A stretch of 64,000 bases of DNA, taken from Geosiphon pyriformis uo1. Its lineage: Eukaryota > Fungi > Glomeromycota. Location of the stretch: positions 811,518 through 875,517 of the forward strand of contig JAAOMT010000664.1 of assembly GCA_016748015.1 (NCBI GenBank), read 5' to 3'. Position 1 is the stretch's first letter. Each line of letters begins with the position of its first letter. Of the stretch, positions 1 through 64,000 are shown piece after piece. The notes under the pieces are model-generated. The model searched no databases. It worked only from the letters and a program-made list of their open reading frames with translations, and was not told where the DNA came from. Made by a program: the position numbers and the translations under genes.

Positions 1-417
1 GATACATTTTCTCAAAGAGAGAAGCTCTTCTTTTATACAACTTGTCATAACACTATTCTATAAACTTGAACTTTGCTATTTTCTACAATTTCGCTGAATT
101 AAAGATACATTTCGGCAAACTACAAGTTATTTCTGTGAACTATTAGATATTTCGGTGAACTATCAATTATTTTGGCGAATTTCTACAAATTTTGGCAAAC
201 TTTTGAATGTTACATAGTTTGGGGTATTGCATGATTGATCATTGCAATTAGGTTATATTTGTGTTGTGTACAATTTGGGTTATTAATTAAATGATAATTT
301 TAGACATTTTTGCTAATATAATAAGTGATAATTTAAAACAATAATATATGCTAATTAATAATAAAAATTATAAGATAATTTCATGCTAAATAATATCTCT
401 AATTTTGTCTGGTAACA
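1..417 (-). mobile_element. Partial family-A LTR (U3 end) of a Ty3/Gypsy element extending left of the window
   Basis: Aligns by eye with LTRs at 27400-27805, 36428-36795 and 45340-45728. Ends in GGTAACA at 411-417 and carries the ATTTCGGCGAA-type repeats. Confidence 0.9.
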
Positions 418-600
418 ACAGCAACAATTCAAACTCCACTAATGACAGCAACAATTCAAACTCCACTAATGACAGCAATGATTCAAACTCTGCTGATGAC
501 AACAACAATTCAAACTCCACTATTGACAACAATGATTCAAATTCTGCTAATAACAACAATAATTCAAACTCCGCCAACAACAATTCAAACTCCGCTTCAA
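418..600 (+). repeat. 27-bp tandem repeat (about 7 copies) encoding an Asn/Ser/Asp-rich linker
   Basis: Unit ACAGCAACAATTCAAACTCCACTAATG repeated with divergence. It expands the NSDSN linker that precedes dUTPase in the other B copies. Confidence 0.9.
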
Positions 601-871
601 ACACTGAACAATATATCATGCTTCTAGATCTTACAATGGAGCAGAAATTAACTAAATTCAGTAATAATAATGAGAACATTATGTCTGAACATGCACATAA
701 TACAGATATAAGATTTGAACGTAAATATTCTGGATAGACCATTATAATTAAAAACCCCAGTCACATATAAAATTAGATTTACAAATAGCAATAAAAATTA
801 CAGCAACAACATTGATACAAAAGGGAAATTTAGAAGATTTTGCAAGAGCTCAATATTAAAGGAGAGAATAA
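418..871 (+). pseudogene. Remnant of internally deleted family-B element (B4): linker plus dUTPase N-terminus joined directly to the ORF3 end and PPT
   Basis: EQYIMLLDL...IMSEHAHNTDIRFE matches the dUTPase start of other copies. By about 820 the sequence switches to GATTTTGCAAGAGCTCAATATTAA plus the purine tract (858-871) that precedes 3' LTRs. Confidence 0.8.
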
Positions 872-1764
872 TATTATTTATAGAAAAAAATACAAGAAAA
901 TAGTAGGAAAAACAGATAGGAAAAATAGACCAATAAGAAAATAATATTTAGCATGTGAGCACATTGCTCAGCAATGTGAAGCATTGTCAGAGAATTATAG
1001 CATATTGTTCAACAATGAGCATATTGTCAGAAATTACAGACACATTGCTTAAGAAATCATGGCACATTGTTCATAAATGTGCAGAATCTCGTATAACATA
1101 AATTATGTATATATAGCAGTAGTATTAGAAGCTAAAAAATTAGTCAAGAAGGCTCAAAGTTAAGAAGACTAAAAGTCAGTAGAACTCTTAGAGTCAATTA
1201 GACTCACAGGTTATAATTATTAAATATCCTTTCTTTAAAAGATAGAATACTATAACTTGAAGTGAAATCACTCCCATATTAATGTTATTATTCACTACTT
1301 AACTTGCTGGCACAATAGCTTTTGATCATGGTTATTAACAGAACACTTATTTCTTATTTTATTTTCTTTATTTTTTTATTTTCTTTTATTTTTCTTTATT
1401 TTATTTTTTTTTGTTGTTTACTAATTGATTAAAAGGATTAAGTGCTGAGTTATTGATGTCAAGGATAGCCTAGTAAAAGACTCAGAAATAAGAGTAGAAT
1501 TATATATATTAACAGATAGCTTACCAGAAAAGCACAACTGTCAGAATAAATTTGGCCACCAAGCTGAAAAAGAAATTGGACATAATTGCAACTCCAAGAA
1601 AACTACTATCATCACCATTGAATCTCTGTTCATTATACAAAAGACTCAACCAAAACCTTCAGATACAAACAACTTTCAAATATTACCAACATTGTGAATA
1701 GCTTCTGAGCACCAAGTTATGGGTTTGTTATTTGCTTTGAGACCCCAAATAATTATCTGTAATA
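872..1764 (+). mobile_element. 3' LTR of B4 (family B, CACATTGCTCAGCAATGTG U3 subtype)
   Basis: Follows a PPT. Has decayed termini TATTAT.../TGTAATA, the palindromic repeat array at 950-1080, TATATATAG near 1108, and U5 matching the other B LTRs. Followed by mid-gag sequence of the host element B1. Confidence 0.85.
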
Positions 1765-4700
1765 ATAAATATTTTGAAGGATTTAAATCATGATCACTAA
1801 CACTATCAGGATATTGATTACCACCACCTCAACCCAATTTTGGAATTTCTGACCCATAAGAAATAACTGAATCAGAAAAAGAAGAAGAAGAGAATCAGGA
1901 ATTTACTTACCAAAACCCGATACCAAAAAACCCAGAAATTAAAACCCCAAATGTTCAAACTTTACAAAATCCAAATTTAGAAAATCTGGAAGTTGAAACT
2001 CCGAATAGTCAAACACCACAAAATTAGAATAATCCAAACTCTGAATTAATTAATTAACCGAACTTACCTCCAGCAATTGTCATCAATTAGCAACCAATTG
2101 TACTGATTAATCAGTCACTATAACAATTGCATTAGCAAATTTAGCAACTGCAAGTATCACTTCAGCAGCAGCCACTTCAACAGCCACAACAACAACCCAA
2201 CTTAGATCTAATGGCTTACTTACCAATCATGAAACTTGAGAAATTTACTGACAAAGAGGACAACACTCAAGTATGGCTCAATGATGTAGAAAAAGCCATT
2301 GCAACTAATAGATGAAATGACACCAGAGCCATGCAAGCCATTCCATATTTTTTCCAAGATACTGCTAACTCATAGTACCAAAGCTTAATCAACAAATCTC
2401 AAGATTTCAATGTGTTTAAAACAAAATTTTTAAGATATTTCAGTAATAACAACAGTATTAACCAGCTAGCAAATACATTTATCACTATCAAGCAAGAAAA
2501 CACTGAAGCAGTTACTACTTACTTGGGACACTTCCATAGAAATCTGTGCCAAATACAGGCAATTCAAGCTGATTATTTTACAGCACCACAGATTTTGAAT
2601 CAATTTATTAGAGGCTTGTGCAGTAGCATCCTTTAATACATATGTCTATTACACCCAGCAGACCTCCAAGCTACAGTCAACAATGTCAGAGATTTTGAAG
2701 CTGCTGAACTTGAAGCAAACCATGTTCAAGCTGTCAATTTAGTAATAAATGGATCATCTGAATTGGATTCTAAATTAAAACAATTCAGTGATTCAATTAA
2801 TCAGAAACTAGAAGGGTACTTAGTTAACAATAATCAAACCATATATCAACTGCCACAATGTTATGACAATCCCAGAACTATCAAGCAACAACAAAATCAG
2901 TCATATTTCATGACAACATGATTATCATGGCAACAAAAGATGCATATTTGCCACAATTGTGGTAAACAAGAGCACATCAGAATTAACTGTTATGATAAAA
3001 CTAATAATTAATGATTGAAAAATCAATATTGAAATCCCAATTGCCAATTTCAAACTCCAAACTATTACTCAAATCAAGATCAATATTAACTCACTTATCT
3101 GCCATTGACGCAGCAGCCAATTTATCAACCACCAATATATCAAACTCCAATTTATTAGCTATAACCACAAGTAATATATTAACCACCACAGCCACAAATA
3201 ATTTATCAAACACCCACAGTTTAAACACCACCATCAAACTCAGCTCAAATGACATCAGACAACCCAAGATTCAGAATCACTTAAAACTGGAGATCAGTAA
3301 TGGTTGTTCACCAACTGATCTCCAGCTCCTCACACCAATTAACAAGATCACAGTCGCAGAATTTGGGAACTGGGCCCACCCAAAATCTGAATTCTCAACA
3401 CTATTTAAGTCTCCTAATTACTCCAGAAGATGCCCAATTCCACAACCTGGGATCCAATCAACAATCTATACTTACCAACAACATTTCACCAGCAACTGTC
3501 ATAGAAGATGAGTCACTTGCCACTATATTTTCCTTCAAAATTAACGAACTCTTCAAAGTCCCATTGTTCAGTAAAGCCGCCTTCAAAGAAAAGCCTATAA
3601 CTGTGATATATACTAATGCCAAAGTTGATGATCAGTTCATCAAACTGATTCTAGATAATGGATCAGCTGGCAGCATCATTACTAAGCAATTTATGGATCA
3701 ATTAAGTTGCCGAGTTGATCACACTGCTAGTGCCAAAATTATTACAGCTAATAGAGCAATTAAAACTCCTATTGGGAAAATAGACAACTTTTCTATTGAA
3801 GTCAATGCCATCATAGTACCAATCAGAGTATTAGTTATGGAGGCCACCCAATACTAAGCACTTGTCAGTAATGATTGGTTGTCTAAAACTAATGCAATTC
3901 TCAACTAAATGACTCAAGAATTAATACTCAGCCAGAATGGACAACACACACGTATACCAGCCATGTGTGACCACTTCAAGCCTATCACCAAGCCAGCAGT
4001 GCCACTAATCAAGTTCGAGGAAGAAAAAAAAAAACCTATCTGAGAAGCTTATCAAGTTTTTTGGACTGACAATAATCACAATAAGCTGTCACCAATACTA
4101 TTCTGGAACAATAAAGAAAAGAGAAAGCAGAAAAAAGAACTTACTTGGAATATTGACCAAACATGAAGAGCTGACAATGACAATACCGAACCAATTTTAA
4201 TTTGGGAATAGAAGAAAAATACAAAAGAAAAAGAAAAGGGGAAGAAAAAAGAACCAATATCAACCAATACCACTACTTATACCCCATACACATATACTCC
4301 ACTACAACTATCTAACTATTGCTGTCCAAAACTGGTATGCATTAATTGTGGCAAGAAATTGTCATTAATAAGTACATGTTATGGCAATAATAAGAAATAT
4401 CAGATGACAACTAAGTTCTATTGCCATCCATATCTCGTTGAATGCTTTGGAAGACCAAAACAAGTTGAAAAATAGGATAATAAGCCATGCTTGGCTTGTG
4501 AAAAAACTTTTCTTGATGAAGGAATATGGAATGACATTCTTGAGAGAAGAGAAACATGTGATGAATTGTGTCAATACACAATTCTTATAAGTGACTGGAT
4601 AAGAAAAAAAACATTCATAGATGCTGTCTGAAGATGAACAGTCAAATGCTTGGATGGATGTCCACATGATGATAACAAAATTTGGCAAATGGCTCTTGCC

Positions 4701-7407
4701 AAAATCAAAAAAACATTACCAGAAGAAATAAGGAGAATCAAAAATAACTCACCAGAACCTATAGAACTTAACTAGGACCCAGAACCAGTCATAAATCTCC
4801 TGAATCCAGAGCAATTTCATAAATACTACCAAAAATTAGCACTCACAAGAGAAGAACAAGAGCAATGTTTAGAGTAGTTAAACACCTGACTGTGTCAATA
4901 CTGCCAATATTATAATGAATGTAATCTCATTTACAATCTGCCATCATGTATAATCTACACAATCTCAGAAGAAGAAGAACCATTCAGCAACTGTGCATTG
5001 GAATCAGAATCAAATTTCAATTCCAATTTAAACTCCAACAATGACAATAATGAAAACAACAGTTTTAGCTCAGTCTAATATGGCTGCAATGACAATGATC
5101 TCAACTCAGATTCAAACTTTAATTCAAACTTTGAACAATATATTGTGCTTCCTGACATCAACAAGGAGCAGGAACTAAAATAATTCAGTGATAATAATGA
5201 AAGTATTATGCCAGAATGTGTGCACAATATTAATGCAGGATTTGATCTAAGATATCCTGGAAAAAAAGCCATCAAATTAGAACCAAATTTGTGCACATGT
5301 ATTGATTTCAAAATAGCACTGGAAATTCCAATAACAACCATGGTTCAATTAGCATATAGAAGTAGTTTAGTGAAAAGAAGAATCAACATTAGAGAAAAAA
5401 TAATTGATACAGAATATGTAGGAAATATTATTGCTATACTACAAAACAACTTAGAAAAGACCTATATTATAGAGCCAAATGAAAAGATAGCACAGGCAAT
5501 ATTCCTGCCTCTGGTGAAAATAGCTCAGTTAGTTTCAATGTAAAATAGGGAAGAGTTAGAGATTACTGCAAAAAAAATACAGGGATTTGGATCAACAGGT
5601 AGAATAGAAATATCAGTTAATATGGCAGAGGAAGAAATTGTTAACAAAGAAAAAATTATCTCAATCTGTCAATCAATTTCCATTCCACCATATGACCAGT
5701 ACATGCACACTATAGATAGAAAAGTAAAAGATCAAGTGCAGATTTTTGAAGCTGAACCAATCATTAGTGAATTAGGAAAAATTGGATTAATTAATTTTTA
5801 CATACCAGCCAAGAACCATAATCACATTAAAATTCTCATCTACAACAACACAGGAAATATTGTAGAAATACCAGAAAGAACCATTATAGGATATCTAAGC
5901 ACAGAAGTAGAAGACCAACCACCAAACTCTATTCCAGATTTTTTACAGCTTTGTAGATATGTTGACATAACATCACAAATAATTTATGGACAAAGTAAAT
6001 ATTATTTGCTCCAACCAGAACAATTGAAACAAATAAACATGGAAAACTTAGATCTACTTTAACAGATGCAACTCAAAATATTACTTAACAACTTCAATGA
6101 CATCTTTGCCAGCAAAAACGAATTTGGCAGAACTAATATTATTTAGCATCAGATTAAAACTGAAGATGCAATGCTAATTAAACAAAGAGCATACAGAGTA
6201 CTACCAGCCAGCCATGAAATTATTCGTCAAGAAATCAATTAGATGCTTGACAACAGGCTAATTTAGCCATTAATGAGCCCATAATCATTACCAGTAGTAC
6301 TTGTCCATAAAAAGAATAAAAAGATCCACTTTTATGTGGATTATAGAAAACTTAATAGAGTTACTCATGGAAACAGCTATCCAACTCCATGGATACAGGA
6401 GCTATTTAATGCTTTTGAAGGGAATAAATGATTCTTAACATTGGATCTAGACAGTGGATACTGGCAAGTAGCCATAAGTTTAGCAGATAAAAAGAAAACA
6501 GCATTCACCACAAGAGAAGAAAATTTCAAATTTGAAGTTATGCTATTTGGTTTAATGAATGCACCAGTCACCTTCCAATGGCTGATAGAAATTATTTATA
6601 CTGGTTTACTATAGAAATCTGTAGTTGTATACTTGAATGACACCAATGTATTTTCAAAAACATTTGATAACTATCTCTATTATCTACAGCAAATGTTCAA
6701 AAGATTAAGAAGAGCAGAACTAAAGCTAAATGCTACCAAATACTTTTTTAGCAAAACAGAACTGAAATTCTTGGGACATGTCATGAGCAAAGATGACATT
6801 AAAACAGATCCAGAAAAATAAAAATAGTCAAAAGCTTTCCAGTACTAATCAACTTAACTAAATTGAAATCATTCTTGGAATTCACAGAGTATTATCACTG
6901 CTTCATTAAAGACTTTTTTAAAATAGCTCAGCCACTCAACCATTTCCAAACCAAGAATGTGAAATATGAATGGACAGAAACTCAGCAAGAAGCTTTTGAC
7001 ATTTTAAGAAAAAAGCTTATTCAAGCTTCAGTATTGATCTATCCAGATCATAGTAAACCATTTATCATTACCATCAATGCATCAGGTCAAGCATTGGGAG
7101 CAGTACTATCACAGAAAGAACTGGATAGAAGAAAACATCCAGTGGCATATGCCAGCCAAGGTTTAACTCCAGCTGAGAAGAATTATGGAACATTAGCATT
7201 GGAACACTTAGCAATCTATTAAGCAGTTATGAAATAGAAAAAATACTTAAGTCAGAAATTTGAAGTATACACTGATTACAAGGGATTGACTTCAATCCAA
7301 AAACAAGAATTTGGAGATGACTGACATATAAGATAGAAAATAGCACTATTACCATTCAATTATACAGTACATTATAAAAAGAGAAAAGACAATGGAAATA
7401 CTAATGG
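1765..7407 (+). pseudogene. pol: B1 gag-pol pseudogene: capsid, zinc knuckle, protease, Cys-rich domain, dUTPase, RT, RNase H
   Basis: CHNCGKQEHIRINC knuckle (about 2949), LILDNGSAGS protease, AGFDLRYP/RSSLV/KIAQAI/GFGSTG dUTPase, LDLDSGYWQ and YLND RT, INASGQALGAVLSQ RNase H. Many stops and frameshifts. Confidence 0.92.
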
Positions 7408-9127
7408 TGTTACAGATGAATATTTGGGGTCTCAAATCAAATAACAAACCTGTAACTTGGTGCTCAGTGACTAATCTGGTGGATGGTGTTGGTAATGTTA
7501 GTACAATGTTATTATCCAACAGTATAGTTTATCTGAAGGTTTAGTTGTTAAGTTCTTTGTATAATAGACAGAGATTCAATTGTTGTCTTTTTAGTAGCCT
7601 CCTGGAATCACAATTCCATTGTTACTCATAGAAATATAGGGAATATATATTAGCATAGTTATTAACCAATCAGAAATAGACATAGTAAAATGTGGAATTC
7701 CAGGATTCCTCTCAGGAATTGGAGAATTCCAGGAATTACAGGATTCTCACAAGGAATCACAGAATTTCAGAATTCCAGAATTCCTCTCAAAGGAATTGCA
7801 AGATTCTAGGAATCCCAGGATTTCTGTTGTGAAGAATTGAGGAATTGAGGAATCTCAATTATGTATATATAGCAATAGGATTAGAAGCTAAAAAAACAAA
7901 CCATCAAGTTTAGATTTCATCTAGACAACCTTCCAAACACAATAAATAACTATTTGGTATCTCAAACCTAATTCCACTATCAACACTCCATGTTGATAAT
8001 AATTGATACTTAAATACACTGGAACAATAGCTCTTGATCATGGCTATTGACGGAATACTAACTTGCAAAATTGCCTTGGCTTATTCATGATTTTCTTTTA
8101 TTTCTTTTATTTATTTTATTTTGATTTTATTGTTGTGCACTAATTGGTTGAATAAAGCACTAGATTACTGACATCAAGGATTGCCTGGTAAAAAACTCCT
8201 GTGAAAGAGTAGGACATGTACAGAAGATATGGAATACTTATCAGAAAATTGCCAGCCATCATGCCAAAAGAAGAATTGACAGAATTGCGATTCTGGAAAG
8301 CTACAGATAAAACAACTATTGAATCTCTGTTCATTATACAAAGAACTCAACCTGAAACCTTCAGATTACTATTAACTGCAACTAGATTTGAGCACCAAGT
8401 TACAGGTTTGTTATTTAATTCAACACCCCAAGTAATCACTTGTAATACTGTTGAATTTTTTTCTCAGTGTAGTAGCCAGTAATCTGACAGAGATGCCCTT
8501 CTGGTAAGCTATTCATTAATATATATAAACTCTATACTCTTCCTTTGGGGTCTTTTACCAAGCTATCCTTGACATTAATAACTCAGCGCTTAATCTTTAA
8601 TCAATTAGTAAAACAAAGAAATAGAAGAAAATAAAAGAAAATAAACAAAAGCAATTGCAATTGCAAGTTAGTATCCTGTTAATAGCTGTGATCAAGAGCT
8701 ATTGTTCCAGTGTGGTTAAGTATCAATTACTATCAACATGAAGCATTGATAGTGTAGAGTGGATTTGAGATGAAAAATAATTATTTATTGATATTTGTGA
8801 ATTGAAAGATTGCTTAGATGAAATCTAAGCTAAGAGGTCTATAGCTAAAAGATTCTGTCTTTTTTACTTTCAACACTACCACTATATATACATGATTTAG
8901 GTTCTATGAGATCGCTCACATTTTTGAACAATGTTCTATAATTTCTCAAGCAATGCTCACATTGCTGAATGATGTGTCATGATTTCTGACATTGCTCCAC
9001 ATTGTTGAGCAATGTGTTATGATTTTAATATTGCTTCATATTGTTGAACAATATGCTTATGTGCTAATTACTACTCTCTTATTGGTCTACTATTTTTTCT
9101 ATATCTGTTTTCTTTTTATGAGTAATA
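7408..9127 (-). mobile_element. B2 3' LTR, split by a solo LTR at 7620-8447
   Basis: 7408-7619 joined to 8452-9127 reconstructs the sequence of 17514-18396. Confidence 0.92.
7620..8447 (+). mobile_element. Solo family-B LTR (GAATTCC U3 subtype)
   Basis: TGTTACTC...TGTAATA termini, similar to 20524-21308. Flanks CCAT and CTGT are both explicable as a decayed CCGT TSD. Confidence 0.9.
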
Positions 9128-9141
9128 TTATCTTCTTCTTT

Positions 9142-9790
9142 TTAATATTGAGCTCTATCAAAATCTTTGTTTTGAATTAATTCTAATACTTTTTTTTTCA
9201 AGTATTGTTTGTTTGACTCTGTTTTTCATGTCTTCTACTTGTGTATTGTTCATTCTTCTTCATTGGTTAATGGTTATGGTTTCCATGTTAGAGTGTAACA
9301 GTATTTCTGAATAGTTCTAAAATATGTTGTGTAGTCAGTACATGATTTTAACATGTAGTGTTAAATTTGTCTTCTTTCTGATAAATTTTTCAATTTGTTG
9401 TATTATGTCTTGGTTGAATATTTTCTTGGATTTGTTAATATACAACTCCTAAATATTCAACTTTTGACCTAATTGGTAATAGCAATATGATATTAGAAGC
9501 CATTCTGTCTATTGCTTCCAATTTTTTTTTGTAAGCTCTTCTGTTGGTACCATAATAGGTATTTTTCCAAAAGTGTTCTTCACTTTTTCTATTAAGTTAT
9601 TTGTCCAGTTTTTATTATTCTTTGGTGGCCACTGATATGGTGTATTCTTTGTCTTTCTTTGGATATTTCAATAGCAAATTATTTGGTTGTTAATAACAAT
9701 TTCCATGTCTAACTGTTGTTGACTTAAGGCCTGGAACAATTGTTAAGCTATAGTGTAAATATGATCTGGTATTTCTATTTTTCTTGGTTG
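9142..9790 (-). pseudogene. B2 extra 3' ORF (ORF3), unknown function
   Basis: Lies between integrase and PPT. Translates as ...SYCYYQLGQKLNI...KIMY*LHNIF...DFDRAQY*. Confidence 0.65.
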
Positions 9791-9839
9791 CTTTTGTCGT
9801 GTGTACTGTGTCTTTATATACTTTTTGGTTGTTCAATTT

Positions 9840-12800
9840 GACGTGTTTGGTTCAATAACTATGATTGGTTCCAGATCTTGTGGAATCTCTTCTGGTTGAA
9901 CTAGTATTCTTTGTACTCTCAGTTGTGGAATGTTATTGGTGAATGATGATGTTATCTGGTAATATGGTTTCAGTCGATTACCATATGCTGCTTTGGCTAA
10001 GATTTTGTTGTCTCATCTTAATTTATAAGCTTTATTTCTTAGAATTTTTTCTATGTAAAATGGTCTGTCCCATTTGGAATTGAATTTTCCACTCCATTGT
10101 TTTTCTGTTTTGGTATGATGTAATAATACTTTGTCTTCAATCTTGAATTCAACTGGTTTATTTAGTAGTTGGTTATTGTGTCGTTTTTTTTGCTTTTCTT
10201 GTGACTTTTGGATGTTATTAGCTGCTTTTTGTCATTTGTTTTCTAGTGTTTTCATTAAGTCATATGTTTTTCTTAACAATATTTCTTGGAAATTATCTTC
10301 TGTTATTGGTTTAATTAGATATGTATTGATTTCTATTTCAACTGGTAATGTTGTTGTTTTACTGTATACCAATTCAAATAATGTTGTTTGTGTGGTATTT
10401 TGCTTTATTGTCTGATAAGCAAATAATACTGATGGTATAAACAAATCTCATTTGTCCTGGTTTTCTTGGCTAATTTTGGCTATTGCTTCATACAGTGTTC
10501 TATTAAATCTTTTAACTAAGCTATTCATTTGTAGATAGTATGGTAATGATAATGGTCTTTTAATTCCAAATCTTTGACTTAATTCTGTTAATGCTCTGTT
10601 CACAAAGTGGGTTCTTTGATCTGATAATAATTCTTTTGGACATCTGTGTTAACAGATCAAATCTTGATAAACAAATTTGACAACAGATTCTGCATTTGCT
10701 CTTTGAATGGCTTTTGCTTCCAGCCATTTTGTGAGATAGTTTATAGCTACTGCAATATATCTGTTGCCTCTACTAGTGATTGTTAATGGTCCGACTAAGT
10801 CAATTCTAATGCGATCAAATGGTTGTTCTACTTTGATTGGTCTTAATGGTTTACTGGATTTTGTTCTATCTTTTTTCTAACAAGCATCACAATTTTGAAT
10901 GTATTAGATAATATCTGGATACATTGATGACCAATAATATCTTTTTCTGGTTCTTTTTATGGTTGCTTCTTTGTGAAAGTGTTCTGCTGTTGGATCTGAG
11001 TGCATGTTAAATAATATTGTTTTTTTTTCTGGTTCTGTGATTACTTTGGTTGGTTGTTCTGGATTTCTTCTGTTCTTTCAGTAAAGTATATTTTGATGGT
11101 TGATAAAATATTTTGATTGTTGTTTTATGCTTCTTTGTTCCTGTTGAGATAATTTTTCTTTGAACAATTGGGTATTTATATAATGTTGAAGTTGTTGGTA
11201 TTTTTGGATATTCATCTTTTGTTATATTTTTTGGATTGAAATGTTTTTAAATTTGTCTTATTTGTGACAAACCATTGGCATTTCCATTGTCTTTTTTTTT
11301 TATAATGTACTGTATAATTAAATGGTAAAAGTTCTATTTTCCATCTGGCATGGCAATTATCTCCAAATTCTTGCTTCTGGATTGAAGTTAATTCTTTGTG
11401 ATCAGTGTATACATCAAACTTCTGACTTAAGTATTTTTTCTATTTGATGACAGTTCAATAGATAGCTAAGTGTTTCAGTGCTGGAGTTCCATAGTTTTTT
11501 TCCACTGGACTTAAGCTTCTACTGGCATAAGCTACTAGATGTTCTCTTCCATTTGGTCTTTTCTGTGATAGTACTGCTCCCAATGCTTGATCAGATGCAT
11601 CAGTTGTAATTATAAATGGCTTGCTATGATCTGGATACATCAATACTGGAGCTTGGATAAGCTTTCTTCTTAATGTGTTGAATGCTTTTTGTTGAGTTTT
11701 GGTTCATTTATATTTCACATTCTTGGTTTGTAGATGGTAAAGTGGCTGAGCCAATTTTGAAAAGTCTTTGATAAAGTGGCAATAATAGCCTGTGAATTCC
11801 AAAAATGCTCTTAGTTCTGTCAAGTTGGTTGGTACTGGAAAGTTTTTAACTACTTCAATCTTGTCTGAATCCGTTTTGATTCTATCTTTGCTCACCACAT
11901 GTCCCAAAAACTTGAGTTCAATTTTTCTAAAGAAACATTTGGTTGCATTTAGTTTCAATCTGGCTCTTTTTAATCTTTCAAACACTTGTTGGAGATAATA
12001 TAGATAATCATCGAATGTTTTTGAGAACACATTGGTGTCATTCAAGTATACAACTACTGATTTCCATAGTAATCTAGTATAGACAATTTTCATAAGCTGT
12101 AGGAATATTGCTGGTGCATTTATCAAGCCAAATAGCATGACTTTAAACTCAAAATTTCCCTCTTTTGTAGTAAATGCTGTTTTCTTCTTGTCAGCTGAGT
12201 TCATGGCTACTTGCCAGTAATCACTATCTAAATCTAGTGTTAAAAACTATTTATTTCCTCCAAAAGCATTAAATAATTCTTGGATCTTTGAAGTTAGATA
12301 ACTATCACTCTTAGTTACTCTATTCAGTTTTTGATAGTCCACACAAAAATAGATTTTCCCATTTTTCTTTTGAATTAGTACCACTGGTAATAACTATAGA
12401 TTTATTGATGGCTGAATTAGTTCATTGTCAAACATCCAATTGATTTCTTGATGAATGATCTCATGGCTAGCTGGTAATACTCTGTATGCTCTTTGTTTAA
12501 TTGGCATTGCATCTCCAGTCTTGATCTGATGCTGGATGATGTTGGTGTGGCCAAATTCATTTTTACTAGCAAAGATGTTATTAAAATTGCTGAGTAATAT
12601 CTTTAGTTGCATCTGTTAGAGTGGGTCCAGATTCCCCATGTTTATTTGTTCCAATTGTTCTGATTAGAACAGATAATATTCGCTTTGTCTATAGATAGTT
12701 TATGATGTAATATCTATATATCTGCAAAGCTATAGAAAATCTGGAATGTGGTTTAGTGGTTGATCCTTAACTTCGGTGGTTAAATATCCAATAATAGTTC

Positions 12801-15800
12801 TTTTTGGTATTTCAATAACACTTTCCATTGTGTTGTAGATGAGAATTTTAATGTTTTTGGGGCTTTTGGCTGATATGTAGAGATTAATAAGTCCAATCTC
12901 TCTTAATTTGCAAATAGTGGCTTCTGCTTCAAACAACTGAGCTTGATTTTTTACTTCTCTTTTTATGGCTAACATATACTGGTCATATGGTGGAATAAAA
13001 ATTGATTGACAGTTTAAGATAATTTCTCCTTTGTCAATAACCTCTTCCTCCACTATATTAACTGGTATATCTATTCTACCTGTGGATCCAAATTCCTGTA
13101 TCTTTTTTGCTATTATCCCTAATTCTTCCTTTTTTCCTATTAATACTAATTTAGCTATTTTAACCAGAGATAGAAATATTGCCTGTACTATTTTTTTATT
13201 TGGATCTATGGTATAGGCCTTTTCTGAATCATTTTGTAGCATAGCAATAATATTTCTTATATATCCTATGTCAATTATTCCTCCTCTGATGTTGATTCTC
13301 TTTTTTGCTAAACTACTCCTGAATGCTAGTTGCATTATTGTTGTTGCTGGAATTTCCAGTGCTATTTTCAGATCGATGCAAGTGTGCAAATGTGGTTCTA
13401 ATTTGATGGGATATTTCTCTGGATATCTCAGATCAAACTCTGCATCAGTATCATGCGTGTGTTCTGGCATAATACCTTTATTATTATCACTGAATTATTT
13501 GAGTTTTTGTTCCTTGGTGAAGTCAGGAAGTGCAATGTATGTTTTGGGGTTTGAATTAGAGTCCAAATTATTGTTATCTTTGTTGCCATATTGAGTGAAA
13601 CTGGAATCATTATTTTTGTTGTTATCATTGTCGGAGTTTGAATTAGGATTGAAAGTTGATTTCGATTCTAATGTGTAGCTGTTGATTGGTTCTTCTTCTT
13701 CTGGAATCATGTAAATTATGTGTGGTGGTAGATTGTAAATGAGGTCACACTCATTACAATATTGGAAGTTACATGGAATCAAACAGTGGTCACATAGTTG
13801 GGTGTTGATTTCTTCCAAGCATTGCTTCTGCTCTTCTCTTGTAGATGTTAGTTCTTGATAGTGTTTGTGGAATTGTTCTGGGTCCAAAAGATTTATGACC
13901 AGTTCTGGATCCCAGTCAAGTTCTATGGGTTCTGGTGGATTGTTTTTGATCGTTCTTATTTCTTCTGGTGATGTTTCTTTGATTTTGGTGATTACTATTC
14001 TTCATATCTCATTGTCATCATATGAACAACTGTTTAACTGCTGTATGGCTCTTTTTCAGGTGGTTTCTATTGGTGTCCCTTGTCTAACTCAGTCGCTGAT
14101 GAGAATTGTGTACTGGCACACAGTGTTGTACATTCTTCCTCGACCAAGAATATCATTCCATATTCCTTTGTCAAATAATGTTTTTCCTCAAGCTAGACAA
14201 GATTTGTTGTCCCATTTTCTTTGCCATTTTGAATGTCCAAAGTGTTCTATGATGCACACATGGCAGTAGAATTTGGTTACTGTTGAGTATTCCTCATTAT
14301 CACCACAGCACACATCTATTAATGACAATTTCTTGCCACAATTAACACATATAAGTTTTGGTTGACAATAGGTGGATTGTTGTGGAATAGTGTAGGTGTA
14401 GTCATTATAAGTAGTAGTCAGTGTTGAATCCTCTTCTTCCACTTTTCTTTTTTTTTTATCATTAGCTTTTTTTTCTTTCCACATTATTATTTTGTCTTGA
14501 TCATTGTCGGTTTTCCAGGTTTAGTTGGAATTTCAGGTAGGTTCTTCTTTCTGCTTTTCTTTGTTGTCATCCCAAGAAAGTATTGGCACCAACTTGTTGT
14601 GGTCTTCATCAGCCCAGGATACTTGATAGGCTTCCCAGGTAGGTTTTTTCTCTTCTTTCTTGAACTTGATAAGAGGTGCTGGCATATTGGTTGGCTTGAA
14701 ATAGTCACACATGGCTGGTACATGTGTGTGTTGACTGTTTTGGCTAAGTTGAAGCTTCTGCATCATCCAGTCCAGTATGACATTGGTCTTAAACAATCAG
14801 TCATTTTCTACTAATGCTTAATATTGAGTTGCTTCCATTACTAGAACTTTAATAGGAGTAATGATACCATTGACTTCAAAAGAGAAATCATCAATTTCAC
14901 CAATAAGGGCTTTGGTTGTCCCATCAGTGGTGATTATGTGAGCACTGGTAGCACAATTAACTCAGTGACCTAATTGATCCATGAGTTGTTGTGTAATAAT
15001 GCTACCAGCTGATCTGCTGTTTAGTATCAGTTTAATGGCATGACTATCAACCTTTGTGTCAGTGTACATGGCGATAATTGGTTTGGTGTCAAGAGCAGCT
15101 CCACTAAATAATGGGACTGTTGTGGTTTCCTCAAGTTCAAACAGGAAGATTGCTGCTAGTAATTTGTTGTTAGTAACAGTGGCTGGAAGTATGTTGTTGG
15201 TAAGTGATTGTTTTTGGTTGGTTTCTAGGTTGTTGGGTAAGGCATCTTCTAGAATAACCAAAAGACTTAAATAGTGTTAGGCATTCGGGTTTTGGGAGTT
15301 CTTGGTGCCCAAATTCTGTTGTCAAGATTCTAATGGTTGTGCCATAAAACTGGAGATTGGTTGATAGACCACTATCGATAATCTCCAGCTCTGTTGGGTC
15401 AATCTTGGTCTTTGGGTTCCATTTTGAGGTAAGTTTTGTGGTGGTGTTTGAATTTGTTGGGGCTGATAAATTATCTGAAGCTGCAGTTGATAAATGGGTT
15501 GGGGCTGCAGTTGATAACTGACAGGTGTTGGTGGCTGATAAATTGGCAGTTGATAGATTGGCTGTTGTGTTATAGGTAGGTAATTCAGTTAATACAGTTC
15601 TGGTAATTGATTACTAACATAATTCTGAGTTTGTAGTTGGTGATTGGGGTTTCAATACTAATGACCTGATCTTTGTTCATTTAGCCATTTACAGCATTCA
15701 AACTGTAAATGTCCTTGTTTACTACAATAGTGGCAAGCATACATCTCCTGCTGCCACTGTTGATTGGTTGACAATGATGGATGTGACTGATTCTGAAAAT

Positions 15801-17451
15801 GATTCACATTTCTGGAATTATTGCGTCATTGTGGTGGTTGATAAATTACACAATTGTCAGCTAAGTATCCCTCTAATTTCTGATTCAATTCAGATGATTC
15901 ATTCATCACTAGATTTATGGCTTGGACATGGTTAGCTTTGAGTTCAGCTGCTTTAAAATCTCTGGCATTAGTAACTACAGCTTGAAGATCTGCTGGATGC
16001 ATTAGACATACACATTGGAGGATGCTACTGTGCAGGCCTCTGATAAACTAATTTAGAATTTGTGGTGCTGTGAAATAATCAGCTTAAATTGCTTGTATTT
16101 GGCACAGATTTCTGTGGAAGCATCCTAAGTACATAGTGACTGCTTTATTTTCTCCTTGCTTGATAGTAGTAAAAGTGTTTGCTAATTAATTGATGCTATT
16201 ATTATTGTAGGAATGCAAGCTTGAATGCATTGAAATCTTGGGGTTTTTTAGCTAGGCTTTGATATCATGAATCAGCAGTATCCTGGAGAAAATAAGAAAT
16301 GGCTTAGAGGGCTCTTATGTCATTCCATCCATTGGTCATGATGGCCTTTTCAACATTGTTGAGCCATATTTGGGCATCATTTTCTTTACCTGTGAATTTC
16401 TCTAGTTCACTATTGGAGTGTAGGCCATTGGATTTAAGTTCAGTTGTTGTTGTTGTGGTGGTTGTAGTTGTTGTTGTGGCTGTTAAAGCAACTGTTAGAG
16501 TTGTTGAAGCAGTGGTTGAATAGGTTGCTAGAGGGGCAGCTGTGAGATTGGTTCTAATATTGGCACAATTGGTGGTTGATCGATGACAATTACTGGGAGT
16601 AAGTTTTGCTGATTAATTGTTTCGGGGTTTGTATTGTTCAGATTTTGAGGAGTTTGAAAGTTCAGAGTTCCAATTTCCAGATTTTCTAACTTTGGATCTT
16701 GTTAAGTCTGAAAGTTTGGGATTTCAATATTTGGGTTCTCTAAAATTGGATTCTGGTAAGTAAATTCTTGCTCTTCAGCTTCTTCTTTTTCTTTTTCTGA
16801 TTCTGTTATCTCCCAGAGACTTGTATTTCTGAAATCTAGTTAAGATAGCAGTAATTTGAATCCTGATGGCATTGGGGATTATGATTTAAATCTCTCAAAG
16901 TAGTCGCTATAAGTTTCTAGTAACTCTGCTTTCTTTTGTTTACTTTGAAATGGGAGTTGACCAAATGTTGATGTTGTGTGTAATGTGGATGTGCTTGTTG
17001 ATAAGATGTTGATGGCATTTTCTGGTGTGTAATGATATGATGGATTGGTTGGTAATTCAACTCTGGTTTTCTTTCAAGTAGGTAGTTGTATTTGTTTTGG
17101 TGTTACTGCTGGTGTTTGCAATCTTCCTTTGTCTTTGTCTACATAGGTAATGGGGAATTGTTATTGTGTGTATCTTTCAATGGTTTGATTGATTTCTCTG
17201 ATGATTGGTGTGAAACTGTAGTTTCTTGGTAAGCTGATATGTTGAAATAATTCTGTATAGAAATTTTCTCTTGTGGATTTAATGTTAACTGTTCCTCCTA
17301 AACAGTCTGTGATTTTATCATTGACATAGAAGTTAAAGGTGGATTCTGCTGAGAAGTGGTTATTGTTTAGTCCTAATTGTTGGCTGTACTGTTGAAACAA
17401 GGATTTAGCAAATTTTAAATGGTTTGCTCCTATGTTTTTTGATTCTGTCAC
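9840..17451 (-). pseudogene. pol: B2 gag-pol pseudogene (Gag, PR, Cys-rich, dUTPase, RT, RNase H, integrase)
   Basis: ORF fragments 17161-17451 (Gag N-term), 14962-15261 (PR), 14188-14484 and 13495-13887 (Cys-rich), 12730-13470 (dUTPase), 11704-12204 (RT), 11455-11643 (RNase H TDAS), 10232-10444 (IN). Confidence 0.93.
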
Positions 17452-17494
17452 TTTTGAATAATTGTTGTTGGTGCTAATTCTCTGTAGAATTATA

Positions 17495-17511
17495 CCTCAC
17501 AGAGAGCACCA
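17495..17511 (-). promoter_or_regulatory. Primer-binding site of B2
   Basis: Minus strand TGGTGCTCTCTGTGAGG, 2 nt after the LTR end. Complementary to a tRNA ending ...GAGAGCA-CCA; isoacceptor not determined. Confidence 0.85.
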
Positions 17512-17513
17512 AA

Positions 17514-18396
17514 TGTTACAGGTGAATATTTGGGGTCTCAAATCAAATAACAAATCTGTAACTTGGTACTCAGTGACTAATCTGGTGGATGGTGTTGGTA
17601 ATGTTAGTATGGTGTTATTATCTGACAATGTGGTTTATCTAAAGGTTTGTTTGTTGAGTTTTTTATATAATGGACAGAGATTCAATTGTTGTCTTTCTAA
17701 TAGCCTTCCAAAATCACAATTCCATTGAATTTTTTTTTCAGTGTAATGGCTGGTAATCTGGCAGAGATGCCCTTCTGGTAAGCTATTTGTTAATATATAT
17801 AAACCCTATACTCTTTCTTTGGAGTCTTTTATCAGGCTATCCTTGATGTCAATAACTCAGTGCTTAATCCTTAATTAATTAGTAAAACAAAGAAATAGAA
17901 GAAAATAAAAGAAAATAAACAAAAGCAATTACAAGTTAGTATTCTGTCAATAGTCATGATCAAGAGCTATTGTTCCAGCATGGTTAAGTATCAATTACTA
18001 TCAACATTTCATGTTGATAGTATAGAGTAGATTTGAGATGAAGAATAATTATTTATTGATATTTGTAAATTGAAAGGTTGCTTAGATGAAATCTAAGCTG
18101 AGAGGTCTGTAGTTAAAAGATTCTGTCTTTTCTACTTTCAATACTACCACTATATATACATGATTTGAGTTCTATGAGATCACTCATATTCTCAAGCAAT
18201 GTTCTATAATTTCTTAAGCAATGTTTATATTGTTAAGTGATGTGCCATGATTTTTGACATTGCTCCACATTGCTGAGCAATGTGCCATGATTTCTAACAT
18301 TGCTCTATATTGCTGAGCAATGTGCTTATGTGCTAACTACTACTCTCTTATTGATCTACTATTTTTTCTATATCTGTTTTCTTTTTATGAGTAACA
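17514..18396 (-). mobile_element. B2 5' LTR
   Basis: TGTTAC/GTAACA termini, U3 palindromic array at 18190-18326, adjacent PBS. Confidence 0.95.
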
Positions 18397-18400
18397 ATGG

Positions 18401-19860
18401 TTTGTTGTGAATAAGACAAATCTAAGAACATTTCAACTCAAAAATATAGCAAAACCAGAACAATACAACAAAAATATAACAAAAAATGAACATACAAAAA
18501 TATCAACAACTTTAACACTATAAATATCCAACAGTTCAAGAAGAAATTATTTCAAAATAAACAAAACAGCATCAAACAACAATCAAAATATTTTATTATT
18601 CACCAAAATATATTTTATTGAAAGAACAGAAAAAATCCAAATCAACCAACCAGAATAATTACAGAGCCAGAAAAAGAGACAATACTGTTCAATATGTACT
18701 TAAATCCAACAGCAAGACATTTCTATAAAGAAGCAATCATAGAAAAGACCAGAAAAAAATATTATTGGCCATCAATGTATCTAGACATCATTCAGTATGT
18801 TCAAAATTGTGATGTTTGTCAGAAAAGAAGAGGAACAAGACTCAACAAACTATTAAGACCAATTAAAGTAGGACAACCATTTGATCATATTGAAATTAAC
18901 TTAGTCGGACTATTAACAATCACCAGCAGAAGAAACAGATATATTGCAGTAGTCATGAACTATCTTACTAAATGGCCAGAGGCAAAAGCAATTCAAAGAG
19001 TGGATGCAGAATCCATTGCTGAATTTGTTCATCAAGATTTAATTTGTTGACATGAATGTCCAAAAAAACTGCTATCCAACCAAAGAACTTATTTTGTAAA
19101 TAGAACATTAGCAGAATTAAGTCAAAGATTTGGAATTAAAAGACCATTATCATTACCATATTATCCACAAACCAATGGATTAGTCAAAAGATTTAACAGA
19201 ACATTGTGTAAAGCAATAGCAAAAATCAGCCAGGAAAGCCAAGACAAATAAGATTTGGTTATACCATTAGTATTATTCACTTATCGAACAATGAAGCAAG
19301 ATACTACACAAGCAATACTATTTGAATTAGTATATAGTAAAACAGCAATATTACCAGTTGAAATAGAGGTCAACACATATTTAACTGAACCAATAACAGA
19401 AGAGAATTTCCAAGAAACTTTATTGAGAAAAACATATAACCTAATAAAAACTCTAGAAAACAAATGGCAAAGAATAGCTAATAATATACAACAGTCACAA
19501 GAGAAACAGAAAAAAAGACATGATAACCAATTACCAAATAAACCAGTTGAATTCAGGATTAGAGACAAAATACTTCTACATTATACCAAAATAAAAAAAC
19601 AATGGAGTAGAAAATTTGACCGTAAATGGGATGGACCATTTCACATAGAAAAATTTTTAGGAAATAGAGCTTATAAATTAAGATGAAACAACAAAATCTT
19701 AACCAAAGCAGCACATGGTGATTGATTGAAACAATATCACTATATAGTATCATTATCCACCAATAATATTCTACAACTGGAAGTATAACAAATACTAGTT
19801 CAATCAGATGAGATTCTATGAGATCTAAAACCAATTATAATTATTGACACCAACACATCA
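18401..19860 (+). pseudogene. B1 integrase pseudogene
   Basis: H...YYWP...CDVCQ zinc region, YLTKWPEAKAI, QTNGLVKRFNRTL, KWDGPF (GPY/F) motif. No chromodomain. Confidence 0.92.
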
Positions 19861-19899
19861 AATTAATTGACCAAAGAAATATATAAAGACATGGTAGAC

Positions 19900-20510
19900 A
19901 TGACAAAAAACATCAGAAAAATAGAAATTACCAATGACATTTACTCATTAGCACAACAACTGTTTCAACTAATTCAACAATAAAACATGGAAATTACAAT
20001 TAACCAACAAACTATCAAATATAAAGATACCAGGAAATTACAACAATATAAAATACAAAAGCAACCGGAAAACACTGTTGATAAAATAATCACAAAAGTA
20101 AAATCAGCAATAAACATTTAAACAAAAGTTACACCAGACCAAGCATTAACCAAAGAAACTTTTGTTACTTCCACTTGGGACAACATCTGAATATCCAGAA
20201 CTTATACACAGATAAGACAAAATGGTTATTTGATACAACAATATTACAACAACTGGAACAATTTGTGGAAAAGAATAATCTAAAAACATATGTGCAAGTC
20301 ATTTATCAATTATACACCAGATTTTAAGACTGACCAGAAATTCTACTCAACTTAGCAATGAACACTGTCACTGTTAACCAAATAAAAAAAATAACCAATG
20401 CACAATTTGAAGAATTACTAACCAAAATAACACAAATAATTCTCAAAAAAGAAGTTCAAAAATTAATCCAAGAGAGAAATCTAAGAAATTTTATAAGAGC
20501 TCAATATTAA
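19900..20510 (+). pseudogene. B1 extra 3' ORF (ORF3), unknown function
   Basis: IYSLAQQLFQLIQQ...TFCYFHLGQHLNIQNLY...VQVIYQLYTRF...NFIRAQY*, ending at the PPT. Confidence 0.65.
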
Positions 20511-20523
20511 AAGGAAAAAATAA

Positions 20524-21308
20524 TGTTACTCATAGAATATAAAAAGTATATATTAGCATATAAATTAGACAATCAGAAGTAGATGTAGTAAAAAGTAGAA
20601 TTCCAAAATTCCTCTCAAAGGAATTGCAGAATTCCAGGAATTACAAGATTCTTATAGGAGGAATCGCAAAATTCTAGAATTCCAGAATTCCTGGTATAAA
20701 AAATTGAGGAATTGAGGAATTTCAATTATATATATATAGTGGTAGTATTAGAAACAGAAAAAACAGACCTCTCTATTTAGATTTAATCTAAGCAATCTTC
20801 TCCATCACAAATATCAATAAATAACTATTTGTTATCTCAATTTATTTTTTGTTATCAACACTTCATGTTAATAATAATCTATACTTGACCACACTGGAAC
20901 AATAGCTTTTGATTATGGCTATTGACAGGATACTAACTTGCAAATTGCTTTGGCTTATTTTTTTATTTCTTTTATTTTCTTTGTTTTGATTTTATTGTTG
21001 TGTACTAATTGATTAAAGATAAAGCACTGAATTACTGACATCAAGGATTGTCTGGTAAAAGATCCTGCGAGTGGGTAAAACATGTAAAAGGAATTACGGA
21101 TTATTTACCAAAAGATTGCCAGCCATCAAGCTGAAGAAAAAAATTGACAGAATTGTGATTCTGGGAAGCTATAGATAACAACACTATTAAATCTCTGTCT
21201 ATTATACAAAAAACTCAACCTTTAGATTATCATCAACATAAATAGCTTTTGAACACCAAGTTATGGGTTTGTTATTTGATTTGAGACCCCAAATAATCAC
21301 TTATAACA
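20524..21308 (+). mobile_element. B1 3' LTR (GAATTCC U3 subtype)
   Basis: PPT at 20509-20523, TGTTACTC...TATAACA termini, repeat array at 20595-20725. Confidence 0.92.
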
Positions 21309-21399
21309 ACATATCAATACTACCAATATCAACAAGCTATTGAACACCAAGTTATGGGTTTGTTATTTGATTTAAGACTCCAAATAATCACTTGTAACA
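21309..21399 (+). mobile_element. U5 tail of an older family-B LTR into which B1 inserted
   Basis: Second copy of GAACACCAAGTTATGGGTTTG...CTTGTAACA directly after the B1 LTR end. Confidence 0.7.
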
Positions 21400-22214
21400 G
21401 CAGAAGTATTACTTGTTTTTTTCCAGCTTGAACATTGTATATAAGTTCTGAATATTCAAGTATTATTCTAAGTGAAAGTAACAAAAGTTTCTTGGAAATT
21501 GTTGTGTTCACCAATTTCATGTTTCTATCATCAATTCTGAATATTGGGTAACTTTTGACTGTGTTTCTATCGCTAATTTTACCTTTGTGATTATTTTTTC
21601 AATAGTGTTTTTTGTTTTTTTCTGTATTTTATCTCATAGTTTCTTTTTGGTATTTCTGTATTTGATAGTTTGTTGATTAATTGTAATTTCCATTTCCTGT
21701 TGTTGAATTAGTTGAAAGAGTTGTTGTGCTAGTAAGTAGATGTCATCAATAATTTCCATTTTTCTGTTGTCTTTTGTTGTATCTATTATGTCTTTATATT
21801 TTTTTTGTTGTTCAATTTGACATGTTGATGGCAATGATAATAATTGGTTCTAAATTTTGTGGAATTTTATCTGGTTGAACTAGTATTCTTTGTACTCTTA
21901 ATTCTGGAATATTATTGGTAGATGATGATGCTATCTTGTAATATGGTTTCAGTCAATTACTATGTGCTGCTTTGGCTAAGATTTTGTTGTTTCATTTTAA
22001 TTTATAAGCTCTATTTCCAAGAATTTTTTCTATGTGAAATGGTTTGTCTCATTTGGGGTCAAATTTTCTACTTCATTGTTTTTTCACTTTGGTACGATAT
22101 AAAAGTACTTTGTCTTCAATCTTGAATTCAACTGGTTTATCTGATAGTTGATTATTGTGTCTTTTTTTTTGTTTTTTTTGTAATTTTTAAATGTTATCAG
22201 CTGCTCTTTATTAT
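21400..22214 (-). pseudogene. Fragment of the outermost family-B element B0 (integrase C-terminus plus ORF3 N-terminal half)
   Basis: Reverse-complement homolog of about 19480-20210 (KILAKAAH..., MEIIDDIYLLAQQLFQL). Cut on both sides by LTR ends. Confidence 0.85.
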
Positions 22215-23103
22215 TGTTACTCATAAAAAGAAAACAGATATAGAAAAATAGTAGACCAATAGTAAAGTAGTAGTTAGCACATAAGCACATTGCTCAACAA
22301 TGTAGAGCAATATCAAGAAATTATGACACATTGCTCAGCAATGTGAAGCAATATCAGAAATCATGGCACATTGCTCAGCAATATGGAGTGATGTTAGAAA
22401 ATTAGAACATATTGCTCAGCAATATGAGCATTGCTCAAGAAATTATAGCACATCACTTGGGAATGTAAGCAATTTTATAGAACATTAATTATGTATATAT
22501 AGTGGTAACATTAGAAGAAAAAAAGACAGATCTCTCAGTTTAGATTTGATCTAAGCAAACTTTCTATCCACAACTATCAAATAATTATTCACTATTTTAA
22601 TCCATTTTCTACTATTAACACTTCATGTTAATAGTAATTGATACTTAATCACACTAGAACAATAGCTTTTAATCACGGCTATTGATAAAATACTAATATT
22701 TATTTGCCTTGGCTTATTTTTTATCTCTTTCTTTTCTTTTATCTTCTTTTCTTTTGTCATTTCATTTGTTTTATTAACTTGATTAAAAGAATTCATATGT
22801 GGAGGTACTGACATCAAGATATAGTACTGGTAAAAGACCCAGAAATAAGAGTAAACACTCAGAATTGAGGATATCTTACCAGGAGGATTACTGGCCATCA
22901 TGCTGAAAAAAAAATTGACAAAACTGTGGTTTCAGAAAACTATAAATAAAACAATCAATTAAATCTCTGTTCATTATACAAAAAACTCCACTAAGACCTT
23001 CAGATATAAACAACATACCAGTATTACCAATATCATTAAGATATTGAGCATCAAGTTACAGATTTGTTATTTGACTTAAGACCCCAAATAATTATTTGTA
23101 ACA
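22215..23103 (+). mobile_element. 5' LTR of family-B element B3 (CACATTGCTCAGCAATGTG subtype)
   Basis: TGTTACTC...TGTAACA termini, followed by PBS TGGTGCTCC at 23106. Confidence 0.93.
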
Positions 23104-23105
23104 TT

Positions 23106-23122
23106 TGGTGCTCCTTGTAAAG
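23106..23122 (+). promoter_or_regulatory. Primer-binding site of B3
   Basis: TGGTGCTCCTTGTAAAG 2 nt after the LTR; decayed version of the B2 PBS. Confidence 0.75.
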
Positions 23123-23165
23123 TATAATTCTACAAAGAACCAGCACCAACAACAATCATCCAAAA

Positions 23166-26100
23166 GTGGCAGAATCAGAAATAATAGGGACAAACCATCT
23201 AGAATTTGCTAAATTTTTATTTCAACAGTACAGCCAACAATTGGGCTTAACCAACAACTATTATCCAGTAGAATCAGCTTTCAACTTTTACATCAATAAA
23301 AAAATTACCAATTTTTTTGGAAGACCAGTTGACATCAAATCAGCAAGAAAAAATTTCTATACAGAATTAATTCAACATACCAGCCACCTATGAAATCACA
23401 GTTTTGCACCAATTATCAGAGAAATTAATCAAGAAATTAAAAGATACACCCAACAACAATTTCTTATTATCTATGCAGATAAGGATAAAAAAAAGCTACA
23501 AATGCCAACAGTAACTTCAAAAGGAATACAATTACCAACATAAAAGAAACAAAGAATTAAATCTTCACTATATCCATCATATTATCACACATTTGGAAGT
23601 ATTATCAATATCACATCAGCAGGCATGTCCACATCAAACACGACATTAATATTTGGACAACTTCTATTTCAAAGTAAACAAAAGAAAACAAAGTTATTGG
23701 GAATATATGGTAATTACTTTAAAGAATTCAAATTGCAATTACTAATGCCATCAGGATTTCAATTACCACCACTCCAACCAGATTTCAGAACCACAAGTCC
23801 TTAAGAGATAATGGCATTAGAAGAAGAGGAAAAAAAGAATCAAGAATTTAATTATTAAAAACCAATTGCAGAAAATCTGGAAATTAAAACTCTGAATTTT
23901 CAAACTTCCCAAAATCAGACCAATCCAAACTCTGATATAATTAATCAATTATATTTACCTCTAATAATCAAGATCAATCTACCACCCATCCCACCAATTA
24001 CTGAACAGCAACAACAGCCACAATCACTACTCCAACAACAAGTCTAGTATTAACCACAACAACAACCAATAGTCTATGTTCCAATCACCAAAATAGAAAA
24101 GTTTATTGGTAAAGAAGATGATGTTCAAGTATGGCTTAATGATGTAGAAAAAGCCATTGCAGTCAATGGATAGAATGATAACAGAGCCCTTCAAGCAATT
24201 CCCTATTTTCTACAAGATACTACCAACTCGTGGTATCAAAGTTTAACTGCCAAACCTCAAATGTTTCAGAAATTTAAAATTGCATTTTTGGAATATTTCA
24301 GTAATAACAACAGTATTAATCACTTAGCCAATGTTTTCACCACAATCAAACAGAAAAAAACTAAAGCAGTTACTATTTACTTGGGACACTTCTACAGAAA
24401 CTTGTGCCAAATTCAAGCAATCCAAGCTGACACCACAGATCCTGAACCAATTTATCCATAGTCTGCACAGTAGCCTTCTTTAACATATATGATCACTACA
24501 TCTGACAACACTCCAAGACACAGTCACATGGGCCAGAGATTTTGAGTCAGTTAAATTAAAGGCTAATTATGCCCAAGCCATAAACCTAGTCATAAACAGA
24601 TCATCTAACTTAGATTCCAAATTAAAACAACTCAGTAATTCAATTAATCAGAAATTAGAAGGATACCTAGCTAACAATTGTGCAATTTATTAGTCATCCC
24701 AATGATGCAATAATTCTAAAAACATCAATTGCTCTCAAAATCAGTCACATCCTTCATTATTATTATCCAATCAGCTGTGACAACAAGAAATGCATATCTG
24801 CCACAACTGTGGTAAACAAGGCCATTTGAGAATTGACTGTTGCTCTTATAATAATAACCCATGATTGGAAAATCAATATTAAAACCCCAATTGCAGGTTT
24901 CAAACTCTGAATCAATACCCAAATCAGGATGAATACTTACCTAATTACACCCAAATAATACAACAGCCAATTTATTAACCACCAGTATATTAAGCTCTAA
25001 TTTATCAGCCAACAACACTTGTCATTTATCAGTCACAGCCACCAGTAATATATCAATCCCAACAAATTCAAATACTGCCACAAAACTTATCTTAAAACAG
25101 AACCCAAAGGCCAAAACTGATACAACAGAGCTGGAAATCAGCAATGGTAGTCCATCAACTAATCTCCAGTTCTTCAAACCAGTCATCAGAATCTTAACAA
25201 TAGAGTTCAAGAACTGGGTACTCTCAAAACCCGAATTTCCAGAACTATTTAAGTCTTCTAGTCACTCCAAAAAATGCCACACCCAACAAACCAGAACTCA
25301 AACAAAAACAGCCACTTACCAACAATATACTGCCAGCAACTATTACTGAAGATGAATCACTTACTGCTATTTTCTCTTTTGAACTCAAGGAACCAGTTGA
25401 AACACTACTATTCAGTGGAGCCACTCTAGAATCAAAACTCATCACTGCAATGTATACAGATGCTAAGGTTGATGGACAACACATCAAACTGATTCTAAAT
25501 AGTGGATCAGCTGGCAGTATCATTACATAACAACTTATAGACCAATTAGGTTGCCGAATTGATCATGCTGCCAGTGCCAGAATCATAACAACTAATGGAA
25601 CAACCAAAACTCCAATTGGGAAAATAGATGACTTCTCTTTTGATTATAATCTCCATTAAAGTTTTAATGATAGAAACAACTCAATATTAGGTATTAGTAG
25701 GCAACAACTGGTTGTTCAAAATCAATGCCATACTTGACTAGAACATTCAAGAACTACAGCTTAACCAAAATGGCCAAAACACATGCATGCTGGCCACTTG
25801 TGGTTATTTCAAGACCACTACCAATGACATGTCACTCATCGAATTAGAAAAAGAAGAAAAAAAGCCTATCTGGGAAGCCTACCAAGTTTTCTGAACTGAT
25901 ATTAAGCACAACAAATTACTACCAGTACTTTTCTGGGATGATAAAGGAAAAGAAAAGGAAAAAAATGCAGTAAAAGAAGACACCACCACTGAAAAAATAA
26001 CTAGTGGCTGGAAAAGATTCTACTTACACAAACTACTGAAGCAACCGCCATATATTTCACTCAAATGCCGAGATTATGACAAGAAACTTTCTTCCATGGG

Positions 26101-26829
26101 AGCTTGAATTGTGTCCAATAAAGATTACTGAACATGAACCCACTATTACTGCAAGCTATGCCACAGAGAATGGTATGGCTACCCAAAATAACAAGACAAG
26201 TGGGACAACAAATTATGTCTTACTTGTGAAAAACAATTACTTGATGAAGAAATATGAAATGACATTTTTGGATGAGGAGAAACATATAACACTTTATGCC
26301 AGTACATAATCCTTATTAGTGATTGGGTAAGTTGTGGGATTCCTATTACTACAGCCTGGCACTAAGCAATCTCTTATTTGGACAGTTACTCACATGACAA
26401 GAATGAGATCTGGCAAATGGTGAATGCCAAAGTCAAAGGAACTATGCCTAGTGAAATATTGGAAATCAAAAATAATTCTCCAGAACCAGTTAACATTATT
26501 CTCATTTCAAACTCTGATGTTTTTTTTGACATAGAAACTGATTTAAAAGAGTTTCACGAGCACTATTAGAATTTAGCACCCACAAGAGAAGAGCAGAAAC
26601 AGCATTTAAAAAAAATAAACACTTAATTATGTGACTACTGTTTGATTCCATGTGACTTCCAGTATTGTAATGAGTATGACTTTATTAACAATCCATTACC
26701 ACACATAATCTACATCATTCCAGAGAAAGACAAACCAATCAACTGCTGTGTATCAAAATCAGAATCAACTTTCAATCTTGATTTAAATTCCAACAACAAA
26801 AATAACAAAAACAATGGTTCTAGCTCCGC
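23166..26829 (+). pseudogene. gag: B3 gag-protease-Cys-rich pseudogene, continuing at 45733-45868 after element D
   Basis: AESEIIGTNHL start, CHNCGKQGHLRIDC knuckle, LILNSGSAGS protease, Cys-rich region. NNGSSSA|QYGNEN rejoins across D. Confidence 0.9.
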
Positions 26830-27805
26830 TGTTACCAAAGGTTTTTGGTCTTTTTTCTTGAATGTTGTTATTGTTGATTTGCTGTGAATTCACATTCTCA
26901 GGAAGTAGTTGAATTTATTTTCAAATTATCTTCTATAATTTAAACTACTGGACTTATAAGTAAAATAGCCAATTCCATATCAGTTGCTTGTATATAGTTA
27001 CATTGTAGTAAATATCAACTCTTTCCCAGAAATTGCCCATCTGGAAGCTTACTAATATGTATAGTTACTTTGCTGTAAAAGTCAACTCTTTTACAGGAAT
27101 CTCATCTGTAAGCTACTCTAATAATTTTGATAAAAAAGAGAAAAGAAAATAAAAAAAATGTAAAAGAAATAGAATTTTATCAAGAAAAACGTTTTTTATC
27201 CAGGCCTGAAGTCATTAACAGTTTATTGAAATTGGTAGCTAATCAATTTCAAAATGTTAGTTGTGTTGAGGGAATTTCAAATATAATAATTTAAGGATTT
27301 GGTTTTCGAATATTTAATTTTTATTTGAATATATAAAAGATGAATTGTTTTAATTAAGATATCTAAAGTAGGATGCTATGGTAAAATACTATAAGAAGAT
27401 ACATTTTCTTGAAAAGAAAAGCTCTTCTTTTATACAACTTGTTGTAGTATTAGTCTTTGAACTTGCACTTTTCTCTTTGCTACAATTTGGGTGAACTAAA
27501 GATACATTTTGGTAAACTACAAATTATTTTACTAAACTATTGATTATTTCGGCAAATTTTCATTAATTTCGGCGAATTTTCATTAATTTCGGTGAATTTT
27601 GACTATGTTAAATAGTTCAGAGTATTGTGTAATTTGATCATCTTAATTTTTAGAGTACAAATCAGATTATTGGTTGAGTAATGATATTTGATAATTTGAC
27701 TAAATAATAAGTGATAATCAAAATAATAATAATGTATGCTAATTAATAATAGAAATTATAAGAGTAATTTCATGCTAATTAATAGCTAAAATTCTACTGG
27801 TAACA
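26830..27805 (-). mobile_element. D 3' LTR (family A)
   Basis: TGTTACC...GGTAACA termini, highly similar to 44757-45728, PPT adjacent. Confidence 0.95.
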
Positions 27806-27816
27806 TAATTTCCTCC

Positions 27817-28420
27817 TCAAGACTGAGCTTTGTCAAAGTCCAAGCACTATCTGTGATATTAAGATAGTGGTCCAAGATAATTAAAGTGATCTGGTTTGAA
27901 AATTGTTGAAATTTCAGTTCTGTGAGCTTTCCAATATATTGAATTTTTATTGGATAGAATATTGGATTTTGTAGGACGTTTTCACAAGTATTAAATAAAT
28001 CATAAAGTCTAAATACTGCTCTAAGTTTGTAACGAGTGTTTGTTGATTCAGCTGCTGTTTTGAATTTATTGTGAATTTGTTTTTATATAGTCTCAGAAAT
28101 AATGTTGGTTGCTTTAAGTTCTAGTTTCCGTTTATAAAATGTTTTTCCAATATAAAAATATCTATATATAAGAATATATTTATTGTTCTGTTTATTAAAA
28201 AATAATAGAAGTTTTTGTTGAATTGTGCTATTTGGTAGAATGTTAATAGGAGCAGATAAAAGATTTTTTTTAGTGCTTGCTTCAAAAGTTTTGGTAATTG
28301 ATTTTCAGAGTAATCGCTTGTTTTTTTTCTATAGAGGTAATAGTTTTGAGAATTATTTACTATTGGGACTGTGGTTTTTTTCTGAATTTAGTTAATTTGG
28401 CTTCCATTAATCATTATGAA
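27817..28420 (-). pseudogene. D extra 3' ORF (ORF3), unknown function
   Basis: YRYFYIGKTFYKRKLEL...LRAVFRLYDLF...IQYIGKLTELKFQQF, with terminal DFDKAQS* abutting the PPT. Confidence 0.65.
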
Positions 28421-28972
28421 TAAGTCAAGAAGTATTTTCAAGACTAATATTAGTTTTTGGGATATTTGTTAAATATTTTGGGGAATAATTATAATAAAAT
28501 TGATTAATTGGTAAAGAAATTTTGAAAAAAAATAAAGAAAATTATTTTTGGGTATAGGGTTTTTATTTGTTTTTGGGTTTGAGTATTTTTGTAATTACTA
28601 TTTTTATTTTTATGTTTGTGTATTTTAAAAGAGATTATTATAAAAATGTTAAATTAAGTATTCAAGTTTGGTTGTTGTTCTATTATAACTATTGGTTCTA
28701 AATTTCAAAGAATATCTTTAGGGTTGATTAAAGAAGAATGTTGTTATGGGATGGTTTTCTTGTTATATTTAATTGCTGATATCCCGCTTTAATTGCAATC
28801 AGTCTTTCGTGAATTCCTTAGTTCTATTTGTGTGATAATGTCACTGTTACACTGAAGGCTTTCTTTTTACTGTTGTGATGTAAGTTATTCTTTAATTCTT
28901 GATTGTTGTGTGTGTTTATGTACTCCCTCTCAGAGGCTGAACTGAAATCTACCCACTGTCTGGGGTCTTCTC

Positions 28973-29216
28973 NNNNNNNNNNNNNNNNNNNNNNNNNNNN
29001 NNNNNNNNNNNNNNNNNNNNNNNNNNNNNNNNNNNNNNNNNNNNNNNNNNNNNNNNNNNNNNNNNNNNNNNNNNNNNNNNNNNNNNNNNNNNNNNNNNNN
29101 NNNNNNNNNNNNNNNNNNNNNNNNNNNNNNNNNNNNNNNNNNNNNNNNNNNNNNNNNNNNNNNNNNNNNNNNNNNNNNNNNNNNNNNNNNNNNNNNNNNN
29201 NNNNNNNNNNNNNNNN
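28973..29216. other. Assembly gap (N run) inside the C 3' LTR
   Basis: Run of n. Confidence 1.
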
Positions 29217-29375
29217 CTATATTATGATTGAATAGTTTGTATTATTTTTATGATTCTTTTTGCTAAATTCTTAAACCATAACATTATCTCCTCCTTTCAA
29301 GATTGAGCTCCGTCAAAATCGAAGTTAATTTCTTCATTAAATTCTAAGTTACTATAGTGGTTCAATACTGTGTTA

Positions 29376-30641
29376 TTAATTTGTTGAAGTGAGTTCACAG
29401 TAGAGGGCGATTTCTGGGAAATTTAGAATTTCTTGTGGTGTTGACGCGTTTTCTAGCTCCGTTCCGAAGTATCCAATGATGGTATCTTCCAGAATGTAGA
29501 CGGGTTCTTCTGTGGTGTTTGCGATAGGAATTTTTATCCATTGAGCTTTATCAACTGGAATAAAAAGGTTAGTAAGTCCTATGAGAAACTGTTGGCAAGT
29601 TTCTGGGTAGGGCTCAATTATTAGGTTTTTTTCTTTAATTGTCCTTTTTATTCTTATTTCTGATTTTCCATATGATAGGAGCGTGATGGACCGCTCAATT
29701 TTTATTATTTCGCCTTTTTCCTCTATTGTTTCAGCAAAATTTGCTTCAATTCCTTTTCCTGTCGATCCGAAACCAAAAGTTCCTCTCATTGTTTGTGACA
29801 ATTCCTCACAATTTTCTACTGGCACGAATTTCCCAATTTTTACCAATGATAGGAAAATTGCTTGTGCAATCTTTTCCTTAGATTCAATGATATAAGGCTT
29901 TTCTGAATTGTTCTGTAGCAAAACCATCAAATTTCCAGTGTATCTGGAGTCAATTACTCCTCCTTGAACGCTTATTCCTTTTTTTGCAAGGCTTGATCGC
30001 GACGCCATTTGAACCATTATTCCTGGCGGAATTTCAACCGCTATTTTTAGGTCGATTTTGGTAATACTCCTGGGTGGTAATGTTGTGGATTGGTCTTCTG
30101 GATAACGTAGATCGAATCCGGCGTCGGTTGGATGGGCTCTTTTGGGTATTATTCCTAAGTGCCTGTTGTCGAAGTATCGGATGTCGGTCACCTGTTCTAG
30201 GTCGGTATAGGCTACAAATTTTTCTGACTCGGGACCGTCAGGTGAGTCTTGTTGATTTATTGATTGATTTTGAGACTGCTGATTCTCAATTTCCATTTTT
30301 CTTTCTAAGTCCCTTTCGTCTTGACACTCTTCACAGCACTGACTTTGGCACGGGATGAGACAGTTTTTGCAGAGGTAAGTGTTAATTTGGGCGAGGTATT
30401 GTTCTTGCTCTTGTCGAGTGGGGCATAGTTGTTGGTAGTAGTCCTGGAATTTGTCCACTGGGTCAAACATGTTGTAGCTGGCGACTTCGTTGGCTACTTT
30501 GGCTGACTCTTTCCAACGTCGTATTTCTTTGGCGGTTCCTCCTCTTATTTTGGCTTGTGTGGTGTTGTACAACTCGTCCTCGTCGTGTGAATAGTGCTGT
30601 AGTCTTTTTAACGCTCTGTTGAATGCTGCTTCGAATGGCAT
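29376..30641 (-). CDS. dut: Retrotransposon dUTPase-containing ORF of element C (end of Cys-rich domain, dUTPase, beta-rich spacer)
   Basis: All five trimeric dUTPase motifs present: AGFDL, RSSLA, GVIDSRYTG, KIAQAI, RGTFGFGSTG. It is part of the gag-pro polyprotein frame, separated by nonsense mutations. Confidence 0.9.
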   Translation of the reverse strand: MPFEAAFNRALKRLQHYSHDEDELYNTTQAKIRGGTAKEIRRWKESAKVANEVASYNMFDPVDKFQDYYQQLCPTRQEQEQYLAQINTYLCKNCLIPCQSQCCEECQDERDLERKMEIENQQSQNQSINQQDSPDGPESEKFVAYTDLEQVTDIRYFDNRHLGIIPKRAHPTDAGFDLRYPEDQSTTLPPRSITKIDLKIAVEIPPGIMVQMASRSSLAKKGISVQGGVIDSRYTGNLMVLLQNNSEKPYIIESKEKIAQAIFLSLVKIGKFVPVENCEELSQTMRGTFGFGSTGKGIEANFAETIEEKGEIIKIERSITLLSYGKSEIRIKRTIKEKNLIIEPYPETCQQFLIGLTNLFIPVDKAQWIKIPIANTTEEPVYILEDTIIGYFGTELENASTPQEILNFPEIALYCELTSTN

Positions 30642-31097
30642 TCCTCCTCTTACCCAGTTACAGATGAGGATCGTGTATTGGCAAGTTGCGTCACATGTTC
30701 CTTCTCTGCCTGGTAAGTCGTTCCAGTCACACCCTCTTGGTAACGGTTCTCCACAAACAAGGCACGGTTCCTCGTCCTATTTTCTGTGTCTTTCTGGGTA
30801 ACCGTATTTTTTTTTGTTACAACGGTTACAATAGTAGTGGGTGGGGTTTCTTGGGTCTTCATCCGGTGCGCTGCACGCAGTCATAGACAAGAGTTTCTTC
30901 TTGCAAACTGAGCATTCTAGCTTTGGTCTGCGTCGCTGGTGGTTTCTTCGTGAACTTACCTGGTTCCATTCGGATCTTTCTTTGCTGGTCTACGTTGGTA
31001 CAGCTGGTAGTCCTGTTCTTTGGTCATCAGCCCAAGAGAGCTGATAGGTTTCGATGGCTGGTAGTGCTGGATTTTCTTCAAATTCGAAAGTAGGTCT

Positions 31098-33446
31098 TTA
31101 GTTGGCGCTGGGTTTTTGGAAGTGGCCACAGGTGGCTGGAATTTTGGCCTGGTGGCCATTATAATTGATCAGAAGCTCTTGGGTGATCCAGTCTAGGGTG
31201 GCGTTGGCTTTTGTTAGCCAGTCATTCCCTACTAACACTTGATATTGTGTAGCGTCCATTACTAATACTTTTGTAGGTATTACTATGCCGTTAATTTCGA
31301 AAGGGAATGAGTCGATTTCGCCATAAGGCAGCTTTGTACTTCCATCGGCTGTTATGATTTGGGACGTCGTGGCACGATCAACTTTGAAACCCAGTTGGTT
31401 TACTAGTTGAAGTGTTACAATGCTTCCAGCGGATCTACTGTCTAAGATAAGTTTGATTGGGGTATTGTTTACAGTGGCTTCCATATACATAGCAGTGATT
31501 GGGCGTTTTTTGTTCAATGCTGCTCCACTGAACATAGCCTCGTTTTCCTCTAATTCAAAAGGAAAAATAGCTGCGAGGCTGCTATCTTCAGTGGCAACTG
31601 CTGGTGGTATTGTCTGGCTCAATTTGGAGGAATTTTTGGTTCTGTTTATGTTTCTACCGTTATTGTTTTCGATGATCAGGTTTTCCGGTATATTAAGGTA
31701 AGTTTGTTGATAATTTTGGTAGTTTGGATTGGTTTGCTGATTGGTTCCGGCGCGGTTTGGATTCCTTTGGACCAACGCATTCTGGTTCCACATGGGCTGA
31801 TTTCGGGCCTCAGGACGCCAATTCGGGTTGGCTATCATGGGCTGTTGCTGGTAAGCTCCTTGATTTTGATATGTAGTGGGATATTGGCGTGGTATTGGCG
31901 TGTACTGGTTTCTGGGCATTTGGGGTGGCGCGTAGTAATTATTTTTGCGTGCTTCCTGCATCATTCGCGTTTGACATTGACTAATCAAATGTCCTACGCG
32001 TTCGCAAAAATGGCAGGCGCGTGTTTCTGTTCTGAATTCCTGGCGCGACGAGCGATTATTTCGACTGTTGCTGACTTCCTGGCTGCGTCTTTGGGGTGGT
32101 TGGTATGTATTTTTTCTCGGATCCGGGATGAGGTAACTTTCTATTTTCTTAGAGAGTTCCTCCCCTAATTGCGTTACTCTTTTTTCTAATGTTTCTGTCT
32201 TATTTTCCTCCATTACCATGTTAACCATTTGACTATGGTTAGCTTCTTTCTCAGCCGATTCAAGGGCTCTGGCGAGTGTAACAACTTCTGGTAAGAAATT
32301 AGGGTGGACAGGGCATACTCTTCCTAAAATGCTGCTTTTTAATCCTCTAATAAACTGATTTAAAACTTGAGGATCAGTGTAGTATCCTTGTTCAATCACT
32401 TCAATCTGACGGCAAATTCGATTGAATCGAGCAAGGTATTGGGTAACAGTTTCACCGGTATTTTGCTTGATAGTATTGAATTCGTTCTGTAATTGGATTA
32501 CGGCGTTTGGATCGCTAAAATACTCCAGGAGTGCATTTTTAAATTCGGCAAAGCTCGTGGGTTTTGTTTCTAGGCTTTGATACCACAAGTCGGCTGTGCC
32601 TTTCAGGAAGAAAGGTAATGTTTGAATTGCTCTTTGGTCATTCCAGTTATTTGCCTGGATGGCTTTTTGTGCTTCTCTGAGCCATGTGTGCACGTCCATT
32701 TCTTCTTCCTCTCCTGAGAAATCTGTTAGTCTTGCAATGTATGGTGTGGTCATTTCATTGCCATTTTCTGCTAGTGGGTTTATTGGTCTAAGAGAAGATG
32801 GGATGATATTTCCTTGAGCGTTCCTAAAGGTGGCTTCCCTTATATCTGGTTCTTCCTCTTGATCATGAGTTTCTTGGTTTCTGAACTGGCTGCTTGTTCC
32901 AGTGACTGGTCTTGTGATTGTTTTTTCGCTGGTCTCTTTTTCGGATTCCGATTCAGACTCCTCTTCACGGTTTTCAAACCCCGTTCTAAATTTTGGCTGA
33001 AAAAGAGGGTTTTGGAATAGTAATGAATATCCTCCTGTAATTGGTATGTCTCCCCAGTTATGTTGTTTAATTTTATCAATATAACTAGGAGTTCTTGGCG
33101 TTTGTGGAGTTGATGTTGATGATGATGCAGCTCCTAATGGAATTTGTATCTTATTTTCTGGTAAAAAATGGTATGATTTATCTTCTGGTGAATAAATACG
33201 TTGTTTCTTTATTGATTGAGTGACAGTTTTCTTTGGCATTTGAGCTGGTGTTCCTAGTTTTTGCTGGTTACTTTTCTGATTAGTTTCTAAATTTTCTTTG
33301 GTTTTGTTGGCGCGTTCCCTAGTGTTTCCTGTGGATATTGGAAAATTTTCGTTGGCATATTGCTCAATTTCTCGATGGATTTTGACAATAGTTGCGGCTA
33401 TTACTGCTACTTCTTTTGTAGTGTATTGTGATAATTCTCTATACAA
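31098..33446 (-). CDS. gag: Element C Gag-aspartic protease polyprotein (N-terminus disrupted by the A2 insertion)
   Basis: 782-aa ORF with a retrotransposon gag domain (LQNEFNTIKQ...ETVTQY...QFIRGL), CHFCERVGHLISQC knuckle and LILDSRSAGS (DSG changed to DSR). The frame extends to 33591 and to 36800-36840. Confidence 0.9.
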   Translation of the reverse strand: MYRELSQYTTKEVAVIAATIVKIHREIEQYANENFPISTGNTRERANKTKENLETNQKSNQQKLGTPAQMPKKTVTQSIKKQRIYSPEDKSYHFLPENKIQIPLGAASSSTSTPQTPRTPSYIDKIKQHNWGDIPITGGYSLLFQNPLFQPKFRTGFENREEESESESEKETSEKTITRPVTGTSSQFRNQETHDQEEEPDIREATFRNAQGNIIPSSLRPINPLAENGNEMTTPYIARLTDFSGEEEEMDVHTWLREAQKAIQANNWNDQRAIQTLPFFLKGTADLWYQSLETKPTSFAEFKNALLEYFSDPNAVIQLQNEFNTIKQNTGETVTQYLARFNRICRQIEVIEQGYYTDPQVLNQFIRGLKSSILGRVCPVHPNFLPEVVTLARALESAEKEANHSQMVNMVMEENKTETLEKRVTQLGEELSKKIESYLIPDPRKNTYQPPQRRSQEVSNSRNNRSSRQEFRTETRACHFCERVGHLISQCQTRMMQEARKNNYYAPPQMPRNQYTPIPRQYPTTYQNQGAYQQQPMIANPNWRPEARNQPMWNQNALVQRNPNRAGTNQQTNPNYQNYQQTYLNIPENLIIENNNGRNINRTKNSSKLSQTIPPAVATEDSSLAAIFPFELEENEAMFSGAALNKKRPITAMYMEATVNNTPIKLILDSRSAGSIVTLQLVNQLGFKVDRATTSQIITADGSTKLPYGEIDSFPFEINGIVIPTKVLVMDATQYQVLVGNDWLTKANATLDWITQELLINYNGHQAKIPATCGHFQKPSAN

Positions 33447-34289
33447 TCCAAGTTTTGCGTCGTGTGGTTCTTCTTCCTTTCCTATATGATAATTTATTCT
33501 GGCATTGATATAATAAGTGAGGGCAGATTCTGCTGGACAACACCCTTCTGGTAATCCAAGATCACTTTGATTTTGTGTGTAAATAGCACGGTGTTACCGG
33601 AGGTTTTTGGTCTCTTTTCTTGAAGGTTGTGGTGTTGTTTTGCTGTTTTATTCACGACTAGAGGAAGTAGTTGAACCTTCGATAACTGAATTTATCTTCA
33701 AATTATCTCCTATAATTTGAACCGCTGGGCTTATAAGTGGAATGGCCAATTCCGTGCCAGTTACTTTATGTAGTTACGTTGTAGTAAACGTCAACTCTTT
33801 CCCAGGAATTGCTCGTCTGGAAGCTCACTAAAAATGTGTAGTTACTTTGCTGTGAAAGTCAACTCTTCTACAGGAATCTCGTCTGTAGGCTACCTAAATG
33901 ATTATGATAAGAAAAGAAAGAGAAAAATAAAAGAAACGTAAAGAAATAGAATTTTGTCAAGGAAACGTTTTCTATCCAGGCCTGGAGTCATTAACAGATT
34001 ACTGAAATTGGTAGCTAATCAATTTCAAAATGTTAGTTGTGTTTGAGAGAATTTCAAGTGTAATAATCAAAGGATTTGGTTTTCGAATATTTAATTTTTA
34101 TTTGAGATATGTAAAAAGTGATTTGTTCTAATTAAGATACCTAAAGTAAGATACTATGGTAAGATATGAGAAGATACATTTTCTTGAAGAGAGAAGCTCT
34201 TCTTTTATACAACTTGTTGTAGTACTAGTCTTTGAACTTGCACTTTTTCTCTTTTCTAGAATTTCGGTGAACTAAAAATACATTTCGGC

Positions 34290-34469
34290 NNNNNNNNNNN
34301 NNNNNNNNNNNNNNNNNNNNNNNNNNNNNNNNNNNNNNNNNNNNNNNNNNNNNNNNNNNNNNNNNNNNNNNNNNNNNNNNNNNNNNNNNNNNNNNNNNNN
34401 NNNNNNNNNNNNNNNNNNNNNNNNNNNNNNNNNNNNNNNNNNNNNNNNNNNNNNNNNNNNNNNNNNNNN
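34290..34469. other. Assembly gap (N run)
   Basis: Run of n. Confidence 1.
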
Positions 34470-36034
34470 ACTGGAATAGTGATTCCATCAATTGTGAAAG
34501 GGAAATTGTCAATTTCTCCTACTGGGGTCTTTTTCATACCATCAGCAGTGACAATAACTGTTTGGGCAGGTCTATCCACATTCCGGTGGAGCTGTTGCAT
34601 CAGTTGGTAAGTGATGATGCTTCCGGCGAATCCACTGTCTAAGATTAAGCGGATTTGTTTTCCTTCTACTTCAGCCTCCGTATACATAGCTGTAATTGCT
34701 TTTTGTTCATTGACAGCTGCATTGCTAAGCAAGAATGGTGATTCGTTTGCTTCAAATTCAAATGGGAATATATCTGAAAGGTTGGCGTTTTCGGCAATCT
34801 TTGCTGGTGGGATTGTTTGGTTGTTGGTAGAAGGGTTTTGTCTTGGCGCTGCAACTTCACCTTCAAAAAGTGCAGTTTGTTGAAAATTCTGTTCCTCTGG
34901 CAATGTTAAGTAACTTGGTTGTGTTTGGTAATGATTATGTCTCTGTTGAATCGGATTTCTGGGTACCAATTGATTGTTGGAGCTAGTTCTGTTGTTGTTG
35001 TTTTGAAAACGATTTTGTGGTGTGAATTGATTTTGTTGAGTGATTCTCCTAGCAGGTACTTGGTATTGTTGAACTGGAGGTGGTTGTTGATATTGTGCAA
35101 TTGGTGGAGGTTGTTGGTATGGCTGTTGCATTAGTTGGGGAGCGGGTTGATAATAGTTGTTCTGGTACTGTGGTCTTGGTGAATGATAAGCTGGTGGTGG
35201 TGGAGATTGATAGTATGATTGTTGTGGTTGGGAATGACGTTGATTATTCCTTTGCTGCTGGTCTCTTTGCAACTTCCTACAATCTCGTTTCCAATGTCCT
35301 GGAATTCCACAATAGTGGCAATTCTGGGGTTGACCAATGGGTGCTGATGAGAAGTTTCCTTGGTTCCGTCGTTGGGGTGGTTGATATCTTTGCGGTTGTT
35401 GCTGTGGTTGTTGTTGATTGGTGAAGTAGTTTTCAACTTTCTTGGTAAGCTGGTCAATTTTCTCTTCAGCTGCTGAGCTGGTTTCACCAATGGCAAGGTT
35501 AACAAGCTTTGTGCAGTTAGCTTCTTCCATAGCCATTTCGTAATTTTTCGCATGGCGAATGGCAGTAGCTAAATCTTCTGGGTTGTGTGGGCGAACTTTC
35601 TTGATCAGTTTGTCCTTTAGTCCAGCAATAAATTGATCCAAAATCTGAGCGTTGGAGTAATATTCATCGGTTTCCAATTGGCGAATTCTTCTGAGTAGTT
35701 TGTTGAACTTTCCAAGGTAGGTCATGACTGATTCTGATGGATCTTGCTTGATGTTTCGGAATCGGTTTCGGAGTGTGATAGAGGTGTTGTTGTCGGTGAA
35801 CTGTTGAAGAAAAGCATCTTTGAATGCTTGCCAGTCTTCAAATGGTCCTTCCAAATTTTCGAACCATTCTCCGGCCGTTCCTTGGAGAAAGTAAGGAATT
35901 GCTTTGAGCATTCTGGCTGCATTCCATCCATTCGCATCTCCTGCTTTCGAAACTTTGTCAAGCCATTCTTGAGGACTGGTATCGCTATCTTCACCAGTAA
36001 ATTCGGAAATTTTTGCAATATAAGCGGTTGCCAT
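34470..36034 (-). CDS. gag: A2 Gag-protease (partial, bounded by gaps)
   Basis: Uninterrupted ORF with gag domain, CHYCGIPGHWKRDC knuckle, Q/P-rich region and LILDSGFAGS protease. Homologous to decayed D at 42440-43995. Confidence 0.9.
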
Positions 36035-36157
36035 TTCTTCGTTTTCAAGGTCTTCTGGTTCTTCCTGTTCTGATTCAGTTCCTTCGCTTTCTAGGTTCTC
36101 AGAATGATTACTTTGATTCTCTTGTAAGTAATCAAGAAGGTTGGTGCTAGTTGATAT

Positions 36158-36427
36158 NNNNNNNNNNNNNNNNNNNNNNNNNNNNNNNNNNNNNNNNNNN
36201 NNNNNNNNNNNNNNNNNNNNNNNNNNNNNNNNNNNNNNNNNNNNNNNNNNNNNNNNNNNNNNNNNNNNNNNNNNNNNNNNNNNNNNNNNNNNNNNNNNNN
36301 NNNNNNNNNNNNNNNNNNNNNNNNNNNNNNNNNNNNNNNNNNNNNNNNNNNNNNNNNNNNNNNNNNNNNNNNNNNNNNNNNNNNNNNNNNNNNNNNNNNN
36401 NNNNNNNNNNNNNNNNNNNNNNNNNNN
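36158..36427. other. Assembly gap (N run)
   Basis: Run of n. Confidence 1.
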
Positions 36428-36903
36428 AAGCTCTTCTTTTATACAACTTGTTGTAGTACTAGTCTTTGAACTTGCACTTTTTCTCTTTTCTAGAATTTCG
36501 GTGAACTAAAAATACATTTCGGCGAACTACAAGTTATTTCGCTGAACTATGAATTATTTCGGCCAATTTTCATTAATTTCGGCGAATTTTGGCTATGTTA
36601 TATGGTTCAGGGTATTGTGTAAATTGATCATCTCAATTTCTATGGTCCAAATCGGGTTATTGATTAAATGATGATAATTGTTAATTTGATTAAATAATAA
36701 GTGAAATTCGAAATGATAATAATATATGCTAATTAATGATAGGAATTATAAAGGAAATTTCATGCTAATTAATAGCTAAAATTCTACTGGTAACAACGGC
36801 AGAATTCAAGAACAGTAAGATTAGGGGTTTTTGTCACCACTTTTGTCTTTTCCTTTTTAGCAATGAATTATTGCTAATTATTATTTCCTTTTTGATTTTC
36901 TTT

Positions 36904-36920
36904 CCTCATAGGGTTTACCA
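36904..36920 (-). promoter_or_regulatory. Primer-binding site of element C
   Basis: Minus strand TGGTAAACCCTATGAGG, 2 nt after the LTR. Differs from the A/B PBS. Confidence 0.7.
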
Positions 36921-36922
36921 AA

Positions 36923-37788
36923 TGTTACGGGATGGTTTTCTTGTTATATTTAATTGCTGATATCCCGCTTTAATTGCAATCAGTCTTTCGTGAGTTCCTC
37001 AGTTCTATTTGTGTGTTAATGTCACTGTTACACTGAAGGCTTTCTTTTTACTGTTGCGATGTAAGTTATTCTTTAATTCTTGATTGTTGTGTGTGTTTAT
37101 GTACTCCTTCTCAGAGACTGAACTGAAATCTACCCACTGTCTGGGGTCTTCTCTGAGGCTATCCTTGCAATTGCCTGATGTGTTTCTCTAATCTAGAAAC
37201 ACAGAATGTTAATGGTCTTTAGTGCTTTTCTAATTCTCACAATAAAGCCTTTATCAATTAGTAACAACGTGAATAATCTTGATCAAGGATTATTCTTCCA
37301 AGGGATTCAGTTGATGAATGATAGTTTCATTCAATAAATAATACAAGTAAGTTTCTTAATACTTTGGGTTGTGATAGTTCAGTTTTAAATATTTTTTTTC
37401 ATTTTTTTTTGATTTTAAAGGTTTCTTGGGATATTTAATTTGAAAGTATGATTTAAAGTGGAGTTTGTTGGATAAAATTGGATCTATTGCTTGATAAGTT
37501 ATGATTTTTATTACTTGATTGATTCTTTCCCAATATTAAAACTACTGTATATATACATGTTTGTAGTTCTACGAGAAAATACTTTCTTTTTGATATTTCA
37601 ACCTGGTGCTTGCTGCTATCACCAGTTGGTGTTGGCTGCTATTGTGAACTGGTGCTTGCCACTATCGCGAGATGGTGTTTGCTACTATATTAATCATTAC
37701 CTTTCTAAGATTATTACTGTGCTATATTATGATTGAATAGTTTGTATTATTTTTATGATTCTTTTTGCTAAATTCTTAAACCGTAACA
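36923..37788 (-). mobile_element. C 5' LTR
   Basis: TGTTACGG...CCGTAACA inverted termini; near-identical to 60451-61333 and to 28742-29283. Confidence 0.95.
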
Positions 37789-37792
37789 ATGT

Positions 37793-40700
37793 GTACCAAT
37801 TTGTAGAATTAATGATTCAGGATTGTTTCTGAAATGATAGTGTTTTAATCTATCTCCATGTACAACTTTTGCTAGTACTTTGTCATCAAGTCTTAGCTTG
37901 TATAATCTATTGCCTAGAATTTTATGGATATAAAATGGTTCATCTCATTTATGTTCAAATTTTCCATTCTATTGTTTTTCAGCCTTAGTTCTGTGTAATA
38001 AAACTTTATTTCCAACTTTAAATTCGTTGGTAACTGGTGGTAGTTTGTTGTCATGTCTTTTTTTTTATAGGGCTTGAGAGTGTTCAATATAAGTGGCTGC
38101 TATGTGTCTTTTTTCTTTTAATGTACTAAAAAAAGTGTAGGCTTTTCTTTGGAGTGTTTCTTGGAAGTTTTTTTCATTGATTGGTTGCACTGGATATGTT
38201 TCTACTGTGAAATTAATTGGTAATGTTGTTGTCCTTTCATAAGTAAGATCAAATGGTATGTATTTCATAGTATCTTGTTTTAGTGTTCTGTATGCTAGTA
38301 ACATTGATGGAATAAAAATATCTCATTCTTGCTCAAAATTTGTTGAGACTTTGGCTAAAGATTCACACAATGTTCTGTTGAAATGTTTTACAAATCTATT
38401 TGTTTGAGGGTAATAAGGTAATAATAAAGGTCTTTTAACATTGAATTATTTACAAATTTCTTGTATTAAGTCATTCACAAAATGTGTTCTTTGATTAAAT
38501 AAAAGTTCAATTGGGCATCTATGTCTACAAATAATGTCTTCATAGATGAAATTTGTTACTGATTTTGCATCTGCTTTTTGGATGGCTCTAGCTTCAGGCC
38601 ATTTGGTAAGATAATCTATTGCAACTGCAATATAATGATTTCCTTGGGTTGTAATAGGTAATGGTTTGACTAAATTAATTCCAACTCTGTCAAAAGATTG
38701 TCCAACTTTGATTGGATTTAAGAGTTTTGTAGGGCAAGTTCTTCTTTTTCTTTGACAACTATCACAAGATTCTACATATTGTCAAATGTTTTTTTGTATG
38801 TAAAACCAAAAATAATGTTCAAGAGTTCTTTGAATTGTTCTATTTCTTTCCAAGTGTGCTAAAGAAGAATTTGTGTACATGTTGTATAGAATTGTTTTTT
38901 TTTCATTTTTCTGTACTAATCTGAGTAGTTGGTTTGGATTTCTGCGATTTTTGTAATAAATTTTATTATAGTGTATGAAATATTGTTTGAATTGGTATTG
39001 TAAATAATGTTTTTTACTTGGAGACCAATTTTCTGGTATGATAAGAGTCTCCAAATAATTTTTAAGGTTGTTGTAATTTTGAGATTCATTGTTGTTTGGT
39101 TATTTTGTTGGTAAGTTGGTAAGTTGGTAGATTTGTTGTTGGTGTTAATCTTGTCTTCTTTTTAAAAGACTATCAACATTGGTGTGTAATCTTTCTGGTT
39201 TGTGGTGTATAATATATTTGTAGTTTGCTAGAAAGTCATTTCATTGAGACTGTTTAGCACTTTGTTCAGTTTTCTTTTTATTGAGCCATTTGAGGCCAAT
39301 ATTGTTAGTTATGATGTCAAATTCTTTTCCATTTTTTAGGTATTGTTGAAAATGTTTAAGAGCCCAAATAACTGTGGCAGCTTTTAATTCAGTTGAGCCA
39401 TATTTGAGTTCTGTTGGTTTAAGTGTTCTACTAGCATAGGCAATAACTTATTCCTGGCCATTTTCATTCAATTGTAATAGGATAACATCAAATGCTATGT
39501 GTAAAGCATTAGTGGTTAGTTAAAATTGTTTGTTGAAGTCTAAATAAGCAAGAACTGGAGCTGTTGTTAATTTTGTCTTGAGAGTTTTAAAAGCTTTTTG
39601 TTGTTCCTCAGTCCATTAGTATGGCATGTTTTTATTGATAAGATAATTGAGTGGTTTGGCAATTTTTGAGAATTCTTTTATGAATTTTCGATAGTAAGAG
39701 GCTAATCTTACAAATCTTTATAGTTTTGTGGTATTTTTGGGAGTTTGAAAGTTCTTGACAGCACTAATTGTTCCAGAGTTTGGTTTGACTTCATCTTTGC
39801 TGACAATGTGTCCAAGAAAGATTAAACTTGTTTTTCCAAAGTGACATTTCTCAATGTTCAACTTTAATCCTGTTTTTCATAATCATTGAAAAACTTCTTG
39901 CAAGTGAATAAAATGAGCTTTAAAGCTTGGTAAATATACATCAGTGTTATTAAGATAGACAACTACTGATTGCCATTAAAGTCTTTCATATACAACATCC
40001 ATAAGTTGCTGGAATGTTGCTGGTACATTGCAGAGTCTAAAAGGCATGACATTGAATTCATAGTTTTTTTCTTGAGTGGTAAATGCTGTTTTGGGTCGAT
40101 CTTTTGGGTCCATTTCGACTTGCCAGTATCCACTTTCCAAGTCTAAAGTTGAAAAAAACTTGGCTTTTCTTAAGGCATTTAGCATGTTATCAATTCTTGA
40201 AAGAGGGTAAGCATCTCCAATTGTCACACTGTTCAGTTGGCAATAGTCAACACAGAATCTGATTTTTCCATTTTTCTTTTTAACCAAAACTACTGATGAG
40301 GCCCATGGACTTCTTAATGGTTGAATCAATTTGTTATTAAGCATTCTTTGAACTTCTTCTCTAATAAATTGGTGGTTAGCAGGTAGAACTCTATAAGCTT
40401 GTTGATGTTTTGGTAGAGCATCTCCTGTGTAGATTTGATGTTGGACAATATCAGTTTTTCCAAAATTATTGTTGTTTTTTGCAAATATATCTGCAAATTC
40501 AGCTATTAGTTGTTTCAATTGTCTTTATTGTTGAGGTTCTAAGGAACCCATGTTGATTTGAAAAAGGTTTTCTTTTAATATGTAATAGTTTTCAGTAGTA
40601 GGGATGATGTTTGGGTTGAAAAGTAGGGTATGTCTCACAATTTCAATAAAATTAGAGACAATTTAAGGGTTTTTATCTTGAAAGATGTTACTATGTATGA

Positions 40701-43700
40701 TTTTAATTTCTAATTTATTTAATAAGACAATAGAGTAATTGTTGGGGTTGTAGAATATAACTCAAAATTTCTTCATTTCTTTGGAAATAAAAACGTTTGG
40801 AATTGAGATTTCATGTTTTAAACAGATTTGTTTATTAGATTCAAAGATTTGTTGGGTAGTGGTGGGTTTTGAGCAAGTGTAAATTTTAAGATTCATTCTG
40901 TGCATTAAGATCTATGTTTACTAGAACTGTAAATTGTCCAGTTGAACCAAAACCTTGAATTCCTCTTTCACTTTTTCCCAATTGTTCTCTGTTGTTAACT
41001 GATTGTAAACCCGAAATGTTGATTAAGAGTAGGTAAATTGCTTGGGCAATTTTTTCAGCATGTTTTATCTTGAATGGTTTTTCAGTTTTATTTTGTAGCA
41101 TGATAGTGATGTCTCCAGTGTATTCTGCATTTATAATTTCTTCTCTAATGTTGATTTCTTTGCTTGCCAATGATGATCTGGATGCAATTTGAATCATTGC
41201 TTCAGATGGGATTTTAAGAGCAATTTTGAGGTTGATTTTTGTCAAGGACTTTGGTTGGAGAACCAAAGTATTCTTTTCTGAATATTTTAGATCATATTCA
41301 GCATCAATCTTAAGTGCTTTTTCTGGTTTGATTTTTTGGCCATGGTTGTTGAAATATTTAAGTTGTAGGGGTGGTTGATTTTCAAAAAGATAGATGGGGG
41401 TGGTTGGTAGTTTTTCTGCCAGTTTAGATACTCCAAATTCGATTTCATTTTTATCATTCTCATTTGGCAGGGGAATACTAAAAGCATAGCATTCTAAACA
41501 CCATTGGTCATCACAAGGCATAACACATTTTTTACATAATTGAATGTTTATTTGCTCTAATCATTGAATTTGAGCTTCTTTGGTTGAGTATATATGACTT
41601 GCAATTTGGTGGTAGGTTTCTACTTCATCTTTATAATCAAATCCAGCTAATTCTATGGTGTATTCAATATATTCAGCTTCTTTTATTTGGTGGACATTTT
41701 CTTGTGTGGCTCTATTAATTAAAGTTATCACTAGATCAAAGATCATTTCAGCATCATAAAAATAGTAATAGAGTTTGTTGAGAGCACTGTTGTATGCTGC
41801 ATTAAAGGGTGTTCCTCTTCTGACTTTTTCCGAAATTGATAAAACATATTGACAGGTTTGATTACATACTCCTCCTCTTATTGCAACATCAATTCAATTG
41901 TATTCTTCTGATAACATATCTCTACATGTAAAACAAGGTGTGTTGTCCTATTTTCCACTTTTTTTTGGAAATCCAAATCATTCTCTATGGCATGTTTTAT
42001 AGAAGTAGCAGATGCAAGTTTCATATTCCTCTTTTGAAAAAATACAGGCTCCTATAGATGAAAGCTTTTTCTTGCAATTTTTGCATTTCAATGAGATATA
42101 GGATGGTTCTTTTCATGGTTCTGATATGGAATATCTAACTTTCTTCCATCCTTTTAATTTTTCAAAAATTTTTTGTTCTGTTTCCTCAGTCCAATTAGAT
42201 GTTGATCTAAGAGCCATGTAAGTTTTAGTAAGTGGTATTTCTTTCTCCTTTTCAAATTCAAATACTGGGGCTTTTTCTGATCATTTGTTGAAAGTACTAC
42301 AAGTAGCAAATACTATAGTGTATTGTTCTTGGTATGAGATTTTGAGTTCTTGAGTTTCTCAGTCTAAGTTTGCATTGGCTTTGAAAAGCCAATCATTTCC
42401 GACAAGAGCTTAGTATTGGAGTGTATTCATGACTAGAACTTTAACTGGAATGGTGATTCCATCAATGATAAATGAGAAGTTGTTAATTTCTCCTACTGGG
42501 ATTTTCTTTATGCCATTAGCTGTAACAATTACAGTTTGGGCTGGTTTGTCAACAGTTCTTTAAAGCTGTTGTATTAATTGATAGATGATAATACTTTCAG
42601 CAGATCTACTGTCTAAAATTAATCAAATGGGCTTTCCTTCTACTGTAGCTTCAATGTACATAGCAGTGATAACTTTTTGCTCATTGACTGCTGCATTGCT
42701 AAGCAAGAATGATGATTCATTTGCTTCAAATTTAAATGGGAATATATCTGAAAAGTTGGCATTTTGGGCAATTTGAGCTGGTGGAATTGTATTGTTGGAA
42801 GAGTTTAATCTTGGTGCTGTAGTTTCACCTTCAGAAAGTGCAGTTTGTTGAAAATCCGATTCTTCAGACATTGTAAGATAACTGGATTGAGTGTGAAACT
42901 GAGTGGGTCTTTGTTGAACAGAATTTTGAAGAATTAGTTGATTATTGGGGTTAAATCTGTTGTGGTTTGTTAGAAAATGGTTTTGTGGTGTGAATTGGTT
43001 TTGTTGGACCAATCTTCTGGCTGGTACTTGATATTGTTAAGTGAATAGTATTTGATATTGCTGAGTTGGTAAAGGTTGCTGGTATTGTTGCTGCATCAAT
43101 TGTAAAGCTGGTTGATAATAATTGTTATGATTTTGTGGTTTTGGTGGGTAATAAGTTGGTTGTAGAAATGGGTAATAAGATTGTTGTGGTGAAGAGTAAT
43201 GTTAATTACTCCTGTTTTGTTGGTTTTTTTGCAATTTTCTGCAATTTTGTTTCCAGTGTCCTGAATTCCACAATAATGACAATTTTGAGATTGGTTATTG
43301 GATGATGATCCAAAATTGTTTTGGTTGTATCATTGTGGTGGTTGATATCTTGGTAGTTGTTGCTGCTGTTGTTGTTAGTTTGTAAAGTAGTTTTTAACCT
43401 TTTTTGTGAGTTGGTCTATCTTTCTTCAGCTGCTAAGCTGGTTTCTCTGATGGTTAGGTTGACAAGTTTGGTGTGATTTGCTTCTTTTATTGCTATTTCA
43501 TAGTTCTTTGCATGTTTAATAGCAGTGGTTAGGTCTTCTGGAGCATGTGGACAAACTTTCTTAATAAGTTTGTCTTTTAATCTTGCTATGAACTGATCCA
43601 GAATCTGGACATCAGAAAAGTAGTCATTGGTTTCCAATTGCTGAATTCATCGAAGAAGTTTGTTGAATCTTCTAAAATAGGTCATGACAGTTTTAGATGG

Positions 43701-44711
43701 TTCTTGCTTAATATTGTGAAAGCAGTTTTGGAAAGTGATTGAGATGTTGTTGTTGGTAAATTGTTGTAGAAAAGCATCTTTAAATGCTTGCCAGTTTCCA
43801 AAGGGTTCTTCTAGGTTTTCAAACCATTTTTCTGCTGTTTTTTGGAGAAAGTATGGAATTGCTTTAAGCATTTTTGCTGCAGTCCATCTGTTTGCATCTC
43901 CTGCTTTTTGAAATTTGTTAAATCATTCTTGAAAACTAGTATTATTGTCTTTACCTATGAATTCTGGAATTTTTGCAATATAAGCAGTTGTCATTTTTTC
44001 TTTGTTTTCTGTGGTTTCTTTTTGTTCTGATTCAGTTTCTTCACTTTCCAAGTTTTCTGAATGATTACTTTTGTTTTCCTGTAAGTAATCAATAATATTG
44101 GTGCTTGTTGATATTGGTTCCTGCTGTTGAGTAAGATTTCTGGATGACTGAAAATCTTCTGGTCTGGAGAAATAGTTTAGTGGTGAATTTGGTGTTTGTA
44201 GTCGAGTAAGTAAAATTAGAAATGGTGTAATAGAAAGTGGTAATTTGACACTGGTTCCTTGTTCAGGTGTTTGCAAGTATTTGGTAGTTGTATTCGGTGT
44301 TTTTGAAGTATTTGGGGTGGTATTTGAGTGTTGTTTCAGTTTTTGTTTGCCTTTGTTGCTAGTTTTTGTTTTTGATTCAAGGTCAAAAGAGTATTTGGGC
44401 TGTACTGGATATTTTTTTTCATAATACTCAATAATGTTAAAATTAAGTTCTTGAAAGTAGATAGCAAGTATTTCACTGTTTAGGTCTTCTGTTCCCAATT
44501 GTGAATAGTTCATTAAATTATTATAGAAGTTGTTTCTGACTTCTGAAATGTTGTAGTTTTCAAAAAGATAGTTGTTGATATGATTTTCAATGTATTGGTA
44601 TAGTGATTTCTTGAAAATTTCAATTCCATCTTGGATGTTGAATCTTTGCTTGTAGTGAGTGTAGATTAACTGATAATACTCTAGAGTTGTTGTGTCTGGT
44701 GTAGTTGCCAC
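37793..44711 (-). pseudogene. pol: D gag-pol pseudogene (Gag, PR, Cys-rich, dUTPase, RT, RNase H, integrase)
   Basis: ORF fragments 43923-44711 and 43416-43871 (Gag), 42623-43012 (PR), 40886-41521 (dUTPase, RGIQGFGSTG), 39976-40518 (RT, PWASSVVLV...LDLESGYWQ), 38065-39054 (IN). Confidence 0.93.
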
Positions 44712-44738
44712 TTTGAAATTATTATTGCTGTGTTATTT

Positions 44739-44754
44739 CCATGGGAGAGCACCA
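44739..44754 (-). promoter_or_regulatory. Primer-binding site of D
   Basis: Minus strand TGGTGCTCTCCCATGG next to the 5' LTR. Confidence 0.8.
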
Positions 44755-44756
44755 AA

Positions 44757-45728
44757 TATTACTGGAGATTTTTGGTCTCTTTTTTTAAATGTTGTTATTG
44801 TTGATTTGCTGTGAATTCACGTTCTCAGGAAGTAGTTGAACCTCTAGTAACTGAATTTATCTTCAAATTATCTTCTATAATTTGAACTGCTGGGCTTATA
44901 AGTGGAATGACCAATTCCATGTCAGTTGCTTGTGTATAGTTACATTGTAGTAAATGTCAACTCTTTCTCAGGAATTGCTTATCTGGAAGCTCACTAATAT
45001 GTGTAGTTACTTTGCTGTAAAAGTCAACTTTTCTACAGGAATCTTGTCTATAGGCTACCCTAATAATTTTGATAAGAAAGAGAAAAGAAAATAAAAAAAA
45101 TGTAAAAGAAATAGAATTTTATCAAAGAAAATGTTTTCTATCCAGGCCTGAAGTCACTAACAGTTTATTGAAATTGGTAGCTAATCAATTTCAAAATGTT
45201 AGTTGTGTTAAGAAAATTTCAAGTGTAATAATTTTAAGGATTTGTTTTTCGAGTATTTAATTTTTATTTGAATGTATAAAAGGTGATTTGTTTCAATTAA
45301 GATATCTAAAGTAGAATGCTATGGTAAGGTACTATAAGAAGATACATTTTCTTGAAGAGAGAAGCTCTTCTTTTATACAACTTGTTGTAGTACTAGTCTT
45401 TGAACTTGCATTTCTCTCTTTGCTATAATTTGGGTGAACTAAAGATACATTTCGGCAAACTACAAGTTATTTCACTGAACTATTGATTATTTCGGCAAAT
45501 TTTCATTAATTTCGGCGAATTTTGACTATGTTAAATGGTTCAGAGTATTGTGTAATTTGATCATCTTAATTTCTAGAGTACAAATCGGATTATTGGTTAA
45601 GTAATGATATTTGATAATTTGACTAAATAATAAGTGATAATCGAAATAATAATAATGTATGCTAATTAATAATAGAAATTATGAGGGTAATTTCATGCTA
45701 ATTAATAGCTAAAATTCTACTGGTAACA
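44757..45728 (-). mobile_element. D 5' LTR (family A)
   Basis: Pairs with 26830-27805. Ends GGTAACA at 45728. Confidence 0.95.
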
Positions 45729-45732
45729 CTGC

Positions 45733-45868
45733 TCAATATGGCAACGAAAATACCAACAATTCAGACTCCAATTCAAACTCCAAAATATATATTGTGCTTT
45801 CTGATCTCTCGAAAGAACAGAAACTCAGATGGTACAGTAACAACAATGAAGGTATTATGCCAGAATGA
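45733..45868 (+). pseudogene. Continuation of B3 (linker to dUTPase start), then truncated
   Basis: QYGNENTNNSDSNSNSKIYIVLSDLSKEQKLRWYSNNNEGIMPE. Confidence 0.85.
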
Positions 45869-46153
45869 AATAATATTAACAAAATTTATATATAATTATA
45901 TAAATTAAAAAAAATAAATTGGGCAAATATTATAATATAAAATATAATTAATATCTATATTGAGATTTTTCTAGCTGTTACTAATGATCGGCAGCTATGT
46001 GGAAGAACGCCAAATACCAAAAAGCACAAAGACTTGTTCACCTATTGTTTTTTATCGACATAATTATATAAACACTATTATTTTTCAACTGTCCTAATAA
46101 AAAAATCTTTTTCCATATGTCGGTATTTTCAAAGGCAACCTTAAACAAACCAA

Positions 46154-46198
46154 GCCCGGGTAGCTCAACTGGTTAGAGCCTCCGAGTGGTATCTCAGA
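46154..46198 (+). other. tRNA-like 5' half (tRNA pseudogene or SINE head fragment)
   Basis: GCCCGGG-TA-GCTC-AACTGGTTA-GAGC forms a perfect D-arm and A box, followed by an imperfect TCCGAG/CTCAGA stem. No T-arm or B box follows. Confidence 0.5.
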
Positions 46199-47319
46199 TG
46201 GGTCTTTCTCTTGCCTAATCATTTAACTTTTTGTCGATGTTTATACATCAATATGGACTATTGCTCCATTTTTTGTTTCACTTTCTGGGTTTGGTCTTTT
46301 TAAGAGAGCTTCGCGGGTGGAATTGCGAAATTTAGTGTTCAAGTTTCCTACCTTTTCGCTATAGGTTCTGTTTTGCTTGCCTCACTTCTTTCTATGCTTC
46401 CAGTTTTCTGGCATTTTATTTGCTTGCTTTTCTCTTTTGTAATGCTTGATTTAACTCCGCCCTCCCCTCACTATCGAGTGCCTTAATTGATATCCTTTAT
46501 ACAAGAACACACTCAGAATAGGGAAACAAAGACAATTGATGGTTCTATGAATCGACATTAGGGGGTCAATTACTTGCTTGGTTGAGAGAGTTTTTTCTTA
46601 AATATCCTTGATTGTCGGAAGCATCTTGTATATGTCATTAACCAGGCTATGGTCGCATGACTGGGGACAGCTCTTATGATTTTTTTCTCTCGCGTCAGCC
46701 GGCCATTTCTTTACACACACAGAGCTTTCCATGATTCGAAAGCTCGTGAGTGAAGAATGTAAAGAAAGACGGAATGTATAACGGATTAATCTCAAAAAAT
46801 CATGGAATAACTCGATGCCAATCTGTTGATCCTCATGGCAGAAATTATGAATCGGTCATACCGAACAACTAAAAAAATCAAAACTTGTTCTTCCTACAGC
46901 TCAGCATCCTCTTCTAAACGCAGTAATTTGACTTATCAATCAAATATTTTCCATACTTGCGGGTTCACATGCTACGAAGTAACTTGGGAAAACAGGGTCC
47001 GCAAAAAAAGACTCAAAAACGAACAATTACCAAAAAAGTTTCACTTCCCAAATTGACTTTTCTTTCTGACCTTTGAAAACAAAATTTTTTGAATAAAATT
47101 TCACCTCAATAATTGATTACGAACGTCAACTTTCGAGAAACGAAAAGATCAGTCATCACAAAACTCCTTGTCCCTCGCATAAGAAAATCATTACTCGACT
47201 TACAGATCATGTGACGTTTAAATCAAAAGCTACAAATTGTTCACTTCTCTTTGATCGCCCTTCACATATATTCACATGAAAAATCTTTGCCCAAAACTTC
47301 GTCCATTTTCTTTTTTATT

Positions 47320-48670
47320 ATGCAACTCGCTTACTTTATGAGCTGCATCTTTTCACGCATTACGCCAACTCTTGCTTTTTTAATTTCTTTTGGCTTCATC
47401 GGTGCTATTTGTATGAGAAAACTAAAGGGATTACTGCAGAAATTATGTCAGAAGTTTTTCCTTTTTGTTGCTATCAATTTGCATCAAGAGATAAGACCCG
47501 ACAAAAATCTGAGGATCTTCGGAAGATGTGTGGTTCGAGACCCACACTGGGCATCAAGGTTCGCCAAAGCCATAAGTTTTATTTATGGGTCCCCTCTTAT
47601 CCGCCCCCCTCAAAAATTCAAAAATATAATTGTTTATGTGACCAAACACAAAGTTATGTGGCAACACCGGACCAAAGTAAGGTATCTGTTCTGTACATGA
47701 CGTCTAACCGTCATGAATGTGTGGAACATCAACTAATCTTGCCATAATTATGAGCATCTGTCAGTATCTATTACAGACGTTGAAATTATCCTTTCATCGG
47801 GGGAATCTGCCTCATCGTATTCAATGGACTTCAAGATTCTGCAAATTTTCATTAATCTGCGCTATTAAACTTGGGTAATGTCATAGCTTTGAGAAGTCAT
47901 TTTGAAGTTGAACACCAAGGGGAAAACAACCTTTAACCATGTTTTTATTCATATTTAAATCATATTTTATTATAATCAAATAACCCGTCAATTTCTCACG
48001 GGAAACTGCTGAACCATAATCATGGTTAAAACCAACTCGGGAAGAGTTAAAATTTCAATTGATTAAAAGCTCGGATCAGTATTAGGTATGAGGCTAAAAT
48101 GTCCATCAATCAATGCCTTGAGGATTCCCCAAGCGCCATTTTTATCTCTGTCTTAAAGTCCCGCAATTCCGGCAATTGTACACTTCGGAACCTCCAATGA
48201 TTTTTATGTTATCACTAGCTTATAAGCCTCATTTTGGATGACAAAACGGATCACTACCTCATCGGCCTTGGCGATCAGAGCATTTTCCGGACAGTCTTCC
48301 ACGTGATTTTTCTCACCTTATGATTCGTCATGTATAACACCTTAAACGGCGCGATCAAAATTGGGAGTGGAGAACAATATCGCTTTCAATCTACAGATAC
48401 ACAATCATTCTCCGTATGTGCGAGACTGCTTTGTCGAATCGCCAACTCTGTATTTCGTTTTGAAGTGGATATACTTGCATAGGCGAAAAATTCATCCAAT
48501 GCCATCGGAGTCTATTTTACTCATGACTTTAGAGGACGAATACCAAGTGAAGGGTTTACGAACGTCAGGATCAATAGACTGCATGGATGGGTCCAAAACA
48601 TATGACGCATGTTGTCATGTAGACCCAGGAAAAAATACATTCGAGAATATGAAAGTTACAATCTGATGTA
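47320..48670 (+). pseudogene. Unidentified, probably decayed coding sequence
   Basis: Gene-like GC and CpG content, a hydrophobic stretch after ATG 47320 and overlapping frameshifted ORFs. No recognisable motif. Confidence 0.25.
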
Positions 48671-49341
48671 ATCTTGTAGGGATAGGCTCACGTATTGCTT
48701 CTACGCTTAGTTCCGAAGTATAAAGGCCATAGCGCGTGTTTGTTTTTATTAAAAAAAAAAGGTTTAAATTAAAAAAATTTTCTGGGACTACATATTTTAA
48801 GAAACTACATGTGAAGATACGAGGCATAAAAATGATAAAATAAAAATAAAAATAAAAAATTTCTCAACGCGAATCATGATAATTTCGTCTCATGCACTCA
48901 GCTCCTGATCATTGGCTTCAGTGATATTAACAGAAGCCGAACCTAAGCAAACTCGTAAGAGCATCAGCAAAAAGATGTTTTTTTAGCCATTTCTTTCCGT
49001 CAAGATTTTTGATGCAGTTACATCGGTTAAATTTAATATCACGTGCATATCAACCAACCATCAAAACAAACTTCTTTTTATAGTAAATCATTAAGACAGG
49101 CTCATTGCAAACAATGGGTTCGAGCATATATGTGATGATCGAGATATTTAAAAATAGTGGTTGTACTTTCATTACTCCCATCTCAAGCTTTATGATATTC
49201 ATTCAATTCCTATGTCTACAGTTTTGTGGAAGAACCATTAAAACCACGATAGTTTAATATCGATTCTCGCTTGTTCTGTATAGAACGCGATATTTGAACC
49301 TATTTTCAATTAATAAAGATTTGCCGCCTTATTTTCAAGAC

Positions 49342-51497
49342 ATGGCCACAACAAACCTTAAAAGTTTACAAAATCAATTGCAAGAGTTACTGGACCTCTC
49401 AGCCCACATCAATGGTATTTTTCATTCAGTTCAAAAGTCGATTGATTTACTTCGTCGCTTTTTGTATAACTGACTATAGTCTACTTCAGTGTTATTACAA
49501 AAACACTCAGAGCTGCTTCGTAAACGAAATTTAGTTAGGCGGAATGGAGAAGACTCCGACGACGATTTCAACATATTGAGCTTTGATGTTGATTTAGCAT
49601 TGCGCTCTCTGCAAGGTTAATTTTCTATCTTGAGCATTGATCTAAATGATTGAAAATTATATAAATGTAGTTTTTGTCAATTATCCCAATCTTTTAATTA
49701 TATCTTCCTTTAATGGTCAAATTTATCCAAAGTTTTCATTCTTTTTGAAAGTTTATTTAATTCTTAAAGGACTTGGGTTATAAATAGTTTCGTAATGTTT
49801 TTTGTGATATTTGGATCATCTTCATCACCTCAACTTACATTTTATCCCAGTAATCTTTTATTAAATTATCTGATTGAATTTGAATCTTGATTTTTTCAAA
49901 GTATTGGAAATTCGAAGAGAAATCCGGGCCGTTTGTGATGAATTGAATGAAGTGAATGAACAGCTTAAAGGTGAAGAACCATCCCGTAATTGGTTTGACT
50001 ATATTGAAGACACGATGGAATATTTGTATACTGTATTGAAAGCAGGGCTAGATGGTAAGTCGAATCTTTTAATTTTTTAATTCTTATTTTTATTTGTTTA
50101 TTTATTTTTAATTTGATCTTTGTAAAGCGGCGGTTGAAGAAAGTCTGAAACCTAATCTATATGACACGCCTTCCAGCTCTCCAAAAGATATTTACAATGC
50201 CACTAGGGTCTATCGTGACTTTTCCTCACCGTCAAAGAAGTTCATGCCTGGATGTAATTATTATTACAAATCTCCGAGCTATAGTAGTAGCAAGTCTTCA
50301 TCTACCACAATGGGTGCTTCACCGCTTCATGGTTCTTTCGCTTTACAACAGGAACCCTTAAGGTCAAATTTTACAAGACGTCTCCCGATTGATACTTGTC
50401 AGGTTTCTGCTGGTCGTTTCTTTATAGGAAATCATCCATTTCTTCAGAGTTACGCAAAGGCATGCCCCACCATTTTGATTTCTGATGAACAAATGATAGC
50501 TGACACTACGGGGATGCCAAGTCATTGGATGACGATGAATGAACATTTAAATGGCTGTTACTATGAACTTGATTCTGCCTCTAAGCATCTAAATCAAATA
50601 ATTAAACAAGAATCCGGCGAAGAGTTTGTCGATGCTTTGGAAACACCCGAAAAGCATATTGAAAGAAGTATCCTTAATGTTGATCGTAAAGCAATGAACA
50701 TTAAAGAGTTAACTGCTCTTGCAGACCAATTGATGAGTCGAAATAGTTCACTCTCTAGCTCGATTCTGAGCGCCGTGGTCGAGGTTGAAGATGAATCGCA
50801 TATTCTTCAGGCATGGTCTACTAAAGTATAAGGAAAAGTGAATTATTCACACTCAAGAAATCATTTAAACGTATTTTTTGTTAATAGGAAGACATTGATC
50901 ATAAAGTAGAATCATCTTTTACTCTATCTACCACCCCATCCATCCCATCCACCCCGCTCTCGTGCTCTCCCAAGTCTTCCGATTACAAAATTACTCTGGG
51001 TCGTGATAAGCCAACACATTTGTTTGCGGAGGAGGTTACTGTCGGCAACCCACTTAGGATAGGTTCCGGCTATGGTTCCTATATTGTATATACTTGTACG
51101 GTAAAGGGCCAAAAGGTAAATTGAATATAATTCTATATTTTTTAAAAATTTAGACCATATCTTTTTGACAATTGAAATCTCAATAGGGCGCGAATATCGC
51201 TGTGAGAAAACGATATTCAGATTTCATCAACCTGCGTGGGCAACTTCTTAAGGACCAACCCTCTTATAGAAAGCTGGTTCCGAAACTCCCTCCTAAAAAA
51301 GTTATTGGTGTGTATTCTTTAATGAAATTTGAATTTCTTTTGCATAAAATAATTCATTGATTTTTTGAAATATAGGTAAATTTGATGCAGAATTTATTGA
51401 AAAACGTCGTAATGAACTTGAGTACTTTTTGACTTATGTCCTTTTACATCCAATGTTGGGGGCGACGCCCGTTGTTTGCCATTGGTTCATAGGATAA
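49342..51497 (+). CDS. PX (phox homology) domain protein, Ypt35-like C-terminus, about 7 exons
   Basis: Spliced GT-AG model from MATTNLKSLQ through ORFs 49902-50053 and 50128-50825 to ...GSYIVYTCTV..AVRKRYSDFINLRGQL..VPKLPPKKVIGKFDAEFIEKRRNELEYFLTYVLLHP...WFIG*. Confidence 0.85.
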
Positions 51498-52204
51498 TTT
51501 CACTCTGTAATGATGCTTCAACGATTGGACTGCATCGTTTTATATTAGCTATTAGCCAACAGCCCCATGTACAAATTCTCCCCTTTTAATGTTAGTTGTA
51601 TTATTTTCAATTATTTATTTAATATAGCATATTTTGGGGATTTTATTATACGGTGTATAGCTTTATATATTTTAATTATTTCAAAGAAGCCAACTGAGCA
51701 GAACGAATATCTATTTATTTTCACGGTTTAGGTTTTCGAAGAGAATAACTGTCCAAATCTTTAAAGTTTTCTGTTAGTTTCTAAACCGTTTTAATCTTGT
51801 CTTTTTATTAGTTCCATTAATATAGTATTATTTCTCATTTTCTAGTTACACTTGATTTGTTCCAAAAAATCTTGTTGTAAATAGCCATGATACCAAGCAA
51901 AAATATTATCAATTTATTTTTACAGAAATAAGGAACTTGGGCCGTTTTACTTTATATAAATCCCACCCTTGAGCTTGGAAAATTTTAAAAACCGAAATTA
52001 ATTTGTGGAAATGTCGCCCGAAAATAAGATAATAAATAAAGATTGGGAAGGTAAAAGTGACCAAGAAACAAATTTCCAACTGACAAATTGAATACGTGAC
52101 CCAATAATTATAGATCAAAAATCACATCACGCCCAACACTATATTTGCCCGCGAGGGGATTTTTGGCTATATTTATCAGGTTACGTCCATTACAGATCAG
52201 AAAC

Positions 52205-55200
52205 TTAATCAATCCATTCCTCTTCATCTTCTTCACGCAGGATTGAATCATTTTTGGGAGCTGAGCATATACACAAGGTTTCCAAATATCCTGGATCAGA
52301 ATTAATTTTATCTAAAACTTGCTGCGCAGCGATCTTTCTTGCTGATCGGATATTGTTGGAAACAGCAAATGAAACAAATTCGTCATGTATGAATATCGAA
52401 CAACGCTGAGAATCGTCATTGAGACTTTCGGTGGTGTGATTTCTTCAATAGCGAATATTAAAGAAAATAAGTATAGAAACTCGAAACTTCAAACAGGAAA
52501 ATGGATATAGGTTGACCAAAATGACTTTGAAGTACCTTAAAAACAACATGGTACATCCTTCTTTTTGCATATATTCTGTTAGCTTCTTGACGGGATGCAC
52601 CTTCAAGGTGTCTGGCGTCACATGAGTACTAAGAACTGACTTAATGCACAAGTCGAACATACGTTGGGGCACTGATATATCGAAGCCTGAATCAACCAAA
52701 ACAGCTCCCAGCATACTTTCAACCACGTCACTTAGAACCTTGGGAACGTCGATATCACTCCAATACTCCCCGACATCTTCGCCTTTTGAACGCATGTCAT
52801 TGACAATATTGTTAAAGATAGTTATCCCCGACATGAGTTTAGGGGAAAAGTGAATGATATGCTTGTGAAGGCCCATTCGCTCACATATGGCACCTAGAAT
52901 TTGATTATTAACAGAAGCATCCTTAAGATCGGTGATCATGCCAGGTGATCCGTCAGGGTATTTCTCAAACAAATATTTGACAGTCATAAAATCCAATATG
53001 GCGTCCCCCAAAAACTCGAGACGTTGATAACAAGACGTAGAAGAGTTAGGTAAGCTCGCGTGGGTTAATGCTTCAACAATCAAGATCTTATTCTTAAAAA
53101 CATATCCTCCACATATCTGTTCAACTTTTTTCACATCTAAGGATTTAAGAGCTTTGGGGTCAGCTCGTGGAGGATTCTTATTGTTTAAATGAAATTGATC
53201 CCATCCAGTTATGTCATCGAAGGGGACATCCAGGGCAATTGCAACTTTTAAAGCTGCTTCTGCTTCGCCACTGAGATAAGCTGCCCCTAGCAACGCCTCA
53301 ACTACATCGGCGAGAGTTTTGTCGGCCAATTCATGAACTTTTTCTTTCTCTAATATTTCTGGATTATCAATTGAGGTTATCATATTAGCTGGTCTCCAGG
53401 CTCGTCGGTTGAAGGGTAATGATGTTATATACTCATAAAGATGAAGCTTCCGTGAACTTCGGTAAAGTGTTTTATTGCATATAATGCGTATACGTTGACA
53501 ATGTAATTGCCCTTCATGCTTATCGGGAAACATCACATAAAGCCTAACCGTTACGCAAAATTTTAGGAACGAATCACCGAGAGTCTCGAGTCTTTCGTAA
53601 TTCATCTCCATGTTCGCAGATGGAGTGCTTAAAGCAACCAATAATAAATCATCGCGAATCGGCAATTCGAGACGGTTTCTTAACTCACGAGCCAAAAGTA
53701 AAGAGTCTAATCTTGTGAATATTGAGGGGAGCAACATCGCTGATCGAAATACGGACGCTCGTATTGAATACTGTTTGCTGAATTCAGGAATTACATACGT
53801 CGCCGTTCTTCCTTTAAGAACAGGAAGAGCACCAGGAACAGGTTGTAGAAAATTCATAATTTTGGAAATTTTCCTTACTTCAAGTAAGGGTTGGTCGGGA
53901 TACTGAGGATCAAGGTCAAATAACTTTTTGTAAAACTCGGCAAAAGTTTCGCAATCAGTTTCACGAAGTGCCACGCCTTGGGGTATAGGCGACAAAGGAT
54001 TCATGTCATAGCGAATGGCCTGCACAAAATATCGCCGTAAGTTGTCAGAATAATCAATGATCACCGCATCCTCCAATTCTGGAATGTTTTCAAGGTCTAT
54101 CGGCATATGTTTGAGGTTCACCGCAATATTAATTCCATCCCAATCAATAAAATCTAAAGTGTTTTCATTAATAGGGGCGTTGCGGACAAGTGGCGCTACC
54201 ATGTAAGTCACTTTTTCGATTTCGCATTGAAATTCTTTGTTGACAATGGAGCTAAAAACACGCAAGGTGAACTTGAACACCAAGTCTAATTTTTCAGCGG
54301 TCAACTTAATACTTTTGGAATAAGGAAAAACATTTAAATTGATTCCGACACTTTGAAGCCACAAAGTAATATCTGGGAAATCAGGAAATTGCTTCCGTGT
54401 TAGTAAGCACAATGTACGATAGGACTGTCCATCAAAAACTTCATCTTGGAGATCTAATTTCAGAATAGTTCCATAAAATTCTTCCGGAGCTTTGGAATTC
54501 TCTTCTAAACTCCAAAGGTCGGGAGATTTTAATCGATATTCTCTTTTAGACTTGCGAGCCCCTTCTACAAGCCCATGTTCATCACGAGTTGGCTTCAACA
54601 TTTCATGATCTTCTTCTACCCATTCAATTGTCGGTAATAAGTGATCATCTAATGCATTCTTTTTATAAAGGTTTAGGCAGGCTTTGAAAGCTACCGCTTT
54701 CTTGGCTATATTGCGATTACGAGATACCTCGCTGACGGCAACACGTACTGGGGAATTATTGGGCAATGTCAAAGTACAGATATAACCACCAGATTCGCGT
54801 TGAATATCAAATTGAGGCTGCAAGTCGCAATAAGGATCACGGGGCAGTTTTGAACAATAATAGTGGAGAAGGGAAACAGCTGAATCATAGCTCAAAAGCG
54901 CCCCAGTCTGTTCAACAATATAACGCTGTTCCGACCCATCAACACCATCATCTGAATCCTCTTCGTCTTCATCAAGAGCTAATTTACGATCTTCTGGAAG
55001 AGTTTGACACCATTGTTTCAATACCTCTTCAGCTTCGTGCATTTCTTGAAGCAACCCTATTTCTCTATTGTTGTCCTTTTCCAGCATTACAATATATTTT
55101 GAATCCTTACGTCGAGCTCTACCCCGAGATTGAATGTAGGCTCGAAGTGTATTAAAGAAATCAAAACTAAAGAGTAGTGAATGATAAAAGTCTTGAGAGG

Positions 55201-56972
55201 AAGTCCAGTGCGTTTTAAAATCAGGTTAAAAAAATATAATAGAATTGGTTCAAAATGTTTACCGGATGACAATATTACAGGGTTGGATATCTAAACCTTC
55301 TTCAGCGACATTGGTAGCGATGAGTAAATTGATCTCTTTATTTCGAAAAGCTGCAATAGTTCTATTTTGTTCTTTAAATTTCATGTGAAGATCACCCTCT
55401 TCATTGGAACCATGTCCTACAAGGACACTAGACTTTATGAAATCTAGGGTGCCGATCTCTCTAATCAAGAGATCCAAAACATTGGCGGTATGCCGGCGTT
55501 CTACAAAAACGATACCACAAAACTCATCTGAATTTTGTCGAAAACAGTCCAAAATTCTAATCAACATAATCACTTTAGGAGACAGAATATGAATTTCTAG
55601 TTCTGGAGGCTCGAATATCCACTTATCAACAATTGCCAGTGCTTTTTGCATGAGACGTTGTTCTTCCTTTAGTAACTCCAAATCATATTTCTCGGGATCT
55701 AGCTTGCCTTCATATTTTTCATTTAGTTCATCTAGAATGAATTTCCATATACGATCTGAGCACCACGGGCCTAGTGTTTTAAGAGCTTGGGAAGCACTCT
55801 GGAAAGCTCTTTGAAGCTTATTTACACCAAGACACTCTTCCAAAAGTGTTTGATAAAGGAGGGTTGGTGAATATTCTGGTGGAGTTTTATATCTACAAGC
55901 AATCTCCTCAGGTCGATTCACGAACTGACGTAATTCTTTTGTATCAATTGCGGTGAAAACCTTGGAATTTAAATTATTTTCGAGGTGGCTTTACAAATTT
56001 TATTCAAAATTGGTGTAAGGATATGGAACATTATTATAAAATAATCAATTTTCTTAATACCTTGCGGATTGTAATTTTTTACGTGTGTTTATTGGAGAAG
56101 CAGTCATCCCAAATATTTTAGGTCGATTTTTCTCAGGACAACGATCATAAAACTCCCTCATAATCAAGTTGTAAGGATGACGTTTTGATGTGTGATGGCA
56201 TTCATCAAAAACCAACAAGTTAACCTTTGCAGCACACAAAATTTGATTTTGAATAAGCATTAACTAACTTTTATATTTCTGATTAAACGAGAACCAGAAT
56301 CCGGAAATTTTTAGTTTCATTTGAGAAGTACTGTAAACAAAACTTTAAACTCACTTGGGATAATGAGATGAAACCATGGCGCAAGATATTCAAGAAAATT
56401 TGAGCAGTCATTACAAGGACATCAAAATTTTCAAAATTCTTCCGCCATTCGCTTTCGCTCCAAAAATCAACACCCATTTCTCCGCAAAAGTATTTTACTT
56501 TTAGATCACAATTAGTCTCGATTACATTAGCTTGCTGAAACACAAGTGGGACAAGATTGACAAGGAAAAAAGTGAGCTTTGTCTAATAAAAGGATGTTCA
56601 ACATAGAAGATTTTAGAGATTTACGGTAGAAGAGAATAAATCAAAATAGCAAATTCTATTTCCAAGCAAAAATCCACATAGTGAATAAATTTGAAAAGAT
56701 TTGTTTCGAAAATTGTTAGGGAATAGCTTTCAAAGATTTCCTACCTCACGCCGTATCATTCTTAGCTGTCTTTCCTCGGCTGCAACATCTTTGATTAGCA
56801 AAACAGAAATAAAGGTCTTGCCACTCCCAGTGTCCAAAACAGCTATTACATTCCCCTTTTTTGATTTTTCCCACAGCTCAACCTGATATTTGCGGGCAGT
56901 TAAGGCTTGGGTAGCAATAACTTCAATTTCCGGTTCTTCTACGGAATCGACCTCATTTTTAGTACCATTCAT
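52205..56972 (-). CDS. DCL: Dicer-like endoribonuclease (DExH helicase, DUF283, PAZ, two RNase III, dsRBD), multi-exon
   Basis: [32 protein letters not shown] and QSRGRAR helicase motifs. DUF283 ([13 protein letters not shown]), PAZ-like region, [11 protein letters not shown] and [11 protein letters not shown] signatures. Last exon 52205-52444 ends EEEWID*. Confidence 0.97.
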
Positions 56973-57329
56973 GTTCCTTTGTCTACCACAAATGAATATA
57001 ACGATTTTTCGAGTTATTCCCAAAATTTTAATATCACATGATATTCTGATAATGCTCAAAATTTAAAATTTAAGTAATTTTTGGTAGTAAAAATGGTTTG
57101 TTGTTTTTTTGTTTTGTTAAAAATTAATTTAAAACTATGATTATTTATAAAGAATAATTATTTTATAATAATATAATTAACTATATATAATTATGTATAA
57201 TTATACAAAAATAAATATTTATAATTATAAAAGATTTTATTTAAAATTTTAATTTTTTTTTAAAAAAAATATATTTACTTTTTTCTTGTATTTTTGTTAA
57301 GTTTTTTTTAAAAATAAAAACAACTAAAC

Positions 57330-60300
57330 AGCGTTTTTTAAAGTACTTTTTTTAAATAAAAAATAAAAAACTTATTTTTTTATTGATTTTTTAACCACAA
57401 AAAAAGCAAAAAAAAATTGAAAAAATACTTTACTATTTTTTTTTATTTAGTTTTATTTGTAAGTTATTTTTTTAACATATTTTTTATAAAATTAAAAATA
57501 TTAAATGTTTTTGCTGTTAATTTAATTAAAAATAAAAACTTGTTTAAATATTAAAAAAATATTCTTATATATATTTAATAAAATAGAAGAAAAACCAAAA
57601 TATTAAGCATTAAAATGTTAATTTTGCTAAATTTTTAAATTTATGTTTTAAGATAATAAGTTAAACAATTATTATAGTAATATTAATAACAAATTAAATA
57701 TTAATAACATAAAAAAATTGATGTAAAAAAATTGGTTTTATTAATAATAAAAATAAAAAAGTTTTTTTAAAAATAAATAATACAACTTTGTATAAGATTT
57801 ATATATTAGTATTTTTTGTTAAATAAGTTTATTAAACAACTTAATTTTAGTGTTTTAAATAACAATAAAATTTTTAATTTTTTTTTTATATTTGATAAAA
57901 AAATTCAAAAAAACTTTTTTTTTATATCTAAAATTTAGAAAAAAAGCATATTTGTTAAAGTTTTTTAATTATTCTGCTTAATATATTTAAACTGTTCTTG
58001 CTTAATCACAAGATTATTCTTAATTCTAATATTGTTGTTATAAAAAAGTTTGTTAGAATTTTTGGCTCTGGTATTGCTAAAAAGAATGTTTTTTTCAGAA
58101 AAAAAAGTGTTTTGAAAAATAATATGATTAATAAAAAAATGTTCATCAAAAAATTGGTTAATTGTTTTTGAAATTCTAAAACTGACAATATTATTAAATT
58201 TAATAGTGTAAATATAAAAAAAACTTTTTGATAAAAAAAACTAATGTAAATTATGGCAATAGATGTTTTAGATAAAAAGAATTTAAATTAGATACCAAAG
58301 AAACTTAGTTTAGTAACTAAGAAAGCACTAAACATATTTTTAAGAAAAATTAAGTTTCTAAGTAAAAATAAAGATGATGTTTTTTTAAATACTTTTGTGG
58401 TTTCTTTTCTTCTTTAAAAAATTTAGTTAATATATTTGTTAGAAAATCTTTTATATTAGATATTAATTTAAATACTATAATAAAAAAATTATTTTAGAAA
58501 AATTTGAAAGTAGTCAAAAAATTGTTTATAGATATTAATAGTTTTAAGAAAATCTTTATTTTTTTAAATTATTTATGTGTTATTTACTTTTAAATTAAGC
58601 TTGATACAGATAACAAAAAAAACAAAAGCTGCAAATATTTTAATAAATGCTAATTTCAAAAAATTGGCTGTTCATTCAAATTAAGCTGTAATAATTAAAA
58701 ATATTCTAATAAAAATATTAGTGAAAATTATGTATACTGTATTATTTAATTTGAATTAATTAAATTAATTAAGATATAATTAATTAGATTATAACAAAAA
58801 ACAATTATAAAATTTAAGCAATTAAGTTATACAAATCTAGTTATAGCAAAATAGTTTATTTTAATTAGGAAAAATACTATATAGATTGTTAGAATTGACA
58901 TAAACAAAAAAACATAAAATGCTAAAAATTATAATAAAGCACTGCTTTATATTTTTTCTGTAAAAATAAATGTTCATAATCTCTAAAACTTTTAGATTTT
59001 GTTGGTAAAAAAATATGTATTATAAATTATTATTTAGTTATATATGTTTAAACCAAATATGTTATAATATGTTTTGATTTTAAATCTTTATTAAATACTA
59101 CTATGTAAATTATACTAGTGCTAAAGAGTGCTAATTTGTGTTAATCTTAATTGGAATTAGCCAAATATGCTAAGTGTGCTAAGTATAAAAAATTGAATTA
59201 TATATTAGTTGATTATATAGCTAATAAAAAAATCTTCTTAAATAATTTTCTTTATAAAATTTTGTTAATATTAGATAAAAACAGGCTTGTCACTATTTAT
59301 GCCAAATAGTTGGTTTTTATTACTTGTCCAGTTTTTTTTGGCAGTATATTTTGAACAAAACTTGTTAATAGTTTCTTATTTTTTTTTTTTTCTACATAAA
59401 AATTATTTAAAATTTGGTTTTTTCTGAAAGTAAAGTTTTTTTTGCCAATTATGTTGAAAGTAAATAATAGATTTGCTATTTTTAAGCACAGTTTTATCAG
59501 TCTTATGAAACAAGTTAGTAAGCTAATTAAAAAATTAAACACACTTAGATCAACAGTTTTTCAGTTTAATCTTGGATATTAGCTATTAATAACTCTTTTA
59601 TTACAAAATTAAGAGACAGATATAGTAATAAGTAAAAATTTAGGTGTGATTATCAGTAGTAAAATTGTTGTAAAAGTGGTATTATTGAATTTGTTAGTAG
59701 TTTTTAAATTGAAAGACAACATAAAAAATTTTTTAAATATAGTTTTGGGTTTTTTGGCCAAAGTAAACAATATTGGTTTGGGCTTGGGATTTCAACTTTT
59801 TTAATAACCAGTTTTGTTTAAAAAATTGCTACATATAATGTCAAGAGAATAAACAATTTAGCCAAGCAAAAAAACATTATTTGTTAATATAAAAAATTTG
59901 GCAATCTAATTTTTTTATAATTGAAATAGAATTAAAAAAACAACACAAATTGTAAATAAAAAACAAGTTTTCTGATTTGAAAGTTTTTGTATCTGGTTTG
60001 AATTCTGGCTATTTATGTTTAAATGTGACAATAATAATAAATAATATATTTGCTTAATATATATATAAAATATTAAAAATTTTAAGTTGTTTTCTATTAA
60101 TTTATTTTTTGTTTAATAATAGTTTTTTTAGTTATAATTATAAAAACTTATGCTGGTGCTTTGACAAGTGTATATTTTGATTAAACTGGTAAAATAAACT
60201 TTTTTATTACTAAAACAGTTAGTTTTGGTTCCTATGTAATACTAAAAAGTAATTTTAATAAAGACAGTATAAGAAAAAGTAATATTTTTAAGAAATATTC

Positions 60301-63300
60301 TAGATTAAATTTACATAATTTACTTTTTGAAAACTTTATGGCCAAGCTACTAATATAAAGTAATTTAAAAAGTGTAAAAAAGACTATTAATTATATTTTT
60401 GTTAATAAAAATCTTCTGTTAATAATTGTTAACTATAGTGTTTTTAATGTTGTTACAGGATGGTTTTCTTGTTATATTTAATTGCTGATATCCCATTTTA
60501 ATTGCAATCAGTCTTTCATGAGTTCTTCAATTCTATTTGTGTGATAATGTCACTGTTATACTGAAGGCTTTCTTTTTACTGTTGCGATGTAAGTTATTCT
60601 TCAATTCTTGATTGTTGTGTATGTTTATGTACTCCTTTTCAGAGGCTGAACTGAAATCTACCCACTGTCTGGAGTTTTCTCTAAGGCTATCCTTGCAATT
60701 GCCTGATGTGTTTCTCTAATCTAGAAACACAGAATGTTAATAGTCTTTAGCGCTTTTCTAATTCTTACAATAAAGCTTTTATCAATTAGTAACAACGTAA
60801 ATAATCTTGATCAAGGATTATTCTTCTAAGAGATTCAGTTAATGAATGATAGTTTCATTCAATAAATAATACAAGTAAGTTTCTTAATACTTTGGGTTTG
60901 TGATAGTTCAGTTTTAAATATTCTTTTTCATTTCTTTTTGATTTTTAAAGGTTTCTTGGAATATTTAATTTGAAAGTATGATTTAAAGTGGAGTTTGTTG
61001 GATAAAATTGGATCTATTGCTTGATAAGTTATGATTTTTTTTTTATTACTTGATTGATTATTTCCCAATATTAAAACTACTGTATATATATATGTTTGTA
61101 GTTCTATGAGAAAACACATTGTAATACTTTCTTTTTGATATTTCAACCTGGTGTTTGCTGCTATCACCAGTTGGTGTTGACTGCTATTGTGAACTGGTGC
61201 TTGCCACTATTGTGAGATGGTGTTTGCTACTATGTTAATCATTACCTTTCTAAGATTATTACTGTGCTATATTATGATTGAATAGTTTGTATTATTTTTA
61301 TGATTCTTTTTGCTAAATTCTTAAACCGTAACAATGTATTTGAATATTTTAATACTAATTACAAAGTTGTGTTAGTTTTTTTTGGTTAAGTAGTCTTTTA
61401 GATGTTTGTTTAAATGCTATGTGCAAACAAACCAATCATAATTATTGAAAGTTTAAAATAAAAAATGCTAATAAGTTAAAGTAAATACAATCCAAAAAAT
61501 GCTTATTGTTAGGTATAAATTTAATTTAATGTGAATTTCAGAATACAAAAAAGCAAAAAGCTTTAAATATAATATAAAAGTGTTTGCAAAAAGTGGTAGT
61601 GAATTTAGCAAATAAAATTTTTTTTAAACATTAATTTAATGAGTTTAATTTTTTAAGAAATAAGGTCTTCAAAGTTTTTCAAACTATAAATTTTGGTCTC
61701 TAAGATTATTAAAGCTTTTGTCTTTAAGAATACTTCTAAATTTGAATATTTAATAAAAGTTTAATTAAAAATTAATAATAATAAGATCTCTAGTATTTGG
61801 TTTTTGGTTAAGCATAAAATAAAATCCAAGAAAATTTTTGGTTATTTATTTAGAGCTAAAAAAGATTATTATATGTCAAAATTTTGTAAATCAGAGACTA
61901 TTAAGAAAACTATTAATAAAAAAATAAAAAACTTTTACATAAATAAGAATTGTATAATAAAAAATGGTTTAAAAAGATTTTTTTATAAGATAGTGCTGAA
62001 TTATTTAGTTATTGGCAATAAGTTGGTTCTAAAACTAAATAAAATAAAAAGTAGAATAGATAATATTATAAAAGAGTAAACAAAAAAATGTTTAGTATCA
62101 AAAATTATGCTTAATTATTGATTTTCTCAATATATACTTTTAAATTATATAAATAATAATGTATTCTCTAATATAATAAAAAAAATTGGTTTGGCAGAGT
62201 TAAAGCATATAATTAACTATTTTTTTAATGGCAAAATTGTTGGTCTTTTTAAAATTTTAAATAAACTATAAAAGCATAATAGTAATACTATTTTAAAATA
62301 TCTTTTGAATTTGTTGAATGATTGCTTAGTTTTAAAATTTGTTTCTGAATCTTAAAAAAAAAATTGGGTTTTTATAATTCTAAAACCACATAATTAAAAA
62401 GAAATGTTAACAAATACTAAATTTATTGCTTTAATAAAAACAACAAGAAAAATTTTATTAAAGATACTATTAAACTGAATTTTTTTTGCTTGTAACAAAT
62501 TTAATGTGCTTTTTAGAAATAATTTTTCTGTGTTTAAGAACACTTTTACTTGAAATTTTATCTTTGCAATAGGCTCTGTTATTAAGAATGCTTTAAAAAA
62601 AGATAGAAAGATGTGATTGATTTTACAGAATATGTGCAAAGCTTATAATTCTGCTGGCTGAATTTATTTGTAACAGAGTCTAAAATAAATAAAAATATAC
62701 AAGAATTTTATCAGATTTTTTGGCAATCTGTATGAAAATAGAATTAATAAAGTGATAACAAATTTTGGACTCTCACATAAATACAAAATACATAATAATT
62801 TAAACCAAAATAAAGTTTTTTTATCATTTTTTTAGAAAATATTTTACAATTTTTTTTTGTATAAGATTAAAAGACAAAAGCATTTGTGTAGATATTATAT
62901 CAATATTAAATTTGTTGCTAATTTAAAAAAAATAGAAGCCAATCTAAAAAAAAATGTTTTTTTTGTAATTAGTGCATTTGTAAATAATACAATTTAAATA
63001 AAAAATAGTCATGTATCTATGCAATATATTTTGGACTTTATTAGTGAATTTTTTTTATCAATAATATTTTAATTAGCAATAAAAAGATAGTAGCTATTTC
63101 TATTAATCAGAAAATTAGAGTTGCTTTTTTGTTTATTAACAAGTTGTTAATTGTAATAGTATATAAGAGTAAACTACACAAATATTTGGAGATTTTTTTG
63201 TTAACTAAGAGTATATTTAAGTTAAGCTTGGCTAAAACATATTTAGATGTTAGATTTTTTTTAATATAATTTTAAGAAAACTTTAATAAATAAGCAATTT

Positions 63301-64000
63301 TTTTACTTGGTGTTGACTATACTACAGCCAATTGTTAGTTATAAAAAACAGTTTAATTTTGTCTTAAAGAGTATGTGTTGTAAGTAAAATATTTTAATAA
63401 GAAAAAACTTAGAACCAAGACTAATTTGCCAAGATTTTTTTAGTAAATTTTTGTATTATTCTTTTTTGTATAAACTAAAAATTTTTAAATAAATATAGGC
63501 AAAAAATAAGACTGTTTTAGTGATTGTTTTTTCTAATGCTATTGGTATTTTTGAATGTTTATTTGATTATTAGTTTTTAAATTTGCAAATTTTAGGATAA
63601 ATACTTTTAGATTTTTTGCAGTTTCTGTAAAGTTAAAAATTAATCTAGTAAACAATTTTTTTACAAGTGTAATAAAATTTTTTTTGGACAATAAGATTTT
63701 TTTAATTAATAATCTGCTTAGTATTTTCTATAACTTTGGCAAGTTTTTAATATTAACAATTTTAGAGATTTTTTGTTATCATAGTGTAGTTACTTTATTA
63801 AAGCACTTTAGTATGGCTTTTGATAATAAGCTTTTAATAATAGGCTTTTGAACAAGCATAAAGCAGTTAGAAATTAGAAAACATTTTGTTATTAGAAAAA
63901 GTTGAATTTAAGAAGTTTAGTGTCTTATTGGTTTGATATTGTTTTTAGATTTATAACTACTTTTTGTTCTGGTTCTTTACAAGTGTTTTTTGTCTTTAAC
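57330..64000 (+). mobile_element. Heavily AT-mutated non-LTR retrotransposon (LINE; ORF1 plus APE-RT ORF2), running off the window; 5' boundary approximate
   Basis: Decayed motifs in the correct order: ILKSNFNKD (GDFN) about 60240, KTINYIFV (IDYIF) about 60385, FNTNYK (TDH) about 61350, LQNMCKAYNSAG (DMxKAYDSV) about 62625, AFVNNT (FVDD) about 62975. Confidence 0.8.
60451..61333 (-). mobile_element. Solo family-C LTR inserted in the LINE endonuclease region, ATGT TSD
   Basis: ATGT at 60447-60450 and 61334-61337. TGTTAC...GTAACA termini. Near-identical to 36923-37788. Confidence 0.95.

What the first reader, a model, noticed from the sequence alone, without database searches (positions are those of the whole stretch)
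19900..20725. Env-position ORF3 co-varies with the U3 repeat motif: candidate element-encoded sequence-specific regulator or anti-silencing system
Seen: every element with an intact 3' internal region has a roughly 200-codon ORF between integrase and PPT (B1 19900-20510, B2 9142-9790, B0 21400-21830, D 27817-28420). They share the pattern (Y/F)(Y/H/Q)-x-G...(I/V/L)YxL(F/Y/H)...(I)xKL/I and a terminal (D/N)FxxAQx*, with no obvious signal or transmembrane segment. B1 and B2 have closely similar pol and R/U5, yet their ORF3s are visibly much more diverged (TFCYFHLGQHLNIQNLY vs SYCYYQLGQKLNI.ELY). Their U3 arrays are unrelated (GAATTCC-type vs CACATTGCTCAGCAATGTG-type), and family A has a third ORF3 and a third motif. 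Established: plant VANDAL transposons encode VANC proteins that bind family-specific tandem motifs and remove methylation. Inference: ORF3 is a small DNA-binding protein co-evolving with its own LTR operator array, acting as transactivator, autorepressor or anti-silencer.
Basis: partly seen in the sequence, partly recalled or inferred. Interest (0 to 1): 0.8.

Follow-up and report, generated by a model that had tools for sequence, protein, structure and literature searches.

The report
Extra regulator-like gene in fungal retrotransposons
Decayed jumping-gene copies in this fungal DNA carry an extra, fast-changing gene next to their promoter repeats; it likely encodes a DNA-binding switch for the element, but its pairing with particular repeats looks more like physical linkage than a lock-and-key match.

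The parts
18490..19866 (+). Integrase of element B1 (decayed; seems to start at its own Met after the RNase H stop; start approximate)
   Evidence: Pfam Integrase_H2C2 E 8.8e-15, SH3_Tf2-1 below cut-off; junction translation
19880..19888 (+). TATA-like TATATAAAG ~40 nt upstream of the ORF3 Met position, also in B2 (9820-9812); possible internal promoter, untested, AT-rich context
   Evidence: inference
19921..20510 (+). ORF3 of B1 (B1 clade): dead copy, 4 stops and a frameshifting deletion at ~20157
   Evidence: 66-73% identical to most B1-clade gene models; a 213-nt contig of run X1 matches 19994-20206 with no difference
20509..20523 (+). Polypurine tract of B1
   Evidence: sequence
20524..21306 (+). 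3' LTR of B1; GAATTCC-type ~40-bp U3 array at 20596-20725, TATA at ~20727-20739
9142..9778 (-). ORF3 of B2 (B2 type), dead copy
   Evidence: 77% identical to P0004
7408..9127 (-). 3' LTR of B2 (CACATTG-type U3 at 8914-9061), split by a solo LTR
   Evidence: 88% to the 5' LTR; array
7620..8448 (+). Solo LTR with GAATTCC-type U3, inserted in the B2 3' LTR
17514..18394 (-). 5' LTR of B2, CACATTG-type U3 with palindrome ACATTGC-TCA-GCAATGT
21420..21759 (-). ORF3 of B0: 5' half only, B1 clade, no own PPT or LTR (lower end approximate)
22217..23103 (+). 5' LTR of element C, CACATTG-type U3; its ORF3 is not in the window
27786..28470 (-). ORF3 of D type, overlapping the PPT and first LTR bases (upper end approximate)
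   Evidence: 68-82% to D-type gene models
26827..27805 (-). 3' LTR of D with TTCGCCGAA 20-bp U3 array (27546-27600)
821..1763 (+). Last 12 codons of a B1b-like ORF3 (821-859) fused to a dUTPase fragment, then PPT and an LTR (872-1763) with CACATTG-type U3
36923..37788 (-). LTR of the F family (23-bp U3 repeat); F-type ORF3 gene models read into its post-TATA part

Best explanation
ORF3 is a lineage-wide accessory gene of these fungal Ty3/Gypsy elements that encodes a soluble protein, predicted to be helical, which likely binds DNA and likely regulates the element's LTR in trans, while its pairing with a given U3 array is likely due mainly to inheritance of one linked 3' block. Shown: the gene, its position, its lack of membrane segments, its fast divergence relative to integrase, the common ORF3-U3 divergence block and the palindromic U3 arrays. 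Inferred: ORF3 would be made from its own start, possibly from an internal promoter; its central helices would form a ParB-like helix-turn-helix; a dimer would bind dyad sites in U3 and switch transcription, as foamy-virus Tas does. Because ORF3, PPT and U3 are contiguous at the RNA 3' end, template switching would move them together against pol and R/U5; rarer crossovers at the PPT would re-pair them, so specificity would be looser than one protein per array.
Confidence: 0.4

Rival explanations
1. Strict lock-and-key system: each ORF3 type recognises its own U3 array and the two co-evolve (VANC-like anti-silencer or family-specific transactivator).
For: No well-sampled subtype was seen with two arrays: B1a with GAATTCC in 3 of 3 gene models, D with the D array in the window and P0195, H with TTGCCCT. 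A short-region tree is compatible with one motif switch, GAATTCC (B1a, B1c) to CACATTG (B1b, B2), though the key forks are weak. Host CpG methylation is implied by CpG o/e 0.05-0.17 over 1-28000.
Against: B1b and B1c share the helix sequence after GKNN yet carry different arrays, while B2 has a different helix and the same array as B1b. Window B1 (GAATTCC) vs P0190 (CACATTG) 65% identical; P0190 vs window B2 (both CACATTG) 45%. This rests on one spliced gene model and one 12-codon tail. No VANC domains.
Confidence: 0.15
2. ORF3 acts on RNA (export, packaging or suppression of RNA silencing, like Rev or Cer1 CERV), and the U3 arrays are independent enhancers bound by host factors, as in Tnt1 subfamilies; the two co-vary only by linkage.
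For: The linked-block pattern and re-pairing need no protein-DNA match. Basic linker after the N-terminal domain. CACATTG LTRs persist on a deletion derivative with no whole ORF3. Precedents: Tnt1 BII boxes bind host factors (PMC3316501, passages); CERV (PMC10309623, abstract).
Against: ParB-type DNA-binding domains recur in both fold searches; the L001 spacer shares its own U3 motif.
Confidence: 0.28
3. ORF3 works by protein contacts: integration targeting, particle assembly or blocking a host defence protein; fast divergence reflects conflict with the host.
For: ORF3 diverges faster than integrase in 6 of 6 pairs (21-44% vs 46-72%); mostly helical, some types acidic.
Against: No partner evidence; does not explain the motif sharing in L001.
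Confidence: 0.14
4. ORF3 is an envelope-like protein or a chance open frame.
For: It sits in the env position.
Against: No transmembrane or signal-like hydrophobic stretch in 9 of 9 homologs; conserved across seven types with a confident fold.
Confidence: 0.03

Closest known systems
Sense additional ORFs (aORF-3S) between pol and the 3' LTR of LTR retrotransposons (review PMC7264820; bdelloid ORF3s PMC5408684)
   Same: Same position and orientation, present in most copies of a family; bdelloid lineages also combine dUTPase with varied ORF3s.
   Different: Described sense aORFs are env-like with membrane segments, or enzymes (GDSL esterase, DEDDy exonuclease). This one is soluble, helical and matches no Pfam, PHROG, NCBIfam or PDB sequence family.
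Foamy virus Tas (Bel1) transactivator (PMC7390438, passages)
   Same: Small regulator that binds the LTR and an internal promoter, species-specific, with poorly conserved protein and response elements. Its 3' position in the genome is recalled, not from a call. Best working analogy; L001 has the U3 motif both in U3 and upstream of ORF3.
   Different: No homology found; host is a fungus and the element a Ty3/Gypsy retrotransposon; binding and activation untested; two of the types end in acidic tails but no activation domain is shown.
VANC anti-silencing proteins of Arabidopsis VANDAL transposons (PMC5735166, passages)
   Same: Element-encoded protein more variable than the transposition enzyme; tandem motif arrays that differ between families; methylating host.
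   Different: VANC has DUF1985 and DUF287 domains and sits in DNA transposons; ORF3 has neither domain; strict cognate pairing is contradicted by B1b/B1c/B2; demethylation untested.
ParB/Spo0J/KorB/SopB helix-turn-helix DNA-binding domain; DUF1016_N (YhcG N-terminal domain)
   Different: Z, rmsd and profile scores are not significant; no CTPase domain; membership not established.
Tnt1 subfamilies with variable U3 boxes (PMC3316501, passages)
   Same: Subfamilies that are regulated differently through U3 boxes.
   Different: Tnt1 boxes bind host defence-induced factors; no extra gene next to U3 was mentioned in the passages seen.

Membership tests
Ty3/Gypsy LTR retrotransposon (host element) | LTRs, PBS, PPT, gag-protease-(RT-RNase H)-integrase order | tested here: met
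   LTR pair 88% identical, TGG PBS, PPT; Pfam gag, protease, dUTPase, Integrase_H2C2; RT-RNase H before integrase read from translations
Sense additional ORF (aORF-3S) | Sense ORF between pol and 3' LTR shared by many copies | tested here: met
Env / env-like protein | Signal peptide and transmembrane segment | tested here: not met
   maximum 19-residue hydropathy 0.27-1.29 in 9 of 9 homologs
VANC | DUF1985 and DUF287 domains | tested here: not met
   absent from Pfam scans of 10 and 6 proteins at E up to 10 and 1 and from the 25 families shown for 72 members; domains named in PMC5735166
VANC | Family-specific tandem motif arrays in non-coding regions | tested here: met
   GAATTCC, CACATTG, TTCGCCGAA, F and TTGCCCT arrays
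VANC | One protein type matched to its own motif | tested here: inconclusive
   B1a, D and H concordant; B1b/B1c/B2 discordant, on one gene model and one 12-codon tail
VANC | Sequence-specific binding and loss of DNA methylation | not testable with these tools
   needs EMSA, ChIP or methylome data
ParB-type helix-turn-helix | Structural match of the HTH core | tested here: inconclusive
ParB-type helix-turn-helix | Sequence-profile homology | tested here: not met
   hhalign 0.2% vs 30 ParB cores, equal to reversed control; 0.1% vs SopB
DUF1016_N (YhcG N-domain) | Profile homology | tested here: inconclusive
   P0123 14.6 bits vs cut-off 32.8; hhalign 1.0% vs 70 YhcG N-domains
Foamy virus Tas-like transactivator (works-like claim) | Response element in both LTR and internal promoter | tested here: inconclusive
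   shared motif in 1 of 4 elements (L001, p 0.002)
Foamy virus Tas-like transactivator (works-like claim) | Direct DNA binding and transactivation | not testable with these tools
   bench assay needed

The most novel reading that the evidence does not exclude
These glomeromycotan Gypsy elements are complex retrotransposons with their own sequence-specific transcription factor: a ParB-like helix-turn-helix dimer that binds palindromic operators in U3 and at an internal promoter, and whose recognition helix and operators have diversified into at least seven orthogonal switch pairs, a fungal counterpart of foamy-virus Tas or plant VANC.
Probability: 0.18. Interest if true: 0.8.

Novelty: new variant of a known kind. 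Interest (0 to 1): 0.5.

Why it matters
LTR elements cover about 41% of the G. pyriformis genome (PMC11952901, passage), so a gene carried by most of them bears on how they expanded in a host that methylates them. Functions of most additional ORFs in LTR retrotransposons are unknown (PMC7264820). This family offers intact proteins, a confident fold model and short palindromic candidate sites, so the question of whether an LTR retrotransposon encodes its own DNA-binding regulator can be tested directly with a cross-binding matrix. If pairs are orthogonal they would also be new protein-operator parts.

Tried and rejected
No whole genome is held, so genome-wide ORF3-U3 pairing could not be done; gene models that read into LTRs were used instead (5 of 232 reach U3). 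One search covered the wrong frame and is void. No significant family hit in Pfam, PHROGs, NCBIfam or PDB sequences (importin-5 E 0.027, taken as chance); no tblastn match in phages. Foldseek found nothing at E<=0.001 in PDB or BFVD. ESM Atlas: nothing for P0007; for P0174 an unnamed Mucoromycota cluster at 0.94 with recognition below the tool's bar, a lead only. No relatives in viral contigs. A search with the translated CACATTG array found only P0190 and P0237, the latter without ORF3. No RNA holder listed. Laying contigs of run X1 showed a very large repeat family but the pieces are too short to link ORF3 type to U3 type; no listed piece bridges the 820 junction by 31 letters on both sides, so an amplified deletion family there is only a hint. 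DUF3102 could not be tested: only 2 of 42 genomes gave a match. Rejected: ORF3 as a C-terminal extension of integrase. It is in frame in B1 but not in B0, intact models start at their own Met, and L001 has a 315-nt spacer. Rejected: the L001 spacer as a duplicated U3 (alignment score 45 vs shuffled mean 46.6). Literature searches listed no description of this ORF; the G. pyriformis genome paper and its supplements were not seen and may mention it.

Full report
Setting. The window is a nest of decayed Ty3/Gypsy elements with gag, protease, dUTPase and integrase matches, plus a Dicer gene at 52445-55990. CpG is depleted to 0.05-0.17 of expectation over 1-28000, which I read as past methylation; TE methylation is reported for Rhizophagus irregularis (10.1101/2021.03.30.436303, passages). 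No whole genome is held. All 120 listed ORF3 homologs are named Geosiphon pyriformis, so the host is probably that fungus or a close relative (inference). Self-alignment shows B2 on the minus strand, with LTRs at 17514-18394 and 7408-9127, the latter split by a solo LTR. B2 lies between an RNase H end at 7407 and the integrase of B1. B0 is a fragment. D ends in its LTR at 26827-27805.

The observation. Reading frames of about 200-230 codons follow integrase in B1, B2 and D, and half of one in B0. None is open. B1 has four stops and a frameshifting deletion near 20157, which a 213-nt contig of run X1 reproduces without a difference. B0 has no PPT or LTR. D does not end in AQx but in LEEEIMLPVEF, overlapping the PPT. 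B1 and B2 differ by 31 transversions in 1350 nt of integrase but 91 in 450 nt of ORF3 (Fisher p 6e-33), 24-29% in U3 and 8% after the TATA box. The step begins at about 19830-19970, so ORF3 and U3 form one contiguous diverged block.

The protein family. A profile of the window copies found 340 proteins at E<=0.001; an exhaustive search of 1.84 billion representatives found 121. The 232 proteins held sort into B1 106, D 95, E 14, B2 11, F 4, G 1 and H 1, 25-43% identical between types and 62-76% within the B1 clade. Of 10 divergent ones looked up, 8 are G. pyriformis and 2 (G, H) are unnamed metagenomic proteins. The H gene lies in contig L001 between integrase and the PPT, with its own Met after a 315-nt spacer. 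There is no membrane segment in 9 of 9 tested. Transversions between types are enriched at third positions (58/139, p 0.024; 40/80, p 0.0015), but the stricter 4-fold vs 0-fold test was not significant in 4 of 4 comparisons. ORF3 is less conserved than integrase in 6 of 6 pairs. No Pfam, PHROG, NCBIfam or PDB sequence family matched significantly.

The arrays. U3 arrays are built of dyads: ACATTGC-TCA-GCAATGT, AAATTCG-C-CGAAATT, GGAATT-GCAG-AATTCC and, in L001, TTTGCCCTAGTGCAAA. Nine U3 regions hold 33 dyads against 7.0 expected, six control regions 9 against 9.4; only 4 of 9 are significant singly and the regions are not independent. In L001 TTGCCCT occurs three times in U3, twice in the spacer before ORF3 and nowhere else (9 shared 8-mers vs 0.85, p 0.002), without collinear duplication; B1, B2 and D show no such sharing. 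This resembles foamy-virus Tas, which binds both LTR and internal promoter (PMC7390438, passages). Host factors binding U3 boxes, as in Tnt1 (PMC3316501, passages), would also explain palindromes.

Does ORF3 track U3? The window has three full pairs. Five of 232 gene models read from ORF3 into U3: P0217, P0218 and P0219 (B1a) into GAATTCC, P0195 (D; weak, E 2e-4) into the D array, and P0190 (B1b) into CACATTG. The 12-codon tail at 821-859 is B1b-like in length and sequence and also precedes a CACATTG LTR. Window B1 (GAATTCC) is 65% identical to P0190 (CACATTG), whereas P0190 and B2, both CACATTG, share 45%. B1b and B1c models have the same helix after GKNN; B2 differs. So array type does not scale with ORF3 divergence or with the predicted recognition helix. 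Caveats: a spliced gene model could bridge nested elements, the tail is short, and a 63-column tree with weak forks allows a single motif switch. R/U5 subtypes also mix: B1a models run into post-TATA sequences closest to L1 or C, whose window copies carry CACATTG. This is what recombination at the 3' end of the RNA would give (inference).

Comparison and verdict. ORF3 is a sense additional ORF in the meaning of PMC7264820 (part 1 of 3 read) and PMC5408684 (abstract), but neither env-like nor enzymatic. It lacks the DUF1985 and DUF287 domains of VANC (PMC5735166, passages). An RNA-level role like CERV (PMC10309623, abstract) remains open. My searches listed no paper on this gene; subscription papers and supplements were not seen. 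Two earlier scan notes describe extra genes beside U3 in other genomes; sequence look-ups found no match to this family. I rate the gene as real (about 0.95), a DNA-binding LTR regulator inherited in a linked block as the most likely mechanism (0.4), strict cognate co-evolution 0.15, and interest 0.5.

Noticed in passing
window ~18440-18490 (B1), ~11270 (B2), ~39000-39100 (D-type element); L001 772-799: The RT-RNase H frame stops just after the last RNase H motif, and integrase appears to start separately (its own ATG in B1 and L001), in 4 of 4 elements looked at. Integrase as a separate ORF is unusual for Ty3/Gypsy (own knowledge); dead-copy stops could mimic it.
   Followed up: partly
window 29376-30776, 12730-13494: The elements carry a dUTPase between protease and RT (Pfam E 2.9e-27).
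   Followed up: partly
window 52445-55990 (-): Host Dicer gene (helicase C, Dicer dimer, PAZ, two RNase III domains) next to the transposon nest.
   Followed up: no
window 583-1763: Deletion derivative joining a dUTPase fragment to the last 12 ORF3 codons, PPT and a CACATTG LTR; many contigs of run X1 cover both sides, hinting at an amplified non-autonomous family.
   Followed up: partly
window 27786-27820; L001 3100-3148: In D, G and H types the ORF3 C-terminus (LEEEIMLP) is encoded by the PPT and the first LTR bases.
   Followed up: partly
window 36923-37788, 60451-61337, 28742-28972: A further LTR family (F; 94-97% identical copies, 23-bp U3 repeat, different PBS) inserted between integrase and ORF3 of a D-type element.
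   Followed up: partly
window 7615-7619 and 8449-8453: Flanks of the solo LTR read TCCAT and CTGTT; a target duplication altered by CpG decay is possible but not shown.
   Followed up: no
window 28000-36500 and 44000-56000: CpG is largely retained (o/e 0.64-0.99) in the younger, gap-flanked D-type pieces and the Dicer region, against 0.05-0.17 in the old nest; three N gaps lie at 28973-29216, 34290-34469 and 36158-36427.
   Followed up: no
window 418-595: 27-bp tandem repeat encoding an Asn/Ser-rich stretch upstream of the dUTPase fragment.
   Followed up: no
window 57000-64000: Very AT-rich stretch (GC 12-24%) of unknown nature.
   Followed up: no
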